Source: Candidatus Iainarchaeum sp. (GTDB taxonomy: Archaea > Nanobdellota > Nanobdellia > Pacearchaeales > GW2011-AR1). From it: DNA of 64,000 bases. The stretch is from assembly GCA_043815085.1 (NCBI GenBank), contig JBDRJG010000001.1, positions 1,594-65,593 on the forward strand, read 5' to 3'. How positions within the stretch are numbered: position 1 is the first letter of the stretch; every line of letters starts with the position of its first letter. Positions 1-64,000 of this stretch are shown here, piece by piece. The notes under the pieces are model-generated. The model had not been told where the DNA came from. It made no database searches and worked only from the letters and a program-made list of their open reading frames with translations. The translations under genes were made by a program, and so were the position numbers.

Positions 1-60
1 TGGCTCAAAGCAGGTCCAGGAACCATTGCTCCTCCTTCCACCAAAAGTTTAATCTGCATT
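1..60 (-). CDS. rpl11: ribosomal protein uL11 (L11), N-terminal fragment running off the window edge
   Basis: Reverse strand from ATG at 60 reads MQIKLLVEGGAMVPGPALSQ, which matches the conserved L11 N-terminus (xVLVxGGKAxxGPPLGP). It lies downstream of spt5 as in the archaeal secE-nusG-L11 cluster. Confidence 0.6.
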
Positions 61-109
61 TTAATTTCCTACATTCTTTAATTTAATTTTATATACAATT
101 TCTTTTAAT

Positions 110-580
110 TTATTCATTTTCTTCTTCCTCTTCACGTCTTATGACTTTAACATTATCTATTTTAACTGTGAGTGGTAAAGGAACAACTGCTCCAAATAAA
201 CTCACAACAACTTCTTCTTTTTGTTTGTCTATTCTTAAAACTTTTGCTTTTTCTCCCTTGAGTGTTGAGCCTATCAATTCAACAATGTCTCCTTCTTTAA
301 TTGAAACACTTTCTACTGTTGGCTGAACCATTCCTTTAATTTCTTCATACCCTATTGTCTTTCCTATAATTCCCTTCACATACGGGAGATTAAAAACAGC
401 TTCTTCTGCAGATTCTCTGTCTTCTGCCTCGAGAAAAATATATCCTCTCAATCCATGAGGACGCAAAACAGAATAGACATTAAGATTTTTTTTCTCTGCC
501 CTGTTAGAAATCATATCTACTGCCCTCTCTTCTTTATTTGTCGTCACTTTTATTATAAACATCATTTTATCTTGTTCCAA
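110..580 (-). CDS. spt5: transcription elongation factor Spt5 (NusG family; NGN + KOW domains)
   Basis: 156 aa. It has an NGN-like N-terminus (FIIKVTTNKEERAVDMI) and a C-terminal KOW motif (GDIVELIGSTLKGEKAKVLRIDKQKEEVVVSL). The secE and L11 genes are its neighbours. Confidence 0.8.
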   Translation of the reverse strand: MEQDKMMFIIKVTTNKEERAVDMISNRAEKKNLNVYSVLRPHGLRGYIFLEAEDRESAEEAVFNLPYVKGIIGKTIGYEEIKGMVQPTVESVSIKEGDIVELIGSTLKGEKAKVLRIDKQKEEVVVSLFGAVVPLPLTVKIDNVKVIRREEEEENE

Positions 581-753
581 CTACCTCTTAATATCTAAGA
601 AGTAGATTATAATTTATAAAATTGCGGGTTTATAAATTTATTCTTTTAGTTTTGTTTTCTAAAAGATTTTGGTGAAAAAATTTTGTAATTTTTTCTCCAA
701 AATAGCAACTGCATAAAAGACTAATAAATATTTATGTTCTCTGTTAAATAAAA

Positions 754-921
754 TTATTTTGCAAAAAGTTTCATAATTAATGCAATAATAAAGCCTCCAA
801 GCCCGATTATCCCTATTCCAATTGCAGAAATCTTTGCTGTCTGCTCAAATTCTTTTTTCGTCGGCTTTTTCAAAACCTGCCAGACTCTCTTGCATTTCAA
901 TAAAAATGATTTTATTTCCAT
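754..921 (-). CDS. secE: protein translocase subunit SecE/Sec61-gamma (55 aa, not in the ORF track)
   Basis: Manual translation gives MEIKSFLLKCKRVWQVLKKPTKKEFEQTAKISAIGIGIIGLGGFIIALIMKLFAK. It has the basic N-terminus with the 'KKPTKKE' motif and a single C-terminal TM helix. It sits immediately upstream of spt5, the canonical archaeal position. Confidence 0.65.
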   Translation of the reverse strand: MEIKSFLLKCKRVWQVLKKPTKKEFEQTAKISAIGIGIIGLGGFIIALIMKLFAK

Positions 922-955
922 AATTAAATTAGATAGAAAGGGTTTTTAAAATTAT

Positions 956-1345
956 TTAAAATCTATTTGGATGTTCTTTCTTTAAATCCGAAATAACTTC
1001 CCAAATTATATACTCCTCTTTTAATTGTTCAATTATAGCATGATAATTTTCTGCTCCATCATAAACTTTGTAACCTTCTAATCCATCTTTTAATTTATCT
1101 GGAGCCCAATAAGCTAGATAACTTATAAATGGCCAGGGCTGAACTGAAAATTTTTTTGCTCTTGTTTCTAAATAGCTTATACCAGGAAATGTTGGAATAT
1201 TCTCTCTAAGTTCTGCTTTTCTTCTATCAATTTCTTCATTTGTTAAACCAAGAAATTTCTCAATATCCTTATCTTTTTTAAAGGAAATAGATAATTTTCC
1301 ATCTTTTGTAATGTCTTTTCTTATTTTTGCCATTTCAATTCTCAA
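956..1345 (-). CDS. hypothetical protein (129 aa)
   Basis: Long ORF between secE and ftsZ on the same strand. Its start overlaps the ftsZ stop. No recognisable motif. Confidence 0.4.
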   Translation of the reverse strand: MRIEMAKIRKDITKDGKLSISFKKDKDIEKFLGLTNEEIDRRKAELRENIPTFPGISYLETRAKKFSVQPWPFISYLAYWAPDKLKDGLEGYKVYDGAENYHAIIEQLKEEYIIWEVISDLKKEHPNRF

Positions 1346-2441
1346 AAAACTCTATTCCTAATTCTTCCTCTATTTCCTTGTGCTTCAAAGATTCAAGAGA
1401 TTCACTATGCCCAAAAATCTGCGAAGATTTTACACCTGTTACAATGAGCAAAACTCTTATTGATTTTTCCATGTCCTCTGAAATCTGAGCTCCGCCAATT
1501 AATTTTGCATCAGGACTCAATTTTTCTCCTATTGTTCCTATTATTGTTTTGTATTCTTCAAGACTCATGTTTGGTCCTCCAACAACATTTACCAATGCTC
1601 CTGTTGCATCTGAAATATCTACATCTAAAAGAGGATTATTTATTGCTTTCTCAATTGCTTCCATTGCCCTATTCTGGCTGTTAGACTCTCCCATTCCTAT
1701 TAGTGAAACCCCCCCATTAGACATTACTGTTTTTACATCTGCAAAATCTAAGTTAACTAAACCAGTTGTGGTGACTAATTCTGTTACACCTTTCACTGCA
1801 TTTGTTAAAACCTCATCAGCAATCTTAAATGCTGTGTGCAATGGCAAATCAGGAGCCAATTCCAAAAGTTTGTCATTTGGTATAACAATTAAAGTATCTA
1901 CAACCCCTTCTAATCTTTCTAATCCATCCATTGCATTTTCTATTCTCTTTTTTCCTTCCATTGTGAAGGGCAAAGTTACTATTGCAATTGTCAGAGCCCC
2001 TTGTTTTTTCGCAAGCCCTGCAATGACTGGCGCTGCTCCTGTTCCTGTTCCTCCTCCTAATCCGCAAGTGAGAAAAATCATATCTGAACCCACAATTTTC
2101 TTTTTTATTTCTGATTCAGATTCTTTTGCAGCCTCCTGTCCAACCTGTGGATTGCTTCCTGCACCCAATCCCTGAGTCAACTCCTTTCCAATTAGAACTT
2201 TCTGATCTGCATTGGAATAGAGTAAATCCTGTGCATCAGTATTTACTGCAATTAACTCTCCTCCTCTAATTCCAATTTCTTTCATTCTACTAAGAGAATT
2301 ATTCCCTCCTCCGCCTATTCCTATCACCTTTATTTTTGCTGATTGTTTTTTCAAGAGTTCTTCAAGTTCTATATCTATCTCTCTTAACTCAGCCGATGGA
2401 GAATATTCGAAAGACTCATCATCTCTATTTATATCTGCCAT
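1335..2441 (-). CDS. ftsZ: cell division GTPase FtsZ
   Basis: 368 aa. It has the tubulin/FtsZ signature GGGTGTGAAPVIA, an N-terminal IGIGGGGNN and the T7 loop region. ftsZ is typically adjacent to secE-nusG in archaea. Confidence 0.9.
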   Translation of the reverse strand: MADINRDDESFEYSPSAELREIDIELEELLKKQSAKIKVIGIGGGGNNSLSRMKEIGIRGGELIAVNTDAQDLLYSNADQKVLIGKELTQGLGAGSNPQVGQEAAKESESEIKKKIVGSDMIFLTCGLGGGTGTGAAPVIAGLAKKQGALTIAIVTLPFTMEGKKRIENAMDGLERLEGVVDTLIVIPNDKLLELAPDLPLHTAFKIADEVLTNAVKGVTELVTTTGLVNLDFADVKTVMSNGGVSLIGMGESNSQNRAMEAIEKAINNPLLDVDISDATGALVNVVGGPNMSLEEYKTIIGTIGEKLSPDAKLIGGAQISEDMEKSIRVLLIVTGVKSSQIFGHSESLESLKHKEIEEELGIEFFEN

Positions 2442-2561
2442 ATGTTCTAAAAGAAAAGTTTATTTTTAAGCATTATTGTGATTTTAAATTAGTTATTTGT
2501 TGGTTTTAGGGATTATTATAGTTTTAGTTAGATTTTTAAACAGATAAATGTCTCAAAAGCC

Positions 2562-3104
2562 ATGAGAAATATTGAAGAAAAGATTAAGGGGTCTGTAATC
2601 CCAACTGCAGATGAAATTGAAGATATAGTTAGAGCTAAAAAAGCAATTGAATATAATAAGAAAAATAATTTAAATATCCCTTATATTCTCTCTGGTTTAG
2701 GCCCAGATACAAATAAATTTTTAGAAGGGGATTTTAATGGAGAAATAAACTTCCACAAGGAACTTTATGAATATATGATGAACAACACTAAAGAGATCTT
2801 TGGGGTTGACATCAATGCTCTTGACACTGTTGGGAATATTTTACAAACATTTCCCTCTGAGCAAGAAGGAAAATATTTATTTTTTAGTTATCCTCTTCAT
2901 AATCTCAGAACAAGATTAATTGAAAAAGACCTTAAAAGAGAAAAAGCAATTTCAGAAAACTTAAAAATAATCTATGTAAACACAACAAAAAATTTGTTTA
3001 AAAATCTCTTTTATGAAACTCTTGCATTTACAAAATATTTTTTAATTAAAAGAAATAAATTAAAAAATCTTGCTAAAGGGGCTTCTTCTCTTCAATTTCC
3101 TTAA
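2562..3104 (+). CDS. hypothetical protein (180 aa)
   Basis: ORF with coding-like composition and no recognisable motif. Confidence 0.35.
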   Translation: MRNIEEKIKGSVIPTADEIEDIVRAKKAIEYNKKNNLNIPYILSGLGPDTNKFLEGDFNGEINFHKELYEYMMNNTKEIFGVDINALDTVGNILQTFPSEQEGKYLFFSYPLHNLRTRLIEKDLKREKAISENLKIIYVNTTKNLFKNLFYETLAFTKYFLIKRNKLKNLAKGASSLQFP

Positions 3105-3714
3105 TTTCAAGATTTAATCCCAAAATCTCTTTATATTTCTCTTTAAAAAGTTCTATAAATTTCACCATACTTTTTTCAGCATCTAAAATTAATTTGCCAT
3201 CCTTAATCTCAAATTTAAACTCTCGTCTAAAGAAAAAATCATTCAATGCCTTAATTTTTTCATTTAAATCTTCAATTTTTTTAAGAACTTTTATTTTATA
3301 AATAATCTCTTTTCCTGCCAAGGGATTATTAAAATCCACCATAACTCTTCCCCCTGAAACAGTCAAGACTTTCCCAATCTTATTATCAAAATTAAAGACT
3401 GCTCCTGGAATTGGATTTATCTTGTGCTCTATAAAGACTTTTATTGGCATTCTCTGAATTAAATCTGGATTTCTTCTTCCAAATGCTTTTTCCGGACTTA
3501 ATTCTATCTCATATTCGCCAATCTCCTTTCCAATTAAAAAATTATCAATTTCCTCAAGGAACATCCCATTTCCAAGAGAGAAGACAAATGGTTTTGCTTC
3601 TGCATTAGGATTTAGTTTTTTAATTTCATCTGAAATATTCGAATCAAAAACCTCCCCCTCTTTTATTCTTCCTGTAAATTCGATTTCAATGAAATCATTT
3701 TTCTTAAGGCTCAT
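3073..3714 (-). CDS. FKBP-type peptidyl-prolyl cis-trans isomerase (archaeal long-type, SlyD-like)
   Basis: 213 aa. The N-terminal FKBP domain is visible (DFIEIEFTGRIKEGEVFDSN ... FVFSLGNGMFLEEIDNFLIGKEIGEYEIELSPEKAFG), followed by an insert-in-flap/C-terminal domain. Confidence 0.7.
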   Translation of the reverse strand: MSLKKNDFIEIEFTGRIKEGEVFDSNISDEIKKLNPNAEAKPFVFSLGNGMFLEEIDNFLIGKEIGEYEIELSPEKAFGRRNPDLIQRMPIKVFIEHKINPIPGAVFNFDNKIGKVLTVSGGRVMVDFNNPLAGKEIIYKIKVLKKIEDLNEKIKALNDFFFRREFKFEIKDGKLILDAEKSMVKFIELFKEKYKEILGLNLEIKEIEEKKPL

Positions 3715-3764
3715 TAATTTTCTTAAGTAAAAACGTTTATAAATGTATTTTTTTTGTTTAATTT

Positions 3765-4157
3765 ATGGTTTTAAAAATTATTAATGCAACAGAGGTAAAA
3801 GTGGGGACAAATATTATCGTTGGTGGAACTGTCTGCACTGTAAAAAGCATAGACATTTCAAAGACAGGAAAACACGGACATGCTAAATGTAGAATTGAGG
3901 CAGTTGGAATTATAAATGGAACAAAAAAGGTTTTTGTTGTCCCCGGACATGAAAGATTAGAGGTTCCAAATGTGGATAAAAGAAAAGCACAAATCCTTTC
4001 AAAAGAAGACGGAAAAGCAAGTTTAATGGATTTAGAAAATTTCGAAACAATTGAAGTTCCTTGCCCAGACAAAACTGTATTTGAAGAGCTTGAAGAAGGT
4101 GGTAACTGCGAATATTGGGATATTGAGGGGGATAAAATAATAAAGAGAAGATTATAA
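3765..4157 (+). CDS. eif5a: translation initiation factor 5A (aIF5A)
   Basis: 130 aa. It has the hypusine-site motif SKTGKHGHAKCRIEAVGI and an OB-fold C-terminal half. The ORF on the opposite strand (3758-4180) is antisense noise. Confidence 0.85.
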   Translation: MVLKIINATEVKVGTNIIVGGTVCTVKSIDISKTGKHGHAKCRIEAVGIINGTKKVFVVPGHERLEVPNVDKRKAQILSKEDGKASLMDLENFETIEVPCPDKTVFEELEEGGNCEYWDIEGDKIIKRRL

Positions 4158-4158
4158 A

Positions 4159-4323
4159 ATGGGAAAAATACCAGAAGCACAAAATAGATTATTTAAGAAT
4201 GTTTTTGTCTGTAAGAATTGCAAAGCAAAGATAAAATCAGATATTCAAAAAGTTTTAAAGGGAAAAGTAAGATGCAGAAAATGCGGAAAGAAAGCTTTTC
4301 GCCCAATAAAAAAGAATAAATAA
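4159..4323 (+). CDS. rpl40e: ribosomal protein L40e (54 aa, not in the ORF track)
   Basis: Manual translation gives MGKIPEAQNRLFKNVFVCKNCKAKIKSDIQKVLKGKVRCRKCGKKAFRPIKKNK. It is a small basic protein with a CxxC...CxxC zinc ribbon that resembles archaeal L40e. It starts 1 nt after the eif5a stop. Confidence 0.7.
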   Translation: MGKIPEAQNRLFKNVFVCKNCKAKIKSDIQKVLKGKVRCRKCGKKAFRPIKKNK

Positions 4324-4389
4324 CAAAATTGATAGTCTTACCATTATCCTTTTAAACCTAATTTTACTTAACGTTAAGAGGGAAAAAAT

Positions 4390-5817
4390 ATGAATTTTAT
4401 TGGATATGATATTATATTTTTAGTAGTATTTCTAATTTTTATTTCTGCTTTTCTCTATTTTAATCGAAAAAATCTGAAAAAAGAAGGACTTTTATTTTTG
4501 TATAAAACTACTTGGGGAATGAAGCAGATTGACAAAATTGGAAAAAGATATCAAAAAACCCTCAAATTTCTTAGTTACATCTCAATAACTATGGGATATC
4601 TCCTAATGGTTTCTATGCTTTATTTACTTGGAAAGATAATTTATCTCTATGTTACATATCCTTCTATTGTTCGAGCAATAAAAGTTCCCCCAATCACACC
4701 TCTTATACCTTATCTACCCCAAATGTTCAAACTTGATTTTCTGCCTCCTTTTTATTTTACATACTGGATAATAATTCTCGCTCTAATTGCTATAACTCAT
4801 GAATTTGCGCATGGAATACTTATGAAAAGATATGGAGTAAGAATAAAATCAACTGGTTTTGGTTTTTTTCCTTTCTTTCTTCCAATATTTTTAGCTGCAT
4901 TTGTTGAGCAAGATGAGAAGAGCATGATAAAAAGCAGCAAATTTAATCAGATGGCAATTCTATCTGCAGGGACCTTTGCGAATGTATTAACTGCTATTTT
5001 CTTTTTTGTAATAATGTGGTTATTCTTTACAGTCTCTTTTGTTCCAGCAGGAGCTCAATTTAACACCTATTCATATTCTATTGTTGCTATTTCTGGAATT
5101 AGTTCTATTAACAATATATCTCTTGAAAATGCAACTTATTTGCAATTATTGAATTTTTCTAATGAAGATGGATTAAATAAAATAGAATATCAAGGCAAAA
5201 CTTACCTGATGAACAAGATTGGTTTAGAAGAACAAAAAGGAACCTCTAATCTTTTAATATTATATGAAGACGCTCCAGCCATTAACGCGAATTTGGAAGG
5301 GGCGATAGTATCTGTGAACAATATTAAAATAAACGGTTGGGAAGAGTTTGGAGAACAAATTTCAAACTTCTCTCCTGGAGAGAATATAACAATAAAAACA
5401 ATTATAGATGATGAAGTTAAAAATTATGAGATAACTCTTGGAGAAAGTCCAGATAATCCTGAAGAGCCATATGTGGGGGTTGGATATGCTGAACAAAAGA
5501 GAAGTGGACTGCTCGGAAAAGTAGTTGAAACCCTTTCTTCTTTTAAGAAACAATATATATATTATGAGCCAAAATTTGAAGCAGCAGAATTTCTTTATGA
5601 TTTGCTATGGTGGATTGTTTTAATAAGTATAAGCGTTGCACTTGTAAATATGCTCCCTATGGGGATCTTCGACGGAGGAAGGTTCTTTTACCTAACAATT
5701 CTGGGCCTAACCAAATCAAAGAAAAAAGCAGAAAAATGGTTCAAAATTTCAACTAACTTTTTATTATTCCTATTAATTGTTCTTATGATTTTATGGGCGA
5801 TTAGTTGGATAAAGTAA
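4390..5817 (+). CDS. site-2 protease (M50 family intramembrane metalloprotease) with an internal PDZ-like domain
   Basis: 475 aa polytopic membrane protein. It has the HEFAHG zinc-binding motif in a TM helix and a C-terminal NMLPMGIFDGGR (LDG motif). A soluble insert lies between them. Confidence 0.75.
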   Translation: MNFIGYDIIFLVVFLIFISAFLYFNRKNLKKEGLLFLYKTTWGMKQIDKIGKRYQKTLKFLSYISITMGYLLMVSMLYLLGKIIYLYVTYPSIVRAIKVPPITPLIPYLPQMFKLDFLPPFYFTYWIIILALIAITHEFAHGILMKRYGVRIKSTGFGFFPFFLPIFLAAFVEQDEKSMIKSSKFNQMAILSAGTFANVLTAIFFFVIMWLFFTVSFVPAGAQFNTYSYSIVAISGISSINNISLENATYLQLLNFSNEDGLNKIEYQGKTYLMNKIGLEEQKGTSNLLILYEDAPAINANLEGAIVSVNNIKINGWEEFGEQISNFSPGENITIKTIIDDEVKNYEITLGESPDNPEEPYVGVGYAEQKRSGLLGKVVETLSSFKKQYIYYEPKFEAAEFLYDLLWWIVLISISVALVNMLPMGIFDGGRFFYLTILGLTKSKKKAEKWFKISTNFLLFLLIVLMILWAISWIK

Positions 5818-5848
5818 GTTTTAAAATCTGTTTTTAATTCTAATTCTT

Positions 5849-6862
5849 ATGATTCCAGAGAAAATAAAAAATATTCTTAAAAAGCAACATTACGAATTAG
5901 TCGGAAAACACTCTGCTGTGCAGATTTGCAGATGGACAAAAAAATCTTTGAGAAATGAAGGGGTTTGCTATAAAGAAAAATTTTATGGAATAAAATCACA
6001 TTTATGCTGTCAAATGAGTCCGGCTGTTATGTGGTGTCCAAATAAATGTGTGCATTGTTGGAGAGCAATTGAACTGACCATAGGAGAAAAACTTCCTGAA
6101 AAAGACATTGATTCCCCGTCGGCAATTATAGAAGGATGCATAAAAGCACAAAGAAAACTGCTTAAAGGGTTCAATATAGACAAATATTCAAAAAAGAAAC
6201 AATTAAGCAAAGCAGATATGAAAAAATACCGGGAAGCCCAAGAACCAATGCAATTTGCAATCTCGCTTTCTGGTGAACCAACTGTTTATCCTTGTATTGG
6301 GGGGTTAATTTCAGAGCTTCGTAAAAGAGGAAAAACTTCTTTTTTAGTTACAAATGGTCTATATCCTGAGAAACTTAAGGAATTATTAAAAGAGAATCAA
6401 CTGCCTACTCAATTATACATTTCTATTAACACTCCAAATGAAGAACTTTACAATATATTCCATAGAAGCAAAATTAAAAATGCTTGGGAAAAATTAAATG
6501 AGACTTTGGAACTTCTACTAAAGCTGAAAGGAAAAACTCGAACTATCTTTAGAATGAATCTTGTAAAAAATCTCAACATGTTTCCTGAACAAGCAAAAGA
6601 ATATGCTCAATTAATAAAAAAATCAAACCCCCTATTCGTGGAAATTAAAGGATTTATGAGTGTAGGCTTTGCAAGGGAAAGATTGGGATATGATAGAATG
6701 CCAACTGATAAAGAAATGGAGAATTTTATAGTTGTATTATTAAAAGAACTAAAGAAAATAGGATTGAAAGAGTATAATTTGCTTGATAAGCATGAATATT
6801 CTAGAGCTTATGTTTTGGGAAGAAATAGGAAAGATTTGAAGATAAAAGATAGTGAAATTTAA
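5849..6862 (+). CDS. taw1: tRNA 4-demethylwyosine synthase (radical SAM; TYW1/Taw1)
   Basis: 337 aa. HSAVQICRWTKKSL...CYKEKFYGIKSHLCCQMSPAVMWCPNKCVHCWR matches the Taw1 N-terminal Cys cluster plus the CxxxCxxC radical-SAM motif. Confidence 0.75.
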   Translation: MIPEKIKNILKKQHYELVGKHSAVQICRWTKKSLRNEGVCYKEKFYGIKSHLCCQMSPAVMWCPNKCVHCWRAIELTIGEKLPEKDIDSPSAIIEGCIKAQRKLLKGFNIDKYSKKKQLSKADMKKYREAQEPMQFAISLSGEPTVYPCIGGLISELRKRGKTSFLVTNGLYPEKLKELLKENQLPTQLYISINTPNEELYNIFHRSKIKNAWEKLNETLELLLKLKGKTRTIFRMNLVKNLNMFPEQAKEYAQLIKKSNPLFVEIKGFMSVGFARERLGYDRMPTDKEMENFIVVLLKELKKIGLKEYNLLDKHEYSRAYVLGRNRKDLKIKDSEI

Positions 6863-6901
6863 CAACAAATTTTATAACCCCCTATAAATTCTTGATATTC
6901 T

Positions 6902-8839
6902 ATGATGTGGAATTTATACGAAGATGAAGAGTTTCTTAAACCTCTTAAATTCTCAAATGGGAAAACTCAGGAGGATGTTGTAAGAGAAGTTCTTGAAGCA
7001 ATAAAAGAGGGGCACAAAGTAATTTTTATAAATGGGAAATGTGGGACCGGGAAAAGTGCGATTGCGTTAAACATTGCAAAGAAGATTGGAAAGACATCAA
7101 TAATAGTCCCTGGAAAGAATCTCCAGCAACAGTATAAAAAAGATTATGAGAATAATAAATATCTTCTTAAGAAAGATAACACAAAACTAAAGATAAGTGT
7201 AATAACGGGAAGAAATAACCACAAATGCAAATTTCTTGAGGATGATAAAAATGCAATTCCCGCAATAAAAAAAGAAATTAATTCAAAATTATATGATATT
7301 TTTTCTGGAAAGAGAGAAAAATTGAATAGAATGACTGCGAATGATTTTTCTGCAGACAATTTTAATATTCCCTGCAGAATAGAAATAAAAGAAAAAAATA
7401 TCTCTAAAATAAAAGAATATCTAAAGCAAAACAAAAAAGTGAACATAGCTGACTTTGAGAGATTAAGTGATATAAAGAGAATCCCGATTGCATCTCTCTG
7501 CCCCTATTGGAGTCCTGTTTTCCCTGAAGATTTTGAATCAAAATATCTTGGAAAAGTTGAAAAAAGAAAATATAAAGGATTAAATGGAAAAGAATTTATC
7601 TTTTATCTCAGAAAACCCGGATGTAAATTTTATGAACAATTTAATTCTTACATAGATTCTGATGTTATCGTATTTAATTCATTAAAATATGAATTTGAAT
7701 TTGCAATGAATAGAAAACCTTTTACTGAAGCAGAAATTATAGACGAATGTGATGAATTTCTCGATAGTTTTGCGAATCAAAGAACAATAAATATAGACAG
7801 ATTGCAAAATTCGCTCTCACAAATACCTTCCTCGAATAGAGAAAATTTTCAAAAAATACAAGAGATTATGGAAATTCTCAAGCATCTAAAAACAGACAAG
7901 CAAGTTTTAAAATCATTGGATACAAATGAGATTATCCCTCTTAAAAAAACAGGAATCTATGATTTAATTAATATTTTCCTAAAAGAGCCTGGATTTCTAG
8001 AAGATATTGACGAAGATAGCTATGCCTATGATATTGAAAAAACTGCATTTATATTTGAGCATTTTCTTGACGAGAGTTATGTTATATTTAATAAAAAAGA
8101 GGAAAATCTAATTGCAAATATTGTCACAACAAATCTCTCTAAAAAATTCAAATGGCTAAAAGATAAGAATAAAGTCCTTATTTTAATGTCTGGAACGATT
8201 CATTCAAAAGATGTTTTAAAAGATATCTTCGGAATTGAAGAATTCAAATTAATAGAAGCGGAGACTAAACAGCCCGGAGAAATAAGAATAAGAAGAACAG
8301 GACTAGAGATGGATTGTAAATATTCAAACTTTTCTAATAACAAATTTACACGAAAAGATTATCTTTCTGCATTTGACAGATGCATTGATATTGCTGAAAA
8401 ACCAGTGCTCGTGCATGTGAATGGATTTTCTGACTTAGCAAGTGAGGATGAGATTAAAAAATTTAATCTAAAAAATTTTCCATCTAGAAGGAATTTAATT
8501 GAAAGTCAAAATGAGGACAAGGAAGGATTAATAGTTCAAAATTTTAAAAATAAAAAAACAGACATCTTATTTTCAACAAGAGTGTCTAGAGGAATGGATT
8601 TCCCTGGAGAGCAATGTCGAAGCATAATTTTCACTAAATATCCAAATCCAGACATAAAAAACTCTTTTTGGAGAATTTTAGGAAAAACACGCCCGATGCA
8701 TTATTGGAACTTTTATCGGGACAAAGCGCGTAGAGAATTGCTGCAAAAAGTATACAGGGGAGTAAGACATGAAGGAGATTATGTTTATGTTTTAAGTCCT
8801 GATAAAAGAGTTACTGATTTTTTTGAAAAAACAAATTAA
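6902..8839 (+). CDS. Rad3/XPD-like (DEAD_2 family) helicase, putative
   Basis: 645 aa. It has a Walker A motif INGKCGTGKSAIALNIA. Four Cys residues in the N-terminal half (NHKCKF, IPCRIE, SLCPYW) may ligate an FeS cluster. The C-terminus DILFSTRVSRGMDFPGEQCRSIIFTKYPNP resembles the XPD/DinG helicase C-terminal motif. Confidence 0.55.
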   Translation: MMWNLYEDEEFLKPLKFSNGKTQEDVVREVLEAIKEGHKVIFINGKCGTGKSAIALNIAKKIGKTSIIVPGKNLQQQYKKDYENNKYLLKKDNTKLKISVITGRNNHKCKFLEDDKNAIPAIKKEINSKLYDIFSGKREKLNRMTANDFSADNFNIPCRIEIKEKNISKIKEYLKQNKKVNIADFERLSDIKRIPIASLCPYWSPVFPEDFESKYLGKVEKRKYKGLNGKEFIFYLRKPGCKFYEQFNSYIDSDVIVFNSLKYEFEFAMNRKPFTEAEIIDECDEFLDSFANQRTINIDRLQNSLSQIPSSNRENFQKIQEIMEILKHLKTDKQVLKSLDTNEIIPLKKTGIYDLINIFLKEPGFLEDIDEDSYAYDIEKTAFIFEHFLDESYVIFNKKEENLIANIVTTNLSKKFKWLKDKNKVLILMSGTIHSKDVLKDIFGIEEFKLIEAETKQPGEIRIRRTGLEMDCKYSNFSNNKFTRKDYLSAFDRCIDIAEKPVLVHVNGFSDLASEDEIKKFNLKNFPSRRNLIESQNEDKEGLIVQNFKNKKTDILFSTRVSRGMDFPGEQCRSIIFTKYPNPDIKNSFWRILGKTRPMHYWNFYRDKARRELLQKVYRGVRHEGDYVYVLSPDKRVTDFFEKTN

Positions 8840-8849
8840 GAATTATATT

Positions 8850-9563
8850 TTATTGAGTTTTAACTGATTCTTTCTGTTTTAAGAGCATTTTCCAGATTAA
8901 ATATACTAAAACTATAAGATAAATTATGCTAAGCCAAATAATTACTGCAGATAAAATTGGACTACTTTTTACAAACACCTCCCCAAAGTAAGTTTGAATA
9001 AAAATTAGGGGAATCAATCCAAGTCCAGTTCCCAGCAAAAAATTCCATGTTTTCATCTTACTCAAACCTGCTAAATAACTGAACAAATCAGAAGTTGTAA
9101 GAGGATTTATTCTAAGAATAAAGAGAGAGAAAATTCCGTATTTCTCTGAAAAATTGTCAAACTTTATTCTTAAATTTTTGTTAATTTTTCTTTCGACAAA
9201 ATTTCTTCCATATTTTCTTGCTATTCCAAAAGCTATTAATGCCCCAAGTAAATTCCCTATAAGTGTCAGAATCCCTCCATAAAATGCCCCAAATAAAACT
9301 CCTCCAGCAACATATAAGACAACAGCTGGGATTGGAGCAAGAACACATTCTAATATCACCAAAAGAATAAACATTAATTCTCCGAATATTCCGAAAGAAT
9401 TCACAAAAGATATAATTGAATCTGGATTATTATGTACAAGAGAATATATTACTCCTGAAGAAAAAGAGGAATAGAAAAATATTGTTGAAATTAAAATTAA
9501 GATAAGTATAATTAACCAGTTTTCTTTAAGGAATTTTAAAGATTTCTCTACTCTTTTTCCCAT
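8850..9563 (-). CDS. DedA/TVP38/SNARE-associated family membrane protein (paralog 1)
   Basis: 237 aa multi-TM protein with DedA signature stretches (YVAGGVLFGAFYG; RINPLTTSDLFSYLAGLSKMK). Confidence 0.7.
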   Translation of the reverse strand: MGKRVEKSLKFLKENWLIILILILISTIFFYSSFSSGVIYSLVHNNPDSIISFVNSFGIFGELMFILLVILECVLAPIPAVVLYVAGGVLFGAFYGGILTLIGNLLGALIAFGIARKYGRNFVERKINKNLRIKFDNFSEKYGIFSLFILRINPLTTSDLFSYLAGLSKMKTWNFLLGTGLGLIPLIFIQTYFGEVFVKSSPILSAVIIWLSIIYLIVLVYLIWKMLLKQKESVKTQ

Positions 9564-9605
9564 TAATAAAAGAATATTTTTTATTATATATAAATATACT
9601 GAAAG

Positions 9606-10307
9606 CTAATTGGAAGCGATTTTTTGTCTTTTTTTCGTCTTTTTGAAAAAGAGAAAATACAAAAATCCCAATAAAAGAGCAGTTAAATAAATTATTGCAA
9701 TTCCCAAGAATATTTTAAACAAAAGAGGATTCTTCCCAATTTCTTTTCCAAAGTATGTCTGGATGAAAATTGCAGGAGCCAGTCCTAAAAGTGTCCATAT
9801 TAAGAATTCCCGTAATTTCATCTTTGTTAGGCCGGCAAGATAACTCCAGATATCTGAAGAAGTTAAAGGATTTACTCTAAGAATAAATATTGAAAGTTTT
9901 CCGTATTTGTCAGAAAAAGCATCAAATTTATCAATATGCTTTTTTTCTATTTTTTTCTCCACAAAAGCCCTTCCATATATCCTAGCAATTTTGAATGCAA
10001 TTGAAGAACCGATTGCTACCCCAATCATTATGAGAATCCACGAGACATAAGGCCCAAAAACAATTCCTCCAGCTACGTAAAAGAAAAATGGATGAATCGG
10101 AGCGAGAACAATCCCTGCAATAATCAAGAGAATATAAATTAAAAAAGAAATTCCTTTAAATGAAGAGATAAAAAGAATCATCTCTTCCTGATTAAAATTT
10201 ATTAAAGAATAAAAAAACCCTCTTGTAATATAAGAATATAATAGAAATCCCAAAATAATAAGGAAAATAGCAAAAATTATCCAATCAATTAATCTCTTTT
10301 TACGCAT
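9606..10307 (-). CDS. DedA/TVP38 family membrane protein (paralog 2, tandem duplicate)
   Basis: 233 aa. It is collinear with 8850-9563 (YVAGGIVFGPY; RVNPLTSSDIWSYLAGLTKMK). Confidence 0.7.
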   Translation of the reverse strand: MRKKRLIDWIIFAIFLIILGFLLYSYITRGFFYSLINFNQEEMILFISSFKGISFLIYILLIIAGIVLAPIHPFFFYVAGGIVFGPYVSWILIMIGVAIGSSIAFKIARIYGRAFVEKKIEKKHIDKFDAFSDKYGKLSIFILRVNPLTSSDIWSYLAGLTKMKLREFLIWTLLGLAPAIFIQTYFGKEIGKNPLLFKIFLGIAIIYLTALLLGFLYFLFFKKTKKRQKIASN

Positions 10308-10351
10308 GTTTTAACTAAGTTTATTCTCTTTAAAAGGAATACGCCTCCGGC

Positions 10352-10450
10352 ATAAGTCTCGCTTTTAGAACAACGCCCTCTAATTTTATCTTGAAATATA
10401 TACGTATAATCTCTTTTTAAAAATGAGGCTGCTACTTAGTGGGTGCAGAA
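10352..10450. repeat. roughly 100-nt intergenic direct repeat, copy 1 (the twin is at 11713-11810)
   Basis: The copies are nearly identical. The only internal difference is A5 versus A4. Core sequence: TAAGTCTCGCTTTTAGAACAACGCCCTCTAATTTTATCTTGAAATATATACGTATAATCTCTTTTTAAAA(A)TGAGGCTGCTACTTAGTGGGTGCAGAA. Confidence 0.8.
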
Positions 10451-10465
10451 AAGAAGATTAATGAG

Positions 10466-11635
10466 TTAGAAAACAAGTTCTTTAGGACCTTTTAAATCAT
10501 CTCTAATCTCTGGATTATCCCGAGGATTATAAGCCCCTTCATTTTTAATTCTTATTTGAGAATCTCTTGTAACATATCCTATTTTCTTTGATTTTATGCC
10601 ATATTCTGACGCAATTTTAATAACTCCTTCTGGATCTGGAGTGATAATCACCATCCCTTGACCCATATTCCAGGTTTTATATGCTTCAATATCTGAAACA
10701 TTTCCTAATGCTTGCGTATACTTCATAAACTCGGACGGTTCAAAAGGAGCGTCTATTATTGCTCCTAATTGGGAAGGTTTTAATATCCTCCCAAGTTTTC
10801 CAGGAACTCCTCCGCCAGTTATATGTGCTACTCCATGAACTTTCGTCTTTGGCTCTCCGTTGTATCCTCCAAACATATCAACAACTGCAGCAGTATAAAT
10901 CTTTGAAGGAGTTAATGCTAGATCTGCTAAACTCGTATTTCCTCTTTTCCAAGGGACTTGATGCCAATTGTCACCATGATTATTTTTCATAATTTTTCTA
11001 ACTAAAGATAAACCATTTGACCTGAATCCTTCTTCTCTCAATCCAACTAAATAATCTCCTTCTTTAATTTCTTTTCCAGTAAACAATCTATCTCTATTAG
11101 CAAACCATACAACCGCCGCTCCCCAATTATAATTAAAGGATCCAAATCCTCCAACCCTGTTTCCAAGTTCAGCTACTTCTCCGTTAACAATTGCTACATT
11201 TGCTGCTTTTGCAGCACCAATGTACCCTTCTGCTAATTGTCTTATCTCTTCAATAAATGGTTTTTCAGAAGTTCCAAGTGAATTAACATCAAGAATTGAA
11301 CCAATTAAAACTGGCTCTGCCCCTCTTACAACTGCATCATCTGTAACCATTGCAAATAAGTCATAAGCGATTGTTCTATGATTCTTGACTCTTTCAGCCA
11401 ATTCCATTTTTGTTCCGACACCATCAAATCCAATATTCATTAAAGTTCCAGTAGGCAAATGAGAAACATCAATTGCTCTAACTCCTGTAAAATCATCAAA
11501 AGGAACAATTACTTCTCCCAATTTTCCTTTTCTATTATCCCAAGTTCGTTTTGCAGCATTATATAAAATTTTAGAAACATCATCGCCCAAATCAATATTC
11601 ACTCCTGAATCTGCATAGGTTGATTTTTGTGCCAT
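10466..11635 (-). CDS. PurM-like protein (AIR synthase-related; phosphoribosylformylglycinamidine cyclo-ligase family)
   Basis: 389 aa. The N-terminus MAQKSTYADSGVNIDLGDD resembles the PurM N-terminus (YKDAGVDIDAG). PurM N- and C-domain architecture is present. Confidence 0.55.
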   Translation of the reverse strand: MAQKSTYADSGVNIDLGDDVSKILYNAAKRTWDNRKGKLGEVIVPFDDFTGVRAIDVSHLPTGTLMNIGFDGVGTKMELAERVKNHRTIAYDLFAMVTDDAVVRGAEPVLIGSILDVNSLGTSEKPFIEEIRQLAEGYIGAAKAANVAIVNGEVAELGNRVGGFGSFNYNWGAAVVWFANRDRLFTGKEIKEGDYLVGLREEGFRSNGLSLVRKIMKNNHGDNWHQVPWKRGNTSLADLALTPSKIYTAAVVDMFGGYNGEPKTKVHGVAHITGGGVPGKLGRILKPSQLGAIIDAPFEPSEFMKYTQALGNVSDIEAYKTWNMGQGMVIITPDPEGVIKIASEYGIKSKKIGYVTRDSQIRIKNEGAYNPRDNPEIRDDLKGPKELVF

Positions 11636-11712
11636 TATTTAATATGTTTAATTTTATTTTTAAAGATTATTGTGATTTTTTTCTAAAATTCTTTTATATA
11701 TTAAATCCCGCC

Positions 11713-11810
11713 GTAAGTCTCGCTTTTAGAACAACGCCCTCTAATTTTATCTTGAAATATATACGTATAATCTCTTTTTAAAATGAGGCTGCTACTTAGT
11801 GGGTGCAGAA
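11713..11810. repeat. roughly 100-nt intergenic direct repeat, copy 2 (the twin is at 10352-10450)
   Basis: See copy 1. The two copies bracket the purM-like gene. Each lies in the spacer between consecutive minus-strand genes. Confidence 0.8.
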
Positions 11811-11834
11811 TAACACAGATAAGAATCCAAGTCC

Positions 11835-12818
11835 TTACAACTCTTCCCAAGAAACCACTTTATCAGAAGTTTTTCCTCTTAGTTCATTGAGTGTTAGTTT
11901 TTTCTCTAAAAGATAGCGTTCTAGTGTTTCCTTTAGACCATCTATAATCCCATCTCCCTTTAACATTACTTCTGTGCAATATTGTAGATTATTGGCTCCG
12001 TATGCTAAAAAAGATACTATTGTTTCTAAATCAGTACTTGTTCCCCCAGAAGCAGAAACAGGGATTCCTGTTTTTGCCAAATTATTTACAATAAGGAAAG
12101 CGAAAGGTTTTATTGTGTGGTAAGAAATCCCTCCTGGAGTTGTTCTGCCCTTGGTATTTAATCTTGGAGAAAGATTTGCTGGATTAATTGAAGTTAAACC
12201 TGCTATTGTGTTAATTGCCGCAATCGCATTAGCCCCATTCGTATGGCAAACTTCGGCAACTAATCTTTCATTTGGGTAAACCACATAAGGTAATTTTGGC
12301 ATTATTATTCCTTCCTTTCTAAAGTTATCTGCCACGGTTCTTGTAATTCTTCCACATAAATCATGGTTCTGACCTATCAAATAACCTCTCCCATGAGCAT
12401 CACTATGTGGGCAAGAGAAATTTAATTCAAACCCATCTATGAGGGTCTTAGAAAAGGCCTGAGCAAGAGTTTTCCATTCTTCTAAGTTATCCGAAGCGAA
12501 GAGACTTACAAGCAAAAGATTATTTGGAAATTCTCTTTTTAATTTCTTAGTTTGTTCTACCCAATAGTCGATAGATAACTCTGAACCCATTTCATAATTT
12601 TGTAATGCAGTTTTCTCACCCCCATAACTCAAATATCTCATATGCGGAGATTTATCTTTTAAGGGATTAAGAACCACACTTTTGGTTATTGCCCCAGCCC
12701 ATCCTTTAGAAAATGCTTGTGAGATTGCACAATAATCTCTGGTGGGGGGTCCAGAAGCTAGAATAAAAGGACTATCTAATCTCTTTCCACAAAAATCTAC
12801 GGATAAATTAGCGTCCAT
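11835..12818 (-). CDS. dihydroorotate dehydrogenase-family TIM-barrel flavoprotein (PyrD-like)
   Basis: 327 aa. It starts with FCGKRLDSPFILASGPP. Mid-protein NFSCPHS and a C-terminal VSASGGTSTDLETIVSFLAYGANNLQYCT resemble DHOD/DHPD family motifs. Confidence 0.55.
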   Translation of the reverse strand: MDANLSVDFCGKRLDSPFILASGPPTRDYCAISQAFSKGWAGAITKSVVLNPLKDKSPHMRYLSYGGEKTALQNYEMGSELSIDYWVEQTKKLKREFPNNLLLVSLFASDNLEEWKTLAQAFSKTLIDGFELNFSCPHSDAHGRGYLIGQNHDLCGRITRTVADNFRKEGIIMPKLPYVVYPNERLVAEVCHTNGANAIAAINTIAGLTSINPANLSPRLNTKGRTTPGGISYHTIKPFAFLIVNNLAKTGIPVSASGGTSTDLETIVSFLAYGANNLQYCTEVMLKGDGIIDGLKETLERYLLEKKLTLNELRGKTSDKVVSWEEL

Positions 12819-12906
12819 AAAAACCCAAAAGGAAAATACTTTAAAAGAATATATTTCTTTAATCGCTATAATAACACTCTGTTTGGGCGTTGAATAGAAT
12901 GAGATA

Positions 12907-12986
12907 CGCCCCCAGCAGGAATCGAACCTGCGAGCCCAAAGGGCCTGGTTCTCAAGACCAGTGCAATACCACTATGCGATGGAGGC
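12907..12986 (-). tRNA. tRNA-Ser (anticodon UGA), class II with a long variable arm
   Basis: Hand-folded cloverleaf. The acceptor stem is GCCUCCA/UGGGGGC. The D-loop is AGUGGUA. The anticodon stem CUGGU/ACCAG closes loop CUUGAGA, giving anticodon UGA. The variable arm is 13 nt (GCCCUUUGGGCUC). The T-arm is GCAGG-UUCGAUU-CCUGC. The discriminator is G. No CCA is encoded. Confidence 0.7.
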
Positions 12987-13063
12987 CCCCATAAACTTAC
13001 TTCATTCACTAAATTATTAATGACTAAAATAGAATCAAAGTTTAGATTAAAAATCTTACTGTC

Positions 13064-13450
13064 TCACAATTTTTTTCTTAAAAAGAACAAATAATAAACC
13101 AAAGGCAAAATTCCCGGTAAAATAAGACAGCCAATCACCATTGCAATTGCATTTGCAACATTTTTCTCTTTTATTGCGACTAATACAATTAAAGAAATTG
13201 CATATAATCCAGAGTATGCATAAAATATAATTAACCATCTCATAGAAGACAACATTGAAAATATCATTTGATTAACAGCTTCTTCTGTTGAAGCTTTTGT
13301 AGGACCAGAAAAAACACTAACTAATACAATTACAGCTAAAATCACTAAAATTAAAGTGGCTATATCATAAAATACTCTTGTTTTACTCATTAGATTAATT
13401 AATAAAATATAATTCTTAAATTTTACTATAATCCAAAAATTCTTCTCCAC
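13064..13450 (-). CDS. hypothetical small membrane protein (128 aa)
   Basis: Four predicted hydrophobic helices. No motif. Confidence 0.4.
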   Translation of the reverse strand: MEKNFWIIVKFKNYILLINLMSKTRVFYDIATLILVILAVIVLVSVFSGPTKASTEEAVNQMIFSMLSSMRWLIIFYAYSGLYAISLIVLVAIKEKNVANAIAMVIGCLILPGILPLVYYLFFLRKKL

Positions 13451-13698
13451 CAGGGTTTTTTTATTGGAATTGGTCTATCATTTTCATCAAGAATCTCATA
13501 TTTTATAGTTGGTTTCTCTCTAAGAATTGGTGCCTCTTCTGCAAGCTCTTTTTGGGTCCTTTCAAGAGCAGAATCTATCATTGTCCTTGAATAACCTTGA
13601 TTAATTAGCGCCCATTTAAGAGATTCTCCAGTATATCCTTTTTTTAAATTTTTCTTAAAATAATCCACAAGTCTGCTTTTATATTCCTCGCTTCTCAT
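13426..13698 (-). CDS. hypothetical protein (90 aa)
   Basis: ORF overlapping the downstream gene by 25 nt. No motif. Confidence 0.35.
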   Translation of the reverse strand: MRSEEYKSRLVDYFKKNLKKGYTGESLKWALINQGYSRTMIDSALERTQKELAEEAPILREKPTIKYEILDENDRPIPIKKPWWRRIFGL

Positions 13699-13735
13699 AA
13701 TAAAAACAAGAAGGTTGAAGTTTAAAAGATTTTGT

Positions 13736-15220
13736 TTATTTAAAAATTATTGGCTTTTCTCTCTTATAATAATCAATTGCTTCTTGCAAACGAGGCCTTG
13801 ATTCTGCATAAATTGTCAGAATATTGCTTCCCTTTTTTAATTTATTTCCAACATGCGCAGAAAGATATAATCCTGAAGATTTATCAACTGGGCATCCTGC
13901 AATTCTTGCAAGCAAGTTAATCTTTATATTATCAATAGATTCTACTCTCAAAGAAGAACTTGCAAGAATATCTTTTTTGAATTTTCCTAATTCAAGATGT
14001 TTTATACTTCCATTCTGGGCTTTAATTATCTCTACAAATTTTTTAAATGCTTTTCCAGAATCCAAAATTTCTTCTGCTCTTGCAAAACCTTTTCCTTTCT
14101 TTGTCTTTCCTGTCATTTCTAGGAGTTGCCCAGCTAAAAACAGGGATTTTTCTCTCAAATCTTTCGGCCCCCCAGTTTCAAAAGGGTTCAAAACTTTAAT
14201 CACATCCATAAGTTCAAGTATTGGCCCAATTCCATTTCCAATTGGTTGATCTCCTTTGGTTAAAACAACTTTTAATTTAATTTTAAAATGCTTTCCTAAC
14301 CTTTCAAAACTCTTCTTTAGTTTAAGTGCTGATTTTTTGTTTACCTTCGCTGTCTTTCCATAAGGAATATCTATAATAAGATATTTACTTCCAACTGCAA
14401 TTTTTTTAGCCATTATAGAGGCTAAAAGTTGTGCATAGGGGTCAATTTTAAGTATTCTCTCTACTCGAATTATTTTTGAATCTGCTGGAACTAATTCCAG
14501 TGAGCCGCCCCAAACAAGAAATGCTCCTGTTTTTCTGATTATTTTTTTTAATTCTTTAATTGAAAATTCTACCTGGGCAATTGATTCTATCACATCTGCT
14601 GTCCCAGTAGCACTAGTTATTGCTTTCGAAGAAGTTTTTGGAACAGTTAGTCCTGCAGCAGCACAGATAGACACAACAATAGGGGTTGTTCTATTCCCTG
14701 GAATTCCTCCTATACAATGTTTATCCACTATAAACTTTCCAGGCAGAGAAAGAACATCCCCTGATTCAATAAATGCCTCAATCAGACTAATCGTTTCTTT
14801 GAGATTCATCTTATTTTCATACATTCCTGAGACAAAGAGCGCAATCTCTGGATCAGAAAGAGAATTATTTACTATATCTTTTATTATCTCTTTAATTTCT
14901 TCTTTAGAAAGTTTCTTTTTATCCACTTTTTTTCTTATATAAGAAAGGCTAACAGGGGATTTTGCAATATTTACATCTACTCTCTGCCCTTCTCGCAAGC
15001 TAAATAATTCTTTTATTTCAGAAGAGATTCCAATTTCATCTTCCTTAATAATTTTCTCAACAATATCTACAATAGAAGAAAATTCGCCATCCTTCCTTGA
15101 GAGTTTCTCAATAGATATTCTATCATTCTTATGAATCCCCATCTTTTCTGCAGTCTTTAGATTAAGCATAACTACCGGAATTCCTGCAGACCATTTTAAC
15201 AAACGAACTTTTAGCTCCAT
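13736..15220 (-). CDS. deoA: AMP phosphorylase / thymidine phosphorylase family protein (archaeal DeoA-like)
   Basis: 494 aa. The pyrimidine-nucleoside phosphorylase core is present (DKHCIGGIPGNRTTPIVVSICAAAGLTVPKTSSKAITSATGTADVIE). An extra N-terminal roughly 80-aa domain is typical of archaeal AMP phosphorylases of about 500 aa. Confidence 0.7.
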   Translation of the reverse strand: MELKVRLLKWSAGIPVVMLNLKTAEKMGIHKNDRISIEKLSRKDGEFSSIVDIVEKIIKEDEIGISSEIKELFSLREGQRVDVNIAKSPVSLSYIRKKVDKKKLSKEEIKEIIKDIVNNSLSDPEIALFVSGMYENKMNLKETISLIEAFIESGDVLSLPGKFIVDKHCIGGIPGNRTTPIVVSICAAAGLTVPKTSSKAITSATGTADVIESIAQVEFSIKELKKIIRKTGAFLVWGGSLELVPADSKIIRVERILKIDPYAQLLASIMAKKIAVGSKYLIIDIPYGKTAKVNKKSALKLKKSFERLGKHFKIKLKVVLTKGDQPIGNGIGPILELMDVIKVLNPFETGGPKDLREKSLFLAGQLLEMTGKTKKGKGFARAEEILDSGKAFKKFVEIIKAQNGSIKHLELGKFKKDILASSSLRVESIDNIKINLLARIAGCPVDKSSGLYLSAHVGNKLKKGSNILTIYAESRPRLQEAIDYYKREKPIIFK

Positions 15221-15254
15221 CTTTTTTAATAATTAGAAAAATTGATTTTTATAT

Positions 15255-16295
15255 TTATTCTTTTTCTGGTTTCTGAATAAAAACTTCAGGCGTCTTTTTA
15301 TCTCTATAAATTTCTAAAATTATAAGAAGATAAGCAAGAATCAAAGGCCCAAGTATAACTCCGAATATTCCGAATACAAAAAGTCCTCCTATTATTCCTA
15401 TTAGAATTATTGAAGAATTGAGCTTAGTGAATTTTGAAACAAAGATCGGTTTGAGGAGAGTTTCAATTAGAATAGAGATTAATCCGAAGGCAGTTACACC
15501 TAATGCAGCGAGGGTATTTCCTGCAATAAGGAAATAAACTGCAACAGGAAGCCAAACAATAACATTCCCAAAGACAGGAATTATTCCTGCAAATGCTGCA
15601 AGAACTGCTAGCAATACTGCATTAGGGGCTTTAAATACAAAAAAACCTATTGCAGCTATCAACCCCTGAATTATTCCGACTATTACCTGCCCATATAAAA
15701 CAGAGAGTGTTATTTCTTTAGTTGATTTAATTAATTTTTCATCCACGTCTCTTGAAAAAGGAAGCAGACTTTTAACATACAAAACTAATTTATCTCCATC
15801 TCTCAAAACAAAAAAGAAGGTGAAAAAGACCACAATTAATTGCAGAATAATCTTTGGAATATTTAAAAGAATGCTCGAGAAAGAATTCATAAGAGAATTT
15901 GTTGCTTTTGTTATAAATGTTCTTAGAGCATTAGCCACTTCATTTGAAAATGTGTCTGACTGGAAAAAATTAGGGAAAAATTTTGTGAGGGTAGTCACGA
16001 AATCCATTTGCTGAGAAGCAATGTAAAATTTTATTGATTGATTTATTACCGCTGGTGCCAAATACCAAAGAGGAACAATAATCAAAACAATTAAAAGCAG
16101 ACAGATTAAAGATGCTGTTAAATTTTTCCTTTTCAGAAATTTAATCGCGAACTTATAAATTGGGCTGAATATAAATGCTAACAAAATCCCGAGAATTATA
16201 GCCATTAGAATTGGTTTTATTATTAGAAAAGCAAGGAATATCAAGGCGATTGCTGAAATTAACGGGACAGCCTTTTTGAAAAAATCGTCTGACAT
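15255..16295 (-). CDS. AI-2E family transporter (PerM/YdiK-like, UPF0118)
   Basis: 346 aa with roughly 8 TM helices. The topology and a conserved C-terminal segment are consistent with AI-2E family. Confidence 0.55.
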   Translation of the reverse strand: MSDDFFKKAVPLISAIALIFLAFLIIKPILMAIILGILLAFIFSPIYKFAIKFLKRKNLTASLICLLLIVLIIVPLWYLAPAVINQSIKFYIASQQMDFVTTLTKFFPNFFQSDTFSNEVANALRTFITKATNSLMNSFSSILLNIPKIILQLIVVFFTFFFVLRDGDKLVLYVKSLLPFSRDVDEKLIKSTKEITLSVLYGQVIVGIIQGLIAAIGFFVFKAPNAVLLAVLAAFAGIIPVFGNVIVWLPVAVYFLIAGNTLAALGVTAFGLISILIETLLKPIFVSKFTKLNSSIILIGIIGGLFVFGIFGVILGPLILAYLLIILEIYRDKKTPEVFIQKPEKE

Positions 16296-16393
16296 ATTTT
16301 ATTCTCTCGGGTTTTTCTCCATATAAAATAACCCGTAAGAATTTATAAAGGTTTGTCAAAAAAGTTTATAAAGTTGCTAGATGAAAAAGAATT

Positions 16394-17104
16394 ATGAACT
16401 TTATAAAAAAAGTGCATGACAGGAAGTTTGATGAAGAAGTCCATCTGCAGTTCCAGAGATTCTCAAAAGGAGAATTCAAAAATAGGGCTATACTAAACGC
16501 AAAATTCTCTGGAGGAAGATATACAATAAATACTAGCGCAGAGTTTGCAAATGAACTTGTGAAAGAAGTTGCAGAAAAATTGGGTTCAAAAAAGACAAAA
16601 GTGAGTGGTGCGATAATCTCCACTTTAGATTTGAAAAAAGATTTGGAATTTAAAGAGATTAAACAATTTCAGGGAGTTAAAAAATATATTCTTGAAAACG
16701 AGATGTCTGGCTCCGAGATTGTTAATTTAATCAATAAATTTCCAAAAGCATTTTTTGCATTAAGTTTTGATGCTGGAGATGAAACCATTCTTAAAACTAA
16801 AGTGAAATCTCCAAAATCTGGAAAGCCAGGAACAAAGGGGGAAGAAGCACCAAAGCCAGATTTCTGCAAATTAGTAACCAAAGACAAAAAAATTGCAGAA
16901 AATTTCATTTTTGAGAAGCCTGAATTTAAGAATGCAAAGGTTGTTCATGATTTTATTATTGAAAATATTAAGATTCCAGATGAACTGAAAGATTCAGAGG
17001 ATTTTGCACTTGTGAGAGAAAAAGCATTGCGCATTGGAAAGATTCTTAGAAAGGCGGAAATCGACGGAGAAAAACTTGTGAGAGAGTTGGATTTTAGTGC
17101 TTGA
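16394..17104 (+). CDS. hypothetical protein (236 aa) immediately upstream of the r-protein operon
   Basis: Long ORF with coding-like composition. No motif recognised. Confidence 0.45.
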   Translation: MNFIKKVHDRKFDEEVHLQFQRFSKGEFKNRAILNAKFSGGRYTINTSAEFANELVKEVAEKLGSKKTKVSGAIISTLDLKKDLEFKEIKQFQGVKKYILENEMSGSEIVNLINKFPKAFFALSFDAGDETILKTKVKSPKSGKPGTKGEEAPKPDFCKLVTKDKKIAENFIFEKPEFKNAKVVHDFIIENIKIPDELKDSEDFALVREKALRIGKILRKAEIDGEKLVRELDFSA

Positions 17105-17202
17105 GCGAAGCCTTTTTAAATCCCCTTTTTCTTGATAATTTATCCAGGGTAGAAATAAAATGATAATTTCCGCATTATTACCAAACATAAACAATATAGA
17201 AA

Positions 17203-18156
17203 ATGCCTTCAACAAAATCTCCAAGAAAAGGAAGTTTGCAGTTCTGGCCTCGAAAGAGAGTCAACAGATTTTTACCTAGTGTAAACTGGAAAGCTATTAA
17301 TTCTGGAAAGAGTCTAAAGGGGTTTATTGGATACAAGGCAGGGATGGTATCTGTTGAAATTAAGGATTTAACCCCCAATTCTATGACAAAAGATAAAAGA
17401 ATAATTATTCCAGGCACAATAATAGAATGCCCCTCTATGAAAATATTTTCTGTGAGATTCTATAAAAATGGCAGAGTTGCAAAAGAAATTCTTGCTGAAA
17501 ACCCAGATAAAGAACTTAAAAGAAGAGTCAAGCTTCCAAAAGAACATAAATTTAAATTAGATTCTGTAAAAAGTGAAGAATACGACAATGTTTCTATAAT
17601 TGCTTATTCTCAAGTGAAAAAAACAGAGATAAAGAAAAAACCAGATATGACAGAAATTGGATTGAATGGAAGTTTAGATGAAAAAATGAACTTCATTAAA
17701 ACGCATTTAAATAAAGAAATCTCTTTAGCTGAAATTTTCTCTTCAGGAGAACTTGTTGACTTAAGGGGCTTAACAAAAGGAAAAGGTTTTCAGGGCCCAA
17801 TAAAGAGATTTGGGGCCCACTTAAGATTCCACAAATCTGAAAAAGGAGTGAGAAAAATAGGGAGCATTGGACCTTGGCATCCTGCTCGTGTAACTTTCAG
17901 AGTTCCAATGGCCGGGCAGATGGGGATGTTCACACGAGTGCATTATAATCAAAAAATAATTTCCCTAGGCAAAGCACAAGATTCCCAAGATAAACTTAAA
18001 AATCTAAAAAATTATGGAAACCTTAATACAGATTATCTAATTGTTACGGGCTCTGTTCAGGGAGTTCCAAAAAGACCGTTATTAATTACAGCTACTCTTA
18101 GAACGAGCAAAATGCAGAAAAAGAAAAATTATGAATTTTTGGAGATTAAAAGATGA
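17203..18156 (+). CDS. rpl3: ribosomal protein uL3
   Basis: 317 aa. PRKGSLQFWPRKRV is the hallmark L3 N-terminus, and FQGPIKRFG...GSIGPWHP is in the conserved core. Confidence 0.9.
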   Translation: MPSTKSPRKGSLQFWPRKRVNRFLPSVNWKAINSGKSLKGFIGYKAGMVSVEIKDLTPNSMTKDKRIIIPGTIIECPSMKIFSVRFYKNGRVAKEILAENPDKELKRRVKLPKEHKFKLDSVKSEEYDNVSIIAYSQVKKTEIKKKPDMTEIGLNGSLDEKMNFIKTHLNKEISLAEIFSSGELVDLRGLTKGKGFQGPIKRFGAHLRFHKSEKGVRKIGSIGPWHPARVTFRVPMAGQMGMFTRVHYNQKIISLGKAQDSQDKLKNLKNYGNLNTDYLIVTGSVQGVPKRPLLITATLRTSKMQKKKNYEFLEIKR

Positions 18157-18455
18157 GACACAATGTTAACGAAAAAGTTTTGAAGAAAGGAATTGAAGAA
18201 ATTTTCAAAAAGAACATAAATAATGCAGAAAAAGAATTAGCCACACGATTAGAAGAGAGTAAAAATGAAACAGATAAAAAGGTGTTTGATTATTCTTTTA
18301 AAAATTTATATGATGTCAAAGAAAGATATCTTTCTTTGGTAAGTGCTGTCTCACATTATTTAGATAAAAATAAAATAAAAAAATATGAAGCTGAAATAGA
18401 TAATATGATAGATGAAAAAATTAGGGAATTAAAAAATTATATGGATAGTAAATAA
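18153..18455 (+). CDS. hypothetical K/E-rich protein (100 aa) inserted between rpl3 and rpl4
   Basis: Its ATG overlaps the L3 stop (ATGA). Predicted helical, charged protein. Not a known r-protein family. Confidence 0.5.
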   Translation: MRHNVNEKVLKKGIEEIFKKNINNAEKELATRLEESKNETDKKVFDYSFKNLYDVKERYLSLVSAVSHYLDKNKIKKYEAEIDNMIDEKIRELKNYMDSK

Positions 18456-18469
18456 AAGGGAATACAAAA

Positions 18470-19264
18470 ATGAAAGCAAAAGTATATGATACAAATGGAA
18501 AAGAAAAATCTCAGGTAGAACTTCCTAAAGAATTTTCTGCTGTTATTCGAGAAGATGTTGTTGCAAAGGTTCTTGAAACAAAGAAAAAACAGCAACCTTA
18601 CTCTCCATCTCCTGTTGCTGGAAAACAGCATTCTGCAAAAGGAAAAGTTAGACATAAAAGACACGTCTGGAGAAGCGGTTATGGAAGAGGTCAATCAAGA
18701 GTTCCAAGAAAAATATTTTCAAGAAAAGGTTCTCAATTCATTTGGCAAGGAGCTGAAGTCCCCCAAGCAAGAGGGGGTATGAGAGCGCATCCTCCAAAGG
18801 TTGTACAATTCTTAAGAGATTTAAAAATAAACAAAAAAGAACTGAGAATTGCTTTTGAATCTGCATTGAGTTCAACTGCAAATGAAAAATATGTTCTAAA
18901 AAAATATTCTAATCTTGAAAAAATTGATAAAAAAGTCCCATTAGTTCTTGTCTCAAACATTACAGAATTGAAAATAAAAGAACTGCTTAATGCATTAAAG
19001 AATATTCTTGGAAAAGAATTATTTGGGATAGCAATAAGAAAGAAATCTGTTCGAGCAGGAAAAGGAAAACTTCGAGGAAGAAAATATAAATCTAGTGCTG
19101 GAATGCTTTTTGTTTTAGGAAATAATGAAAAATTAAAAACAAATGCATTTGAAGTAAAAAGAGTCAAAGAACTAAATGTATTTGATTTAGCTAAAGGTGG
19201 TCTAGGAAGATTAACAATTTACACTGAAAAAGCAATTAGAGATTTAGGAGAAAAAAGAAAATGA
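18470..19264 (+). CDS. rpl4: ribosomal protein uL4
   Basis: 264 aa. Archaeal L4 signature (SWGTGRAVARIPRV-like region: HSAKGKVRHKRHVWRSGYGRGQSRVPRK). Confidence 0.9.
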   Translation: MKAKVYDTNGKEKSQVELPKEFSAVIREDVVAKVLETKKKQQPYSPSPVAGKQHSAKGKVRHKRHVWRSGYGRGQSRVPRKIFSRKGSQFIWQGAEVPQARGGMRAHPPKVVQFLRDLKINKKELRIAFESALSSTANEKYVLKKYSNLEKIDKKVPLVLVSNITELKIKELLNALKNILGKELFGIAIRKKSVRAGKGKLRGRKYKSSAGMLFVLGNNEKLKTNAFEVKRVKELNVFDLAKGGLGRLTIYTEKAIRDLGEKRK

Positions 19265-19503
19265 ACCTAAAACCATTAGCAACTGAAAAAGCAATAATGA
19301 AAATAGAAGCTGAAAATATTTTAACATTCGTAACTGAATTAAAAGCGACAAAATCTGAAATAAAAAAGGATATTGAAGAATTATTCAGGGTCAAGATTGA
19401 TAAAATATCCACTCAAATAAGAAACAATCAAAAGATTGCTTATGTTAAATTAAACAAAAAAGATCTTGCAATTGATGTTGCAACTAAATTGGGATTGATG
19501 TAA
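19261..19503 (+). CDS. rpl23: ribosomal protein uL23
   Basis: 80 aa. Conserved L23 fold signature. Operon position between L4 and L2. Confidence 0.85.
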   Translation: MNLKPLATEKAIMKIEAENILTFVTELKATKSEIKKDIEELFRVKIDKISTQIRNNQKIAYVKLNKKDLAIDVATKLGLM

Positions 19504-19504
19504 A

Positions 19505-20200
19505 ATGGGAAAAAGAATAATTCAACAAGCGCGCGGGCACGGAAGTATGACTTATCAGGCAAAGAAAAAATCTTTTGTCTATAAAATTCAATATCCAAGG
19601 AAACTCCAAGGAGAAGGAACAGTTATAAAGTTGATAAATTCTTCTGCACATAGTGCGCCACTGGCTAAAGTCTTGTACAATGAAGGAAGTTTCTACATTC
19701 CTGCCTTTAAAGAAATGGTTGAAGGCCAAAAAATTTCTTTTGAAGGGGAATTGAAAAATGGGAGCATTCTTCCTCTGGAAAAGATACCAATTAAAACATT
19801 TATATACTGCATTGAATCTCGCCCGGGAGATGGGGGAAAATTTATTAAAACAGCTGGAAGCAATGCGATTGTAACAAGAGTTGTTGGAAATCAGATTTTA
19901 GTTTTAATGCCTTCAAAAAAGGAAAAAAAATTTAATCCAAAATGCAGAGCAATAATAGGGCAGATTGCAGGACATGGAAGATTAGATAAGCCAATTATAA
20001 AGGCCGGAAAAATGCATTATATTAAAAAATCAAAAAATAAATTATGGCCTAGAACAAGCGCAGTTAAAATGAATGCAATAGATCATCCTTTTGGTTCGGG
20101 TAGAGGAAAGAATATTAAGAGCAAAATTGCAAAGCGAAATGCACCTGCTGGAAGAAAAGTTGGCTTAATTAGACCAAAAAGAACAGGTAAAAAGAAATAA
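19505..20200 (+). CDS. rpl2: ribosomal protein uL2
   Basis: 231 aa. MGKRIIQQARGHGS at the N-terminus and the conserved AIDHPFGSGRGKN motif. Confidence 0.9.
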   Translation: MGKRIIQQARGHGSMTYQAKKKSFVYKIQYPRKLQGEGTVIKLINSSAHSAPLAKVLYNEGSFYIPAFKEMVEGQKISFEGELKNGSILPLEKIPIKTFIYCIESRPGDGGKFIKTAGSNAIVTRVVGNQILVLMPSKKEKKFNPKCRAIIGQIAGHGRLDKPIIKAGKMHYIKKSKNKLWPRTSAVKMNAIDHPFGSGRGKNIKSKIAKRNAPAGRKVGLIRPKRTGKKK

Positions 20201-20201
20201 A

Positions 20202-20507
20202 ATGGAAATAACAAATATGTATAATACTTTGAACGGAAATGAATGTCAAAAACATTTAGAAAAGTTAATTAAAAATGAAGCAGAAGGGAGAATAGTAATT
20301 TGGGGGCACAAACATAAAATTGATGTTGAGGATAGCAACACTTTTCATAACATAGCTCAAGAAATGAAGGTCAAAAATATTAACAATTTTTGTGGAGGGT
20401 TACATTATATTGGAGAGGTTGAAAAAGAACTTTGGACAATTTGCCTAGATGATGAATTAAATCAAGCTTTTTTAGACAAATATGGGGAGGAATATCAAAT
20501 TAATTAA
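20202..20507 (+). CDS. hypothetical protein (101 aa) inserted between rpl2 and rps19
   Basis: It starts 2 nt after the L2 stop. The first codons MEIT and 18 nt around the start are identical to the start of rps19 (direct repeat 20199-20216 / 20505-20522). Cys/His-containing. No known family. Confidence 0.5.
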   Translation: MEITNMYNTLNGNECQKHLEKLIKNEAEGRIVIWGHKHKIDVEDSNTFHNIAQEMKVKNINNFCGGLHYIGEVEKELWTICLDDELNQAFLDKYGEEYQIN

Positions 20508-20508
20508 A

Positions 20509-20904
20509 ATGGAAATAACAAAAAAACAAATTACATATAAGGGAAAGACTATTGAAGAGCTGAAAGCCTTGGATGTTCGTGAATTTGCCAAATATCTTCC
20601 GTCAAGAGGAAGGAGAAGTGTTCTCAGAAATTTCCAGAAAATTGAATATTTTACTAAGAGAGCAAAAGAGAAAATTGAAAGAGGAAAAAAGATAAAAACT
20701 CATAATCGAGGATTGGTTATTGTGCCCCAGCTAATCGGAATGAATATTCAAGTTCATAATGGAAGAGCTTTTTTACCTGTTCAAATTGAGCCAGAAATGC
20801 TTGGACACAGATTAGGAGAGATGGCTCTTACAAGATCAAAAGTAACACACAGTAAAGCAGGTGTTGGAGCAACAAAAGGAAGTAAACATAAGGCTAAAAA
20901 ATAA
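20509..20904 (+). CDS. rps19: ribosomal protein uS19
   Basis: MEITKKQITYKGKTIEELKAL...GLVIVPQLIGMNIQVHNGRAFLPVQIEPEMLGHRLGEMALTR matches S19. The ORF-track start at 20482 is an upstream in-frame extension. Confidence 0.85.
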   Translation: MEITKKQITYKGKTIEELKALDVREFAKYLPSRGRRSVLRNFQKIEYFTKRAKEKIERGKKIKTHNRGLVIVPQLIGMNIQVHNGRAFLPVQIEPEMLGHRLGEMALTRSKVTHSKAGVGATKGSKHKAKK

Positions 20905-20906
20905 AA

Positions 20907-21548
20907 ATGACTGAAAAAAGTTACAACCCAAATCAAAAGGAAAAAAAGGCAATGAAAAAACAGCCGAAGCAGATAGAAGCTAAACCAAAACAGCCAGAAA
21001 AAATTGAAACTCCGATAGCTGAAGCTAAACCAAAACAGGAAGAAACTGGTTCAGAAAAAACAGAAGAAAAAAAAATAGATGAAACTTCAAAAACTGAAAA
21101 ACCAGAAGAAAAAAAATCTGAATCAAAAAAACCTGCTAAAAAGATTAAAAAAGAAATTGTGATGGTGAATGCAAAAAGTGTCCCTATTTCTACAAAATAT
21201 GCAATTTATATCTGTAAATTTGTCAAAGGAAAAAGAATAGAAGATGCTATAAGAGATTTAGAGCAGGTTATACTATTAAAAAAAGTTGTTCCAATGAAAG
21301 GAGAATATGCACATCAAAAAGGAAAAGGAATAAGTGGAGGAAAATTCCCTCAAAGAGCTGCAAAATCTTTCATAGTCTTGCTTAAAAGTCTTGCAGGAAA
21401 TGCAAACAATCATGAAATCAACGAACCAATAATAACTGAAGCAATTGCGAACCAAGCTGCAATGCCCTTCGGAAGATTTGGAAGAGTGAGAAGAAAGAGA
21501 ACACACATTACAATTAAAGCAAGAGAAGCAAAGGAGAAGAAAAAATGA
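20907..21548 (+). CDS. rpl22: ribosomal protein uL22 with a roughly 85-aa K/E/P-rich N-terminal extension
   Basis: 213 aa. The C-terminal 130 aa match L22 (AKSVPISTKYAIYICKFVKGKRIEDAIRDLEQV...). The N-terminus is low-complexity (KPKQ/EEKK repeats). Confidence 0.85.
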   Translation: MTEKSYNPNQKEKKAMKKQPKQIEAKPKQPEKIETPIAEAKPKQEETGSEKTEEKKIDETSKTEKPEEKKSESKKPAKKIKKEIVMVNAKSVPISTKYAIYICKFVKGKRIEDAIRDLEQVILLKKVVPMKGEYAHQKGKGISGGKFPQRAAKSFIVLLKSLAGNANNHEINEPIITEAIANQAAMPFGRFGRVRRKRTHITIKAREAKEKKK

Positions 21549-21805
21549 ATAACATAGTAAAATACACCGCCATACAAAAAATGTTTGAATCTTCAAAAGA
21601 GTTAATTGAACAGTTAAAGAGCCCCGAGGTATTGATAAGGACTTTGAAAAAATATGTTAATGAAGGATTAGAAGCATATAAAGAAAAAAATACAGATTCG
21701 TTTCAATTTAATAATCGTTTATATCAAGTTACTTTTGACAGAGCGAAAAAAGTAGGGGTGAATATTTCGGAATATCCAATAATATTGGAGGCACTAATGA
21801 ATTAA
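21545..21805 (+). CDS. hypothetical protein (86 aa) inserted between rpl22 and rps3
   Basis: Its ATG overlaps the L22 stop (ATGA). It ends 1 nt before the S3 start. No known family. Confidence 0.5.
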   Translation: MNNIVKYTAIQKMFESSKELIEQLKSPEVLIRTLKKYVNEGLEAYKEKNTDSFQFNNRLYQVTFDRAKKVGVNISEYPIILEALMN

Positions 21806-21806
21806 A

Positions 21807-22499
21807 ATGGAAGAAAAACAAATTGTAAAATTCAAAAAAGATGAATTTGCCATTCGCGAGTCAATTAAAAAAATGCTTGGCAAAGGAAAAGTTAGCAAGA
21901 TTAGAATCGAATACACTCCAGTTGGAGAAAAAGTAATAATCTCAACAAGCAAGCCTGGCTTAATTATCGGAAGAGGAGGGGAAAAATTAAATGAGATTAC
22001 AGAGCATCTAAAGAAAAATTTCAAATTTGAAAATCTGCATATTGAAATTGAAGAAATAACCTCTCCTGAATTTGATGCGCAGATAATTGCAGATGATATT
22101 GCATTAGGATTGGAGAGATTTGGTCCATTAAAATTTAAGGTAATTGTATATCGAACACTCGAAAGAATAATGAGAGCTGGAGCACTTGGATGCGAGATAA
22201 GATTGGGGGGAAAACTTCCAGGTTCAAGAGCAAAATCATGGAGATTCGCCCAAGGATATTTAATAAAAACAGGAGATGGTGCAAAAGTTGTGGACAGAGC
22301 CCAGTCACGAGCAGAAACAAAACCTGGAACTGTTGGAATAAAAGTAAGTATACTTTCTCCGCATGCAATATTAAAAGATAAAATAGACATTAATGAAGAA
22401 TTAATAAAACAATTAAAGACAAATTCAAAAGAATTAGAGGAAAAATCAATCAAGAAAATAAAAAAATCCCGCAAAAAAATGGGAAGTAAAAAGAAATGA
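21807..22499 (+). CDS. rps3: ribosomal protein uS3 (KH domain) with a K-rich C-terminal tail
   Basis: 230 aa. KH-domain region GLIIGRGGEKLNEITEHLKKNF. Conserved SWRFAQGYLIKTGDGAKV. Confidence 0.9.
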   Translation: MEEKQIVKFKKDEFAIRESIKKMLGKGKVSKIRIEYTPVGEKVIISTSKPGLIIGRGGEKLNEITEHLKKNFKFENLHIEIEEITSPEFDAQIIADDIALGLERFGPLKFKVIVYRTLERIMRAGALGCEIRLGGKLPGSRAKSWRFAQGYLIKTGDGAKVVDRAQSRAETKPGTVGIKVSILSPHAILKDKIDINEELIKQLKTNSKELEEKSIKKIKKSRKKMGSKKK

Positions 22500-22684
22500 A
22501 ATACAAAGAAATATCAAAAATGACTCAGGAAGAAAGAGACAAAAAGATAAGAGAATTAAAAATGGAACTGATTAAATCTAAGACAAAAACTTCAAAAACA
22601 GGGAATCCTAAACAAATTAAAAAAATAATTGCAAGAATACTAACGTTCAATACCTCTAAATTGGGAGTATTGAAGAACAAATAA
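22496..22684 (+). CDS. rpl29: ribosomal protein uL29
   Basis: 62 aa helical protein. MTQEERDKKIRELKMELIKSK is the typical L29 motif. Overlaps the S3 stop. Confidence 0.8.
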   Translation: MKYKEISKMTQEERDKKIRELKMELIKSKTKTSKTGNPKQIKKIIARILTFNTSKLGVLKNK

Positions 22685-22688
22685 AAAC

Positions 22689-22988
22689 ATGGAAATAGAT
22701 CCAACAACAGGATTGCCTTTAGAGGCAATAGAATGGGAAAACCTCACAAGGGGTTCGCAAAGGATAACCGTGAAAACAGACAAAAAACGATATGGAAAAC
22801 TCGTGACTGTTATAAGTGGATTTGACAAGGGAGTCGATGTGAAGAAAATCGCAAAAAGTCTGAAAAATGAACTGGCTTGCGGTGGAACTTACAAAGACGA
22901 TAAAATAGAACTCCAAGGAGACCACATGAGAAAAATAAAACCAATTTTGGTAAGACTTGGTTTTGACAACAACTCAGTAGAGGAATAA
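22689..22988 (+). CDS. sui1: translation initiation factor SUI1 (aIF1)
   Basis: 99 aa. GKLVTVISGFDKGVDVKKIAKSLKNELACGGTYKDDKIELQGDHMRKIKPILVRLGF matches the SUI1 core. Confidence 0.85.
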   Translation: MEIDPTTGLPLEAIEWENLTRGSQRITVKTDKKRYGKLVTVISGFDKGVDVKKIAKSLKNELACGGTYKDDKIELQGDHMRKIKPILVRLGFDNNSVEE

Positions 22989-23004
22989 ACATTCAAAAAA
23001 CAAA

Positions 23005-23340
23005 ATGGCAAAAAAAGAAAAAACAAAAGTAGAAGCAAGAGAAATAGTTGAAGCTAAAATTGACAGGAGAGTGGGAACCAGGGGGAAAATATTTGAAGGT
23101 ATTGTAACTAAAAAATTTCCTAAAAGAGTTGTTATTGAATTTGAGAGAATGATTTATGTAAAAAAATATGAGAGATACGCTAAATTAAAAACAAAAATAC
23201 ACGCAAGATTGCCTAAAATTCTTGAAAAAGAAATTAATTTAGGTGATTTAATAAGAGTTCATGAATGCAGACCATTGAGCAAAATTATACATTTTGTTAT
23301 TATTTCAAAAGTTAAAGATGCCAAGGAGGTTGGAAAATGA
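23005..23340 (+). CDS. rps17: ribosomal protein uS17
   Basis: 111 aa. GIVTKKFPKRVVIEFERMIYVKKYERYAKLKTKIHAR is the S17 OB-fold signature. Confidence 0.85.
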   Translation: MAKKEKTKVEAREIVEAKIDRRVGTRGKIFEGIVTKKFPKRVVIEFERMIYVKKYERYAKLKTKIHARLPKILEKEINLGDLIRVHECRPLSKIIHFVIISKVKDAKEVGK

Positions 23341-23738
23341 AAGCTATAAGTGCACGGGGAACAGAAGCATTAAATCTTGGGGCAAATCTAATTGCAGCAG
23401 ACAATAGCGGAGCTAAGATTGTTCGACTAGTTTCAGTAAAAAAAGCAAAGGCAAAAAAAGCTAAGCAGGTTGCTGCAAAAATTGCTGACTGGGTAAAAGT
23501 TTCAGTAAGAAAAGGTGTTCCAGACATGAAAGGAAAAGTTTTCGACGCTGTTATAATAAGGCAAAAAAAACCATATAGAAGATTGAATGGGGAAAGGGTT
23601 GGATTTGAAGACAATGCAGTTGCAATATTAAAGGACGATAAAGGAAATCCAAAAGGAACTCGAATTAAAGGGCCAATTGCAAGGGAGGTTCAGGAGAGAT
23701 GGGTGCAAGTTGCCAAAATCGCTTCAATAGTATATTAA
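23337..23738 (+). CDS. rpl14: ribosomal protein uL14
   Basis: 133 aa. ADNSGAKIVRLVSV and the C-terminal GPIAREV motifs. Confidence 0.9.
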   Translation: MKAISARGTEALNLGANLIAADNSGAKIVRLVSVKKAKAKKAKQVAAKIADWVKVSVRKGVPDMKGKVFDAVIIRQKKPYRRLNGERVGFEDNAVAILKDDKGNPKGTRIKGPIAREVQERWVQVAKIASIVY

Positions 23739-23739
23739 A

Positions 23740-24177
23740 ATGAAAAAGAAATTTTCAAAACACTGGAAAGCAAGTTCTCAGCCGAGAAAACAAAGAAAGT
23801 ACAGAGCGAATGCCCCAATCCATCTCAGAAAAAAGTTTGTGAGTATAAATTTGTCAAAAGAACTTAGAAAAAAAGAAGGAAAAAGAAATCTTCCAGTTAT
23901 AAAAAATGATAAAGTAAAAATATGTAGAGGAAAATTTAAAGGGAAGGAAGGAAAGGTTCTTGAAGTTAATTTAAAAAGAGCAAAAATTATTGTTGAAGGA
24001 ATTCAGGTTAAAAAGATGGACGGCTCAAAAGCGAATGTAAAAATGCAACCTTCAAATTTGCAAATTATTGAACTTGTTGAAAGAAAAAAGAAGCAAATTA
24101 AAGAAAATAAAAAAAGTGAGAAAAAAACTATTAAAAAGGAAACAAAAGATAAAACTAAACTGGAGGAGAAAAAATGA
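23740..24177 (+). CDS. rpl24: ribosomal protein uL24 (KOW) with a K-rich C-terminal extension
   Basis: 145 aa. KNDKVKICRGKFKGKEGKVLEVN is the KOW motif. Confidence 0.85.
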   Translation: MKKKFSKHWKASSQPRKQRKYRANAPIHLRKKFVSINLSKELRKKEGKRNLPVIKNDKVKICRGKFKGKEGKVLEVNLKRAKIIVEGIQVKKMDGSKANVKMQPSNLQIIELVERKKKQIKENKKSEKKTIKKETKDKTKLEEKK

Positions 24178-24824
24178 GTCATCTAAAAAGACAATCAGTA
24201 CCAAAAAGCTGGCCTATACCAAGAAAAGGGACTACTTTTGTGGTTAAACCAAATTTTGGATTTTCAAAAGGAATGCCCCTATTGATTATTCTAAGAGACA
24301 TGCTAAAAATAGCCAAAGACAGAAAAGAAGTGAAAAAAGCTATTCATTTTAAGAGCATATTGGTAAATGGAAGAGAAGCGAGAGACGAAAGAGAAGGCAT
24401 ATTGTTATTTGATGTCATAACAATTGTTCCATCTAAAAAAAATTATAGACTTACTCTCTCTACAAAAGGAAAATTTGAATTGAAAGAAATAAAAGAAAAT
24501 GAAGCAAGTTCTAAAATAGCAAAAATTATAGGAAAAAAGATTCTAAAAGGAAAGAAAGTTCAATTAAATTTAAGTGATGGGAGAAATTTCCTTTCAGATG
24601 CAAAGTGTAGAACAAATGATTCGGTTCTTATTAATTTTAAAAAGAAAAAAATTGAAAAATGTCTTTTTCTAAGGGAAAACTCAAATGTATTTGTTTTTGC
24701 TGGAAAACATTCAGGAACAGCCGGTAAAATTGAGAAAATCAATGAAGAAAAGAAAATGGCAAGTATAGAAAAGGGTAATGAAAAAATTAATGTTTTAATT
24801 AAACAGTTTATGGTAATTGAATAA
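24174..24824 (+). CDS. rps4e: ribosomal protein S4e
   Basis: 216 aa. MSHLKRQSVPKSWPIPRKGTTFVVKP is the S4e N-terminus. Confidence 0.85.
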   Translation: MSHLKRQSVPKSWPIPRKGTTFVVKPNFGFSKGMPLLIILRDMLKIAKDRKEVKKAIHFKSILVNGREARDEREGILLFDVITIVPSKKNYRLTLSTKGKFELKEIKENEASSKIAKIIGKKILKGKKVQLNLSDGRNFLSDAKCRTNDSVLINFKKKKIEKCLFLRENSNVFVFAGKHSGTAGKIEKINEEKKMASIEKGNEKINVLIKQFMVIE

Positions 24825-25365
24825 AATGAAAGAAAAATCAAAATTAATTAAAGAGAGAGAAAACGAAAAGGAAAACCCAATGAGAAAAATAAAAATTGAA
24901 AAAATAACTCTAAGTGTAGGCGGAACCGGAGAAACCCTTGAAAAAGGCTTCAAACTTTTGAAGTTCCTGACAGGAAGAACCCCTGCAAAAATGAAATCTA
25001 GAAAAAGAATTCCAACTCTTGGAGTTAGGCCCGGACTTGAAATTGGGGCAGTTGTTACAATTAGGAAAAATGCAGGAGAATTTTTGAAGAGACTATTAAA
25101 TACATTCGATAATGTTTTAAGAAAAAAACAAATAAGTGAAAATAATTTTTCATTTGGAATAAAAGAGTATATAGAAATACCGGGAACTGAATATCAAAGA
25201 GAGATTGGAATTATGGGGTTGGATGTAAGTGTGATATTTAAAAGAACAGGAAGAAGAGTGAGATTGAAAAAAATAAAGGGGGGGAAAGTTCCTAAAAAAC
25301 AAATGATTTCAAAAGAAGAAATAATTAAATTTATGGAAGAGACTTTCTCTACGGGGTTTATATAA
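24817..25365 (+). CDS. rpl5: ribosomal protein uL5
   Basis: 182 aa. NPMRKIKIEKITLSVGG matches the archaeal L5 N-terminus. Also GLDVSVIFKR. A short extra N-terminal extension is possible; the alternative start is M22. Confidence 0.85.
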   Translation: MNKMKEKSKLIKERENEKENPMRKIKIEKITLSVGGTGETLEKGFKLLKFLTGRTPAKMKSRKRIPTLGVRPGLEIGAVVTIRKNAGEFLKRLLNTFDNVLRKKQISENNFSFGIKEYIEIPGTEYQREIGIMGLDVSVIFKRTGRRVRLKKIKGGKVPKKQMISKEEIIKFMEETFSTGFI

Positions 25366-25595
25366 TGACCGCGAGTGATTGGAAAAAAATATTGAAACAG
25401 CTCGATGCTAAACCAGTTATAAAACAGAAATATATAAAACATAATAAACCGAGAGAAAGAAAGACAGGAATTGCTGCCAAAAAATGCGAGAGATGCGGAA
25501 GATTTGGAGCACATATAAAATCATACGGATTAAATTTATGTCGACACTGCGTTAGAGGAATAGCAGTTGAAATCGGCTTTCAAAAATACAGTTAA
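25365..25595 (+). CDS. rps14: ribosomal protein uS14 (Zn-binding type Z)
   Basis: CERCGRFGAHIKSYGLNLCRHCVRGIAVEIGFQKYS is the C4 zinc-ribbon S14 signature. 76 aa including an N-terminal extension. Confidence 0.8.
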   Translation: MTASDWKKILKQLDAKPVIKQKYIKHNKPRERKTGIAAKKCERCGRFGAHIKSYGLNLCRHCVRGIAVEIGFQKYS

Positions 25596-25596
25596 A

Positions 25597-25986
25597 ATGG
25601 AAACAACAACAGAAATAAAAAATAATGAAAAAGAATATATGAAAGAAATAGATTTCCTTGGGGTGTTACAATTTCAATATTGGATAAATAAAAAATTATG
25701 TAGAGATAATCCAAATAAAGATTATGTCTTCTTAGATGAAGGACTGGGTAAAGGAGAATTTGTTAAATTGATTAAAGAAGGAGAAAAAATTATGGTAAAA
25801 ACTTTTGATATTAAGGGTTATGGTGATTTAGAAGGAAATCTAATTGAGGTTAAAACAGTAAAACAAGGGTACCCCTTAAGTGTATCTGTTTATAGAAATT
25901 TTGATAAAACAAAAGATTCTAAGAAACAACAAATTTATTATGATGCTCTTAAGAAATCTAAATTTTATAATGGAGTTAAAAACTAA
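25597..25986 (+). CDS. hypothetical protein (about 129 aa from METTTEIKNN) inserted between rps14 and rps8
   Basis: It starts 2 nt after the S14 stop and ends 2 nt before the S8 ATG. No known family. The ORF track's upstream start at 25567 overlaps S14. Confidence 0.5.
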   Translation: METTTEIKNNEKEYMKEIDFLGVLQFQYWINKKLCRDNPNKDYVFLDEGLGKGEFVKLIKEGEKIMVKTFDIKGYGDLEGNLIEVKTVKQGYPLSVSVYRNFDKTKDSKKQQIYYDALKKSKFYNGVKN

Positions 25987-25987
25987 A

Positions 25988-26368
25988 ATGTCACACGATG
26001 TAGTTGCAGACGCACTAAACATGATAAAGAATGCTCAAAAAGCTAGAAATGATACTGTTAGAATAGATAGAATCTCAAATCTACTTATAGAAATTCTTAA
26101 AATTATGAAACAGGAAAAAGCAATCAAGAAGTATAAGATTGATGCTAAGGAAAAATCAATAATGCTCACAATTGGAGAACTTGCTGAATGCAAGGCAATA
26201 AAGCCAAGATTCAGTTGCGATAAAAATCAAATAGAAAAATACAGAAGAAGATATCTGCCATCGAGAAATCTGGGAACTTTAATAATCTCCACAAACAAAG
26301 GATTAATGACCCATAAAGAAGCTCAAACTGAAAATGCGGGGGGTTGCTTAATTGCATATTTTTATTAA
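25988..26368 (+). CDS. rps8: ribosomal protein uS8
   Basis: MSHDVVADALNMIKNAQKARNDTV is the S8 N-terminus. The C-terminus is GGCLIAYFY. The ORF-track start at 25880 is a spurious upstream extension. Confidence 0.85.
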   Translation: MSHDVVADALNMIKNAQKARNDTVRIDRISNLLIEILKIMKQEKAIKKYKIDAKEKSIMLTIGELAECKAIKPRFSCDKNQIEKYRRRYLPSRNLGTLIISTNKGLMTHKEAQTENAGGCLIAYFY

Positions 26369-26369
26369 A

Positions 26370-26915
26370 ATGGTCAGAAAAAATTTACTGCAAGAAATTG
26401 AAATTCCAGAAAATGTTGAGATTGGGATAAATGGAAAAGAAATCTCGGTTAAAGGACCTGAAGGAGAAAATATAAGGAAATTTGATATTGAAAAAATTAA
26501 AATTGAGAAAAAAGATGGAAAAATAATAATTGAACATCCTTCAGCTACAAAAAAGGAAAAAAGGAAAATTAATACGATAATTGCACATCTAAAAAACATG
26601 ATTCGGGGAGTTCAGAAAAAATTTGAATATAAGCTGAAAATATGCGCGGTTCATTTTCCAATAACAATTGAGATTAAAGGGAATAAAGTATTAATTAAAA
26701 ATTTTCTCGGAGAAAAAACACCAAGAAAATGTTCTATCCCGGAAGGGGCGGAGATAGAAATTAATAAAGATATTATAACCACAAAATCAGTGAACAGAGA
26801 AATTGCAGGACAGGCTGCTGCTAATTTCGAGGCTGCAACAAGAGTAAGAAACAGAGATAGGAGAGTTTTCCAGGATGGAATTTTCATAATCAATAAAATA
26901 GGAAAAGAGATATAA
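26370..26915 (+). CDS. rpl6: ribosomal protein uL6
   Basis: MVRKNLLQEIEIPENVEIGINGKEISVKGPEGE is the tandem L6 alpha/beta domain signature. Confidence 0.85.
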   Translation: MVRKNLLQEIEIPENVEIGINGKEISVKGPEGENIRKFDIEKIKIEKKDGKIIIEHPSATKKEKRKINTIIAHLKNMIRGVQKKFEYKLKICAVHFPITIEIKGNKVLIKNFLGEKTPRKCSIPEGAEIEINKDIITTKSVNREIAGQAAANFEAATRVRNRDRRVFQDGIFIINKIGKEI

Positions 26916-26916
26916 A

Positions 26917-27327
26917 ATGGCAGAGAGAAAAAGACCCAAATTTTTAAGAAGGACTTCAGTAAGATTGTCTAAATTAGGGAAAAAAAGAAAGAAAAAACAA
27001 ATCTGGAGAAGACCCACTGGCAGAGATAATAAAATGAGAGAAAAAAGAAGAGGAAAGCCCGCTACTGTGAGCACGGGATATTCTACAGAAAAGAGTATTA
27101 AAGGAAAAATAAATGGAAAAACTCCTGTATTTGTAAAAAATATTGAAGAACTTAAAAATATAGGGAAAAATCAGATAGTAACTCTTGGAAAAATAGGAAA
27201 AAAGAAAAAAATTGAAATTGCAAAAAAGGCAAGAGAATTGAAAATTGAAATTGCAAATTTAAATATTAAAAAGTTCCTTAGGAAAAACGACAAGAAGACA
27301 GAAAATAAACAGGAGAATAAAAAATGA
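26917..27327 (+). CDS. rpl32e: ribosomal protein L32e
   Basis: 136 aa. PKFLRRTSVRLSKLGKKRKKKQIWRRPTGRDNKMR matches L32e. K-rich C-terminal tail. Confidence 0.85.
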   Translation: MAERKRPKFLRRTSVRLSKLGKKRKKKQIWRRPTGRDNKMREKRRGKPATVSTGYSTEKSIKGKINGKTPVFVKNIEELKNIGKNQIVTLGKIGKKKKIEIAKKARELKIEIANLNIKKFLRKNDKKTENKQENKK

Positions 27328-27761
27328 ACCTGAGAGCTAAAAAACAACTTGCTGCAAAGACTTTCGGAATTGGAAAAGAAAGGGTTCTTTTCATAGAAGA
27401 AAGATTAGATGAAATTAAAGAAGCAATAACAAAGCAGGATATGAGGGATTTATACAGGGATGGAGCAATAAAAATCAAAGAAATTAAAGGAAGAAAAAAG
27501 ATAAAAACAAAGAAAAGAAAGAGAAGTGCTGGAAATATTAGAAAAAATGTGAATGTAAGAAAAAGGAATTATGTCATACTTACTAGAAAACTAAGAAAAT
27601 ATGCTAAAGATTTGAAGAATAGAGGAGAATTAGACAAGAATAAAATAAAAGAAATAAGGAAAAAAATAAGAAACAAAACATTTAGAAGTAAGGCTCATAT
27701 GAAAGAGCAAATAGGAGAAAACAAACATGAAAGTCCAAAAACGAAGAAGAAGAGAAAATAA
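27324..27761 (+). CDS. rpl19e: ribosomal protein L19e
   Basis: 145 aa. MNLRAKKQLAAKTFGIGKERVLF is the L19e N-terminus. Confidence 0.85.
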   Translation: MNLRAKKQLAAKTFGIGKERVLFIEERLDEIKEAITKQDMRDLYRDGAIKIKEIKGRKKIKTKKRKRSAGNIRKNVNVRKRNYVILTRKLRKYAKDLKNRGELDKNKIKEIRKKIRNKTFRSKAHMKEQIGENKHESPKTKKKRK

Positions 27762-28215
27762 GACAGATTATCTAAAAAGATTGAAACTGCTCAAAGGAGA
27801 AAAACCCAGAATAGTATTTAGAAAAACAAATAGATATATTCTCGCCCAATATATTATTAGTAAAGAAGCTCAGGATAAGGTGTTGGTTGGAATGAATTCT
27901 AAAGAATTGAACAATTATGGCTGGCCAAAGAATGCACAAGGAAGTTTGAAATCTATTACAGCTTCATATTTAATTGGATATCTAATAGGCAAAAAAATTT
28001 CTGCAAAAAAATTAGAGAATCCTATTTTAGATAGTGGAATGAATAGGGTCTTGCACAAAAATAAAATTTATGCTTTCCTCAAGGGATTGATTGATTCTGA
28101 AGTTAAAATTAGCTGTAAAAAGGAATTATTTCCAGAAGAATCTAGAATAAAAGGAGAACATCTAAAATCTAAAATCCCTTTTCAAGAAATTAAATCAAAG
28201 ATGGAAAAATTGTAG
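27727..28215 (+). CDS. rpl18: ribosomal protein uL18
   Basis: 162 aa. KRRRRENKTDYLKRLKLLKGEKPRIVFRKTNRYILAQYI matches archaeal L18. Confidence 0.85.
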   Translation: MKVQKRRRRENKTDYLKRLKLLKGEKPRIVFRKTNRYILAQYIISKEAQDKVLVGMNSKELNNYGWPKNAQGSLKSITASYLIGYLIGKKISAKKLENPILDSGMNRVLHKNKIYAFLKGLIDSEVKISCKKELFPEESRIKGEHLKSKIPFQEIKSKMEKL

Positions 28216-28315
28216 AAATGAAAATAAGAAATTTTCTAAGTCCTCATAAATTCTGGATACAAAATCAAGAAAAAAATTTGCATTTAGAAATAAATGCTCA
28301 AGGAGATTTTGCATA

Positions 28316-29104
28316 ATGGAAAAAGAATTAGAAAAAAAAGGAATTGAAAAAGAAGAAGACGAGTACGCTGAAATTCCTGAAAAAGTCCTTGATGTTAAAG
28401 ATTTAAAAGAACTCGAACTTATGAATAAAAACAAAGCACCAGAGGAAAAGAAAGAAGGAGCAAGCGGATCCTGGATTCCTAAAACCCGTCTAGGAATTGA
28501 GGTTAAATCCGGAAAAATAAAAAATATTGATGAAATTCTAAAATTAAATAGAAAAATCCTTGAAGTTGAAATTGTGGATTATCTTCTAAACACTAAAACA
28601 GATTTACTTTCAATTGGACAATCAAAAGGAAAATTCGGAGGAGGGAAAAGAAGAGCGTGGAGACAAACTCAAAGAAAAAAGAAAGAGGGAAATGTTCCAA
28701 CATTTTCTGCAATGGCTGTTGCAGGCGATGAAAACGGACACATTGGAATAGGTTATGGAAAATCGATGGAGACTCTTCCTGCTCGAGATAAAGCGACACG
28801 AAAAGCAAAATTAAATATAATAAAAATAAAGAGAGCGTGTTCAGGATTTGACTGTGACTGCCAAGAATTACACACTGTTCCATTTAAGGTAACTGGAAAA
28901 GCCGGAAGTGTGAGAGTAACCCTCATACCTGCCTCTCAAGGAACAGGACTAGTTGTTGCAAATGAACTAAAAAAGATATTAAAACTTGCAGGAATTAAAG
29001 ATGTTTACAGTAAAACATCTGGAAAAGTGAGAACAACATTTAATTTAGCCAAGGCCTGCATGGGTGCTTTGGAGAAGACAACCTCAATGGAGAATAGAGA
29101 ATGA
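28316..29104 (+). CDS. rps5: ribosomal protein uS5 with an acidic roughly 50-aa N-terminal extension
   Basis: 262 aa. WIPKTRLGIEVKSGKI. The S5 dsRBD-like and C-terminal domains are conserved. Confidence 0.85.
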   Translation: MEKELEKKGIEKEEDEYAEIPEKVLDVKDLKELELMNKNKAPEEKKEGASGSWIPKTRLGIEVKSGKIKNIDEILKLNRKILEVEIVDYLLNTKTDLLSIGQSKGKFGGGKRRAWRQTQRKKKEGNVPTFSAMAVAGDENGHIGIGYGKSMETLPARDKATRKAKLNIIKIKRACSGFDCDCQELHTVPFKVTGKAGSVRVTLIPASQGTGLVVANELKKILKLAGIKDVYSKTSGKVRTTFNLAKACMGALEKTTSMENRE

Positions 29105-29463
29105 TATGCATAATTAGAATAAAAGGGCAAGTTGGATTAAGAAGAGATATAGTTGAAACATTGAATCGACTTAGATTGAGAAGAAAATATTCTTGTATTG
29201 TTTTGGAAAAGCCAAATGAAATTCAATTGGGAATGATAAAAAAATTGAGAGATTTTATTGCTTATGGAGAAATTAGCAAAGATACATATAAAGAACTAAT
29301 AAAGAAAAGAGGGATTAAGGATAAAAATGGAAATCTAAAACCTTTTTTTAGACTACACCCCCCTAGAAAAGGAATTGAATCTAAAAAGCATTTCGGAGTT
29401 GGAAAAGGTGTTTTAGGAAATAATGGTGAAAAAATAAATGATTTAGTATTAAGGATGTTGTAA
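29101..29463 (+). CDS. rpl30: ribosomal protein uL30
   Basis: 120 aa. ICIIRIKGQVGLRRDIVETLNRLRLRRKYSCIVL is the L30 ferredoxin-like signature. Confidence 0.85.
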   Translation: MICIIRIKGQVGLRRDIVETLNRLRLRRKYSCIVLEKPNEIQLGMIKKLRDFIAYGEISKDTYKELIKKRGIKDKNGNLKPFFRLHPPRKGIESKKHFGVGKGVLGNNGEKINDLVLRML

Positions 29464-29464
29464 A

Positions 29465-29947
29465 ATGTCATTCAAAAAAACACATAAACGAAAAAAAGTA
29501 TCAAGAATGCATGGAAAGAGTATGGGAACCCATGGATGGGGGGCGAGAAAGAAACATAAAAAATCAGGACATAGAGGAGGGACCGGGATGGCTGGTTCTG
29601 GAAAAAGAGGAGATCAAAAAACCACACTTATTACAAAATTATATGGAAACACGTACTTTGGAAAACAAGGAATTACTTCCAGAAAAACTAAAAGAGATAC
29701 TCGACAGAGAATTAATCTTGAACAAATTGATAAAAACCTTGAAAAGTATGGAAAGAAAACTGCAAAAGGATGGGAAATCAATCTTGAAAAATATAAAATA
29801 TTAGGAAAAGGGGAAATAAAAAATAAATTATTCATAAAATCTTCAGATGCCTCCAAGTCTGCATTAAAGAAAGTGAAGAAGGCTGGAGGAGAAATCATTC
29901 TTCCCAATAAAAAACAGAAAAAAGAAGAAAATTCTGAAGAGAAATAA
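29465..29947 (+). CDS. rpl15: ribosomal protein uL15
   Basis: 160 aa. GWGARKKHKKSGHRGGTGMAGSGKRG is the L15 Gly-rich N-terminus. Confidence 0.85.
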   Translation: MSFKKTHKRKKVSRMHGKSMGTHGWGARKKHKKSGHRGGTGMAGSGKRGDQKTTLITKLYGNTYFGKQGITSRKTKRDTRQRINLEQIDKNLEKYGKKTAKGWEINLEKYKILGKGEIKNKLFIKSSDASKSALKKVKKAGGEIILPNKKQKKEENSEEK

Positions 29948-30002
29948 ATCTGGATTATTGAAAAATCCCAATCTTTAAAAACTGATTTTTATTTAATAAA
30001 AA

Positions 30003-31394
30003 ATGGATTTAAGAAAGATTTTTAACTATATTCCAGAAGTTAAAAAGCCAGAGGAAAAAAAACTTGCATTTAATGTAAAACTCAAATGGACATTAATAGT
30101 TCTTGTCGCTTTTTTCATTCTTGCAAATATTTCTTTGTTCGGAATGTCAAATAATGCCCTTGAAAGATTCAAATATTTGGCAATTATACTTGGAACAGAT
30201 TTTGGTTCGATAATTTCATTGGGTATTGGCCCAATTGTTATGGCTTCTATTATCCTACAATTATTAACTGGTGCAGGAATATTAAATATAGACATCACAA
30301 CTACAGAAGGTAAAAAATTCTTTCAGGGAGTCCAAAAACTTCTTGTCTTCTTTTTCATAATATTTGAATCATGCGTTTATGTATTAATGAAAGGGCTCGA
30401 AGCAATGCCGGGATTTACAGGAATAGTTATCTTTCAACTGATGCTCGGTGGACTTGCAATATTTTACATGAATGAACTTTGTGAAAAATGGGGCTTTGGC
30501 TCTGGTGTTAGTTTGTTTATCGCGGCTGGAGTTTCATGGCATTTATTCTCTGGAGCATTTCAATTTGTAAATCAGCAAGGAGGAAATTGTTTGCTTGATT
30601 TCAAAGGAACTCCTTGTTCAGGAAGGGTTTTAGTTCTGATACAATCTCTGATAAACAAATATCCAGTAGAATTCACGTCTGCTCTTGCAGCCATAATTGC
30701 CACAGTTATAATTTTCCTAATTGTTGTTTGGGCTCAATCATTAAAAGTTGAAATTCCATTATCATTCGGGAGAATAAGAGGGTATGCTATAAAATGGCCT
30801 TTGGCATTTTTCTATGCTTCTGTTATTCCAGTAATTTTAACAGCTGCTTTGGTTGCAAACATACAATTATTTGGGGGATTGCTTGAAAACTGGGCAGGAC
30901 ATCCAACTTTCTTAGGACACTTTGTAAACGGACGCGCAGCCTCTGGTTTTGCTTTCTGGCTAGGAGATACAAATCTTCTTGAGTTAATTATAAGGGGAGG
31001 ATTTTTGCCAAGATTCTTATTACAAGGATTAACGCACATCCTTTTCTATATTGGACTTTGTACAATGTTCTCTGTATTCTGGGTTAAGACTTCTGGGATG
31101 GATTCAAAAGCACAAGCTCAAAAGATTGCTTCTTCAGGATTGCAAGTTTCTGGATTCAGACAAGACATAAGAATTTTAGAGAGCATTTTAGACAGATACA
31201 TCATGCCTCTTACAGTTATGGGGGGTGCTGCAATTGGACTTCTCGCTGCAACAACAGACCTGCTCGGTGCATTAGCATCTGGAACTGCAATACTTCTAGT
31301 TATTATGATTATGTTCCAATTTTACCAGAACATTGCACAGCAACACATGACAGACATGAATCCTACTATGCGTAAATTCATGGGCACGGGATAA
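30003..31394 (+). CDS. secY: preprotein translocase subunit SecY
   Basis: 463 aa, 10 TM. Follows rpl15 as in all archaea. Conserved plug and TM2/TM7 regions. Confidence 0.9.
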   Translation: MDLRKIFNYIPEVKKPEEKKLAFNVKLKWTLIVLVAFFILANISLFGMSNNALERFKYLAIILGTDFGSIISLGIGPIVMASIILQLLTGAGILNIDITTTEGKKFFQGVQKLLVFFFIIFESCVYVLMKGLEAMPGFTGIVIFQLMLGGLAIFYMNELCEKWGFGSGVSLFIAAGVSWHLFSGAFQFVNQQGGNCLLDFKGTPCSGRVLVLIQSLINKYPVEFTSALAAIIATVIIFLIVVWAQSLKVEIPLSFGRIRGYAIKWPLAFFYASVIPVILTAALVANIQLFGGLLENWAGHPTFLGHFVNGRAASGFAFWLGDTNLLELIIRGGFLPRFLLQGLTHILFYIGLCTMFSVFWVKTSGMDSKAQAQKIASSGLQVSGFRQDIRILESILDRYIMPLTVMGGAAIGLLAATTDLLGALASGTAILLVIMIMFQFYQNIAQQHMTDMNPTMRKFMGTG

Positions 31395-31423
31395 GTAAGT
31401 TTAAAAGAGACTTTTGATATTTA

Positions 31424-32041
31424 ATGAATATGACAGAAGAAAACATTTTACCTGAAAATAAAGAGGGGGGATCTTCAGTTCCTCTTGTGGCTCAAAACAA
31501 CAAATCTGCAAAGGAAGGAAGTTTTATGCCTTTAATTCTTATAATGATTGCATCCATGCTAATTGCTTTCTATTGGGATAAACTTCCCTGGATTAGCAAC
31601 TCCATTCACACTATATTTGACCCAAGCGCAGGTGCATTAATAGATTGGAACCTAAATTTAGGAATGATTCTCATTGTATTTGTAATAACACTTCTTACTA
31701 CATTAGTTCAGAAATATGCAACAGATCAAAAGACACTAAAGGAATTAAAAACAGAACAGAAGGAAATCCAAAAACAAATGAAGGAATTTAAAAATCATCC
31801 TGAAAAGGTAATGGAATTGCAAAAAAAACAATTTGCAATGATGCCAAAACAAATGAAGTTAAGCATGAGGGCTATAGCTTATACTGGGATTCCATTTATT
31901 TTGTTCTTTAGATGGTTTAATGATTATTTTATTGCTGCAGGAAATCCAAAATTCTTTGGTTTTCTTGGTTGGTTTTGGTTTTACTTTCTTTTTGCCATAA
32001 TTTTTGGTTCTATTCTTAGAAAGTATTTAGATGTTGTTTAG
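31424..32041 (+). CDS. DUF106 family membrane protein (archaeal YidC/Oxa1/EMC3-like insertase homolog), putative
   Basis: 205 aa. A TM helix is followed by a coiled-coil cytosolic segment (KTLKELKTEQKEIQKQMKEF...ELQKKQFAMMPKQMKL) and two more TM helices. This architecture and its position downstream of secY are typical of DUF106/Ylp1. Confidence 0.5.
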   Translation: MNMTEENILPENKEGGSSVPLVAQNNKSAKEGSFMPLILIMIASMLIAFYWDKLPWISNSIHTIFDPSAGALIDWNLNLGMILIVFVITLLTTLVQKYATDQKTLKELKTEQKEIQKQMKEFKNHPEKVMELQKKQFAMMPKQMKLSMRAIAYTGIPFILFFRWFNDYFIAAGNPKFFGFLGWFWFYFLFAIIFGSILRKYLDVV

Positions 32042-32075
32042 GAAGATTTAAAAGTAATTTATTTTTGTTTTTAGA

Positions 32076-32546
32076 ATGGAAATCAACGAACAAGAATTAA
32101 TGCTTAAATTTCAAATGTTTGAGCAGCAAATTCGTGCAATTCAACAGCAACTACAGGCAGTTGAAGAAGCAATTTTAGATGTAAGCAATCTTAATTTAGG
32201 ACTTGATGATTTAGTTGGAAAAAGAGATTCTGAGATTTTTGCACCAATTGGAAGAGGAATCTATGCTAAAGCTAAACTTCTTTCTGAAGAGCTATTAGTG
32301 GATATTGGGAACAAAAATTTTGTTAAAAAATCAATTCCCGAGACAAAAGAGATTATACAAAATCAAATCAAAAAATTAGAAAAATTAAAAGAGGAATTAA
32401 ACTGCGGTTTAGAGAATATTAATGAAGAATTAACAAGAACTTTTGAAGAAAGTCAAAAAAAGCATAGTTCTTCTGAATGTGATTGTGGAGAAAACTGCGA
32501 ATGCTCTGAACAGGATGAGAATTGTGAATGTAAAAAGGAAAATTAA
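32076..32546 (+). CDS. prefoldin alpha-like coiled-coil protein with a Cys-rich C-terminal tail
   Basis: 156 aa. An N-terminal coiled coil, then a central beta-hairpin region (IFAPIGRGIYAKAKLLSEELLVDIGNKNFVKKSIPE), then a C-terminal coiled coil. The tail is HSSSECDCGENCECSEQDENCECKKEN. Confidence 0.5.
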   Translation: MEINEQELMLKFQMFEQQIRAIQQQLQAVEEAILDVSNLNLGLDDLVGKRDSEIFAPIGRGIYAKAKLLSEELLVDIGNKNFVKKSIPETKEIIQNQIKKLEKLKEELNCGLENINEELTRTFEESQKKHSSSECDCGENCECSEQDENCECKKEN

Positions 32547-32548
32547 CA

Positions 32549-33355
32549 TTAAATCATTCTTCTAACAAACTTGTCATATTTCATCAAACCAAACTCAGTT
32601 ATTATTCCAGAAATATATTTTTTATTCACAAATTCAAATGCAGGATTTTTTAATTTGACATTTTTAGGTGCTTTATCCCAAACTTCATTCAAATTCCTTT
32701 GCTCAAGAGGAATTTTATTCTTTGAAAACTTCCAGGAATCAGCAACTATATAAACCGGAATTTTATTCTCCCTAGCTATTTTTGCAATTAACTCACTTCC
32801 AATTTTATTTATTGCTCCATTTTTTAGTAATGCATCTGCTCCAAGAAAGACCTTATTTACTTTTTTCATTCCTTGTTTTTTTGAAAGAGCATCATCAAGG
32901 GCAGAATCAACAAACATTGTTACTTTTATTTTTGATTTTGCCAATTCTTTTGCTGTTTTTCTTCCTTGAAATAATGGGCGGGTTTCTGTATTATAAACTT
33001 CAAATTTCTTTCCTTTTTTCTTCGCATAAATCAGAGCATTAACAACATTTGTTGAATGGCAATGTGTAAATATTATATCCTTTTTTTTAATTAATTTATA
33101 AACAGCTTCGTTAATTTTACCCTGGGTGGAATTAAAATGATTTAAAATTTCATTATATTTCTTTTTTTCAGCTAAATTCAAAACATAAATCATCATCGGT
33201 TCTGTGGGTCTTGAATGCAAAATTCTATTCTTTGAAAATTTTGTTGGAAAAAGAGCATAGGCTTTTAGTGCTGCTCTGGCGATATTTACAGCTCCTTGAA
33301 TTCTAACAGATTTTATATCTCTCAAAATTTTTTCAAATTCTTTTTTCTTGTTCAT
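32549..33355 (-). CDS. eIF-2B alpha/beta/delta-family protein; candidate ribose-1,5-bisphosphate isomerase or aIF2B-like
   Basis: 268 aa. Family motifs: IFTHCHSTNVVNALIYAKKKGKKFEVYNTETRPLFQGRKTAKELA ... VFLGADALLKNGAINKIGSELIAKIARENKIPVYIVADSWKF. Confidence 0.6.
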   Translation of the reverse strand: MNKKKEFEKILRDIKSVRIQGAVNIARAALKAYALFPTKFSKNRILHSRPTEPMMIYVLNLAEKKKYNEILNHFNSTQGKINEAVYKLIKKKDIIFTHCHSTNVVNALIYAKKKGKKFEVYNTETRPLFQGRKTAKELAKSKIKVTMFVDSALDDALSKKQGMKKVNKVFLGADALLKNGAINKIGSELIAKIARENKIPVYIVADSWKFSKNKIPLEQRNLNEVWDKAPKNVKLKNPAFEFVNKKYISGIITEFGLMKYDKFVRRMI

Positions 33356-33405
33356 ATATTAAATAATTCCCTAACATTTAAAAATTCTCTTTTTTTAAGT
33401 AAAGA

Positions 33406-34257
33406 ATGCTAGAATCCCTTATTGATCCAAGAAAGAGTGAAAAAGGCCCATGGAAAATGTTCTTCGTCGGGCTCATTTATGCTTCACTTTCCCTTTTACT
33501 TGTTCACTGGTTTTTTAAAAATGATCCGGCATTATCAAAAGCTTCTGGAATAATGGTTGTTCTTTTCTGCATTATGTTCAGTTTGCCTTTCATGTATTTT
33601 ATAATTAAAAGAGAAGAGCAAGAAGATGAAGAAATAGAAGGTGCTTTTAGTGTTTGGAAGGCCCATAAAGATGCGATATTTGCTCTTATGTGGTTATTCT
33701 TTGGGTTTATAGTTGCTTTTTCTTTTTGGCACATTGTTCTTCAAGATGCCAATTTACTGAATTTTCAGATTCAAAGTTATTGCCAAATAAATAGCCCCGG
33801 AAATGTAGAAAATTGCGTTTTAGAATACTCTTCTGGAAATCCAACCGGAGCTATGACAAAAGAAATGAGACTCCTATCAATAATAGAAAATAATGCCTAT
33901 GTGATGATTTTTACTTTAATCTTTTCATTAATCTTTGGGGCAGGAGCAATTTTCATATTAGTATGGAATGCAAGCGTTATATCTGCTGCGATAGGAATCT
34001 TCACGAGGTATAATATAAGTGAAATTCCTTTGGGAATTGCGAGATACATGATACATGGATTTCCAGAGATTGCAGCCTATTTTATAACTGCTCTTGCTGG
34101 AGGAATTTTTGGGGTAGGGGCAATAAGACACGGTTTCAAAGACAGAAGGTTCTTGAGAGTTATTGAAAACACCGTAATATTACTCTTTATTGCACTGATT
34201 ATTTTAATCTTTGCTGCACTGATTGAAGTCTATTTTACCCCCTTGCTATTTAAATAA
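33406..34257 (+). CDS. SpoIIM/DUF95-like integral membrane protein, putative
   Basis: 283 aa, roughly 6 TM. HGFPEIAAYFITALAGGIFG resembles the DUF95 conserved HGxxEIPA segment. Confidence 0.4.
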   Translation: MLESLIDPRKSEKGPWKMFFVGLIYASLSLLLVHWFFKNDPALSKASGIMVVLFCIMFSLPFMYFIIKREEQEDEEIEGAFSVWKAHKDAIFALMWLFFGFIVAFSFWHIVLQDANLLNFQIQSYCQINSPGNVENCVLEYSSGNPTGAMTKEMRLLSIIENNAYVMIFTLIFSLIFGAGAIFILVWNASVISAAIGIFTRYNISEIPLGIARYMIHGFPEIAAYFITALAGGIFGVGAIRHGFKDRRFLRVIENTVILLFIALIILIFAALIEVYFTPLLFK

Positions 34258-34292
34258 TTAAATTTAAAACCTTTAATATTCATTAAGATAGA

Positions 34293-35285
34293 ATGGAACC
34301 GCTGTTAATACTCACAATATTTGTTAGTTTTTTCTGTTGTTTTCTTCTAATGCCCTTTTGGATAAGAAAAGCGAAACAAATAGGGCTGGTTTGGGAAGAC
34401 ATGAACAAATTAAATCCTAAAAAGAATGTCGCCGGTTCTGGAGGAATAATTGTTGTATTGAGTACAATGATTGGAATTTTCTTGTACATTGCAATACAAA
34501 CATTTTATTTTAAATCTTCAGATGGAATCTCTATAAGTATTTTTGCTATTCTCAGTTCTATGTTCCTTATAACCGGGGTGGGTTTAATGGACGATTTATT
34601 TGGTTGGAAAAAAGGCGGACTTTCAAAGCGTTCAAGAATTATTCTAATATTGTTATCTGCTGTCCCTTTAATGGTAATTAACGCGGGAGAATCAACAATG
34701 GCTGGAATAAATTTTGGTATACTTTACCCCTTGCTTATTATTCCATTTGGAGTTTTAGGTGCAACAACAACATTTAACTTTTTGGCAGGTTTTAATGGAC
34801 TTGAAGCAAGTCAAGGAATAATTCTATTATCAGCTATGGCAATTCTAACTTCTTTAACAGGGAATCCCTGGCTGAGTGTCGTTGCTTTGTGCATGGTTGC
34901 CTCTCTTATTGCATTTTATATATTCAATAAAAATCCTGCAAAAGTTTTTCCAGGAGATGTCTTAACATATTCTGTAGGAATGATGATTGCAGCCCTTGCA
35001 ATTGTTGGAAATGTGGAGAAAATAGCAGTATTTTTCTTTTTCCCCTATTTGCTTGAGATAATTCTGAAACTTAGGGGAAATCTAAAAAAACAAAGTTTTG
35101 GAAAACCAAACAAAGAGGGGAGCCTTGACATGCCCTATGAGAAGATTTATGGATTGGAACATTTAGCAATATACATTTTAAAGAAAATAAAGCCTAGCAA
35201 AAAAGCCTATGAAAATGAAGTAGTTTTACTAATAAATGGATTTCAAGTTTTGATAATAATCTTAGGATTTTTGTTGTTTCTCTAA
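34293..35285 (+). CDS. aglH: UDP-GlcNAc:dolichyl-phosphate GlcNAc-1-phosphate transferase (MraY/WecA/GPT family; AglH-like)
   Basis: 330 aa polytopic. MDDLFGWKKGG (DDxxD-like), NFLAGFNGLEASQG and VFPGDVLTYSVGMM are MraY/WecA family motifs. Confidence 0.75.
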   Translation: MEPLLILTIFVSFFCCFLLMPFWIRKAKQIGLVWEDMNKLNPKKNVAGSGGIIVVLSTMIGIFLYIAIQTFYFKSSDGISISIFAILSSMFLITGVGLMDDLFGWKKGGLSKRSRIILILLSAVPLMVINAGESTMAGINFGILYPLLIIPFGVLGATTTFNFLAGFNGLEASQGIILLSAMAILTSLTGNPWLSVVALCMVASLIAFYIFNKNPAKVFPGDVLTYSVGMMIAALAIVGNVEKIAVFFFFPYLLEIILKLRGNLKKQSFGKPNKEGSLDMPYEKIYGLEHLAIYILKKIKPSKKAYENEVVLLINGFQVLIIILGFLLFL

Positions 35286-35326
35286 AAATTAAAAAGGTTT
35301 TAAAATGAAGATTTCATATAGTTTTT

Positions 35327-38173
35327 ATGGAAAAGGATGAAGGAATAAAAAAATATTTTTTAAAAAATAATTATAATCTTGTTTTTTCAATTTTGGCTTT
35401 TATTGCTATGTTGTTTTTTATAGCCAGTGTTTCAAAAATAGATCTTAAAATTGGAATATTAACCCAAACAGTTGGATTATTTTCTTCAAGTATGTGGTTT
35501 TTACTTTTATTATCTTTAGTAATTTCTTCTGCTCTTTCTTATTTTGAAAAATACAAATGGATAGCTCTTCCTGTTTTTATCTGGCTCTTAATCTTCACGG
35601 CCCAGTTTAGGACTGCTAATATCTCTCAATTAATTGATATTACAACAGGAAATTATACTCTTGGCCCAGATTTGGATCCTTTCCTGTATCTAAGACTTGC
35701 TGAAGACATAAATCAGGGGATTGTTCCAAGTGTAGATTGCATGAGATATGCTCCAATCTGCTCAAATAATTATGCAAAACAAAGTTTAATGCCTTGGGTA
35801 ATTGTTGGATTTTATAAAATAATATCTCTTTTTAAAGAAGCAACTCTTACATATGCTGCGATTATAACTCCAGTAATCTTATTTCTAATTTCCCTCATAG
35901 GATTTTTCCTCTTTGTGAAAACAATTTTCTCTTTCAAAACAGACAAAATAAAATCCTCTGTAATTGCGTTGATTGCAAGCTTTTTCTATGCGGTCTCTCC
36001 TGCAATGCTGCATAGAACAACAGGGGGAATTCCAGAAATAGAAAGTTTGGGCATGGCTTTCTTTTGGTTTGCAATGTTGTTCTTCAGTTTAGCTTGGAAA
36101 AGTGAAAAAAAGAATAAATGGATAATCTTTGGAATAATTGCAGCATTATTCACAGAATTAATGTCTTTTTCCTGGGGGGGATATAGGTACCTCTATCTGA
36201 TATTCTCTCTGACGGCCTTTGTAATATTTTTCTTAGAAAAAGATATTAAAAAAAATATTATCATATTTTCTTCGTGGTTTATACCTGCAGTAATAATTGA
36301 AATTATAAAATCCAAGGGCATCCAAGGAGTAATAATGAGTATTTCTGGTACAGGAGCTGCTGTAATAATCTTCTTATTATTATTCTTACAAGCTATATTT
36401 ATAAAATTCAAATTAGGAAATAGGTTTAAAAAAATAAATATTCCAAACAACTTAAAAATATTGATTTTAGCAATTATCCTTGGAATAGTGGGTTTATTGG
36501 TTATAAATCCCAAATTACTAATAGATCTCCCTTCCACAATAATTAGGGGACTTTTATCTCCTTTTGGAAGTGCAAGAGTAAGTTTAACTGTTGCTGAGAA
36601 TAGTTCTCCCTATTTTCCTGCAGTAATCTCTCAATTTGGATATATTCTCTGGGCATTTTTAATTTCAACTGTTATTCTATTCTACGAATCAGTAAAACAC
36701 TTTGAGAAAAAAGATAAAGTAAAATTAATTTCATCTTTCATTATTTTTATTTCCTGTATTTCTTTTACAAGAATCTCTTCAACTAGCATGTTAAATGGTG
36801 AAAATGCAATTTCCAAATTTATATTTTTTGCAGGATTTATAATCTTTGCATTAACTATTCTAAATGTGTATGTAAAATCTTATAAAAAGGGGGAAGATTT
36901 AGAAGTATTCAAGAAAATAGATTTTTCTTACATTTTACTCTTAACATTTTCTTTTTGGGCAATAATCTCAATGAGGGGGGCTGTAAGATTATTCTTTATA
37001 GTTTCTCCAATGATAATTCTTGTGGCTTCTGTGCTTCCAGTAAGGTTATACGAAATAAGAAAAAGGTCAAGAGATGATTTACTTAAACTAATTATAATTA
37101 TATTATTAGTTATAGTGACTTTAATCTTCCTCTACACTTTTATTCAATATACTTCTTCTGTGGTATATGAAGCAAAATCAACTGTTCCTGGCATCTACGA
37201 ACAGCAATGGCAAAATGCAATGTCTTGGGTAAGAGAAAATACTGCAATTGGTTCTATTTTTGTTCATTGGTGGGATTATGGATATTGGGTTCAAACAATC
37301 GGAGAAAGACCAACTGTAACAGACGGGGGGCATTTCACTGCTTATTGGGACCACCTAATAGGAAGGTACTTGCTGACAACTCCTTCTCCTGAAACAGCAT
37401 TGAGTTTTATGAAAGCTCACAATGTTTCATATTTGCTTATTGATTCTACAGATTTAGGAAAGTATACTGCATATAGCAGCATAGGAAATGATGAATCAGG
37501 AGGGGATAGATATTCTTGGCTGCCTATAATGCAATCAAGCCCTTCACAAATACAAGAAACACAAAATGGAACAATAAAAATATATTCTGGAGGATTTGGA
37601 CTTGATGAAGATATTATATATGAAAAAGATGGAAAAGAAAATTTATTGTCAAAATCAAAAACAGGTTTGGGGGGGGTAGTTCTAGAATATGTGGGCAATT
37701 CAATAAACCAACCAGAAGGAGTTTTTATACAAAATGGAAATCAAATAAGACTTCCATTAAGATATGCCTATTATAATAAAAATCTTTATGATTTTAAAGA
37801 AGGAATTGAAGCAACAGTAATGATACTTCCTTCCATGACAAATGATGCAACTTCAGGAGTAAAGATTGATTATACAGGAGCAATGATTTATTTATCTAAT
37901 AAAACTAGAAACGGTTTATTTGCACAACTATATCTTATGGATGATTCTCTAAAACAATATCCAACTGTAAAAATTTCACATGTTGAACAGGATGTTATAA
38001 TCGATTATCTTAATGCTCAAGGAGCAAATCTAGAGTTTGTATATTACGGGGGATTTAGAGGGCCTATTAAAATATGGGAAGTGAATTATCCTGAGAACAT
38101 AATTGCAAAAGAGGAATTTCTAAGAATGTCTGGAAAATACGCTGAATTTGATAACCTCACTTTTGTAAAATGA
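35327..38173 (+). CDS. aglB: archaeal oligosaccharyltransferase AglB (STT3 family)
   Basis: 948 aa. Roughly 13 N-terminal TM helices plus a C-terminal soluble domain. The diagnostic WWDYGYW motif is present (VHWWDYGYWVQTIG). Confidence 0.85.
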   Translation: MEKDEGIKKYFLKNNYNLVFSILAFIAMLFFIASVSKIDLKIGILTQTVGLFSSSMWFLLLLSLVISSALSYFEKYKWIALPVFIWLLIFTAQFRTANISQLIDITTGNYTLGPDLDPFLYLRLAEDINQGIVPSVDCMRYAPICSNNYAKQSLMPWVIVGFYKIISLFKEATLTYAAIITPVILFLISLIGFFLFVKTIFSFKTDKIKSSVIALIASFFYAVSPAMLHRTTGGIPEIESLGMAFFWFAMLFFSLAWKSEKKNKWIIFGIIAALFTELMSFSWGGYRYLYLIFSLTAFVIFFLEKDIKKNIIIFSSWFIPAVIIEIIKSKGIQGVIMSISGTGAAVIIFLLLFLQAIFIKFKLGNRFKKINIPNNLKILILAIILGIVGLLVINPKLLIDLPSTIIRGLLSPFGSARVSLTVAENSSPYFPAVISQFGYILWAFLISTVILFYESVKHFEKKDKVKLISSFIIFISCISFTRISSTSMLNGENAISKFIFFAGFIIFALTILNVYVKSYKKGEDLEVFKKIDFSYILLLTFSFWAIISMRGAVRLFFIVSPMIILVASVLPVRLYEIRKRSRDDLLKLIIIILLVIVTLIFLYTFIQYTSSVVYEAKSTVPGIYEQQWQNAMSWVRENTAIGSIFVHWWDYGYWVQTIGERPTVTDGGHFTAYWDHLIGRYLLTTPSPETALSFMKAHNVSYLLIDSTDLGKYTAYSSIGNDESGGDRYSWLPIMQSSPSQIQETQNGTIKIYSGGFGLDEDIIYEKDGKENLLSKSKTGLGGVVLEYVGNSINQPEGVFIQNGNQIRLPLRYAYYNKNLYDFKEGIEATVMILPSMTNDATSGVKIDYTGAMIYLSNKTRNGLFAQLYLMDDSLKQYPTVKISHVEQDVIIDYLNAQGANLEFVYYGGFRGPIKIWEVNYPENIIAKEEFLRMSGKYAEFDNLTFVK

Positions 38174-38964
38174 ACAAATTTATTGAATCATTAAAATATG
38201 TAACCCTCTTATTCCAAATAAATGGAAATAGAATTAAATATATAAAATCAGTTATTGCATATAAATTAACAAAACACCCAAAGGCAATAACATTTCCAGA
38301 AATGGTGATTAGATTATATAATGTTAAGCTAATTGCTCGGAAAAATACACAAGATTCAGCTATTTTATCTACTCTTTATGAAAGAGGACTAACAAAGTAT
38401 TTATTAAATAAAAAGCCAAGTTTTTTTGTTGATGTTGGGTCACATATAGGAAGATTCTCAATTTTATTAGCTAAAAATGGTTCAAATGTGCTTGCTATTG
38501 AACCAAGTTCAAGCAACTATAAACAATTATATAAAAATATCCTATTCAATAATTTAAACAATATAGAAATATTAAATATGGGATGTTCGAATAGAGAAGG
38601 AATAGGAAAATTAGCAATGACAAAAGGATATACAGGAAATAATACTTTTTTGGAAAGAAAGGGCAAGAATATAGAGAAAGTAAAATTAAGAAAGTTGGAT
38701 AATCTTATAAATAAAAAGATGGACAATAAAGACATAATAAAAATAGATGTAGAGGGCTTTGAAATAAGGGTGTTAAAAGGTATGGAAAAGATATTGAAAA
38801 CACAGAGCCCAATAATTATAACTGAAATTCTTTGTGATAAAGATAAAAAAGAAATTAATGATTTTCTAAATAAGTTTAATTATTATAACACTAAAATTTT
38901 AGATGAAAGGAATTTTGTTTTTGAGAAAGTAATGGAAAAAACAATATTTCTTAAATTAAAATAA
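38170..38964 (+). CDS. FkbM-family SAM-dependent methyltransferase
   Basis: 264 aa. FVDVGSHIGRFSILLAKNGSNVLAIEPSSSNYKQL is the FkbM family motif. Confidence 0.7.
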   Translation: MNKFIESLKYVTLLFQINGNRIKYIKSVIAYKLTKHPKAITFPEMVIRLYNVKLIARKNTQDSAILSTLYERGLTKYLLNKKPSFFVDVGSHIGRFSILLAKNGSNVLAIEPSSSNYKQLYKNILFNNLNNIEILNMGCSNREGIGKLAMTKGYTGNNTFLERKGKNIEKVKLRKLDNLINKKMDNKDIIKIDVEGFEIRVLKGMEKILKTQSPIIITEILCDKDKKEINDFLNKFNYYNTKILDERNFVFEKVMEKTIFLKLK

Positions 38965-38977
38965 TTAAAGGAAAAAA

Positions 38978-40141
38978 ATGAAACTAAAAGAAAGAAAGCT
39001 CAAGATAGCATTATTTTATCCTTGGATAAAGAGCAGGGGGGGGGCGGAAAAAGTATTACTTGAAATTATGAAAATTAAAGATTTTAATTTTGATTTATAT
39101 ACTTGGGTTTATGATGAAAAAGATTCTTTCAAGGAATTTAAAAACTTGAAAATTAATGTAATCGGTTCAAATATTTTAAGAAAACTTTCCAAAATGAAAC
39201 TTTTGAGAGGATTATTCCTTCCATTTAGTTTATTTTCAAAAATCCCTCTTGAAAAATATGATTATTTTTTGATTTATACTTCTGGCACAGGAGAGTTTAT
39301 TACTTTTAGAAATTACAAGAAAGGAAAAACAATAGGATATGTGAATACAATTCTTAGAGATGCCTACCCTGAAATTGTAAAATGGAATATGAAAAATATA
39401 TATAAAAATGTATTTTCAAGGATTATTTACCTTGCATCTGTTAAAATCTACAGATTTTTTGAAAAAATAGCCTGGAAGAGGATTGACTTTCCAATATTTA
39501 TATCGGAAGAGGGTTTTAAAAGAGCTGAAAAACAAGGGCTTTTAAAAAATAAAAAAGCAAAAGTTATTTATGTTCCCGTTGATACATCTAACTTTCTTAA
39601 ACTTCCTTCAAACAAGGGAAGTTTTTTTCTTTATGTATCTCGATTCAATCCTCCAAAAAGGCAGGATTTATTAATAAAAGCCTGGATAAAGTTTTCTAAA
39701 AAATACCCTAATGAAAAATTAATTCTTTCAGGAGGCTTGGAAAATAAAAAATATTTTGAATATATAAAAAAGCTTTCAGAAAGTGCAAAAAATATTGATA
39801 TAAAAGAAGGATTGGACAACGAGAAAATTTTAAAATTATATGGAAAATCTAAGGCAGTAATATTTGTTCCCTTCTTGGAAGATTTTGGAATTGTTCCCTT
39901 TGAAGCATTGGCAACTGGAAAGCCAATTATTGCAGTTGACAAGGGGGGATATGTTGATTTAATAAAAGGCATACCCCAATATTATCCTATTAAAGAAGCG
40001 GAAAATGAAGATTTATTTGTTGAAAATATAGCAAACTCCTTAAAGAAATTTATGAAGTCAAATATAAAACCAAAAAAAATAAATATAAAAAATATAAGCC
40101 CGCAAAATTTTAAAAAGGATATTATGAAAGTATTTAGATGA
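38978..40141 (+). CDS. glycosyltransferase family 1 (GT4-like, GT-B fold)
   Basis: 387 aa. The C-terminal EX7E-type region is FGIVPFEALATGKPIIAVDKGG. Confidence 0.7.
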   Translation: MKLKERKLKIALFYPWIKSRGGAEKVLLEIMKIKDFNFDLYTWVYDEKDSFKEFKNLKINVIGSNILRKLSKMKLLRGLFLPFSLFSKIPLEKYDYFLIYTSGTGEFITFRNYKKGKTIGYVNTILRDAYPEIVKWNMKNIYKNVFSRIIYLASVKIYRFFEKIAWKRIDFPIFISEEGFKRAEKQGLLKNKKAKVIYVPVDTSNFLKLPSNKGSFFLYVSRFNPPKRQDLLIKAWIKFSKKYPNEKLILSGGLENKKYFEYIKKLSESAKNIDIKEGLDNEKILKLYGKSKAVIFVPFLEDFGIVPFEALATGKPIIAVDKGGYVDLIKGIPQYYPIKEAENEDLFVENIANSLKKFMKSNIKPKKINIKNISPQNFKKDIMKVFR

Positions 40142-40764
40142 AAAAAATAGATTATACTGCTTTTTTGAAGTGGGAAAATAAATTAAAGAAGAAAGATGTT
40201 CTTTTGGATATTGGCTGCTGGACAGGGATTAACACTGCAAGATTTAATAAAAAATGTGATGCTTGGGGCATGGACATAGACCGAGATAAATTAAACTCTG
40301 CCAATCCAAATATAAAAAACAATCTTAAATACGGAGATGTTACTCAGAAAATACCCTTTACGCAAAAATTTGACTATTGCATTCTGTCGGAGGTTTTAGA
40401 GCATCTAGATAATGATCAGCAGGCATTGGATAACATAAATCAGTGTCTAAAATATAAAGGAAAACTTATCTTGACAACTCCTCGCCAAATCAATTATTTA
40501 GAATTTTGGGATCCGGCATGGATTCGATGGAAACTTGGAATAGGCGGAAAACATAGGCATTATTCAATAGAAGATTTGAATAGACTTCTTTCTCAAAACG
40601 GATTTAAAATAGAAACTTATGCTATTGGATTCGGGTTGGATTTTATATTGACAAGATGGGCAAATATATTTCTTAAACATATTCTACAATCTAAAAAAAT
40701 CATTAAAGGAAAAGTTAAAAATGGTTATTTTGATTTATGTATTATTGCCAAAAAGATAAAATGA
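40138..40764 (+). CDS. class I SAM-dependent methyltransferase
   Basis: 208 aa. VLLDIGCWTGINTARF is motif I. LSEVLEHLDND is the post-II motif. Confidence 0.65.
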   Translation: MKKIDYTAFLKWENKLKKKDVLLDIGCWTGINTARFNKKCDAWGMDIDRDKLNSANPNIKNNLKYGDVTQKIPFTQKFDYCILSEVLEHLDNDQQALDNINQCLKYKGKLILTTPRQINYLEFWDPAWIRWKLGIGGKHRHYSIEDLNRLLSQNGFKIETYAIGFGLDFILTRWANIFLKHILQSKKIIKGKVKNGYFDLCIIAKKIK

Positions 40765-41873
40765 AAAAGATAAAAGTTTATTTACAATATCCCTGGAAAT
40801 TTCCAGATAGCCCCTATTACAAGTACTTAATTGATAATCCCCCAAATAATATAGAATTTTTAAATGTGGAAAATCAGAAAGGGGCAATGACTTCTCTTAA
40901 AAAATTTTTTCTTTCTAATTTTTTAAAAAGAAATATAAGAAAATATTTAACAAAATTTCGTATGGCTGTATTAAATGCCCATTTAACTAAAACCAATAAA
41001 AAGTATGATTTAATCCAGTGTGCACATTGTTTGAGTCTGAATAAATCTCCTTGGATTGCTGATATTGAATGTGGATGGCAATTTTTTGTTGGAAAAGAAA
41101 ATAAAAGAGTTAAAAAAAAGGCAAAAAAAATAATTTTGGCAAATAATTGTAAGAAACTATTGGCTTGGACTGAAGAAACCAAAAGAGAAATGATTAATAT
41201 ACTTCCAGAAATAAGAGACAAAATTGAGATAGTTTATCCCACTGTTCCTTCACAAGATATTAAAAAGAAAAGACATGAGGGAATAAATCTTGTCTTTGTT
41301 GCTAGATATTTTGATCAGAAAGGAGGATATCATGCATTAGAAGTTATGAAAAGATTAACAAACAAATATAATAATGTGAATGGCATAATTGTTTCAACAG
41401 TTCCAGAGGAAATTATAAAAGAGAATAGTAAGAATAAAAAATTAAGATTTTATCCCTTGATGCCCCAAAAAGAAGTATTTGAAAGGGTTTATTCGATTGC
41501 CGATATTTTAATTTATCCGGGTTATGCTGATTCTTTTGGGTTCGGAATGCTTGAATCAATGTCTTTTGGAATTCCAATTATAACTGTAAATGGTTATTCG
41601 AGAAAAGAATTAATAACTGGGGGGAAAACAGGTTTTGTAATTGATTTCCCACAAGGAGCTAAAAATTCATATAGCTTTGATTGGAAAAAAATAGATAACC
41701 TGGGGGAACAAATTATTGCTGAGATGGTTAAAAAAGCATCATTTTTAATTGAAAATAAAAAACTCAGAGAAAAAATGTCTAAAAACTGTCTCAAGGAAAT
41801 TGAGTCTGGAAGATTCTCTATAAAAGAGAGAGATAAAAAATTAAAAAGAATTTATGGGGAAGCGTTAAATTAA
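40737..41873 (+). CDS. glycosyltransferase family 1 (GT-B)
   Basis: 378 aa. FGFGMLESMSFGIPIITVNGYSRKELITGGKTGFVID. Confidence 0.7.
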   Translation: MYYCQKDKMKKIKVYLQYPWKFPDSPYYKYLIDNPPNNIEFLNVENQKGAMTSLKKFFLSNFLKRNIRKYLTKFRMAVLNAHLTKTNKKYDLIQCAHCLSLNKSPWIADIECGWQFFVGKENKRVKKKAKKIILANNCKKLLAWTEETKREMINILPEIRDKIEIVYPTVPSQDIKKKRHEGINLVFVARYFDQKGGYHALEVMKRLTNKYNNVNGIIVSTVPEEIIKENSKNKKLRFYPLMPQKEVFERVYSIADILIYPGYADSFGFGMLESMSFGIPIITVNGYSRKELITGGKTGFVIDFPQGAKNSYSFDWKKIDNLGEQIIAEMVKKASFLIENKKLREKMSKNCLKEIESGRFSIKERDKKLKRIYGEALN

Positions 41874-41876
41874 ACG

Positions 41877-42461
41877 ATGATAAGAATACTAAAGGAATTT
41901 AATAACTATCTACAAAAAAATTATAAATTCGGTTTTGTAAACCATTATCCATTTAGAACTTCAATCTATATAGCCAAAGAACATTTTAAGAGAGAACAGA
42001 TAATCGCTGTGGAGATAGGTACGTTTAAGGGACAAAATGCACTTAATATATTACAACAATTAAATATAAAGAGGATATACTTAATTGACCCTTATTCTAA
42101 ATATGAAGCTTATAAAAAAGATCCTTCTGGAAAGAATGTTGATAAAAACAGAGAGATTGCGAAGAAAAGATTAAAGAAATACGCAAATAAGATTGTGTGG
42201 GTTAGAAAATTTTCAGAGCAAGCAGTTAAAGACATAAAAGAAAAAATTGACTTTATTTATATAGATGGTAATCATGATTATGAGTATGTTAAAGGCGATA
42301 TGGAGAATTATTGGAAAATCTTAAAAGAAGGGGGAATAATGGCTGGACACGATGTTCCCACTGATTCTGTTTTAAAGGCATTTTGTGAATTTATTAATAA
42401 ACATAAACTTGAACCGCATATATGGAACATGGATTGGTGGATATTCAAACATAAAATATGA
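41877..42461 (+). CDS. class I SAM-dependent methyltransferase (Methyltransf_24-like)
   Basis: 194 aa. IAVEIGTFKGQNALNI...IYIDGNHDYEYVKGDMENYWKILKEGGIMAGHDV. Confidence 0.6.
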   Translation: MIRILKEFNNYLQKNYKFGFVNHYPFRTSIYIAKEHFKREQIIAVEIGTFKGQNALNILQQLNIKRIYLIDPYSKYEAYKKDPSGKNVDKNREIAKKRLKKYANKIVWVRKFSEQAVKDIKEKIDFIYIDGNHDYEYVKGDMENYWKILKEGGIMAGHDVPTDSVLKAFCEFINKHKLEPHIWNMDWWIFKHKI

Positions 42462-42479
42462 ATTTGGGAATATTCAAAT

Positions 42480-43430
42480 TTAAATTAAAAAGAATCTGAA
42501 TTTTATTGCACCTCTCCAAATAGCAATTCTTTTAACAAACATTGTTAAGGGCAACAGTATTAAAACCAAAATTGTATCTTTTATTTTAAAAGTCCTTCCT
42601 TCAATCAAATATTTTTTTAAGCAGTAAACTGTTCCTGGAAAAAGATAAATCCAAATTAAAATCGAGGGTTTTATAAAAATGCATACAAAAAATAAAATAA
42701 TTGTTAATAACTCCATTGGGAAAGCGATTCTCATAAAAGTGGGTATCTGCTCTTTTATCAGTGGATTATTTTTGTGCTTTTTAAAACACAACGCGTCTCC
42801 AACATATCTTTTTCTTTCAAAAACAAATCTTTTAATTGTAAATCTTGAAGATTTATGAAAGGCTTCTGCTTTTTCATTAAAAGAATGTTTAAAACCTTTT
42901 TCTAAAGCTGTCAAACCAAAATCAGTATCTTCTCTAAAAACAATTATTTTTTCTTCAAATTTACAAACTTTCCCAACTTCTTTCCTAATTCCAAAATTTG
43001 CGGTTAAGAATTTAAGAGAATTAGATGTATTTTCTATTACCCTATCAAATAAGGGCCTATCTTTTGACTCATAAGAAAGTTTCCCTTCAACCATATCTGA
43101 ATTAACTAGTGATTTTTCCATTTCATTTATCCAATTCTCACCAGGATAACAATCTGAATCCATAAAAAGGATATTTTTTCCTTTAGATAACTTCATTCCA
43201 AGATTTCTATTTGCAGGGGCCCCCGGAACTTTTGACCTAAAATATTTTATTCCTTTACTTTTGCAAAATTCTTTTAATTCTAAAGAAAATTCATCTGAAG
43301 ATTTAACATCATTAACCACTAAAATCTCCCTCTCTTTTTTAATTTTATTTCCTAAATAAATTAACAATTTGTCTAAACATCGATATATAGACCTATCATT
43401 CATAACAGGGATAACAATGCTTGTTTTCAT
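42480..43430 (-). CDS. glycosyltransferase family 2 (GT-A) with C-terminal TM segments
   Basis: 316 aa. SIVIPVMNDRS...LFMDSDCYPGENW is the DxD region. Confidence 0.7.
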   Translation of the reverse strand: MKTSIVIPVMNDRSIYRCLDKLLIYLGNKIKKEREILVVNDVKSSDEFSLELKEFCKSKGIKYFRSKVPGAPANRNLGMKLSKGKNILFMDSDCYPGENWINEMEKSLVNSDMVEGKLSYESKDRPLFDRVIENTSNSLKFLTANFGIRKEVGKVCKFEEKIIVFREDTDFGLTALEKGFKHSFNEKAEAFHKSSRFTIKRFVFERKRYVGDALCFKKHKNNPLIKEQIPTFMRIAFPMELLTIILFFVCIFIKPSILIWIYLFPGTVYCLKKYLIEGRTFKIKDTILVLILLPLTMFVKRIAIWRGAIKFRFFLI

Positions 43431-43590
43431 ATTTTATTTAATTAATAATCCTTTTTAAATATAAGGTGTTTTATATTAAAACAATTAAAAAAAATAAATT
43501 TTGTATAATTCTTGATTTTCACCAGGATTTCTTGGAGGAATCAGCCTATATCAAAGAAATTTAATTGAATATTTGAAATGCTTCAAAAAG
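43431..43590 (+). pseudogene. decayed duplicate of the promoter plus first roughly 30 codons of the GT1 gene at 45026
   Basis: 43431-43498 is almost identical to 44971-45025 (TTTATTTAATTAATAA.CTTTTTAAATATAAGGT.TTTTAT(A)TTAAAACAATTAAA). 43519-43590 matches 45052-45120 (ACCAG.ATTTCTTGGAGGAAT.AGCCTATATCAAAGAAATTTAATTGAATATT). The ATG is mutated to AAA and an in-frame stop follows. Confidence 0.6.
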
Positions 43591-43667
43591 AGAAAGGAAA
43601 AATAGTTGAAAAATAGATATTTCTTAACACACAAATTTATTTAAATCTATTTTTAAAAAGAGATAGT

Positions 43668-44939
43668 ATGGAAAAAGAAGGTGGTCTGAAAAAATATTTA
43701 ATTAATCCCCCATCTCCATTTTTAATTGATGAAAAGGTGTTTCCAAATCTAGGTTTGATAAGTTTAGCCACTTCACAAGACTTGGATATTATTGATTTTT
43801 CTGGAGATAAAAATTTTGAAGAAACGGCAAAGAAAATTAATGGTGATTGGTTTGGTTTTTATTCAACAACCCCCCAATTCCCCACGACTTACAAAATTTT
43901 CAAAGAAATTAAAAAGAATAACCCCCATGCAAAATTTGTAATTGGCGGGCCTCATGCTTCTGCGGTTTATAATTTAGATAAAGAAGATATAAACAAAAAA
44001 AGAATAGAAGAGTTTGACTTTATTTTTGTAGGAGAAGCTGAAAAGGAAATTGAATTAAAAAACAAATACAATTTTTCCAAGCTTATTAAAAATATTGATG
44101 AAATAAAGATTCCAAATAGAAATAAAGTAAAAATAGAGGAATACCATTATAATATACTTGGTAAAAAGACCACAACAATTATGACTCAAAGAGGTTGCCC
44201 ATTCCAATGTGTTTTCTGTTCAGGTAGAGAAGTTGAGATGTATAACAAAGTAAGACAACATTCTGCAAATAGAATCCTCGAGGAAATGGATTATTTAAAT
44301 TCTGAATTTGGATATGAAGCTTTTATGTGGTATGACGATGAAATAAATACAAACCCCGGAAGATTGGAAGAGATAGCATATTTACTTAAAAAAAGAAATT
44401 ATATCCATAGAGGATTTGTAAAGAGCGATTTAATTGTAAAAAATCCAAAGAGCCTTGATTATCTAGCAGATATGGGTTTTGTTGAATTGTGTTTTGGGTG
44501 TGAAAGTGGAAGTAACAGAATACTCGAAGCAGTCGGCAAAGGAACAAATTATGATATAAATCTAAAAGCAACTAAATTAATAAAAGAAAGAGGAATGAAA
44601 ACAAAGGTTTTCATGATGGTTGGATTGCCTGATGAAAATTATGAAGACGTTATGCTAACTAAAAAGTGGTTAGAAGAAGCTAAACCCGATGATTTTGATA
44701 TTACCATCCTTAATCCTTATCCTGGCTCAAAAATATATAATCTTGCAAAGCCTACAAAAGAATTAAATGGATATAATTTTGAGTATAATGGTTTGTTCTT
44801 TAATAAGATAGATTTCGCAAAGGATGATTCTTTTTATAAAGGAAAGATTGGAGAGTATCCTTGTTCTGTGAGGACAAAAAGTTTGACATCAGAAGAGATA
44901 GTTAATCTAAGAGAAAATATTGAAAAAGATTTAAAATGA
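43668..44939 (+). CDS. B12-binding domain radical SAM protein (class B)
   Basis: 423 aa. N-terminal cobalamin-binding Rossmann-like domain. CxxxCxxC (MTQRGCPFQCVFCSG). Confidence 0.75.
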   Translation: MEKEGGLKKYLINPPSPFLIDEKVFPNLGLISLATSQDLDIIDFSGDKNFEETAKKINGDWFGFYSTTPQFPTTYKIFKEIKKNNPHAKFVIGGPHASAVYNLDKEDINKKRIEEFDFIFVGEAEKEIELKNKYNFSKLIKNIDEIKIPNRNKVKIEEYHYNILGKKTTTIMTQRGCPFQCVFCSGREVEMYNKVRQHSANRILEEMDYLNSEFGYEAFMWYDDEINTNPGRLEEIAYLLKKRNYIHRGFVKSDLIVKNPKSLDYLADMGFVELCFGCESGSNRILEAVGKGTNYDINLKATKLIKERGMKTKVFMMVGLPDENYEDVMLTKKWLEEAKPDDFDITILNPYPGSKIYNLAKPTKELNGYNFEYNGLFFNKIDFAKDDSFYKGKIGEYPCSVRTKSLTSEEIVNLRENIEKDLK

Positions 44940-45025
44940 TTAATTTGTGGAGACAATGTATTTTTTATATTTTATTTAATTAATAAATCTTTTTAAATAT
45001 AAGGTATTTTATTAAAACAATTAAA

Positions 45026-46162
45026 ATGAAATCAATTTGCCTAGTCTCTGGTTCTTCACCAGAATTTCTTGGAGGAATTAGCCTATATCAAAGAAATTTA
45101 ATTGAATATTCAAAAAAGAATAATTTAGACTTTCGCTTCACGTGGATTTATCCTGGAAAAGAAAATAAAGAGTTTATTTTGAATGAAATAAGATGTATAG
45201 AATTAAAATCAATTAAATATCCTTTTTTAGAAGAATTTGATTTTGCAAGAAAAGTGAGAAAAATAATATCAAAAAAAAACTTTGATATAATAAATACTCA
45301 TGCAAATTGGGGTTATTTTTTAAAAAATTATAATAAAAGAGAAAACCAAAAAATAATTCATACCTGCCATGGTGTAAGTTACCAATACTTTAAAGTTCAA
45401 TTTTCTCGTTTTGGATTTTTTAGATATTTATTATACACCCTTTTGCCTCTTATCTATTTATTAGAGAAACCTCCAATGAAGAAAGCAGATAAAATTATTT
45501 GTGTCGCAGAAAAAGTTAAAGAAGATTTAGAAAAAATTTACTGGAAAAGAAAAAATCTAAAAGTTATTAGAACCGGAGTTGACATCAAAAATTTTAAAAG
45601 TATTTCTAAAGGAAAATCAAGAAAAGAATTAAATCTTGATAAAAATAAAATTTATGGGCTTTATTCAGGAAGAGGGGGATATTTCAACAAGGGGCTTGAT
45701 CGTGCAGTTAATTTAGGAAAAGAATTATATATATTAAATAAAAATTTTAGATTAATCGTAATCGGCTCAGATAAAATTAAATGTAAAGAATATTTAGATG
45801 AACCTTTCATAATTTATAGGGGAATTATTGATAGAAATATCCTAAATAAATACTATTCTGCAAGTGATTTCTTTTTTTCTTTATCAAGATATGAAGGGGG
45901 GGCACCAACTCTTGCTGTTGGCGAAGCAATGGCTTCGGAATGTCTTGTTGTTTGCTCTAAGGATTCTAAACCAGAAATAATTGAAAATGATGCAAATGGC
46001 TTAATAATTGAAAATTTTGATAAAAATGATGCGAACAAGATTATAAGAGTCTTAAATGATAAAAAAAATAAAAGTGAAATAATAAAAAATTCAATTAAAA
46101 CAATTAAAGAACTTTCCCTTGAAAAATGGGGGGAGAAATATTTTGAGATATTAATGGATTAG
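45026..46162 (+). CDS. glycosyltransferase family 1 (GT-B)
   Basis: 378 aa. SRYEGGAPTLAVGEAMASECLVVCSKDSKPEIIENDANGLII. Confidence 0.7.
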   Translation: MKSICLVSGSSPEFLGGISLYQRNLIEYSKKNNLDFRFTWIYPGKENKEFILNEIRCIELKSIKYPFLEEFDFARKVRKIISKKNFDIINTHANWGYFLKNYNKRENQKIIHTCHGVSYQYFKVQFSRFGFFRYLLYTLLPLIYLLEKPPMKKADKIICVAEKVKEDLEKIYWKRKNLKVIRTGVDIKNFKSISKGKSRKELNLDKNKIYGLYSGRGGYFNKGLDRAVNLGKELYILNKNFRLIVIGSDKIKCKEYLDEPFIIYRGIIDRNILNKYYSASDFFFSLSRYEGGAPTLAVGEAMASECLVVCSKDSKPEIIENDANGLIIENFDKNDANKIIRVLNDKKNKSEIIKNSIKTIKELSLEKWGEKYFEILMD

Positions 46163-46193
46163 ATTGTGTAAATTATCCAAGAATATAAAATAT

Positions 46194-46877
46194 TTATCTT
46201 AATCCGAGAGAGAAACCTTCTTTGTTCTGATTAAATTGTTTCTCTCTATATTCGGCATTATCCTCTCCTCTTTGATTGAGAGGACATTCAGAAGCAGAAT
46301 ATATATTTTCTATGGATAGTCCCATTTTGTGGGCCCTTCCAACGAGAAACATTAAAGTTGCCCAACCCTTATCTCCCTCAATCTCTTTTACTTGATTGCC
46401 TAAAGAACTTGAAAAAAGCTTTGGTCCATAAATAAAATCCCCTTTAATTCTTGTTTCATCTTCAATTATTTGGTTCATTTTTCCCTCCCATTCTCGCTGA
46501 TGAACTGGAAAAGTCTTCATTTGCTCAGAAGTTCTGCTAATAGCAGCAAAAACACCCTTTCCTGCAAAATATTGATTAAGTGATTTCTCTAAACCATTTA
46601 CAAACCAATCATATTTATCAGGTTCTGTATATAAAACAAAATATGCATTTTGCGATGCCCTCAATATAGAATTTTTGTGCTGATATGTCAATCCTCCTTG
46701 AACAGTTTCAACATTGTGCCCCATTAATTTCAAAGAATTGATAAATCTCTCAGAACTTCCCCCATCTGCAATATAGACAGGATAGTTAGTCTTAGATAAA
46801 ACCTCAAGTGCAGATTCCATCAATTCTGCATTCCCTTTTTTATCAAAAGTCATTGTTGCAATTGCTAATTTTTCCAT
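46194..46877 (-). CDS. hypothetical protein (227 aa)
   Basis: ORF in the glycan island. No motif recognised. Confidence 0.4.
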   Translation of the reverse strand: MEKLAIATMTFDKKGNAELMESALEVLSKTNYPVYIADGGSSERFINSLKLMGHNVETVQGGLTYQHKNSILRASQNAYFVLYTEPDKYDWFVNGLEKSLNQYFAGKGVFAAISRTSEQMKTFPVHQREWEGKMNQIIEDETRIKGDFIYGPKLFSSSLGNQVKEIEGDKGWATLMFLVGRAHKMGLSIENIYSASECPLNQRGEDNAEYREKQFNQNKEGFSLGLR

Positions 46878-47014
46878 AAAACATTCAAGAGGCCCCCTTT
46901 TTAAATACTTATATTATGCAAAATATTGATTAAAAATTTTTAATAGAAAAAGAATACAAAAAAACCTCATCCAATCACAACAATCTTTTAAAAAGATAAG
47001 ATAATCCCTAAAAA

Positions 47015-48112
47015 ATGGAAAAGAGATATGATTATCTTGTTGTTGGATGTGGTTTTTCAGGGATTGTTCTTGCTGAAAGACTGTCTTCTATAGGCAAAAA
47101 AGTCCTAATTATTGATAAAAGAAATCATATTGGAGGAAATTGTTATGATTATAAATCTGGAAATATTTTGGTGCAAAAATATGGACCGCATATATTTCAT
47201 ACAAAGAATAAAGATGTTTTTGAATATCTAAATAAGTTCACAAAATTTAATAACTATCAGCATAAAGTTTTAGCATATTATGATAAAAGATATTTTCCAA
47301 TTCCAATAAATCTAAATACTGTAAATAAATTCTTTAATATAAATTTAAAAGATGAAAAAGAACTAAAAATCTTCCTTAAAGATAAAGTCAAAGTAGTCAA
47401 AAAAATAAAAAATTCTGAAGATGTTGTGGTATCTAAATTTGGAGAAAAATTATATGAAGCATTTGTAAAAATTTATACAAAGAAACAATGGGACAAATAT
47501 CCTCACGAACTTGATAAATCTGTTTTAGAACGTCTCCCTATAAGATATAATAAAAATGATTTTTATTATGATGATCTCTTTCAGGGGATGCCAGAAAAAG
47601 GGTTTAAAAGAATGTTCGAGAAAATGCTTTCAAATAAAAATATATCCATAAAATTAGATACCCCATATACAGAAAATTTAAAAAATATTGCTAAGGAGAT
47701 TATATGGACAGGGAAAATTGATGAATATTTTAATTACAAATTTGAAAAATTAGAATATAGAAGCGTGGATTTTATTTTTGAAAAATTCAGATTAAAAAAT
47801 TTCCTTCCTAATTCAGTAGTTAATTTCACTGAGGAAAGATTTAAGTTTTTAAGGATAACTGAGTTTAAAAAGTTCTATGGAATAAAATCAAAAAAAACAA
47901 TAATTTGTAGAGAATTTTACTTTGGGGAGGGGGAACCAGCTTATCCTGTTTATAATAAAAAGAATCTTAAACTTTTAAAAAAATACTTAAATGAATCAGA
48001 AAAAGAAAAAAACATTTATTTTCTTGGACGATTAGGGAGATATAAATACATAAATATGGATCAGTGTGTGGAAGAAGCATTAGAATTGTTTGAAAAGATA
48101 AAAAACAGATAG
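47015..48112 (+). CDS. glf: UDP-galactopyranose mutase
   Basis: 365 aa. YDYLVVGCGFSGIVLAERL is the FAD dinucleotide motif. IGGNCYDY...GPHIFHT is the UGM signature. Confidence 0.8.
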   Translation: MEKRYDYLVVGCGFSGIVLAERLSSIGKKVLIIDKRNHIGGNCYDYKSGNILVQKYGPHIFHTKNKDVFEYLNKFTKFNNYQHKVLAYYDKRYFPIPINLNTVNKFFNINLKDEKELKIFLKDKVKVVKKIKNSEDVVVSKFGEKLYEAFVKIYTKKQWDKYPHELDKSVLERLPIRYNKNDFYYDDLFQGMPEKGFKRMFEKMLSNKNISIKLDTPYTENLKNIAKEIIWTGKIDEYFNYKFEKLEYRSVDFIFEKFRLKNFLPNSVVNFTEERFKFLRITEFKKFYGIKSKKTIICREFYFGEGEPAYPVYNKKNLKLLKKYLNESEKEKNIYFLGRLGRYKYINMDQCVEEALELFEKIKNR

Positions 48113-48123
48113 GTAATTTAAAA

Positions 48124-49065
48124 TTATATCTTTTTCCTTAAAAAGTTCATAATTCTTATTGGAAAAAGACTTAATAAATAATAGATTACAAGTTGCTTAT
48201 CAAAACCGTAATTTCTAAAATAACTTTTTATATTTTTTCTTAATTTTTTCCCCTGGTTATCTTGAAATTCTGCAATAATGTTTATTTTCAAATTAGATTT
48301 GTTAGAATCTACTGAAATTTTTACTTCTGGGGGCTCTAAATTTTCATAATCATCTTTTCCTGTTTTTATTCGCTGTTGATAAAATTCTTTTGCTTTTTGA
48401 AAAAAATAATCTGGATTTTTCTTAATAAAAGTGGCAGAGTTTTGATTAACTCTATATTTAATAAGGAATTCAGGAAGATTTGTGATTTTTTTTCTTGCAG
48501 ACAAAACATTTAAAATAAAATCATAATCATCAGAAATTGAAAATTTTTCTCTGTAAAAAAATTCTTTTGTGTTTCTATACATTACAGAGGGATGAAGTAT
48601 GCAATTTGTTTTTTCTAATTTCCTTACAGTTTTTGAAGGATTGTCATATTTTAAAAAAACCCCTAATCTATTTCCTTCTTCATCTATTATAATTGCAGAA
48701 CCCCCAATTAAGAATATTTCAGGGTGTTTATCCAAATAATCTGCCTGAATTTTAAACCTGTCTCTAAGCGAGACATCATCTGAATCCATTACTGCTATGT
48801 ATTCTCCCCTAGCCATTTTTAATCCTCTATTTCTTGTATTCACGCACCCCAAATTTTTTTTATTATTTAACAAAATTATTCTTTTATCTTTTTTCGAATA
48901 TTTTTTTATTATCTCTAATGATTTATCTTTTGACTCATCATTGATTATAATAAATTCAAAATCCTCAAAACTTTGATTTAAAATAGAAGTTATGGTTTCC
49001 TCTAAGAATTTCTTTGCATTATAAACGGGTAATATTACAGATATTTTAGGATTTTTTCTTTTCAT
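48124..49065 (-). CDS. glycosyltransferase family 2
   Basis: 313 aa. ISVILPVYNAKKFLEETITSILNQSFEDFEFIIINDESKDKS...YIAVMDSDD. Confidence 0.75.
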   Translation of the reverse strand: MKRKNPKISVILPVYNAKKFLEETITSILNQSFEDFEFIIINDESKDKSLEIIKKYSKKDKRIILLNNKKNLGCVNTRNRGLKMARGEYIAVMDSDDVSLRDRFKIQADYLDKHPEIFLIGGSAIIIDEEGNRLGVFLKYDNPSKTVRKLEKTNCILHPSVMYRNTKEFFYREKFSISDDYDFILNVLSARKKITNLPEFLIKYRVNQNSATFIKKNPDYFFQKAKEFYQQRIKTGKDDYENLEPPEVKISVDSNKSNLKINIIAEFQDNQGKKLRKNIKSYFRNYGFDKQLVIYYLLSLFPIRIMNFLRKKI

Positions 49066-50078
49066 TTTTTAGATTCGATTATCTCTTTAAATCTCTTTTG
49101 AATCCTCCTTATATCTAAATCTCTTGGGGGCTTATTATCATTATACCAAGGCTCTCTAAGAATCTTTTCATATAATTTATCATCATTATCGACTTTTATT
49201 ATATATTTTATAAATTCCTTCATATTTTTAAAATCATTATAGTTTATGAAACTTTTTGTGTTGAACTCTTTATTTACATCTTTATGTCCAAAATAAATTG
49301 GTATACTGTTTACTAACATGGGATGAGTTAGTTTCTCTGATATATACCCTGACCTTGAAGAATTTTCAAATGCAGTCGTAAATTTATATTTTTTTATGAA
49401 ATTTAATTTATCTATTACACAACTTGCAGAAATCCTTGATTCTTTTGGACTATTGTATCTTATTGGGGGCATATTGTTCATGCATCTTCCAGGAGCATCA
49501 ATTTTCTTGTATTTACTTAATTCTTTAAAAAAATCGTTTCTTTTGGCAATATCACGAGCATAAATAAAATTACAGAATTCAGTTTTTTCTTTTTTTATTT
49601 TATTAAAATTAATTTTCTTTTTTATCGTGGGAATTCCAAAGTTTTTTAACTGATAATCATTAACTATAATTATGAGTTTCATATGTCTTGGATTATTTAT
49701 TTCTTCTTCAGGATATTCTGAGAAAGCCCAACCACATTTATTCATATTTGGTTTTATAAGTTCTGAACCAAAGAAAATTTTTACAAAATTTCCCTCGGGC
49801 AGGGGAAATTTGTCTTTTATAGAAAAATTGGAAATCTTTGAATAAATTTCCCTTAATAAAATATATAATTTAGGGGATATTCTCCTTATAAAATCTCCTT
49901 TTTTTGATAAATCTCCGGAAGTCTTTATTTCTTGATAAACAGAATAAAAAAGATAATCTGGATTTTCGCTTATTTTAACATCATATAAGTTTCTAAGGGT
50001 ATTAGTAAGAAAGTTATTTTCTGGGTTAAATCCCTCCCAAAAATACTTGAAGTTTATTTTTATTGTTTTCTTTTTCAT
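49062..50078 (-). CDS. GT10-like alpha-1,3-fucosyltransferase, putative
   Basis: 338 aa. KYKFTTAFENSSRSGYISEKL matches the alpha-1,3-FucT motif (YKFxxAFENSxxxxYxTEK). Confidence 0.6.
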   Translation of the reverse strand: MKKKTIKINFKYFWEGFNPENNFLTNTLRNLYDVKISENPDYLFYSVYQEIKTSGDLSKKGDFIRRISPKLYILLREIYSKISNFSIKDKFPLPEGNFVKIFFGSELIKPNMNKCGWAFSEYPEEEINNPRHMKLIIIVNDYQLKNFGIPTIKKKINFNKIKKEKTEFCNFIYARDIAKRNDFFKELSKYKKIDAPGRCMNNMPPIRYNSPKESRISASCVIDKLNFIKKYKFTTAFENSSRSGYISEKLTHPMLVNSIPIYFGHKDVNKEFNTKSFINYNDFKNMKEFIKYIIKVDNDDKLYEKILREPWYNDNKPPRDLDIRRIQKRFKEIIESKK

Positions 50079-50121
50079 CTTTTTAAGAAAAATCTCAAAT
50101 ATATAAATCTACTTTCCATAA

Positions 50122-51633
50122 TTATTTTCTCTTAAATATGCCCTTAATTAATCCAAAATCTTCTCTATTTATCCCTTTTGTTAATATTAAAACTCCAAAA
50201 TAAACTCCTGCCCCCAGGATTATTTCCAATACCCCGAAGAATAGATTCATATTAATAAAATGGCTAAAAGCTAATAAAAAAATAGACATTATTGCTGTTG
50301 CAAATATTGGGCTCCTTAAGCCAATCCCCTTAACTTTAAAATTAAATTCTTTTTTTGCATAAAAGACAAGTAAACCTAACAAAAGTATTCTACTAAGAGA
50401 GGTTGCTAATCCAACCCCCGCCATCATAAATAAAGGATTATTTTTAAATAAAAAGATTACTAAAACATTTAACAAAATGTTTATAAATAAAGAGAAAAGA
50501 ACTGATTTGCTTACTATTTGTGGTTTTTCTTTTGATTGGAAGATTATTGAATATAATCCAATTAGAGGAGTTGTAACTATCAAAAGAGCTAAAAAATAAA
50601 GGGGGATTGTTCCAAGAATATATTCATTTCCATAAATTGCCTTAATTAAATATTTAGCTATAAAAATCATCCCTGCAGTTGCGGGTATTGAAATAATTAA
50701 TATGTACCTCAAAGTCTTGTGAAATCCTCTGCTAAATCTTTTTCCATTTATCTGGGTAAAAATTGGAAGAAATATACCCGACAAAGAAAATAAAGCGGCA
50801 ATTGTAAGAACTAAACTCAGTGCTACCCTATAATATCCTAAATATTCAAATGCAACAAATTTACCCAACATTAATGTATCCACAGAACCAAAAAATACAA
50901 GAGAAAGGCTAGCAACCCCCATAAACTCTAAAAATTTCAAAACCTTTTTTTTGTTTATGTATACTTTTGGACCAAAAAATAAATTTCTATCTCTTTTAAA
51001 TAATATTAAGATTGTTATAAACAAAACAATCGCTCCTGAAACGAAAAATGCTATAAATAAACCCGAAACCTTAAAAGCATCTGAAAGAATCATGAGTGCT
51101 AACAAAGAAAATGAAATCTTAAAAATTTGATAAAAAACACCTAATATTGTTGGAATCCTTAGTTCTTTTAGTGCAAGAAAAAAAGTGGAAAAGAAATTCC
51201 AAAAAGACTCCATAATTAAAAAGAGGCAAGAAAAGATTAAGGGGTAAAATAATAAAGGATTTTGATATAATTTATAAGAGATTAGCTTTGACAAAATAAT
51301 TACCATAACAACGACTATAAAAACTGCCAAAACTTTTATCCTTAATAAAAATCTGAAATAAGAGCGTGCCTGAGATATCTTTCTCCTGCCGATGGAAATT
51401 GATAAATATCTTAACAGAGTATCATCTAATCCAAAATTTGTAAAGACCATAAATATTGCTATTATTGACAAAACTAAAGAATAAACACCAAATAATTCTG
51501 GTAAAAGCATTCTTGCAATAATTATAGTAAAAATTAATCCTCCAATTTTTAGGATTATGCTAGAAAATAAATTGTAACCTGTATTTTTCACAGATACTTT
51601 TGACAGATTTTGATTATTTATGCCTACTTCCAT
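50122..51633 (-). CDS. oligosaccharide flippase (MOP/Wzx-like polysaccharide biosynthesis protein)
   Basis: 503 aa, about 14 TM helices. Typical Wzx/MATE-like topology in a glycan cluster. Confidence 0.65.
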   Translation of the reverse strand: MEVGINNQNLSKVSVKNTGYNLFSSIILKIGGLIFTIIIARMLLPELFGVYSLVLSIIAIFMVFTNFGLDDTLLRYLSISIGRRKISQARSYFRFLLRIKVLAVFIVVVMVIILSKLISYKLYQNPLLFYPLIFSCLFLIMESFWNFFSTFFLALKELRIPTILGVFYQIFKISFSLLALMILSDAFKVSGLFIAFFVSGAIVLFITILILFKRDRNLFFGPKVYINKKKVLKFLEFMGVASLSLVFFGSVDTLMLGKFVAFEYLGYYRVALSLVLTIAALFSLSGIFLPIFTQINGKRFSRGFHKTLRYILIISIPATAGMIFIAKYLIKAIYGNEYILGTIPLYFLALLIVTTPLIGLYSIIFQSKEKPQIVSKSVLFSLFINILLNVLVIFLFKNNPLFMMAGVGLATSLSRILLLGLLVFYAKKEFNFKVKGIGLRSPIFATAIMSIFLLAFSHFINMNLFFGVLEIILGAGVYFGVLILTKGINREDFGLIKGIFKRK

Positions 51634-51736
51634 CTTTTTATAAGAAAACCTTTATTTTTAAAGATAAGTAAGTAGGATATAAAACTATAAGATAACCTCA
51701 ATAAAGATTAAAAAGGGTAAAGTATCTTAAAAATAT

Positions 51737-51880
51737 ATGGCAGATATTTTATGTACAATCATGGGTGTTATGGATATAATTGCCGGAATATTAATTATTC
51801 TTAATTTTGGAAACAATATTCTCGGAATTATTTTTGGCATTGCGATGATTGGAAAAGGGGGATTTAGTTTGATAGGATGA
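51737..51880 (+). CDS. small hydrophobic peptide (47 aa) translationally coupled to the downstream radical SAM gene
   Basis: Manual translation gives MADILCTIMGVMDIIAGILIILNFGNNILGIIFGIAMIGKGGFSLIG. It is Gly/Ile-rich with a C-terminal GKGG. Its TGA stop overlaps the ATG of the 51877 gene (ATGA). It is absent from the ORF track because it is under 60 aa. Confidence 0.5.
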   Translation: MADILCTIMGVMDIIAGILIILNFGNNILGIIFGIAMIGKGGFSLIG

Positions 51881-53301
51881 AAAATTCTAAAGATAAAGTT
51901 TTGCTGGTGACTAGTAGTTGTGAGGATACCCCTTTTGTTCCTGAAGGTAGATTTAATGAACTATCCCATTATCCTATTGGTTTAGCATATTTATATTCTT
52001 ATATTGAATCAAAGGGATTTGATGTTAAAATGCTCTCCCATAATCATAAATCAGATAAAGATTGTTTTAAAGAAGTTATAGAAGAAATAGAAAATTTTTC
52101 TCCAGACATTGTTGGTTTTCAAATATTAACTTCAAACAGAGTTAGTAGCTATCATTTAATTGAATATATACATCAAAATTATCCAAAAATTAAAATAATA
52201 GTCGGGGGGATTCATGTTACAATAATGTATAAACAATTAATTGAAAAATATCCTTTTTTAATAGCAGTTCTGGGTGAGGGTGAAATAACTTTGTTTGAAT
52301 TGATTAAGGAATTAGATAAAAAAAGCCCCAATCTTAAGAAAATTGATGGACTTGGATTTTATAAAAACAATAGCGTAATGAGAACAAAACCAAGAAAATT
52401 AATAGAAAATTTAGATACTCTGCCTTTTCCAAAGCATGAACTATTTTTTAAAAATCCTAAAAGAGATTCTGGATGTCTCTTAACTTCAAGGGGGTGTTAT
52501 TTCTCATGTAGTTTTTGTTGTTTAAATCCAGAAGCAAAAAGAATTGTAAGATTTAGGTCTCCAAAAAACGTTGTTGATGAAATAGAATATATGGTTAAAA
52601 GTTTTCCACAAATGACAGAAATATTCATACATGATGATTCTTTTTTTAGCAACAATGAAAGAGTTATAAAAATTTGTGATGAAATAATTAAGCGAAAAAT
52701 AAAAATGAATTTTGTGTGTGAAGGTAGAATTAAGCCTATAAGCAGCGAAATGATTAAAAAACTGGAACAAGCTAATTTTAAAAGAGTTCTATTGGGTATA
52801 GAAAGTGGAGACAATGGAATTTTAAAGGCTTGCCATAAGGGAATAAATCAAGAAGATATATTGCATGCCTTCAAATTATTTTCAAAATCTTCTATAAATC
52901 TTAAAACACTTTTGATTATTGGTCTGCCCGGAGAAAATATAGGAACAATAAAAGAAACTGTCAGATTTATAAAAAAATGCCAAAAAATAAAATATGTTTC
53001 TTATGGTAATATCAAACCCCTACTAATGGTTTTTCCTGGAACAGAAGTTTATGAAATTGCAAAGTCAAAGGGAATGATTAATGATAATTATTGGCTCTCT
53101 GAAAAAGTAATTCCTCTATATACTATAGAAAACAGTTATGAAAGACTGAAAGAACTTGGGAATATCCTCTTAGATAATATTGCTTTTAGCAGAATAATCA
53201 CTCCAAAAGGATTTAGAGCTCAATTTGATATGATTCCTTATTTAACAAAATATTTACTAATTAAAGTGATGGAAAAAATAAAAAAAGATATTAAAGATTA
53301 A
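51877..53301 (+). CDS. B12-binding domain radical SAM protein (class B), paralog A
   Basis: 474 aa. DIVGFQILTSNRVSSYHLIEYIHQNYPKIKIIVGGIHVT is the B12-binding domain. CxxxCxxC is SRGCYFSCSFCC. Confidence 0.75.
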   Translation: MKNSKDKVLLVTSSCEDTPFVPEGRFNELSHYPIGLAYLYSYIESKGFDVKMLSHNHKSDKDCFKEVIEEIENFSPDIVGFQILTSNRVSSYHLIEYIHQNYPKIKIIVGGIHVTIMYKQLIEKYPFLIAVLGEGEITLFELIKELDKKSPNLKKIDGLGFYKNNSVMRTKPRKLIENLDTLPFPKHELFFKNPKRDSGCLLTSRGCYFSCSFCCLNPEAKRIVRFRSPKNVVDEIEYMVKSFPQMTEIFIHDDSFFSNNERVIKICDEIIKRKIKMNFVCEGRIKPISSEMIKKLEQANFKRVLLGIESGDNGILKACHKGINQEDILHAFKLFSKSSINLKTLLIIGLPGENIGTIKETVRFIKKCQKIKYVSYGNIKPLLMVFPGTEVYEIAKSKGMINDNYWLSEKVIPLYTIENSYERLKELGNILLDNIAFSRIITPKGFRAQFDMIPYLTKYLLIKVMEKIKKDIKD

Positions 53302-53326
53302 AAAGGATAAATTATCTTAAAAATAT

Positions 53327-53347
53327 ATGGCAGATGGGAGGATTTAG
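53327..53347 (+). pseudogene. internally deleted remnant of the 47-aa peptide gene (MADGRI*)
   Basis: ATGGCAGAT + GGGAGGATTTAGTTT retains the first 9 nt and the last roughly 15 nt of the 51737-51880 ORF. It has the same upstream motif ATCTTAAAAATATATGGCAGAT. Confidence 0.45.
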
Positions 53348-53356
53348 TTTTATATA

Positions 53357-54790
53357 ATGAAAAATTTTAAAAATAAAGTTTTGCTGATAACAAGCAGTTT
53401 TGAAGACCTTTTGACAGATGAAGGAAAGATGACTGAGGAATGGGGTGAAGAAACATATTACCCCTTGGGGTTGGCTTATATACATTCTTATCTTGAATCT
53501 AAAGGTATGGAGGTAGAGACCCTCTGGCTTAATCACAAACCATATGAGAATTGCTTTAAAGAAGTAATTGATAAGGTAAAATATTTTGCTCCTGATGTTG
53601 TGGGTTTTCAAATGCTAACTTGTAATAGGGTGAGTAGTTATTATCTGATTGAATGGATACATAAAAATTATCCTAAAATTAAAATAGTCCTTGGAGGAAT
53701 TCATTCTACGATAATGTATAAACAATTAATTGAAAAATATCCTTTCTCAATAACAGTGCTTGGTGACGGTGAAATAACTCTCTTTAAACTTATAAAAGAA
53801 TTGAACAAAAAAAGCCCCAATCTTAAAAAGATTGATGGAATTGCATTCTATAAAAATAATAGTGTAATAAGAACAAAGGCAAGAAAATTAATAGAAGATT
53901 TGGACAGTCTACCTTTCCCCAAGCATGAAGTATTTTTTAATTATAGTAAAAGATGGACTGGTAGTTTGTTAAGTACAAGGGGATGTCCTAATGCATGTAG
54001 TTTTTGTTGCCTAAATCCTGAGTCTAAGAGGATTGTAAGATTCAGAGATCCTAAAAAAGTTGTGGATGAAATAGAATATATGATAAATAAATTCCCCCAG
54101 ATGAAAGAACTTTCCATAAACGACGATTCTTTTTTTGTTAATAATCAAAAAGTAATAGATATTTGCAATGAGATAATAAAGAGAAAGATAAAAATGGATT
54201 TTGTGTGTAGTGGGAGAATTAAACCAATAAGTAAAGAAGTTGTTGAAAAACTTGAAGAAGCCAATTTTATAAGGGTTACACTTGGTATAGAAAGTGGAGA
54301 TGATGGGATATTAAAATCCTGCCATAAAGGAATAAACCAAGAAGATATTCTAAAGGCATTTAAATTATTTTCTAAATCAAATATACATCTTAAAACCTAT
54401 TTAATCATCGGTTTACCTGGAGAAAGTATAGAAACAATAAAAGAAACTGCCAGATTTATAAGAAAATTACAAAAAATAAAATATGTATCCTATCCTACCT
54501 GTTTCAATATTCTTTTTGTTTATCCCGGAACAGAAGTTTATGAGATTGCTAAATCAAAAGGATTTATTGATGATGAGTTTTGGCTTGCTGACAAGCAGAT
54601 TCCATTATATACTGCAGAAAACAGTTATGAAAAGCTGAAAGAATTTGAAAAAATCCTCGCGGATAATCTATCTTTTTATAGGATAATGACTCCGAAAGGG
54701 TTTAAGGCCCAATTTGAAACTATCCCTTACTTATTAAAATATGGTTTTCAAAGAATAGCGACGCTGTTAAAAAAAGGAAGATTGCTCTAA
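53357..54790 (+). CDS. B12-binding domain radical SAM protein (class B), paralog B (tandem duplicate of 51877-53301)
   Basis: 477 aa. It is collinear with paralog A along the whole length, by eye roughly 70% identical. CxxxCxxC is TRGCPNACSFCC. Confidence 0.75.
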   Translation: MKNFKNKVLLITSSFEDLLTDEGKMTEEWGEETYYPLGLAYIHSYLESKGMEVETLWLNHKPYENCFKEVIDKVKYFAPDVVGFQMLTCNRVSSYYLIEWIHKNYPKIKIVLGGIHSTIMYKQLIEKYPFSITVLGDGEITLFKLIKELNKKSPNLKKIDGIAFYKNNSVIRTKARKLIEDLDSLPFPKHEVFFNYSKRWTGSLLSTRGCPNACSFCCLNPESKRIVRFRDPKKVVDEIEYMINKFPQMKELSINDDSFFVNNQKVIDICNEIIKRKIKMDFVCSGRIKPISKEVVEKLEEANFIRVTLGIESGDDGILKSCHKGINQEDILKAFKLFSKSNIHLKTYLIIGLPGESIETIKETARFIRKLQKIKYVSYPTCFNILFVYPGTEVYEIAKSKGFIDDEFWLADKQIPLYTAENSYEKLKEFEKILADNLSFYRIMTPKGFKAQFETIPYLLKYGFQRIATLLKKGRLL

Positions 54791-54833
54791 ATAACATAGT
54801 AATCTTTTTAAATCCCTAAATTTACCTACTGAT

Positions 54834-55547
54834 ATGAAATCTCTAGCAAGATATTTTTATAAAATAAGAAGTTTTCTACCAAATATTAAGCGAAATAAAC
54901 TTTATAATTTTATAAAGAGTTTATTAGTGTATGATGAAAATGAAAAGAATATTTTAAGAGCTTTAGAGTTTGTGAAGCTGAATGATTTAGAAGGAGATTA
55001 TGCAGAATTTGGGGTTTATAATGGAGAGAGTTTTATTATTGCATGTTATTTCTCCAAGTTTTTTAAATTAAAAAACATGAAATTTTATGCATTCGATAGT
55101 TTTGAAGGATTACCTAGTCCAGAAAAAGAAGATTTGGGATTTTATTGGAAAGAGGGAGATTGTAATTGTTCTCTTGAGAAATTTAAAAGTAATCTTAAAA
55201 AAGCAAAAGTTGATTTAAATGGAGTAGTAAGTATAAAAGGGTGGTATAATGAAACTTTAAAAAAGGGTAAGAAATATGGAATCAAAAAGCTTGCTTTTAT
55301 CCATGTTGATTGTGATTATTACTCTTCTACAAAACTAGTGTTTGAATATATAAAACCCTTTTTACAAGAAGGAACTGTTATTCTATTTGATGATTGGTAT
55401 TGCTATAATGCAAGCGCTGAGGAAGGAGAACAGAAGGCATTTGGAGAGTTCTTAAAGAAAAACAAACATATTTCGTTTATAGATTTTCCAGCAGAGGGTC
55501 TGAAAAAAATGTTTATATGTCAAAAAATAGGCAAGAAATATGCATGA
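54834..55547 (+). CDS. TylF/MycF-family (macrocin O-methyltransferase-like) SAM-dependent O-methyltransferase
   Basis: 237 aa. FIHVDCDYYSSTKLVFEYIKPFLQEGTVILFDDW is the TylF family signature. Confidence 0.65.
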   Translation: MKSLARYFYKIRSFLPNIKRNKLYNFIKSLLVYDENEKNILRALEFVKLNDLEGDYAEFGVYNGESFIIACYFSKFFKLKNMKFYAFDSFEGLPSPEKEDLGFYWKEGDCNCSLEKFKSNLKKAKVDLNGVVSIKGWYNETLKKGKKYGIKKLAFIHVDCDYYSSTKLVFEYIKPFLQEGTVILFDDWYCYNASAEEGEQKAFGEFLKKNKHISFIDFPAEGLKKMFICQKIGKKYA

Positions 55548-55709
55548 TGAGAAAAAACTTATTTAAATAGGGAGATTAAAGAAATACACACTCAACATCA
55601 TTATTTATATTTTTTAATTGTTCAAAAACTTCTTGATTATATTGCCCCAAATTTAAAAATATTCTCAAATTATCTTTTCCGGATACAACCTCTTCTGGCT
55701 TCCTGCAAA

Positions 55710-56420
55710 TTAAATTTGTCCCATATATCCTTCTCCGTGAGGATAATTTTCTAAAGCATGTTTATAAGAAATAGGGACCCCCGTATCAAACCAAGTAAAT
55801 ACTTTCCCAGACATTCTTTTATCTATCAAGGCTTTGAATCCATTAGAAACTTGTATTTCCCCAAAAATTAAATTTTTATTTGATTCAAGTTGTTCCCAAA
55901 AATAATCATAATCTTTTATTCCAGATAATCCAATGAATGCATATTCGTTATCTGTTTTTACTTTATCATCAATCCTTACTACTATTTTTTCATCATTCAT
56001 TTTTGCTGAACAAAATCTACTTGTATCATTAACTTTTGCTAATCCAAACCAGTTTTCATCTGGAGGGGGAACTTCTTCTCTAACTAAGGTATCTGCGGCA
56101 AAAAAGATAAATGGGCATTGAAGGTCTTCTTTACACTTCAATAATGAGTAACCGGGGCCTGTCCCTGGACCAATATATTTATCAACTTCTACATGAACCA
56201 ACTTTCTTTTTGGATATGCATGATTAAGGTAAGAAATTAATTGGTCTTTTTTATATCCTACAGCTATTACAATTTCCACGTCTTCTGGAAATTTTTCTAT
56301 TATATGACAAATAGATGGCTTTCCATGAACTGGAATAAGGGCTTTATTAAAAATATTAGAAAACTCTCCAATACGGCTTCCAATTCCTGCAGCAAGGATA
56401 CAAACTTTGTAGTTTCCCAT
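55710..56420 (-). CDS. sugar-phosphate/phospho-base nucleotidyltransferase (stand-alone paralog of the N-terminal domain of 59569-61167)
   Basis: 236 aa. KVCILAAGIGSRIGEFSNIFNKALIPVHGKP is the NTP-transferase G-rich loop. It is highly similar to the first roughly 230 aa of the 532-aa fusion protein. Confidence 0.65.
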   Translation of the reverse strand: MGNYKVCILAAGIGSRIGEFSNIFNKALIPVHGKPSICHIIEKFPEDVEIVIAVGYKKDQLISYLNHAYPKRKLVHVEVDKYIGPGTGPGYSLLKCKEDLQCPFIFFAADTLVREEVPPPDENWFGLAKVNDTSRFCSAKMNDEKIVVRIDDKVKTDNEYAFIGLSGIKDYDYFWEQLESNKNLIFGEIQVSNGFKALIDKRMSGKVFTWFDTGVPISYKHALENYPHGEGYMGQI

Positions 56421-56456
56421 ATTAATATTAAATGAAATTATTTATAAACTTATTTC

Positions 56457-57389
56457 TTAACTCTTTCCAATAGCTCTTCCATAAGCATTTTCAAGAACTA
56501 ATAAATTTTCTAAATTATTGGCCGCAATAACTGCATCAGCATTTTCAATATCGTATCCTTCTGTTTGAATTAATTCTCTAGAGGGGGAAAGATAATAACA
56601 TCTAGATTCTCCTCCTGCTTCATTAACATGTAAAAGTCCAACAACATCGAATGGACCTCCAATTGCAGTTGTTATATTTCCAACAAGCAAGGGTCTTCCT
56701 TGGGCTGTAAGTGCATAATGGCTTCCATTACTCTGGGAAGAGCTTTCTTTAGCTCCTGCATTTTCAAGTTCATTTGATAAGGTTCTTCTTCCTTCTTGTG
56801 TTAACATTTCTTTTAATCCATTTTTTGTTTTTCTCTTAAATGGAAAGGGTATATCCACTAAAACTATTGAATCGTCCTTTATTTTATGATTATTTACTTT
56901 AATAGGCACCCCATTTTCATATACCCATTTTTGAGAGGGATAATCAAAAATATTCTTCCAAGCTCCTTCTCCTTTAGCTGAAAACCATGCTCTCCCTGTA
57001 GAAGGTTCCATTGTTCCGCAAGCTAAAACCTCTTTATTCTTAGAATCATAAGCACCCAAAATAACTGTTGGGGTTGGGACCCCCACTAAAAATCCTCCTG
57101 TTCCATCTAAAGGGTCATGATAAATAACAATATTAGATTCCAAATTTCCAATCTCTTCATCTGATTCTTCTTGATTTAACCTATATTGTCCTAAATCTCT
57201 TTGAATTATTGGAAGTGCTAAAGCTTGGCTTGTTGTATCTACAATAGTTACTGCTGATTTATCTCCTTTTATAATATATTCAGACAGATCAACTTCTCCA
57301 AGAATTGCTTTCCTAATATAATTAGAGGAAACTGCTAATGCTTCTTTAGAACATTCAATGAATTTTCTTGCGTCAAAGTATTCTTCCAT
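56457..57389 (-). CDS. inositol monophosphatase/FBPase family phosphatase
   Basis: 310 aa. IVIYHDPLDGTGGF contains the IMPase DPxDGT motif. Confidence 0.65.
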   Translation of the reverse strand: MEEYFDARKFIECSKEALAVSSNYIRKAILGEVDLSEYIIKGDKSAVTIVDTTSQALALPIIQRDLGQYRLNQEESDEEIGNLESNIVIYHDPLDGTGGFLVGVPTPTVILGAYDSKNKEVLACGTMEPSTGRAWFSAKGEGAWKNIFDYPSQKWVYENGVPIKVNNHKIKDDSIVLVDIPFPFKRKTKNGLKEMLTQEGRRTLSNELENAGAKESSSQSNGSHYALTAQGRPLLVGNITTAIGGPFDVVGLLHVNEAGGESRCYYLSPSRELIQTEGYDIENADAVIAANNLENLLVLENAYGRAIGKS

Positions 57390-57455
57390 ATTTTCCCAAC
57401 AATTGCTTGGTTTTTAAATTTTATTGTTGTAAAAACATATTTATTTTATTTTAAA
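57387..57455 (-). promoter_or_regulatory. duplicated promoter/5' leader element, copy 1 (the twin is at 58095-58150)
   Basis: Roughly 60 nt near-identical sequence (AAATAAAATAAATATGTTTTTACAACAATAAAATTTAAAAACCAAGCAATTGTTGG(G)AAAATATGGAA) running into the start codon of the IMPase-family gene. Confidence 0.6.
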
Positions 57456-58109
57456 TTGTTCATAACTGTAATAATCAAATCCTTTAGGAGTGAAAATAAA
57501 ATGCCCCACATCAACTATAAATGGTTTGCTTTCACCCAACGCAGGCATTTCATTTATTACTTTTATTATATCTGATATATTATTAGGATTTCTTTCCTCT
57601 GTGAACCTATTTACTGTCATGTGGGCTCCCCAAGCTAAAGTAGTTTCTAATCCTCTTTGTTTAGAATTTTTACCAATTTCTTGCATTGTATTAAAGAAGT
57701 TTTCATCTGGATTTCCTTTTGCGATTAAACTATTTTTATTATACAACCAAGAATCATAATTTATTGTTGGTCTTCTTAACCCCTTAACTGAGGAATCAAC
57801 ACTTTTTGATAATTCTTCTAAAACTCCTTTATCTAATGAAAAATCATCGCTTGTGCCTTCAACAAGAATTGTTGTATGTAAATTAGATTTATCATAAATA
57901 ATTGAGGGAATTATTTCTGAAACTTTATAAGAGACATTTGTAGCAGACTCTACAATCTTATCTGGATGTCTAAATACAATTAAGTATGAGCCTTGATATT
58001 TTGGAATATTTGGAACAACCCCTGTTTCTTCTAATGAAGAAGATTCCATTCTGCTATAAATTGAATTTTGCTTTTCTAAAAAATCTTTGAATTCCATATT
58101 TTCCAACAA
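57441..58109 (-). CDS. 2H phosphoesterase superfamily protein (LigT-like), putative
   Basis: Two H-x-T-x motifs (NLHTTILVEG; GAHMTVNRF) about 85 aa apart. The duplicated 5' leader shared with the downstream gene points to a start at the internal ATG at 58097 (MEFKDF...). Confidence 0.5.
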   Translation of the reverse strand: MLENMEFKDFLEKQNSIYSRMESSSLEETGVVPNIPKYQGSYLIVFRHPDKIVESATNVSYKVSEIIPSIIYDKSNLHTTILVEGTSDDFSLDKGVLEELSKSVDSSVKGLRRPTINYDSWLYNKNSLIAKGNPDENFFNTMQEIGKNSKQRGLETTLAWGAHMTVNRFTEERNPNNISDIIKVINEMPALGESKPFIVDVGHFIFTPKGFDYYSYEQFKIK

Positions 58110-58150
58110 TTGCTTGGTTTTTAAATTTTATTGTTGTAAAAACATATTTA
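58095..58150 (-). promoter_or_regulatory. duplicated promoter/5' leader element, copy 2
   Basis: Same element immediately upstream of, and including, the ATG of the 2H-phosphoesterase gene. Confidence 0.6.
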
Positions 58151-58152
58151 TT

Positions 58153-58587
58153 TTATTTGTGTTCTGAATCTATTCTCCCTGAAGGTCTTTCTCCATCATC
58201 CAAAACTCTTATAACATCGTCAACGTGGGGAGTTGATACTTCTTGTAAAATAATATCTGTAAGGGCAATAACTCTATGCTTTCTAGGAGGAACAACTGTG
58301 AAAGAATCGTCTGCTTTCATTAATCTTTTTTCTATTTTTCCTTTTTCATTTTCCAACCAAACTTCTGCCTTACCTTCAATAATATAATTTGTTTCTATCT
58401 TTCTTTCATGGTATTGGAAACTGGTCTTTTCCCCCTTATTGATGTAAATTCTTTTATAACAATAACCCCTTCCGTTAGAATCTTCCCAGAGCTCTAACCA
58501 AACTTCTTTTCCCCAAGGCTTTTTTACTGTGCATGGAAAAGTATAATTTTCATATCCCCTTGGCCTATGTAGTTTTGGTCTATCCAT
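58153..58587 (-). CDS. cupin-domain protein (mannose-6-phosphate isomerase type II-like cupin)
   Basis: 144 aa. KPWGKEVWLE...YCYKRIYINKGEKTSFQYHERKIETNYIIEGKAEVWLEN matches the PMI-type cupin motif. Confidence 0.55.
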   Translation of the reverse strand: MDRPKLHRPRGYENYTFPCTVKKPWGKEVWLELWEDSNGRGYCYKRIYINKGEKTSFQYHERKIETNYIIEGKAEVWLENEKGKIEKRLMKADDSFTVVPPRKHRVIALTDIILQEVSTPHVDDVIRVLDDGERPSGRIDSEHK

Positions 58588-59572
58588 AATGATTAATCGC
58601 CTCCATTATTTCTTTAATTATATTCTCTTTTATATCTTCTCTTTTTTCTAGTTCATTAATTATTCTTTTATAACTTTCTGAAGAAAAATGATAATGTCCG
58701 GCAATCGTACAACATAAAAACTTATTTTCAGGCTTATTTTTATGCATCCATTTTCCCCATTTCTTTTCATTATAAACTTCTTCTAAAAAATCTTCAAAAT
58801 TAATGCCATACATTAAACATTTACTTAAGACAATGCTTGTTTGGATAACTCCTAATTGGGGGGCAATATTCATTGCGTCAACAATCCCTTTTCTAGACTC
58901 AATTTCTTCTTTAGATAGATAATCTGCATTATGTTCTTTTAATTTTATTCCTTTTTCTTTCATAATTTTGGATACTCTTTCTACAAATTGCTTATTAAAA
59001 TTTCCAATCTGGTTGATTTCTTTAATAAGGCTCCCAGTTTGAATAACATAGAATTCTGGTTTACAAAATTGCAGGAAAAAATCTATTTCTTTCTCTATCT
59101 CTTCTAAATTAATTATCCCAAAATTGGTTCCAATATTTTCGTCAGTTCCCATTTCAAGTGAGATTGAGTGATTCAACCTTAAACAATATTCTACTGCTTT
59201 TTTAGATTCTTGCAACATTTCGTCGTTATTTCCCTTAAAATGACAGAAATCTATATGAATTAAATCAAAACCTAACTCTATATCTGATTTTATGGTTTTA
59301 TAGGTATCTTCTAAATCATAATTTCCATTAAATCCTGGTCCACAGTGATCACGACATATTCTTACATTGCTATTTGGATATTTTTGCCTCATAACCTTTA
59401 TAAAATTCATAAATTCTTTAGTCGTCCAATTGTTCACATATCCGCCAGAGTAATCTATTTGATTTTTAGACGCTATAATCATTAATTCTTTTCTATGATA
59501 ATTAGATACTCTAAAAATTGCTTCGATTATTTCTGTACTCATTGGACCTATCCCTAAATTAGAATTAATCAT
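58580..59572 (-). CDS. GatZ/KbaZ-like protein (tagatose-bisphosphate aldolase non-catalytic subunit / tagatose-6-P kinase family), putative
   Basis: 330 aa. GIGPMSTEIIEAIFRVSNYHRKELMIIASKNQIDYSGGYV...RICRDHCGPGF parallels the GatZ N-terminus (GIxSVCSAHPxVIEAAL...IEATSNQVNQFGGYTG...GGDHLGPN). Confidence 0.45.
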   Translation of the reverse strand: MINSNLGIGPMSTEIIEAIFRVSNYHRKELMIIASKNQIDYSGGYVNNWTTKEFMNFIKVMRQKYPNSNVRICRDHCGPGFNGNYDLEDTYKTIKSDIELGFDLIHIDFCHFKGNNDEMLQESKKAVEYCLRLNHSISLEMGTDENIGTNFGIINLEEIEKEIDFFLQFCKPEFYVIQTGSLIKEINQIGNFNKQFVERVSKIMKEKGIKLKEHNADYLSKEEIESRKGIVDAMNIAPQLGVIQTSIVLSKCLMYGINFEDFLEEVYNEKKWGKWMHKNKPENKFLCCTIAGHYHFSSESYKRIINELEKREDIKENIIKEIMEAINHYG

Positions 59573-61167
59573 GTTATTGTTCCAATTTCTTTTAATGCAT
59601 AATAAAGTTTGCTCTTTCCCAAAAAATATAGCATTAAATCAAAAGGATCATTGTGCAAAGGGGACATATTTAAAAAAATTAATGCCATTAATAATTTTAT
59701 TTTTTTAAAATCATATCCATTCTTTGTTATAAAAGATTCAAATTCTTCTTTTGCCTCTAAGAGATTGTTTTTTATAGAAAAGTCATAATAAACACTGGAA
59801 CCGCTAATATCAAAAGAGAAGTCTCCTTTTTTTATTAACTGATAAGAAAGATTTATTCCCCCATATAGTTTTGCCAAATCATAATATACATCCCCATATT
59901 TAGTTAAACCGCCAAAATCTTGTCTCCAATCCAAAAGAACAAATTTTTGCAAATTACTTTTTAAGTCTACTGTTACAAGAACATTATCAAATTGTAAATC
60001 CCCGTGAAAATTACTTGGTGTTCCTTCAATTAGATATTTCCAATCAATTTTTTCTAAAAGATCTTTTAAAGGAGGAATTTGAACCCCATTAATATTATTC
60101 CATCCGTCTTCTATCCCTGTTTTTTTATAAAATTGGTCTAATCTTTCAATAGTCTTATCATAATAGAATCTTTTGCATGCTTCTTGAAATTGCTTTTTGT
60201 TTTCTTCATCAAGATCCTGAATTTTCCAAAGATAACTCTTGGTCCAATGAAGAAAATCTTTGACTAATTGTCTATTTATTACATCATACAAAACTTGCCC
60301 ATCTATTTTTTTATAACAATAAAAATTTTCACTCTGTGATTCTATTTCTGGACATAGAGTAGAAAGATATCTTGCTCTCTCAATTCTTTTTTTTACTATA
60401 TTGGAGTCTCCAAAAAACTTGATAACCCTCCCATTTACAAAATAAATAAATTCATTTCCCTTACTAAAATCAAAATTACTTGTTGCGCCAGAAAAACTTT
60501 CATTGGTTTCTTTATAATTTTTAAAATTTCCAGTATCAAACCAAGTTACACCTATAGGAACAAGCTTCTTTTCAATTAATCTACTAAATCCATTAGAAAC
60601 TTGAACTTCCCCACTCTTTAATTCCTTGTTTTTTTCAAGACCATCAAAATATTCATTATAATCTTTAATCCCTGCAACTCCTATAAAAGCAAATTTATTA
60701 TCACATTTTATTTTATCATCCAATTGATATACTAAATTATTTTTTATTTTGACAGTGCAATATGGCTCAGTTTCCTTTACTGGAGCAATTCCAAACCAAT
60801 TTTCAGTTGGTTCTGGAATTTTTTCTAAAATAATTGTGTCTGCTACAAAAAATATAAATGGGCATTGTAATTGATCTTTACATTTTAATATAGAATGCCC
60901 TGGACCGGTTCCAGGCCCCATATACTTATCTACTTCAACATAAGTTATTTTTCTTTCAGGGTGGGCTAAACTAAGATAACCAATTATTGTTTCTTTCTTG
61001 TGTCCAACAGCAACAACTATCTCCACTTCCTCTGGAAATTTTTCTATTATGTAGGAAATCACTGCCTTATTATTTATGGGCAAGACTGCTTTGTTCACGT
61101 TTTCTGTTAGTGCTCCCATCCTATTTCCCACACCCGCAGCAAGAATGCAAACTTTGTAATTATTCAT
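59569..61167 (-). CDS. bifunctional nucleotidyltransferase / kinase (APH/choline-kinase-like fold) fusion protein
   Basis: 532 aa. The N-terminal roughly 230 aa NTP-transferase domain (KVCILAAGVGNRMGALTENVNKAVLPINNK) is paralogous to 55710-56420. The C-terminal domain has a Brenner-type HGDLQFDNVLV catalytic loop and FVLLDWRQDFGG. Confidence 0.65.
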   Translation of the reverse strand: MNNYKVCILAAGVGNRMGALTENVNKAVLPINNKAVISYIIEKFPEEVEIVVAVGHKKETIIGYLSLAHPERKITYVEVDKYMGPGTGPGHSILKCKDQLQCPFIFFVADTIILEKIPEPTENWFGIAPVKETEPYCTVKIKNNLVYQLDDKIKCDNKFAFIGVAGIKDYNEYFDGLEKNKELKSGEVQVSNGFSRLIEKKLVPIGVTWFDTGNFKNYKETNESFSGATSNFDFSKGNEFIYFVNGRVIKFFGDSNIVKKRIERARYLSTLCPEIESQSENFYCYKKIDGQVLYDVINRQLVKDFLHWTKSYLWKIQDLDEENKKQFQEACKRFYYDKTIERLDQFYKKTGIEDGWNNINGVQIPPLKDLLEKIDWKYLIEGTPSNFHGDLQFDNVLVTVDLKSNLQKFVLLDWRQDFGGLTKYGDVYYDLAKLYGGINLSYQLIKKGDFSFDISGSSVYYDFSIKNNLLEAKEEFESFITKNGYDFKKIKLLMALIFLNMSPLHNDPFDLMLYFLGKSKLYYALKEIGTIT

Positions 61168-61411
61168 TTTGTTCAGAAAAAAATTTAATATTAAATAAGG
61201 GATGCATAATTATAACCAATATATTCTCTCTTCCTGTTCTTCTCATTTTTACTCGATTATCCTGTGAGCGACCTTAACTTATTTTTATATGTTCTTGTCC
61301 GCTTTTTAATAATCACTGATAGATAAATTAAGTTATTTATAAAGTTTGTGGAATATTTTTATATAAATTCTTTATACAAAAATTCTTAAAGACTGATTTT
61401 TAATAATAGAT

Positions 61412-62833
61412 ATGAAAGTATTGTTTGTTTATCATAATAGGGTAGAAGATGGTTATATGCCCCAAGTAATCGCCATTTTAGGAGGAGCACTCAAACAAGA
61501 AGGAATAGAAACTAAATTCTTTGATACAACTTTTTACAGAGATAAAAACGATATTTTTATAAATAACGATAGAAAAGTTAGAGAATCTCAAAAAAAAGGA
61601 GGGTACCAACCTGTCCAAGGATTCGGCTTTGAAAGAGAGGTAGTCGACCTCAAAGAAAAATTTTTAGAAGTAGTAGAAGAATACAAACCAGATTTAATTG
61701 CTGCAACTTCTACATCTTTTGAGTTTAATTCTCTTTTGGATTTTATCCTTCCGGCTAAAAAGAAATTTAATGTTCCTGTTATTGTGGGGGGATCACATGC
61801 CACAGTGGTTCCTGAAAAAGCAATCCAGAAAGAGGGGGTTGATTTTATATGTGTCGGACAAGGAGAGAAACCCTTACTTGAACTTGTCCGAAGAATGGAA
61901 AATAGAGGAGATATCACAACTATCCCTAGTCTGTGGATTAAATCTCCTAACGGAGAAATAATAAGAAATAAAATTGGGCTGCAAATTGAAAATATGGATG
62001 ATACTCCCGAAGCAGATTGGGATTTAATAGATGAAAGACACAGGATACGGCCATTTGAGGGTGAAGTAAAAAGATATGGTTGGTTTGAGATAAGCAGAGG
62101 ATGCCCTTATAGCTGTAGTTATTGTATTAATTCAAAATTGCACAAAATAGAGCTAGAGGGGGGAGTAAAACCTGGAGCTTATAGATTTTTTTCCCCAAAA
62201 GAGATAATAAGAAGAATGAAAAAATATAAAGAAAAATATGGTTTTAATCATGTGCAGTGTATAGATGAAAATATGGCTGCAATGCCTTTAGAGAAATTAA
62301 AGGAACTTGCTAAACTATACAAAGAAAATATAGGGTGTAGTTTTTTCACACAAAGCAGACCCGAATGTTTTGTTACGAGTCCCGAAAAAGCAAAAATAAT
62401 GGCTGAAATGGGTTGTAAGATGGTTGGTCTTGGTGTTGAAAGTGGAAATGAGGAATTGCGTAGGACCATACTAAATAGGCCAATGAAAGATGGAATTGTT
62501 GAGGAGGCTGTAAGAATATTAAAAAACTCTGGAATTATGGTTGCGACATATTATATTATAGGATTTCCAACTGAAACAGAAGAGATGATTAAACAGACTA
62601 TTGATTTACATAGAAGAATACAACCAGATAGATTTTCTGTTAGATTTTTACATCCTTTCCCAGGAACATCTATAAGAAATATTTGTGTTAAAGAAGGATA
62701 TATTTCAGATAATTATGAGGATATTAATTCGGATGCTTCTTTTTTCAGAGACCCAGTTTTAAATCTTCCTTCTCCTCCACACCCTACAAAAGAAAGACTA
62801 AAAGAGCTGAGAGAAGAATTTGAGAGATATTAA
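61412..62833 (+). CDS. B12-binding domain radical SAM protein (class B)
   Basis: 473 aa. N-terminal B12-binding domain (PDLIAATSTSFEFNSLLDFI...VIVGGSHAT). CxxxCxxC is ISRGCPYSCSYC. Confidence 0.75.
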   Translation: MKVLFVYHNRVEDGYMPQVIAILGGALKQEGIETKFFDTTFYRDKNDIFINNDRKVRESQKKGGYQPVQGFGFEREVVDLKEKFLEVVEEYKPDLIAATSTSFEFNSLLDFILPAKKKFNVPVIVGGSHATVVPEKAIQKEGVDFICVGQGEKPLLELVRRMENRGDITTIPSLWIKSPNGEIIRNKIGLQIENMDDTPEADWDLIDERHRIRPFEGEVKRYGWFEISRGCPYSCSYCINSKLHKIELEGGVKPGAYRFFSPKEIIRRMKKYKEKYGFNHVQCIDENMAAMPLEKLKELAKLYKENIGCSFFTQSRPECFVTSPEKAKIMAEMGCKMVGLGVESGNEELRRTILNRPMKDGIVEEAVRILKNSGIMVATYYIIGFPTETEEMIKQTIDLHRRIQPDRFSVRFLHPFPGTSIRNICVKEGYISDNYEDINSDASFFRDPVLNLPSPPHPTKERLKELREEFERY

Positions 62834-63315
62834 TTATTAATCTCTTTCTTTCCTCCAAAAAAAATCTTGTTAATTTTTATACAAGCATCACAAACAGCCC
62901 CCTCCCCAGAATTGGAAGGAGTTATATATTTGGCCCAATTTTTTGCTTCAATTCTTGCATTGGCTGGAGCAATACCAAATAAGCAATCTCTAATTATTAG
63001 GGCATCAAATATGCCATCACCAATAAAAATAGTATTTTTAAACCCAAACCTCTCTTTTATCCACATAAACCTATCTCCTTCTGGCACAAGCTCTATTTTA
63101 TAACCCATTTCTTCAATCCTTTTCTTAGAAATTGCAAAGCCCCTCTTATCTGCACTAATAAAAAAGATATTTAATTTATCTCTAATCAATTTAAGACCAT
63201 CAGAATCATGGGGTCCAAAAATCTTGTATGCCTTTCCTTTTTCAGAATATAAAAATTGTCCTGTGGTCATTACTCCATCTACATCTAAAACAAAATTCAA
63301 TTTCTTATTTTCCAT
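62830..63315 (-). CDS. KdsC-like HAD-superfamily sugar-phosphate phosphatase (subfamily IIIA)
   Basis: 161 aa. FVLDVDGVMTTGQFLYSEKGKAYKIFGPHDSDGLKLIR...FIGDGIFDA are the KdsC/NeuNAc-9-P phosphatase-type motifs. Confidence 0.65.
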   Translation of the reverse strand: MENKKLNFVLDVDGVMTTGQFLYSEKGKAYKIFGPHDSDGLKLIRDKLNIFFISADKRGFAISKKRIEEMGYKIELVPEGDRFMWIKERFGFKNTIFIGDGIFDALIIRDCLFGIAPANARIEAKNWAKYITPSNSGEGAVCDACIKINKIFFGGKKEINN

Positions 63316-64000
63316 TTTCCCTTAAAAAATCTTCCAATAGAGAATTTGGAATTTCTTTGCTGGTGTATATTTCAAATTGTTTTGCTGCTTGGTGAGTTGT
63401 CATAAAAAACCCCGGAATAACGGTTTTACTTAGTTTCTTGGCAGTTTTTATTAAATTTGTATCTCCAATAACCACATCCATAACAACTTCATAGTTAGAA
63501 ATAGATTCTTTTTCTATGGGGGTATCTTCCTTATTACAAAAACCTATACTTGTGGCATTAATTAGAAGAAATTTATTTGGGGATTTATTTCGCTCATCCC
63601 AATTTAAAACATTTGCATTTAGTCTCTTTGCTAAATCTCTTGCTTTTTCAAAATTCCTGTTCGCGATTGTTAATTTCCCACCTAAATCTCTTATAGCGTA
63701 TCCAATTGCTGTAGCAACACTTCCTGCACCCATCATTAAAACCTCTTTATTATTAATATCTGTTTTCTCCTGAATCGCCTTTTTTGCTCCGTAATAGTCT
63801 GTATTGTACCCCACTAATAATCCATCCTTATTCAGTATGGTATTTACTACCCCTATTTCGCGAGCAGAATCGTCAAGCTCATCCAAAAAATTTATAACTT
63901 CTTTTTTATGGGGCATTGAAACACTGCATCCATGAAAATTCTCCTTTAATAGAGAGGTCATAGATTTTAATTGTGAAGAATCAACTTTTAATGGAAAATA
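63305..64000 (-). CDS. shikimate dehydrogenase-like (AroE family) oxidoreductase, 5'-partial; the ORF remains open to the window edge
   Basis: GCSVSMPHKKEVINFLDELDDSAREIGVVNTILNKDGLLVGYNTDYYG matches the AroE substrate domain (NVTxPxK...GAVNT...GyNTDgxG). LMMGAGSVATAIGYAIRDLGG is the NAD(P) Rossmann motif. No stop is seen upstream in frame before position 64000. Confidence 0.6.
   Translation of the reverse strand, partial: YFPLKVDSSQLKSMTSLLKENFHGCSVSMPHKKEVINFLDELDDSAREIGVVNTILNKDGLLVGYNTDYYGAKKAIQEKTDINNKEVLMMGAGSVATAIGYAIRDLGGKLTIANRNFEKARDLAKRLNANVLNWDERNKSPNKFLLINATSIGFCNKEDTPIEKESISNYEVVMDVVIGDTNLIKTAKKLSKTVIPGFFMTTHQAAKQFEIYTSKEIPNSLLEDFLRENGK

Follow-up and report, generated by a model that had tools for sequence, protein, structure and literature searches.

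DPANN archaea have tiny, highly rearranged genomes, and to our knowledge almost nothing is known about their non-coding elements. Integrative elements that target tRNA genes by means of tyrosine recombinases (SSV-, pTN3-type) leave att scars, in which a partial tRNA 3' end is directly repeated downstream of the tRNA with variable genes between the copies. Nanoarchaeal small-RNA genes begin at a purine, carry box A at -26/-27 and end in a T-stretch terminator (PMC3491384). The attC sites of integrons, archaeal ones included, are imperfect inverted repeats that fold as single-stranded hairpins (PMC9668308). Here we describe a locus of Candidatus Iainarchaeum sp., contained in a stretch of 64,000 nucleotides that was analysed as a whole (the window), in which purM is bracketed by direct repeats. 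The repeats are two copies, one complete and one cut short, of a non-coding module of about 125 nt, termed E, which is conserved in many DPANN archaea. E retains invariant promoter-proximal blocks across order-level lineages and recurs at gene boundaries. It may be a small RNA, so far undescribed, that has a promoter element to itself, or it may be the footprint of a process that moves single genes. Either outcome would provide a handle on DPANN gene regulation or genome plasticity: a promoter element to test, an sRNA candidate or a set of possible recombination sites.

Like the sRNA and tRNA-half genes of Nanoarchaeum equitans (PMC3491384), E has a box A (TTTAAA) about 26–29 nt before a purine start, a predicted product of about 60 nt and a T-stretch. 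Small-RNA genes of the Nanoarchaeum type also share with E a position beside tRNA genes, changing genomic contexts and a DPANN host. Unlike these genes (PMC3491384), E lacks C/D and H/ACA boxes, the structure of a tRNA half and a stable fold, and it carries an extra invariant upstream block and a 3' end that copies the 3' end of a tRNA. E loci resemble the att scars in their directly repeated partial tRNA 3' ends downstream of a tRNA and in the variable genes between them, and the gene block of the window begins at a tRNA 3' end. However, no integrase or other mobile-element genes were found among the proteins tested, the units are single housekeeping-type genes, and the window repeat is mainly a promoter-like segment rather than a tRNA-like core. 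As in integron cassettes, single genes are divided by a short site recurring in one orientation (contig L026), and one gene lies between two sites in the window. In contrast to integrons, E and the related short units have no attC hairpin, no IntI was found, and the cassette genes have their own promoters. We know of no description of the invariant upstream block of E (GCACCCA-N3-AGTAG) for archaeal promoters.

All local genes of the window lie on the minus strand, in the order AMP phosphorylase (13736-15220, gene call), tRNA-Ser, a gene of the DHO-dehydrogenase/PreA-like family (DHOdh), repeat copy 2, purM, repeat copy 1 and two tandem VTT/DedA-type membrane genes. The tRNA-Ser(UGA) gene occupies 12907..12986 and gives the only gathering-level Rfam match in the window. 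DHOdh (11835..12818, protein family search) lies upstream of copy 2. The sole gene bracketed by the repeats is purM (10466..11635), which encodes a 389-aa protein of the AIR synthase family (Pfam AIRS/AIRS_C, TIGR00878); the stretch from copy 1 up to tRNA-Ser holds DHOdh and purM only. Copy 1 is followed by the VTT/DedA-family gene at 9606..10307 and by its paralog at 8850-9563 (gene call). The window is ordinary chromosome, judged from 27 scanned proteins (FtsZ, ribosomal proteins, glycosyltransferases and similar), among which no integrase was found.

The repeats themselves span 10347-10450 (copy 1) and 11708-11810 (copy 2) in plus-strand coordinates and are direct, with a spacing of 1361 nt. 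A reading of the sequence on its own (the sequence-only reading) had described near-identical repeats of about 100 nt around purM, each in a spacer between consecutive minus-strand genes; the alignment confirms the former and the gene calls the latter. Over the core (10352-10450 and 11713-11810), the copies are identical except for one A of a homopolymer, A5 at 10419-23 against A4 at 11780-83, so that the identical stretch amounts to 98 nt apart from this one indel. To the left, the match extends for a further 5-6 nt, with 2 mismatches at that edge. When up to 3 mismatches are allowed, a 61-nt core has exactly two occurrences in the window, whose GC content is 30%, and none in 100 shuffles. 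Neither blastn nor the nhmmer profile detected a third copy in the 64 kb. Flanked by recombinogenic direct repeats, purM could easily be lost or amplified.

The repeat is independently supported by the Logan unitigs (k=31) of run SRR27458547, and the linear order rests on the original assembly. The unitigs end 30-31 nt into the repeats (L001 corresponds to window positions 10421-11743, and the end of L002 to 11781), the behaviour expected of a k=31 graph at a true repeat. Such a graph equally permits the order DHOdh-E-VTT together with a circular or tandem purM+E unit.

The first clue to a wider family was a weak match directly after purM in contig L003, whose purM is 83% identical. This match revealed common blocks, from which a degenerate search pattern was composed, GCACCCA-N3-AGTAG-N7-9-TTTTAAAAAG. 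The pattern is present in 5 DPANN genomes among the GTDB representatives and in 13 metagenome contigs, with one match per contig. One bacterial match (L015, Hyphomicrobiaceae) was rejected as chance, there being no similarity downstream of the pattern. In most of the matches, the sequence downstream of the pattern, which the search did not constrain, is homologous, with profile HMM values (nhmmer) of E = 1e-24 to 1e-32. The invariance of the upstream part, module A, is partly imposed by the search pattern; L003 and the second copy in L014 were found independently of it. E occurs in Woese-, Pace- and Diapherotrites-type DPANN genomes and metagenomes, usually once per contig. Proteins identical to purM and to the VTT protein of the window are deposited for a 'Candidatus Diapherotrites archaeon' MAG, and the relatives of the window carry Woese-, Pace- and Nanoarchaeota labels; therefore, archaeal rules apply to it. 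An exact 25-mer of the repeat had no matches in the GTDB representatives or IMG/VR, and the degenerate pattern matched no viral contig in IMG/VR. The sequence-only reading had allowed for a pair of copies that relatives lack; the element proved instead to be a widespread family. A literature search on DPANN promoter elements and ncRNAs found nothing relevant to such an element, and E seems to be undescribed.

In the sense of purM, module A of E reads TTCYGCACCCA-N3-AGTAG-N8-TTTTAAAAAG. It is followed by a variable AT-rich spacer of about 20 nt, by a conserved TTC|AAGATAAA and by module B, a G/U-rich segment of about 60 nt. Module B consists of box 1 (GGGYGTT), box 2 about 31 nt later (e.g. GCTCGGCGTGGGCG) and a T-rich stretch, and the T-run after E is short or missing in some members. 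The three blocks of module A were never found apart from one another in 327 kb of fetched sequence. E itself is modular: a second, solitary module A exists in L014, and solitary modules B exist in L017 and L024. The solitary module B of L024 sits directly after a tRNA, and module A of L017 precedes a different RNA. In 10 of about 16 loci, E lies 5-57 nt behind a co-directional ORF, and the genes that follow E in L013, L016 and L021 run on the opposite strand. The neighbours of E across the family have no common function, purM (in three genomes) and purA (L024) being among the genes that adjoin it. The association of E with purM goes back to a single event of common ancestry, and there E is located on the 3' side of purM.

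Copy 1 (E1) is full length and covers 10328..10454 on the minus strand, corresponding to profile positions 5-129 (nhmmer, E=3e-29) and aligning end to end with the family. Its module A (10413..10450) reads TTCTGCACCCA-CTA-AGTAG-CAGCCTCA-TTTTTAAAAAG and contains one extra T in the box A/TATA that is unique to E1; box A is TTTTAAAAAG in all other family members, copy 2 included. The predicted transcription start of E1 is the A of the conserved TTC|AAGATAAA at 10392, which lies 29 nt after the first T of TTTAAA. From here, the family alignment points to a putative transcript of about 61 nt (10332..10392) that would comprise an A-rich 5' end, box 1 GGGCGTT (10372-10378), GAGACTTAT, box 2 GCCGGAGGCG (10342-10351) and a T-run (10332-10335). 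Copy 2 (E2), delimited by profile search and alignment, covers 11707..11810 on the same strand and has a canonical module A and box A (11774-11810), a predicted start at 11753 and box 1 (11733-11739). E2 is truncated after ...GAGACTTACGGCGGG (11707-11712), ends with ...CGGCGGG and contains neither box 2 nor the T-run of the family.

The predicted starts follow a promoter rule of the window itself. In 23 of the 55 window genes of at least 150 aa, the motif TTTA[AT]A starts between positions -29 and -27 relative to the ATG, and therefore the mRNAs of those genes are leaderless. The box A of E, TTTAAA, precedes the conserved TTC|AAG by 29 nt, and E thus has the geometry of an archaeal promoter of the BRE/TATA type, in which box A stands at a fixed distance from a purine start. 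In L017, the same module A and the same rule lead to a position 1 nt before a three-hairpin UUCG RNA with a fold z of -6.0. In L011, position 1 of tRNA-Asp is exactly 29 nt after its box A. We infer from this geometry that E is transcribed and that transcription starts at 10392 and 11753 on the minus strand. The sequence-only reading had noticed a T-run followed by a TATA-like ATACGTATATATTT. The T-run is there, as part of the conserved box A, TTTT(T)AAAAAG; ATACGTATATATTT is not the TATA element and is situated after box A and ahead of the predicted start, in a part that varies across the family.

Box 2 is the 3' end of tRNA-Asp(GUC) in several genomes, comprising the 3' strand of the T-stem, the 3' strand of the acceptor stem and the discriminator. 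Within one contig, L011, CGGCGTGGGCG is identical in tRNA-Asp and E, and CTCGGCGTGGGCGTT is common to the tRNA-Asp of L017 and to the E of L021 and L026. The variant box of L010, GGTCGGGGCGT, equals the variant tRNA-Asp end of L030. An intact tRNA-Asp is present on the same contigs as the E that bears the tRNA-Asp-like end. An 11-mer of the tRNA end is present in multiple co-oriented copies at gene boundaries, five within 3.2 kb of L026 with one in each spacer, three in L017, and two to four in L011, the latter two sets being downstream of an intact tRNA-Asp on the same strand. In L011, the 11-nt direct repeat is 5.8 kb from tRNA-Asp on the same strand. Some copies of the 11-mer are preceded by a recurring GAGACACTTTTAT.CCTC motif, similar to GAGACTTATGCC of the window. 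Two of these tag units fold like internally deleted relics of tRNA-Asp, and other units do not fold. A search of the window for the tag showed no such multiplication there. The box of E1, GCCGGAGGCG|TAT, resembles the end of tRNA-Ser, GGGGGCG|TAT (GGAGGCGTAT vs GGGGGCGTAT), which is a resemblance only, tRNA-Asp lying outside the window. The many co-oriented tRNA-end tags at gene boundaries in L026, L017 and L011 suit a DNA recombination site as well as an RNA.

The distribution of homology around the repeats bears on how the duplication arose. In the window (copy 1), L003 and L026 alike, E starts 17-20 nt past the stop codon of purM, and in L026 the DNA alignment is unbroken from purM into E. 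On these alignments, purM+E is a unit shared with L003 and L026. In the closest relatives of DHOdh (91, 83 and 69% amino acid identity), the gene is followed by neither E nor purM, and homology is restricted to promoter and gene. The homologous stretch of L029 spans window positions 12899-11835 and no more, and no E follows it. With L034, synteny extends on either side of a gap in which homology is lost, from the 3' end of tRNA-Ser (12906) to the start codon of the VTT gene (10310). The slot between these two boundaries contains a 198-aa ORF and an acetyltransferase in L034 and DHOdh–E2–purM–E1 in the window, and L035 agrees with the pattern of L034. The DHOdh–E2–purM–E1 block thus fills, in a lineage-specific manner, a variable slot beside a tRNA gene, the slot having tRNA-Ser as its left and the VTT gene as its right boundary. 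The 5' edge of the identity between the copies coincides with the 5' edge of the family, and the copies diverge within module B. This edge pattern fits recombination or gene conversion between two E elements, or insertion of purM+E at a resident E; a random segmental duplication agrees with it less well. An earlier proposal of an att-like duplication through insertion of a purM cassette holds in part: the shared purM+E unit, the lineage-specific slot by tRNA-Ser and the tRNA-end box agree with it, but no integrase turned up among the proteins tested, and the stretch over which the copies are identical is not the tRNA-like box.

Taken at a probability of roughly 0.5, our preferred explanation is that E is an autonomous promoter plus short-RNA unit, which would have been duplicated by recombination when the purM+E unit was placed in the slot. 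E is regarded as autonomous because the genes beside it are of diverse kinds and in some cases run on the opposite strand, and because the downstream genes have their own box A. The invariant block (GCACCCA-N3-AGTAG) and the box A/TATA (TTTTAAAAAG) would direct archaeal RNA polymerase to the conserved purine 29 nt downstream. The product would be a G/U-rich RNA of about 60 nt with no stable fold, whose last 12 or so nucleotides copy a tRNA 3' end before an oligo-T stop. The ancestral position of E in this clade may have been immediately 3' of purM. The purM+E unit would then have come to adjoin another E, through recombination into a resident copy of E or through a tandem duplication with later loss, and this is why purM would be bracketed by direct repeats. 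The 98-nt identity may reflect a recent event or gene conversion, much as had been read from the near-perfect identity of the copies. E1 is complete and E2 has lost its 3' box, so that a transcript of E2 would end at a weak T4 after about 69 nt or read into purM.

The main rival places the function of E in DNA. E or its tRNA-end box would be the att-type core for a tRNA-targeting tyrosine recombinase, and the repeats would be attL/attR-like products of a cassette insertion by tRNA-Ser. The two roles, as promoter and short RNA and as recombination site, are not mutually exclusive. The rival is favoured by the identity of the box with the 3' end of tRNA-Asp and by its covariation with tRNA-Asp between lineages, by the 11-mer in every spacer of L026 and its co-oriented copies past tRNA-Asp in L011 and L017 with differing genes between them, and by the two units that resemble tRNA-Asp relics. 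DHOdh and purM(+E) move as precise single-gene units, the block occupies a variable slot that begins at a tRNA 3' end, and the direct repeats enclose exactly one gene. However, the interval between tRNA-Asp and E encodes no integrase in either L011 or L017 (helicase, NTP-transferase, MscS, NUDIX, methyltransferase, glycosyltransferases and Fic are encoded in these intervals), and the scanned window proteins, 20 of medium size among them, include none. Moreover, the identical 98 nt are the promoter-like part, and the tRNA-like box differs between the copies or is missing. The window does not contain the tag in multiple copies, module A of L017 also stands with no box at all upstream of a folded RNA, and viral contigs gave no matches. 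On this balance, we consider the recombination-site role somewhat unlikely.

A second alternative, which we regard as doubtful, is a shared regulatory cassette, in which the T-run would terminate the upstream gene, the TATA element would add a co-regulated promoter for purM and the VTT gene, and module A would be an operator or activator site. Both copies face a downstream gene, a run of four or five T lies 45-55 nt past the upstream stop codon, E2 stands ahead of purM with no box or terminator of its own, and the frequent position of E behind a co-directional ORF (5-57 nt) also agrees with it. Against this, the VTT gene and purM each have a canonical box A at leaderless distance, at 10329-10334, starting 27 nt before the ATG, and at 11659-11664, starting 29 nt before the ATG, respectively. 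The downstream genes on the other strand in L013, L016 and L021 and the lack of a common function among neighbours also argue against co-regulation, and the conserved module B with its T-run would be left unexplained. Consequently, of the reusable terminator/promoter cassette put forward in the sequence-only reading, the T-run and the correctly placed box A stand, and the role as promoter of the flanking genes does not.

A broader and more speculative generalisation, to which we give little weight, is that Woese-, Pace- and Diapherotrites-type DPANN archaea may use tRNA-3'-end units as boundaries of single-gene cassettes that are shuffled between slots by a putative recombinase or by RNA-guided recombination. 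E would be the most elaborate of these units, with a conserved promoter block of its own. If true, this would amount to integron-like gene shuffling in which tRNA-end sites replace attC hairpins, and it would account both for the bracket around purM and for the tag at every gene boundary of L026.

It is very improbable that the arrangement is an assembly artefact or hides an alternative topology, in which the true order is DHOdh-E-VTT and purM+E is a separate circular or tandem unit or comes from another strain and was joined via the repeat. The purM unitig has both of its ends in the repeat in the k=31 graph and is compatible with a loop. However, the A-run and the 3' edge distinguish the two copies, each of which is joined to unique flanks of its own. 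In addition, typical reads and the large k-mers of MAG assembly exceed the repeat (about 100 nt) in length, and the deposited 72 kb contig has the identical arrangement.

Control of purine-related genes by a structured RNA, either in cis (riboswitch or leader) or as an sRNA family, is already largely refuted: copy 2 lies 5' of purM, and purM (three genomes) and purA (L024) adjoin E, but the purM link traces to a single event with E on the 3' side, Rfam gave no match at E<=10, and the folds are no better than shuffles. More specifically, the scan of 10250-11900 at E<=10 yielded chance matches only, outside or at the edge of the repeat, and single-sequence folds of the repeats gave z values of +0.1 to +1.2 on either strand. 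RNAalifold predicted 0 pairs for ten module B sequences. A candidate helix visible by eye, GGGYG/YRCYC, is preserved through G·U/G·C changes only and is missing in the subfamily of the window; it shows 0 compensatory pairs, and the observed values were equalled or exceeded by shuffles in 325-500 of 500 trials. The small structured ncRNA gene once suggested for the repeat is thus not borne out by Rfam, folding or covariation. A short unstructured transcript from E is still likely.

Several other classes were considered and rejected. A riboswitch or leader upstream of purM or the VTT gene has no Rfam match and no fold. The putative transcript does not contain a conserved small ORF, since the frame relative to the conserved GGGCGTT varies among members and there is no start codon. 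The features of C/D or H/ACA sRNAs are lacking, with no C box, CUGA in L012 and L014 only, no hairpin and no significant snoRNA-type match in Rfam. Pairing of module A (GCACCCA, N8) with module B involves one A·C mismatch in most members and variable positions that do not covary. The GGGYGT boxes are not clustered outside E (background 0.31 per kb), which argues against a replication origin with iterons. As for an integron attC, ssDNA folds of both strands of both copies gave z = +0.4 to +0.85, the sole inverted repeat is the TTTTAAAA palindrome, and no tyrosine recombinase was found among the proteins tested (27 window proteins and the L011 and L017 intervals). A MITE is not supported: TIRs are absent, and the copy number is two in the 64 kb and one on each contig elsewhere. 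E is not a split tRNA 3'-half gene, as the match to tRNA-Asp is limited to the last 11-15 nt, with no T-loop and no 5' strand of the T-stem. The trailer of tRNA-Ser (~12880-12906) resembles the first half of module B, and it has a 15-mer in common with the module B paralog of L024.

The 3' end of tRNA-Asp recurs as a short sequence in contigs of related genomes. The 11-mer CGGCGTGGGCG, which is identical to this end, is present as co-oriented copies in essentially all intergenic spacers of one such contig, L026 (683-3240). Co-oriented copies also lie 3' of an intact tRNA-Asp in two others, at positions 631, 6318 and 6784 of L017 and at 1004, 1276, 5806 and 6858 of L011. Often, GAGACACTTTTAT.CCTC is found before the 11-mer. 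The recurring 11-mer resembles a tag that marks gene boundaries, or a succession of scars left by recombination. Isolated boxes consisting of CGGGGGCG and an adjoining TT occur in the genomes of purM relatives, namely L004 (4146-4216), L005, L006 and L014 (about 2658), and they may represent additional tag units belonging to the subfamily found in the window. The L004 box is located between HEPN and RadA and is preceded by the hairpin GTTAATCC-TTAGG-ATTAAC.

In the window, the 3' end of tRNA-Ser and its trailer (GGGGGCG followed by TATCTCATTCTATTCAACGCCC; 12880-12914, minus strand) together make up an inverted repeat, GGGCGT/ACGCCC. The 15-mer TTCTATTCAACGCCC is common to this stretch and, in the relative L024, to a paralog of module B, the putative transcribed G/U-rich segment of the non-coding element E. 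The tRNA-Ser end and trailer may thereby represent a third module B relative, a partial one. The tRNA-Ser ortholog in L034, a contig syntenic with the window, is matched in two pieces (4290-4325 and 4371-4418 of 4290-4418), with some 45 nt intervening past the anticodon-loop region, and ARAGORN misses this interrupted gene. An archaeal tRNA intron, absent from the window copy, is the probable cause of the interruption.

Two small, very stable UUCG-tetraloop RNAs are predicted. One is in L017 (7854-7937; three hairpins, z=-6.0). The other is on the reverse strand of L024, downstream of the E variant there, and has a stem with two hairpins in it (z=-5.5). Neither has an Rfam match. The promoter block that would drive the L017 RNA is the same module A as in E. 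Across the window, 23 of 55 genes have a TTTA[AT]A box A that starts 27-29 nt 5' of the ATG, a pattern implying that the mRNAs would be mostly leaderless. In L011 (903-943), box A precedes the first nucleotide of tRNA-Asp by exactly 29 nt, so that leaderless transcription of this tRNA is also suggested, as described for Nanoarchaeum equitans, which has no need of RNase P.

A large ribosomal-protein operon (L3, L4, L2, S5 and others) and then a glycosyltransferase/radical-SAM/UDP-galactopyranose mutase cluster (window 17200-32100 and 34300-50100) are ordinary chromosomal context, and no mobility genes were seen there. Tandem VTT/DedA-family paralogs (8850-9563 and 9606-10307) are about 70% identical at the DNA level where they align and are also tandem in L034. 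An XPD-like helicase gene (6902-8839) is shared with L035, another syntenic contig, but is not at that position in L034. Within the purM coding sequence (10766-10833, minus strand), a weak RAGATH-12 match (21 bits at E=0.21, where the gathering score is 75) and an S4-leader match were taken as chance. In the relative L003 (9184-9351), the post-purM element is truncated within module B, where an oppositely oriented tRNA-Arg(GCG) gene cuts it short.

Follow-up and report, generated by a model that had tools for sequence, protein, structure and literature searches.

The S10-spc cluster of ribosomal protein genes is usually considered to be among the most rigid gene orders, and a gene of no recognizable family placed between two of its members raises the question of whether it belongs to the ribosome or is a guest in the operon. 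Such a gene is present in a 64,000-nucleotide stretch of the genome of Candidatus Iainarchaeum sp. (the window), where an orphan ORF of 100 amino acids (positions 18153–18455) lies between the genes for ribosomal protein L3 (uL3, 317 aa, 17203–18156; identified from the ORF list and by Pfam PF00297 Ribosomal_L3, E = 4.4e-58) and ribosomal protein L4 (uL4, 264 aa, 18470–19264; PF00573 Ribosomal_L4, E = 6e-20), all on the + strand. The ATG of the ORF is contained in an ATGA overlap with the TGA stop of L3 (18153–18156), its own TAA stop is located at 18453–18455, and the ATG of L4 follows after a spacer of 14 nt (18456–18469), a layout on which the sequence and Pfam agree with a preliminary description of this DNA. 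Of the tight translational coupling also claimed in that description, the 4-nt overlap is seen in the window at the L3 side alone, the gap at the L4 side being +14 nt.

A GGAG is found within the 3′ end of the L3 gene (18141–18144, + strand), 8 nt 5′ of the ATG of the ORF, and either GGAG or GAGGT is kept at the equivalent position in carriers and non-carriers of the ORF alike; in relatives with no insert the GGAG motif stands before the ATG of L4. This GGAG would act as a Shine-Dalgarno sequence, to be read against a 16S rRNA 3′ end that lies outside the window. The spacer itself opens with a G-rich, Shine-Dalgarno-like AAGGGA (18456–18461, + strand), which ends 8 nt before the ATG of L4, and unrelated inserts between L3 and L4 also have G-rich runs 8–12 nt before this codon. 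L3 and L4 are direct neighbors in 64 of 80 relatives, with a gap of −4 to +2 nt in 56 of these 64, and in 37 of them the equivalent ATGA combines the L3 stop with the L4 start. In carriers, the ORF starts with either an ATGA overlap or TAA-A-ATG, and is thus coupled to the upstream gene at −4 or +1 nt; the ATGA is present in the window and in seven of nine other aligned carriers, with loci L055 and L088 at +1 nt. The junction between the ORF and L4 in the carriers examined is again an ATGA overlap or +1 nt, with the exceptions of the window, whose +14 nt is atypical for the family, and locus L033, where the listed ATG of L4 lies 46 nt downstream of the ORF. Termination-reinitiation at stop-start overlaps has been experimentally demonstrated in archaea (PMC6728339, PMC10666635); coupling requires an overlap of −4 or −1 nt or a very short upstream distance, and reinitiation was abolished by ∼20 nt in the systems tested (PMC10666635). 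Given the gene arrangement, with the ORF placed at the L3 stop in 15 of 15 loci, co-expression with L3 and L4 is almost certain, as had been proposed.

The GC content of the ORF is 23% as compared with 32–34% in its flanks, and the sequence is strongly A-rich and of low complexity. The ORF is considered a real gene because its open frame is improbable by chance and because dN/dS is 0.11–0.38 in all five pairs that allowed an estimate of dS. At this composition, 100 stop-free codons have a probability of ∼7e-6, and none of 20,000 shuffles retained an open frame of at least 99 codons. Codon log-odds are above zero solely in the frame of the ORF, the remaining five frames of the region contain 3–18 stops, and differences between homologues fall on the codon positions in the order 3 > 1 > 2. 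By its frame and its substitution pattern, the ORF is a protein-coding gene under purifying selection. The preliminary description would have abandoned it had neither conservation in related genomes nor a coding signature been found, and both are present.

The family to which the ORF belongs is small and has a single address. An exhaustive HMMER search of 1.84 billion representatives returned 3 proteins, and a profile search of 5.8 billion proteins, a check that the preliminary description had recommended, returned 13 clusters, all without Pfam domains and throughout from DPANN-type contigs; diverged members at 26–42% identity were recovered by the protein profile in the same frame and place. 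Conservation of position, the second recommended check, was complete, with the order L3, ORF, L4 observed in all 15 carrier loci (the window, L001, L014, L033, L055, L061, and L082–L090); L033 and L084–L090 stem from groundwater samples. The family HMM, applied to all six reading frames of 744 kb of related loci, gave matches at the junction of L3 and L4 only, and neither this search nor tblastn against the window revealed anything beyond that junction that would indicate a paralogue or a derivation of the ORF from the L3 or L4 gene. No family member was found in viral contigs, and scans of metagenome and viral contigs for further loci gave pattern matches of which none was confirmed, the family alignment being too divergent for pattern design. 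To judge from these searches, the orphan family is confined to Pacearchaeota/Woesearchaeota-type DPANN archaea.

Within this lineage the distribution is patchy. Carriers account for four of 80 related GTDB species representatives (∼5%), the other 76 being without the ORF, and are scattered over a tree of L3 and L4, although one clade (L033, L084, L055, L088, and L089) has the ORF in every member. The fixed junction spans L3 divergence down to ∼59% identity. The ORF is absent from loci L003–L013 and from the sister genome L002, whose L3 is 85% identical to that of the window. The spacer between L3 and L4 in L002 is 48 nt long, opens with ATGA, and encodes MKYKINTKKILRYY followed by a stop; this peptide resembles the N terminus of the family (P ∼ 0.0013), and the spacer is likely to be a 14-codon remnant of the ORF. 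A 19-codon mini-ORF between L3 and L4 in locus L068 was also considered and is unlike the family (score −8.9).

The product is lysine/glutamate-rich and predicted to be helical, in line with the preliminary description, with 22 Lys + Arg and 20 Asp + Glu per 100 residues and an all-helical AF2 model (residues 7–37, 44–65, and 72–99; pLDDT 82). Net charge within the family is −6 to +2 and pI 5.0–8.7, compared with +5 to +39 and 9.6–10.8 for the twelve ribosomal proteins of the operon that were used for comparison. Two AF2 models (pLDDT 75 and 82) were compared with the PDB by Foldseek, the second also with viral structures, and neither search gave a match at E < 0.1. All matches had E ≥ 0.14, TM scores of ∼0.3–0.7, and identities of 7–20%, with generic helical bundles, bS20 chains among them, at the top of the non-significant matches. 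An up-down-up three-helix bundle of ∼100 residues would be common to bS20 and the ORF product, but bS20 is bacterial, strongly basic, and without sequence relationship to the ORF, and the likeness is generic to the fold, as is the resemblance in predicted topology to the BAG domain, the SNARE Habc domain, and designed bundles. Searches of Pfam, NCBIfam, PDB profiles, and PADLOC gave no match above threshold for the family, and nor did PHROGs, in which a single member weakly matched a PHROG of unknown function (E = 0.0055); the earlier statement that no known ribosomal protein is matched therefore stands. A match to End3 (22 bits, under the cutoff of 25.2, in two near-identical members) and one to the designed helix DHP1 were rejected as compositional or coiled-coil. 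Homologues are annotated in databases as “hypothetical protein” at most. The protein of ∼100 residues is predicted to be soluble and roughly neutral and to fold as a three-helix bundle, and such a bundle would most likely work via protein-protein binding and not as a structural binder of rRNA.

The ORF is one of four guests in the operon of the window. The second (ORF101; 101 aa, pI 5.0, 20202–20507) is located between L2 and S19 and overlaps the start of S19; the third (ORF86; 86 aa, 21545–21805) sits between L22 and S3, its start overlapping the L22 stop in an ATGA; and the fourth (129 aa from the first ATG, 25597–25986) lies between S14 and S8, all on the + strand. ORF101 and ORF86 have no match in Pfam or NCBIfam, and the fourth has none in Pfam, PHROGs, or PADLOC. 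Homologues of ORF101 occupy the same junction in locus L012 (81%) and the junction between S19 and L22 in L043 (31% identity, E = 4e-14), whereas ORF86 is its own sole match among 5.8 billion proteins. An ORF of 75–127 aa is present between L3 and L4 in 16 of the 80 loci, representing at least 12 unrelated families, and in ∼30 of the 80 the interval from L3 to S3 contains one or more inserts. A Pfam scan of 44 inserts gave matches for an RNase_T-like (DEDD) exonuclease and a HAD hydrolase only, and more than 40 Pfam-less guest ORFs were counted at the operon junctions of this lineage. Two apparent relationships among inserts were rejected: a motif A-x-x-G-V-N/D-x-S-x-Y/L-P/D common to ORF86 and the inserts of L062 and L044 (hhalign probability at most 8%, and 0.3% for ORF86), and an “AGIW” C-terminal superfamily, for which an iterated HMM search recruited no members. 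A literature search found no paper on guest ORFs in DPANN ribosomal protein operons. As the junctions hold many unrelated guests, operon position is weak evidence of function.

We consider the ORF to be, with a probability of roughly 0.6, a genuine orphan gene that is translated, relies on the ribosomal protein operon for its expression, and is a dispensable guest there. It would have no promoter of its own and be transcribed along with the operon; its translation would proceed by termination-reinitiation at the ATGA common to the L3 stop, helped by the GGAG, which would yield the product in roughly L3-like amounts. Across the lineage, the junctions of the ribosomal protein operon would offer unrelated small guests a safe place to be expressed without a promoter of their own, and these guests may be gained, deleted, and occasionally swapped between lineages as ORF-sized cassettes. 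With homologues in close relatives only and a place between otherwise adjacent genes, the family corresponds to an ORFan guest in the sense of Price et al. (2006). Against a dispensable guest, the strict fidelity to a single junction exceeds the need of a random hitchhiker and would agree with a specific connection of the ORF to L3 or L4, and one clade carries the ORF without exception.

A less likely reading is a lineage-specific ribosome-associated protein that would be produced together with L3 and L4 and would bind one of them or the large subunit during its assembly. It could be a facultative peripheral ribosomal protein, or a protein dedicated to escorting the long basic extensions of uL3 or uL4, in a role analogous to eukaryotic Rrb1 (uL3) and Acl4 (uL4), and there is a precedent in the unnamed ORFs of the Methanococcus vannielii spc-like operon, which proved to be S4e, L32e, and L19e. 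The invariant position and the coupling, which in every carrier involves the L3 stop and in the majority also the L4 start, are consistent with such a protein, the more so as subunits of one complex are over-represented among gene pairs with short overlaps (PMC10666635); however, the address is not specific, because unrelated ORFs, enzymes included, hold the same junction with the same coupling in other genomes. Purifying selection and fixation within one clade likewise fit, but the species without the ORF, the sister genome included, have an L3 and L4 free of compensating change. No carrier-specific column was found in L3, and the one candidate for co-adaptation in L4, a conservative L/I/M column, is common to many non-carriers. 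The three-helix protein bS20 appears among the top structural matches, all of which have E > 0.1 and are generic bundles, and the ORF product is not basic. An accessory protein of the ribosome is thus possible yet doubtful. The preliminary description had suggested that the product may be a lineage-specific ribosomal or ribosome-associated protein; the step from operon membership to a ribosomal protein is not supported, in view of the distribution (four of 80 species), the composition (pI 5.0–8.7, a comparison from which halophiles and acidic stalk proteins are exempt), the lack of homology to any known ribosomal protein family, and the many unrelated guests in the operon. We infer that the product is not a constitutive ribosomal protein, although it may have a facultative role on the ribosome.

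Comparison of the ORF with its flanks pointed to a different history in two of four informative pairs. Between the window and L014, synonymous differences at conserved residues were found at 11 of 69 positions in the ORF and 147 of 391 in L3 and L4 (p = 3e-4), and between L055 and L088 at 14 of 59 and 188 of 386, respectively (p = 4e-4); a block of high nucleotide identity coincides with the ORF in each (0.80–0.89 and ∼0.77–0.86). In the pairs window/L082 and L033/L084, the ORF is not less diverged than its flanks. At an equal L3 identity of 69%, ORF identity is 72% in one comparison and 42% in another. The low divergence in two pairs therefore suggests, with moderate support, that the ORF has been exchanged between lineages in a cassette-like manner; nucleotide-level constraint or rate variation could contribute.

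Exchange of this kind would also be expected of a conflict-related or selfish cassette for a small protein (defense, anti-defense, or toxin/antitoxin-like) that is swapped and persists because an essential operon seldom loses it by precise excision. The patchy distribution, the fast evolution of the protein (42% identity where L3 has 69%), the ORF-sized blocks of anomalously high identity, the GC content below that of the flanks, the many different guests at the same sites, and the presence of the ORF101 family at different junctions in different genomes all agree with a cassette. The ORF family, however, was found at no second site in the 744 kb of related loci, has no partner gene as in a toxin-antitoxin pair, and has no match in PADLOC, viral contigs, or viral structures, its one weak PHROGs match involving a single member. 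Moreover, the junctions of L3 and L4 contain no repeats, integrase, recombinase, or other insertion machinery, just the ATGA and Shine-Dalgarno-like context of insert-less operons, and a selfish element is rather improbable. A similarly long shot is that the junctions form a dedicated landing and exchange platform for ORF-sized cassettes that lack promoters, encode small and fast-evolving proteins, and pass from lineage to lineage without their flanks, with the ATGA rebuilt on both sides and the ORF product, produced alongside ribosomes, a facultative ribosome partner; if true, insertion or exchange would have to proceed by a mechanism not yet described, and DPANN ribosomes would have an accessory shell of variable composition. 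Finally, the possibility that the ORF arose by chance in a spacer that had expanded, or that the region is an RNA element of the operon with a structural or regulatory role, as the very A-rich, low-complexity sequence and the uninformative annotation might suggest, is effectively refuted by the improbable open frame, the frame-specific substitutions with dN/dS well under 1 in independent pairs, the distant members recovered by a protein profile, the absence of any Rfam match even at E ≤ 1, and an unremarkable RNA folding z-score of −0.92.

Non-ribosomal genes are known within the archaeal S10-spc cluster, namely aSUI1/eIF1 and the RNase P protein Rpp29/RNP1, and a SUI1 gene is present in the window (22689–22988; Pfam). 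Like these, the ORF is a small gene, probably for a non-ribosomal protein, that would be co-transcribed in the cluster. However, these genes are broadly conserved in archaea, with established functions in translation or RNA processing, whereas the ORF family is limited to ∼5% of related species, and no homologue could be detected elsewhere. The archaeal ribosomal proteins aL45–aL47, which were found by ribosome proteomics, are similarly small, taxonomically restricted, and unrecognizable by sequence, but they are present throughout their lineage, whereas members of the ORF family, which are neutral to acidic, occur patchily and are lacking in the closest relative. In Asgard clusters, hypothetical and “non-cluster” genes have been recorded inside (PMC10833476). 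As an orphan guest gene, the ORF resembles the bacterial ORFans of Price, Arkin, and Alm, which have often entered native operons, where native promoters drive their expression (PMC1480536): it is under purifying selection, taxonomically restricted, and located behind a native gene in an existing operon, would be expressed from the native promoter, and has no discernible functional link to its neighbors. It differs from them in its host, an archaeal S10-spc ribosomal protein cluster, in its exact stop-start coupling, which extends in most carriers to the L4 side (+14 nt in the window), and in that one family is always found at one junction while neighboring junctions take many unrelated guests.

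Naming ORFans by location has misled annotators before, as with flhE and btuE (PMC1480536), and in the lineage studied here a gene is not ribosomal by virtue of its place in a ribosomal protein operon. The locus, together with its 80 relatives, indicates that small orphans are frequently gained, lost, and probably also exchanged at the stop-start junctions of a highly conserved gene order, with translational coupling apparently re-formed at each such insertion. The ORF family comprises 13 clusters, keeps to one address, and has a confidently modeled three-helix fold, all of which make it a tractable test case. We know of no direct study of DPANN ribosomes, and should any of the guests prove to bind ribosomes, DPANN archaea would have their first described accessory ribosome proteins.

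The archaeal S10-spc ribosomal protein cluster lies on the + strand of the window in the order L3, ORF, L4, L23, L2, S19, L22, S3, L29, SUI1, S17, L14, L24, followed by S4e through L30. The ORF (18153-18455, +) sits between L3 (17203-18156, +) and L4 (18470-19264, +). The L3 stop is contained in the ATGA that carries the ATG of the ORF, with GGAG 8 nt upstream of the latter, and the ORF stop is a TAA, with L4 starting 14 nt further on behind AAGGGA. This layout and the Lys/Glu-rich product (22 K+R and 20 D+E), predicted to be all-helical, confirm as written the preliminary description of an orphan ORF coupled between the two genes. Upstream, relatives keep the order AMP/thymidine phosphorylase-like gene, AI-2E transporter, 236-aa gene and L3; the 236-aa protein (16394-17104, +) has no NCBIfam match, and its 235-aa homologue in the related loci L088 and L089 (L088 2325-3032) has no Pfam match on record. 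Ahead of the L3 start, the window and the related locus L001 have a conserved sequence block in common. Two r-proteins of the window are unusually long compared with archaeal homologues, L22 (20907-21548) through a K/E/P-rich N-terminal extension of ~88 residues ahead of the Pfam domain and S5 (28316-29104) through about 115 extra N-terminal residues. The sole Rfam match at the gathering threshold in the window is a tRNA gene (12907-12986, -).

A run of 100 stop-free codons has P~7e-6 at the composition of the ORF (GC 23%), and 0 of 20000 shuffles of the ORF attained its open-frame length. Each of the other five frames contains 3-18 stops, and codon log-odds relative to the genes of the operon are positive in the ORF frame only; the ORF is thus no chance frame. 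Five pairs with estimable dS gave dN/dS of 0.11-0.38, with differences by codon position in the order 3 > 1 > 2. The ORF codes for protein, and purifying selection acts on it less strongly than on L3 and L4 (0.16 and 0.18 between the window and L001); we regard its standing as a real gene as virtually certain.

A word-indexed search of 5.8e9 proteins returned the query itself, named by NCBI 'hypothetical protein ABIE36_00140' from a Candidatus Diapherotrites archaeon MAG, and one homologue at 73% identity. Scanning 1.84e9 cluster representatives exhaustively with HMMER added two members (E 4e-13 and 2.6e-5), and after profile search the family comprised 13 clusters, all lacking Pfam domains. 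Neither Pfam nor NCBIfam has a model for the family, which is undescribed and consists of a long subfamily of 99-106 aa (the window and proteins P0002-P0004) and a short subfamily of 75-83 aa without the middle segment (proteins P0005-P0013). Its conserved core combines a helix at the N terminus, M-[RK]-Y...G-[IM]-E-E-x-x-K-x-x-x-N-x-x-E, with a Tyr and, at the C terminus, E-[LVI]. The AF2 model, built from 12 family sequences, is a three-helix bundle (H7-37, H44-65, and H72-99; pLDDT 82, pTM 0.68), for which Foldseek found no match at E < 0.1 among PDB and viral structures, the matches being bundles of a generic kind (bS20, BAG, SNARE Habc, and designed proteins). The family has a pI of 5.0-8.7 and a net charge of -6 to +2, as against 9.6-10.8 and +5 to +39 for the r-proteins of the operon, with no signal peptide or hydrophobic segment (GRAVY -0.4 to -1.1). 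These properties suggest a soluble product that binds proteins rather than rRNA.

Scanning the GTDB species representatives with L3 gave 80 related loci, all from Pacearchaeota, Woesearchaeota or Nanoarchaeota MAGs (a few labelled bacteria). The NCBI label 'Candidatus Diapherotrites archaeon' therefore looks wrong or outdated, though the earlier guess of DPANN was right. Only four of the 80 loci (L014, L033, L055, and L061) carry the family. On an L3+L4 neighbour-joining tree, carriers of the long subfamily are scattered: the sister of the window, L002, is without the gene, L001 and L014 are nested among the non-carriers L007 and L012, and L082 belongs to a different clade. The short subfamily occupies one whole clade (L033, L084, L055, L088, and L089), with L061 far off. 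In L002, the closest relative (L3 85% identical), L3 and L4 are separated by an unusual 48-nt spacer (L002 1502-1553) that opens with ATGA and encodes MKYKINTKKILRYY followed by a stop. This peptide resembles the family N terminus (P~0.0013 versus composition-matched random peptides), and the spacer is probably a deletion remnant of the gene, which we therefore take to be dispensable and to have been lost repeatedly. A 19-codon mini-ORF between L3 and L4 in L068, with ATGA coupling at both ends, was rejected as a remnant, showing no resemblance to the family. Neither the distribution (4/80 loci) nor the charge supports the proposal in the preliminary description of a lineage-specific ribosomal protein, and it is quite probable that the product is not a constitutive r-protein.

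In every readable context (the window, L001, L014, L033, L055, L061, and L082-L090) the family gene is located between L3 and L4, starting in the L3 ATGA or 1 nt past the L3 stop and in most loci ending in an ATGA common to the L4 start. Across 744 kb of related loci translated in six frames, the family HMM likewise matched at this junction only. Among 64 relatives without an insert, L3 and L4 are joined by the same ATGA in 37 and lie 1-2 nt apart in 17, so that the guest takes up precisely this native junction and forms it anew at its own 3' end. In archaea, termination-reinitiation at stop-start overlaps has been demonstrated by experiment; it collapses at ~20 nt spacing (PMC6728339; PMC10666635), and coupling of the L3-to-ORF step is consequently very likely. 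Within the family, the +14-nt step from the ORF to L4 in the window stands out as exceptional; it probably relies on an SD-like motif of its own.

Synonymous differences at conserved residues were counted for the ORF and for L3+L4. Between the window and L014 they numbered 11/69 in the ORF and 147/391 in L3+L4 (p=3e-4), an effect that persists within the two-fold codon class, and between L055 and L088 14/59 and 188/386 (p=4e-4). Sliding-window nucleotide identity in both pairs revealed high-identity blocks with edges matching the ORF, peaking at 0.80-0.89 (window-L014) and about 0.77-0.86 (L055-L088), with flanks of 0.61-0.69 at the L3 3' end and L4 5' end. Reduced divergence was not found in window-L082 or L033-L084, and ORF identity to the window is 72% in L014 and 42% in L082, both at an L3 distance of 69%, making a general nucleotide-level constraint unlikely; the lack of an Rfam match for the ORF region and a folding z-score of -0.92 agree with this. 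The simplest reading of the two pairs is that the ORF alone may on occasion have been laterally replaced, with no mechanism visible.

ORFs of 75-127 aa, from at least 12 mutually unrelated families, lie between L3 and L4 in 16 of the 80 loci, all beginning at the L3 ATGA or directly past the L3 stop and many with G-rich motifs ahead of the L4 ATG. Further inserts occur at L4|L23, L23|L2, L2|S19, S19|L22, and L22|S3, and about 30 of the 80 loci have at least one. Pfam matches among 44 scanned inserts were limited to a DEDD (RNase_T-like, PF00929) 3'-5' exonuclease of 199-237 aa between L4 and L23 (L020 6071-6751, L029 5741-6340, L033 6016-6687, L039 1828-2475, L055 3041-3736, and L068 5804-6454; also L084-L090) and a HAD-family hydrolase of about 149 aa between L23 and L2 (L021 6022-6471 and L050 6008-6454). 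Conserved and coupled through 4-nt overlaps, the exonuclease is found together with the short subfamily in one clade but also occurs without that subfamily.

Three more guests accompany the ORF in the window. ORF101 (20202-20507, +; 101 aa, acidic), between L2 and S19, overlaps the S19 start by 26 nt and has no Pfam or NCBIfam match. Its homologues lie at the same junction in L012 (6610-6915; 81% identity) and between S19 and L22 in L043 (~7694-8017; 31% identity, E 4e-14), so this family has changed junction. ORF86 (21545-21805, +; 86 aa) lies between L22 and S3 and overlaps the L22 stop in an ATGA; it matched only itself among 5.8 billion proteins and has no homologue in the 80 loci. A 129-aa ORF (25597-25986, +, from the first ATG), between S14 (end 25595) and S8 (start 25988), has no Pfam, PHROGs or PADLOC match. 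None of the three is related to the target by hhalign (ORF86 probability 0.3%). Several otherwise unrelated guests at different junctions (L032 4765-5082, L043 6885-7292, L068 6689-7066, and others) look alike by eye in two motifs, 'E-[DE]-L-x-x-L-x-x-G-[DE]' at the N terminus and 'K-x-A-G-[IL]-W-[RK]-[EN]' at the C terminus; since iterated HMM searching of these inserts recruited no further members, their descent from one superfamily is unproven. With so many unrelated guests, operon membership in this lineage says little about function.

We favor, at a probability of roughly 60%, a dispensable orphan guest that would be transcribed together with the r-protein operon and translated by reinitiation after L3, yielding a predicted small helical binding protein; it may have been acquired and kept because a gene at the stop-start junction can be expressed harmlessly and without a promoter of its own. 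The main rival, in which the product would be a facultative partner of L3 or L4 associated with the ribosome, would fit a family found at one junction without exception and fixed in one clade, as well as the excess of complex subunits among overlapping gene pairs (PMC10666635), but no carrier-specific change was found in L3 or L4, and we consider it unlikely. A conflict-related or selfish cassette is ranked below such a partner, as a distinctly doubtful proposal, and a non-coding artefact is scarcely credible.

In kind, the target is an orphan restricted to its lineage and lodged in a native operon, an archaeal r-protein-operon version of the ORFan-in-native-operon pattern, which carries a known risk of location-based misannotation (PMC1480536). 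No paper was found in the literature on frequent, diverse, and precisely coupled guests in this supposedly rigid operon. It is this surrounding pattern, with its hints of exchange of the ORF only, that is the less ordinary part, and it raises the target somewhat above a plain hypothetical protein.

Follow-up and report, generated by a model that had tools for sequence, protein, structure and literature searches.

In the archaeal genome analysed here, a gene of 101 codons is inserted between the ribosomal-protein genes rpl2 and rps19, and it belongs to an undescribed, DPANN-restricted family of small (about 100 aa), acidic, alpha/beta proteins. Based on the evidence laid out below, it is proposed, with a probability of roughly 0.55, that this gene is a promoterless, translationally coupled accessory cassette which was inserted by recombination within a stop-start junction, and that the family is mobile among genomes and junctions. 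The window (the whole stretch of 64,000 nucleotides that was analysed) contains the following features, with SUI1 placed within the same ribosomal-protein operon.

19505-20200, + strand: rpl2 (uL2), 231 aa; Pfam Ribosomal_L2_C, E 8.8e-35
20198-20200, + strand: stop codon TAA of rpl2, with which repeat copy 1 begins
20198-20215, + strand: direct repeat copy 1, TAAAATGGAAATAACAAA, exact match; covers the L2 stop codon, one spacer nucleotide and the beginning of the inserted ORF, from its ATG through codon 4 and 2 nt further
20202-20507, + strand: inserted ORF, 101 aa, beginning MEITNMYNTLNGNECQKHLEK; family homologs, dN/dS and an AF2 model
20505-20522, + strand: direct repeat copy 2, TAAAATGGAAATAACAAA, exact match; covers the TAA that ends the inserted ORF, one spacer nucleotide and the beginning of rps19, from its ATG through codon 4 and 2 nt further
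20509-20904, + strand: rps19 (uS19), 131 aa, beginning MEITKKQ; Pfam Ribosomal_S19, E 2.3e-22
22689-22988: SUI1

The inserted ORF is a real gene that encodes a protein and evolves under purifying selection, with dN/dS values of about 0.21-0.36 in close pairs within the subclade of the window. The AF2 model of its product is an alpha/beta structure of high confidence (pLDDT 94.7, pTM 0.86). The arrangement TAA-A-ATG is found on both sides of the ORF and intergenic space is absent, so the ORF is predicted to be translationally coupled to L2 upstream and to S19 downstream; the start of rps19 was selected by aligning 44 orthologous junctions, and the L2 orthologs, from 46 genomes, displayed 48-85% identity. 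The preliminary description of this locus had assumed capture of the S19 ribosome-binding site; the repeat contains only TAAA before the ATG, which corresponds to stop-start coupling with no Shine-Dalgarno site, and this part of the proposal was abandoned. An RNA element at the locus was not detected in Rfam (the fold z-score of +1.15 is not unusual), and positions 20100-20620 contain 0 inverted repeat pairs.

The bracketing of the ORF by an exact 18-nt direct repeat, both copies of which are present, was already part of the preliminary description, which located the second copy correctly and the first one base off, at 20199-20216. The copies are spaced 307 nt, and no third exact copy of TAAAATGGAAATAACAAA occurs in the 64-kb window. 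A copy with 2 mismatches at 25593-25610 corresponds to another gene start of the same operon (the chance expectation with 2 mismatches is 0.14, and 0 of 100 shuffles had at least 3 matches). The repeat opens with a generic octamer: TAAAATGG has 13 occurrences in the window, and 7 of these fall at junctions of the ribosomal-protein operon, where TAAAATG(G) is the standard junction and coupling motif; the specific part of the repeat is therefore about 10 nt. In two other inserted ORFs of the window, ORF100 and ORF86, the start of the downstream gene is not copied.

The generic character of this octamer opens the possibility that there is no footprint at all, and that two independently A-rich N-termini (MEIT-N and MEIT-K) simply coincide behind TAAAATGG, an explanation that we regard as unlikely. 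It is consistent with the 7 operon junctions already mentioned and with the composition of the gene starts, ATGGAA being present at 15 of 77 and ATGGAAAT at 3. When the gene starts of the window were compared in 2926 pairs, however, the longest prefix shared from the ATG was 12 nt, compared with 14 nt plus 4 nt upstream in the repeat. In addition, a MEI(T/I) start is common to the largest subgroup of the family and to the S19 proteins of its clade, and the family is found most often at L2|S19. A further point in favour of coincidence comes from the genome L058, in which a homolog with 47% identity is located at L22|S3 and carries the same 25-nt 5' end as the window, TAAAATGGAAATAACAAATATGTAT, meaning that the gene now carries the MEITN codons along with it whatever its neighbour. 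These codons may thus be native to the gene, the match with S19 being partly coincidental. MEI(T/I)N is conserved in the subfamily and residues 2-6 form a strand in the AF2 model (pLDDT about 93). Together with the 5' end in L058, these observations make it doubtful that the first four codons of S19 (MEIT) were captured in a local event, as had been suggested, and any such capture would be old.

Among the other carriers, the 5' junction is the same as in the window over 25 nt in L002, as it is in L058, and shows 1-2 changes in L001 and L055. The repeat is retained in L055 at 16 of 18 positions (14 contiguous), whereas the two copies differ in L001, with 1 change upstream and a 3-nt indel downstream that leave a shared repeat of 7-8 nt, a difference that also agrees with coincidence. 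In the distant carriers with the gene at L2|S19 (L033, L053, and L056) only TAAAATG(G) is repeated (7-8 nt in L033 and L053), and L049 has no shared repeat. Judging from these alignments, the apparent junction duplication is demonstrable only in the subclade of the window.

Comparison of the junctions indicates that L2|S19 was ancestrally uninterrupted and that the ORF was inserted into it, as originally described. In about 30 of 46 related genomes the L2 stop TAA is followed by 1 nt and the S19 start, ATGGAAATA, and the two genomes nearest to the window, L003 and L004, are among those lacking the ORF. Collapsing the two copies of the repeat yields TAAaATGGAAATAACAAAAAAACAA, which is the sequence that L027 and L028 have at L2|S19, and restores the ancestral type found in these about 30 relatives. 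In a neighbour-joining tree of concatenated ribosomal proteins the carriers are scattered.

Between the window and L001, the synonymous divergence (pS) of the ORF was 0.315 and that of 7 pooled flanking genes 0.603; none of 2000 resampled sets was as low (Fisher p 8e-5). Sets as low were obtained in 4 of 2000 resamplings for the window and L055 and in 2 of 2000 for L001 and L055, and no synonymous deficit was observed between the window and L002. In the three pairs with a deficit the ORF diverged about 40% as much as its flanks, and also less than the ribosomal-protein genes diverged between the window and its ORF-less sister L003, while GC3 of the ORF was similar to that of the flanking genes. 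These values imply that at least one lineage acquired or exchanged the ORF after the host lineages had split, and the patchy distribution together with the low synonymous divergence suggests horizontal exchange, even if some constraint, and not transfer, could in principle keep the divergence low. The alignment of the window with L001 is mosaic, with 90% nucleotide identity over codons 1-76 and 75% over codons 77-101. A co-transferred flanking tract was not evident in this pair, as the identity at the L2 3' end and the S19 5' end did not exceed that of ORF-less genomes; co-conversion of the flanks was considered and discarded, the raised identity at the L2 3' end reflecting general conservation of the region.

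These data bear directly on an exclusively vertical history, in which a single deep insertion at L2|S19 would have been followed by many precise losses between the repeats, with no horizontal movement. We consider this history rather unlikely; the same holds for its corollary that the 18-nt identity persists because both copies are constrained by stop, start and N-terminal codons. It accounts for the occupation of the same junction in the distant L033, L053, and L056 and for the strong conservation of the upstream copy across carriers, and direct repeats would permit scar-free loss, in agreement with the perfectly clean empty junctions. It is confronted, on the other hand, by the reduced synonymous divergence of the ORF, by the five or six independent losses required inside one small clade, and by the presence of family members at L22|S3 and L18|S5.

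The genomic contexts extend this picture. Of 16 genomic contexts of the family that were examined, 7 were located at L2|S19, 5 at L18|S5, 2 upstream of S3 and 2 elsewhere, so that in 14 the gene lies in a ribosomal-protein operon directly upstream of a gene for a small-subunit protein (S19, S5 or S3) with stop/start spacing of 1-2 nt; this association was noticed post hoc and a rough count gives p of about 0.03. One contig carries a tandem pair of family genes. In about 50 related operons, 91 intercalated ORFs were counted, which fall into 53 clusters; a few of them are diverged genes for ribosomal proteins (L29, L22) that tblastn missed, and only the family of the window ORF was found at three junctions.

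A profile search (A1) retrieved 57 representatives of the family at E<1e-3, 20 of them at E<1e-10, with lengths of 82-122 aa except for one multi-stretch match of 1336 aa, and the window ORF is a full-length member (E 1e-39 with the A2 HMM). With at least 57 clusters, defined at 50% identity, the gene is not the newly planted, one-off acquisition of the preliminary description. A recent event is likewise contradicted by the family members at the same junction in L033, L053, and L056 without the long repeat, a distribution that had been named beforehand as speaking against recency. The consensus reads ...YLExL.G....WGHK...V.D.D.FH.IAQ...WT..LD....FL.KYG..Y.I, and over 38 sequences only K37, F48, L82, F90, and Y98 are conserved at 90% or more. 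C15, C64, and C81 are variable in this set and the Cys/His residues that had been pointed out are unconserved; they are not a family trait. Searches of Pfam, PHROGs, PADLOC, and NCBIfam with the ORF and 38 members gave no significant match, in line with the preliminary description of a product of unknown family. Structure searches of PDB and BFVD returned nothing significant, IMG/VR viral contigs contained no relatives, and a narrower metagenome scan yielded 4 loci, 1 of them spurious. A literature search retrieved no description of such ORFs intercalated in ribosomal operons.

The position of the ORF, translationally coupled inside a ribosomal-protein operon, invites the view that its product is a ribosomal protein specific to this lineage, or else structurally analogous to eL38, which seems very improbable. 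The top 20 or so Foldseek matches in PDB were nearly all chains of 66-78 residues from large ribosomal subunits, which we take to be eL38; these matches were nevertheless weak (E 0.03-0.2, TM 0.36 by query length, none at E<1e-3), hhalign with a human eL38 sequence gave a probability of 1%, and Pfam gave no match. Furthermore, the protein is acidic (pI 5.0; family median 5.3) and the adjoining ribosomal proteins have a pI of about 10, and the ORF is absent from most close relatives.

Its patchy presence between highly conserved essential genes and its lower age than the flanks would also suit a free-standing, homing-endonuclease-like selfish gene aimed at the L2/S19 junction. The likelihood of such an origin is extremely low: searches of Pfam, PHROGs, NCBIfam, and PADLOC with the 38 members turned up neither a nuclease family nor a nuclease motif, no LAGLIDADG, HNH, GIY-YIG or PD-(D/E)xK structure was among the Foldseek PDB matches, and the protein is acidic, has only 101 aa, has no flanking co-conversion tract and is absent from viral contigs. 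The arithmetic of the locus could point instead to a tandem duplication in which 307 bp from the 5' part of rps19 were copied and later diverged, since a 307-nt copy starting at the L2 stop would yield exactly 101 codons ending at the copied TAA. This origin is barely credible given that hhalign of the family profile with the S19 of the window gave a probability of 0.1%, and that the family also occurs beside S3, beside S5 and outside ribosomal operons; a diverged S19 copy is effectively refuted by the lack of similarity past the first four codons.

For the accessory cassette favoured here, expression would be achieved by termination-reinitiation coupling, with the upstream TAA, 1 nt and the ATG of the ORF on one side, and its own TAA, 1 nt and the next ATG on the other. 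The 18-nt repeat would represent the L2-stop/S19-start junction, duplicated upon entry of the cassette or its re-exchange at that place, and the cassette would probably have recombined inside the junction sequence in a Campbell-like or short-homology manner, without a dedicated recombinase. Such recombination would keep both couplings intact and permit scar-free excision, and the family would have spread in this way among related genomes and to at least three junctions, each directly upstream of S19, S3 or S5. We infer this mechanism from the end sequences only.

Several known systems share part of these properties. Like integron cassettes, the gene is a promoterless single-ORF unit downstream of a resident strong promoter, with short repeated recombination sites, patchy among relatives, precisely excisable in principle and found in tandem in one contig. 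In contrast to them, it has no attC-like imperfect inverted repeat (0 pairs; fold z-score +1.15), what serves as the site is a stop-start junction within an essential operon, the repeat varies from 8 to 18 nt by locus and the movement is deduced; an integrase was not present among the operon genes of the window or the loci inspected. A transposon target-site duplication would likewise leave direct repeats of host sequence around an insert, whose collapse restores the empty site. Here, however, the repeat provides a functional stop and start codon, is long for such a duplication (18 nt) and inconstant in length among carriers, and no terminal inverted repeats or transposase accompany it, the only ORF between the repeats being the 101-aa one, without Pfam, PHROG, or NCBIfam match. 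Free-standing homing endonuclease genes of phages are also small intergenic ORFs that occur sporadically between conserved essential neighbours and are younger than their flanks, but the present protein is acidic and has neither a nuclease motif nor co-converted flanks.

Archaeal ribosomal-protein operons embed non-ribosomal genes, such as those for aIF1/SUI1, the RNase P protein Rpp29, adenylate kinase, and SecY, and once-anonymous ORFs of the Methanococcus spc operon turned out to be S4e, L32e, and L19e. The inserted ORF resembles the embedded non-ribosomal genes in sharing a transcript with ribosomal-protein genes and in being packed closely against them. The embedded genes, however, are conserved widely in archaea, whereas this family is restricted to a few lineages of DPANN archaea, is missing from most close relatives and occupies different junctions. 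In eukaryotes, dedicated chaperones accompany individual ribosomal proteins (Yar1-uS3, Tsr4-uS5), and the pairing of a small acidic protein with a basic small-subunit protein, seen here genetically in 14 of 16 contexts, is reminiscent of them; the family has no sequence or fold kinship with Yar1 or Tsr4, and the likeness would be a functional analogy only. It can be tentatively hypothesized, with low confidence, that the protein is dispensable and acts as a partner either of the translation apparatus or of the basic small-subunit protein encoded downstream. A broader and still more speculative proposal, unlikely as a whole, is that the superoperon of Pace/Woesearchaeota-type DPANN archaea serves as an integrase-less, integron-like platform for promoterless single-gene cassettes, this family encoding an acidic partner or escort of uS19, uS3, and uS5. 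Through recombination within short TAAAATGG-type coupling sequences, such cassettes would be gained, lost, duplicated and moved from one stop-start junction to another, and the family would be the clearest example.

The S10-spc ribosomal-protein cluster is regarded as the most stable gene order in prokaryotes and is the backbone of marker-gene phylogenies and MAG binning. The evidence discussed here suggests that in very small genomes this cluster repeatedly takes in and swaps small accessory genes with translational coupling unbroken, which calls for caution in the synteny-based annotation of ribosomal-protein operons. Duplication of a stop-start junction would illustrate concretely how an essential polycistron can gain a gene. 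The cluster would also provide a set of uncharacterised proteins whose expression should be assured at a high level and linked to that of the ribosome, in organisms about whose biology little is known.

The S10-type archaeal ribosomal-protein operon of the window (+ strand; L3, L4, L23, L2, S19, L22, S3, L29, SUI1, S17, L14, onward) carries between L2 and S19 a 101-codon gene, hereafter the ORF, bracketed by two copies of an 18-nt direct repeat.

Features at and around the ORF in the window
18153-18455: ORF100, 100 aa, between L3 and L4, no family match
19505-20200, + strand: L2
20198-20215: repeat copy 1 (L2 stop, one spacer base, ATG of the ORF, next three codons plus 2 nt)
20202-20507, + strand: the ORF, 101 codons, between L2 and S19
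20505-20522: repeat copy 2 (stop of the ORF, one spacer base, S19 ATG, next three codons plus 2 nt)
20509-20904, + strand: S19
21545-21805: ORF86, 86 aa, between L22 and S3, no family match

The 18-mer TAAAATGGAAATAACAAA has exactly these two matches in the window; the preliminary description placed the second copy correctly and the first one base too high. For its generic part, TAAAATGG, the window has 13 occurrences, 7 of them at operon junctions (written X|Y for adjacent genes) that include L23|L2, ORF86|S3 and 25593, a near-copy of the repeat. The remaining 10 nt are non-generic: the ORF and S19 have in common 14 nt from the ATG (plus 4 nt upstream) vs a maximum ATG-onward prefix of 12 nt among 2926 gene-start pairs of the window. 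The repeat contains no Shine-Dalgarno element; the duplication concerns the stop-start coupling arrangement and not an RBS, whose capture had been proposed. A 26-nt imperfect direct repeat inside the ORF (85% identity, 20236-20261 and 20361-20386) is probably due to chance. Elsewhere in the operon, L22 is unusually long (20907-21548, 213 aa), with a K/E/P-rich N-terminal extension displaying short near-tandem DNA repeats (20976-21116; 25-nt copies at a distance of 45 nt, 21-nt copies at 42 nt), and a 236-aa protein without Pfam match is encoded upstream of L3 (16394-17104). Upstream of L3 in L001 (950-1660), too, there is an ORF of 236 aa that has no Pfam match.

Comparison with 46 related species-level genomes, retrieved by scanning for the L2 protein (Nano-, Woese- or Pacearchaeota by label; L2 identity 48-85%), indicates that the ORF is extra relative to the ancestral L2|S19 junction, because in about 30 of them the S19 ATG lies one base after the L2 stop, and the junctions of the relatives L027 and L028 are exactly the window sequence after collapsing its two repeat copies. 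The usual empty junction reads TAAaATGGAAATA(C/A)(A/C)AAAAAAACAA. These observations support the insertion originally suggested. Other ORFs occupy the same site: a mini-ORF of 15-17 codons (e.g. MKNKFFKNIKLGDFA plus stop) is present in several relatives (L003:3567-3616, L047:2964-3016, L025:4702-4761, L032:4699-4738), common to L003 and L047 despite their different subclades, and in three of them (L003, L047, L025) the S19 ATG overlaps the mini-ORF's stop as TAATG, with GGAG ~11 nt ahead of that ATG; L023 holds an unrelated ORF of ~169 aa (4705-5219) without Pfam match.

A word-indexed search retrieved, besides two homologs with 79% and 59% identity, an NCBI protein identical to the ORF product (ABIE36_00160, "Candidatus Diapherotrites archaeon"), and searching 1.84 billion cluster representatives with a profile gave 57 proteins at E<1e-3, all of 82-122 aa (56/57) except a 1336-aa multi-stretch hit. 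Thus, the ORF is no orphan, contrary to the earlier picture of a new gene. The motifs YLExL, WGHK, FHxIAQ, WTxxLD and FLxKYGxxYxI were evident in a 38-sequence alignment, in which the Cys and most His residues previously highlighted are not conserved, disfavoring a zinc protein. No family member was matched in Pfam, PHROGs, PADLOC or NCBIfam, and the ORF overlaps neither an Rfam family nor an unusual RNA structure. Close pairs within the window's subclade showed dN/dS of 0.21-0.36, and the ORF is a real gene under purifying selection. The AF2 model built from the 38-sequence alignment is confident (pLDDT 94.7, pTM 0.86), with the order beta(2-6), alpha(10-26), beta, beta, alpha(45-54), beta, beta, beta, alpha(84-97). 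Foldseek found no match at E<1e-3 in PDB and BFVD; the best PDB matches, which were weak (E 0.03-0.2; TM 0.36 by query, 0.42-0.52 by target), are large-subunit ribosomal chains of 66-78 residues, assigned here to eL38, and no sequence support was found for these eL38-sized matches. A true ribosomal protein is disfavored by this result together with the acidic isoelectric point (pI 5.0, family median 5.3, vs ~10 in the adjacent ribosomal proteins); a diverged S19 fragment was also disfavored by a specific test.

Sixteen distinct genomic contexts were collected for the family (L numbers denote loci or genomes of relatives).

Genomic contexts of family members
L2|ORF|S19: 7 contexts (window, L001/L005, L002, L055, L056, L033, L053/L054)
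Directly upstream of S3: 2 contexts (L058, after L22; L059, after another unknown ORF)
Between L18 and S5: 5 contexts (L049, L061, L063, L066, L065)
After rpoN: 1 context (L068)
Region of unannotated small genes: 1 context (L051)

In the operon contexts an in-frame ATG is nearly always found one base past the upstream stop, and the next gene's ATG 1-2 bases past the family gene's own stop. A small-subunit gene (S19, S3 or S5) is directly downstream at all three junctions, for which a rough, post hoc count (~21 junctions, 7 before a small-subunit gene) gives a chance of ~0.03. In L065 (1-842) two family genes stand in tandem directly upstream of S5, with the 13-nt junction ATAGGATAAAATG repeated between them. 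Gene order is rearranged in L049, L061, L063 and L066, where S5 is followed by one to three small unknown ORFs and S3 (then L29 in L049 and L066).

Translation of the ORF likely begins at the ATG at 20202: an in-frame ATG directly follows the upstream stop in every operon context, a second Met is absent from several homologs (MEIINVDG, MEIVKIDG, METINVYG) and residues 2-6 form a strand in the AF2 model. The L058 homolog, with 47% protein identity and located at L22|S3, yet has a 25-nt 5' end identical to that of the window, TAAAATGGAAATAACAAATATGTAT, so the MEITN codons now belong to the family gene and move with it. This argues against a recent local capture of the S19 codons, as first envisaged; an old capture by the subfamily is plausible, considering that S19 natively starts MEI(Q/T/I)KKQ in genomes of the clade with and without the ORF alike, and that the family is most often located at L2|S19. 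A coincidental MEIT match between the ORF and S19 is also conceivable.

Genomes holding a family member (carriers) are scattered on an NJ tree of concatenated ribosomal proteins: the window's neighbors L003 and L004 are devoid of the ORF, as is L006, which groups with L001. Synonymous divergence (pS) of the ORF and flanking genes was compared among carriers.

Synonymous divergence of the ORF and pooled flanks
Window vs L001: ORF pS 0.315 (dS 0.41), flanks 0.603; 0/2000 resampled flank sets as low (Fisher p 8e-5)
Window vs L055: ORF 0.374, flanks 0.598; 4/2000 as low
L001 vs L055: ORF 0.352, flanks 0.585; 2/2000 as low
Window vs L002: ORF 0.546, flanks 0.568; 804/2000 as low, no deficit

For window vs L001, the seven flanking genes had pS 0.51-0.71 each (dS 0.85-2.2), and the ORF diverged less than the ribosomal proteins did between the window and L003, its sister without the ORF (dS 0.67-1.3). 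Similarity to L001 is mosaic, with 90% nucleotide identity in codons 1-76 (58/64 same-residue codons identical) and 75% in codons 77-101 (9/16). GC3 of the ORF (0.235) is similar to that of neighboring genes. Carriers showed no extra similarity in the flanking L2 3' end or S19 5' end, which, with the lack of a family match, disfavors a homing endonuclease. Alternatively, the low pS of the ORF could reflect some synonymous constraint; we take these data to mean that related genomes have exchanged the cassette horizontally, in whole or in part, with exchange boundaries at or within it.

No inverted repeats, recombinase or intergenic DNA accompany the cassette, which is bounded by the junction sequence itself. 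Recombination inside this sequence, either Campbell-type integration of a circle that has a single copy of the junction or insertion, through short homology, of a linear fragment with both ends matching the one recipient junction, would produce exactly the structure observed, keep both translational couplings intact and permit precise loss of the cassette, consistent with the clean empty sites. The other junctions have in common only the generic TAAAATGG(AA) (L059 has ATAAAATGGAA on both sides), which fits crossing-over within this motif, and the L065 tandem pair would be an expected outcome of unequal exchange between such repeats. This mechanism as a whole is a proposal deduced from sequence.

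The operon is riddled with small ORFs in these lineages: 91 intercalated ORFs between ribosomal-protein genes of about 50 related loci (L001-L059) fall into 53 clusters, 43 of them singletons, including a few diverged ribosomal-protein genes (L29, L22) not recognized by tblastn. Only the family of the ORF occurs at three junctions; two further small clusters (L018/L030 and L023/L059) are at two each. Neither ORF100 nor ORF86 carries a copy of the next gene's start; a 72% homolog of ORF100 is at the same junction in L006, and an unrelated 86-aa ORF occupies L22|S3 in L001. Nine genomes (L056, 1403-2050; L014, L016, L019, L020, L023, L025, L031, L048) have a gene of 203-242 aa between L4 and L23, annotated PF00929 (RNase_T) in L056.

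In a limited search of the searchable literature, neither the family nor the phenomenon was found described. The ORF belongs to a kind already known, that of accessory genes or cassettes lodged within a conserved operon. Its patchy distribution indicates a non-essential protein, which is constrained, acidic and expressed with ribosomal proteins from a gene ahead of uS19, uS3 or uS5. As a low-confidence guess, it may act as partner or escort, either to the downstream basic protein or to the translation machinery.
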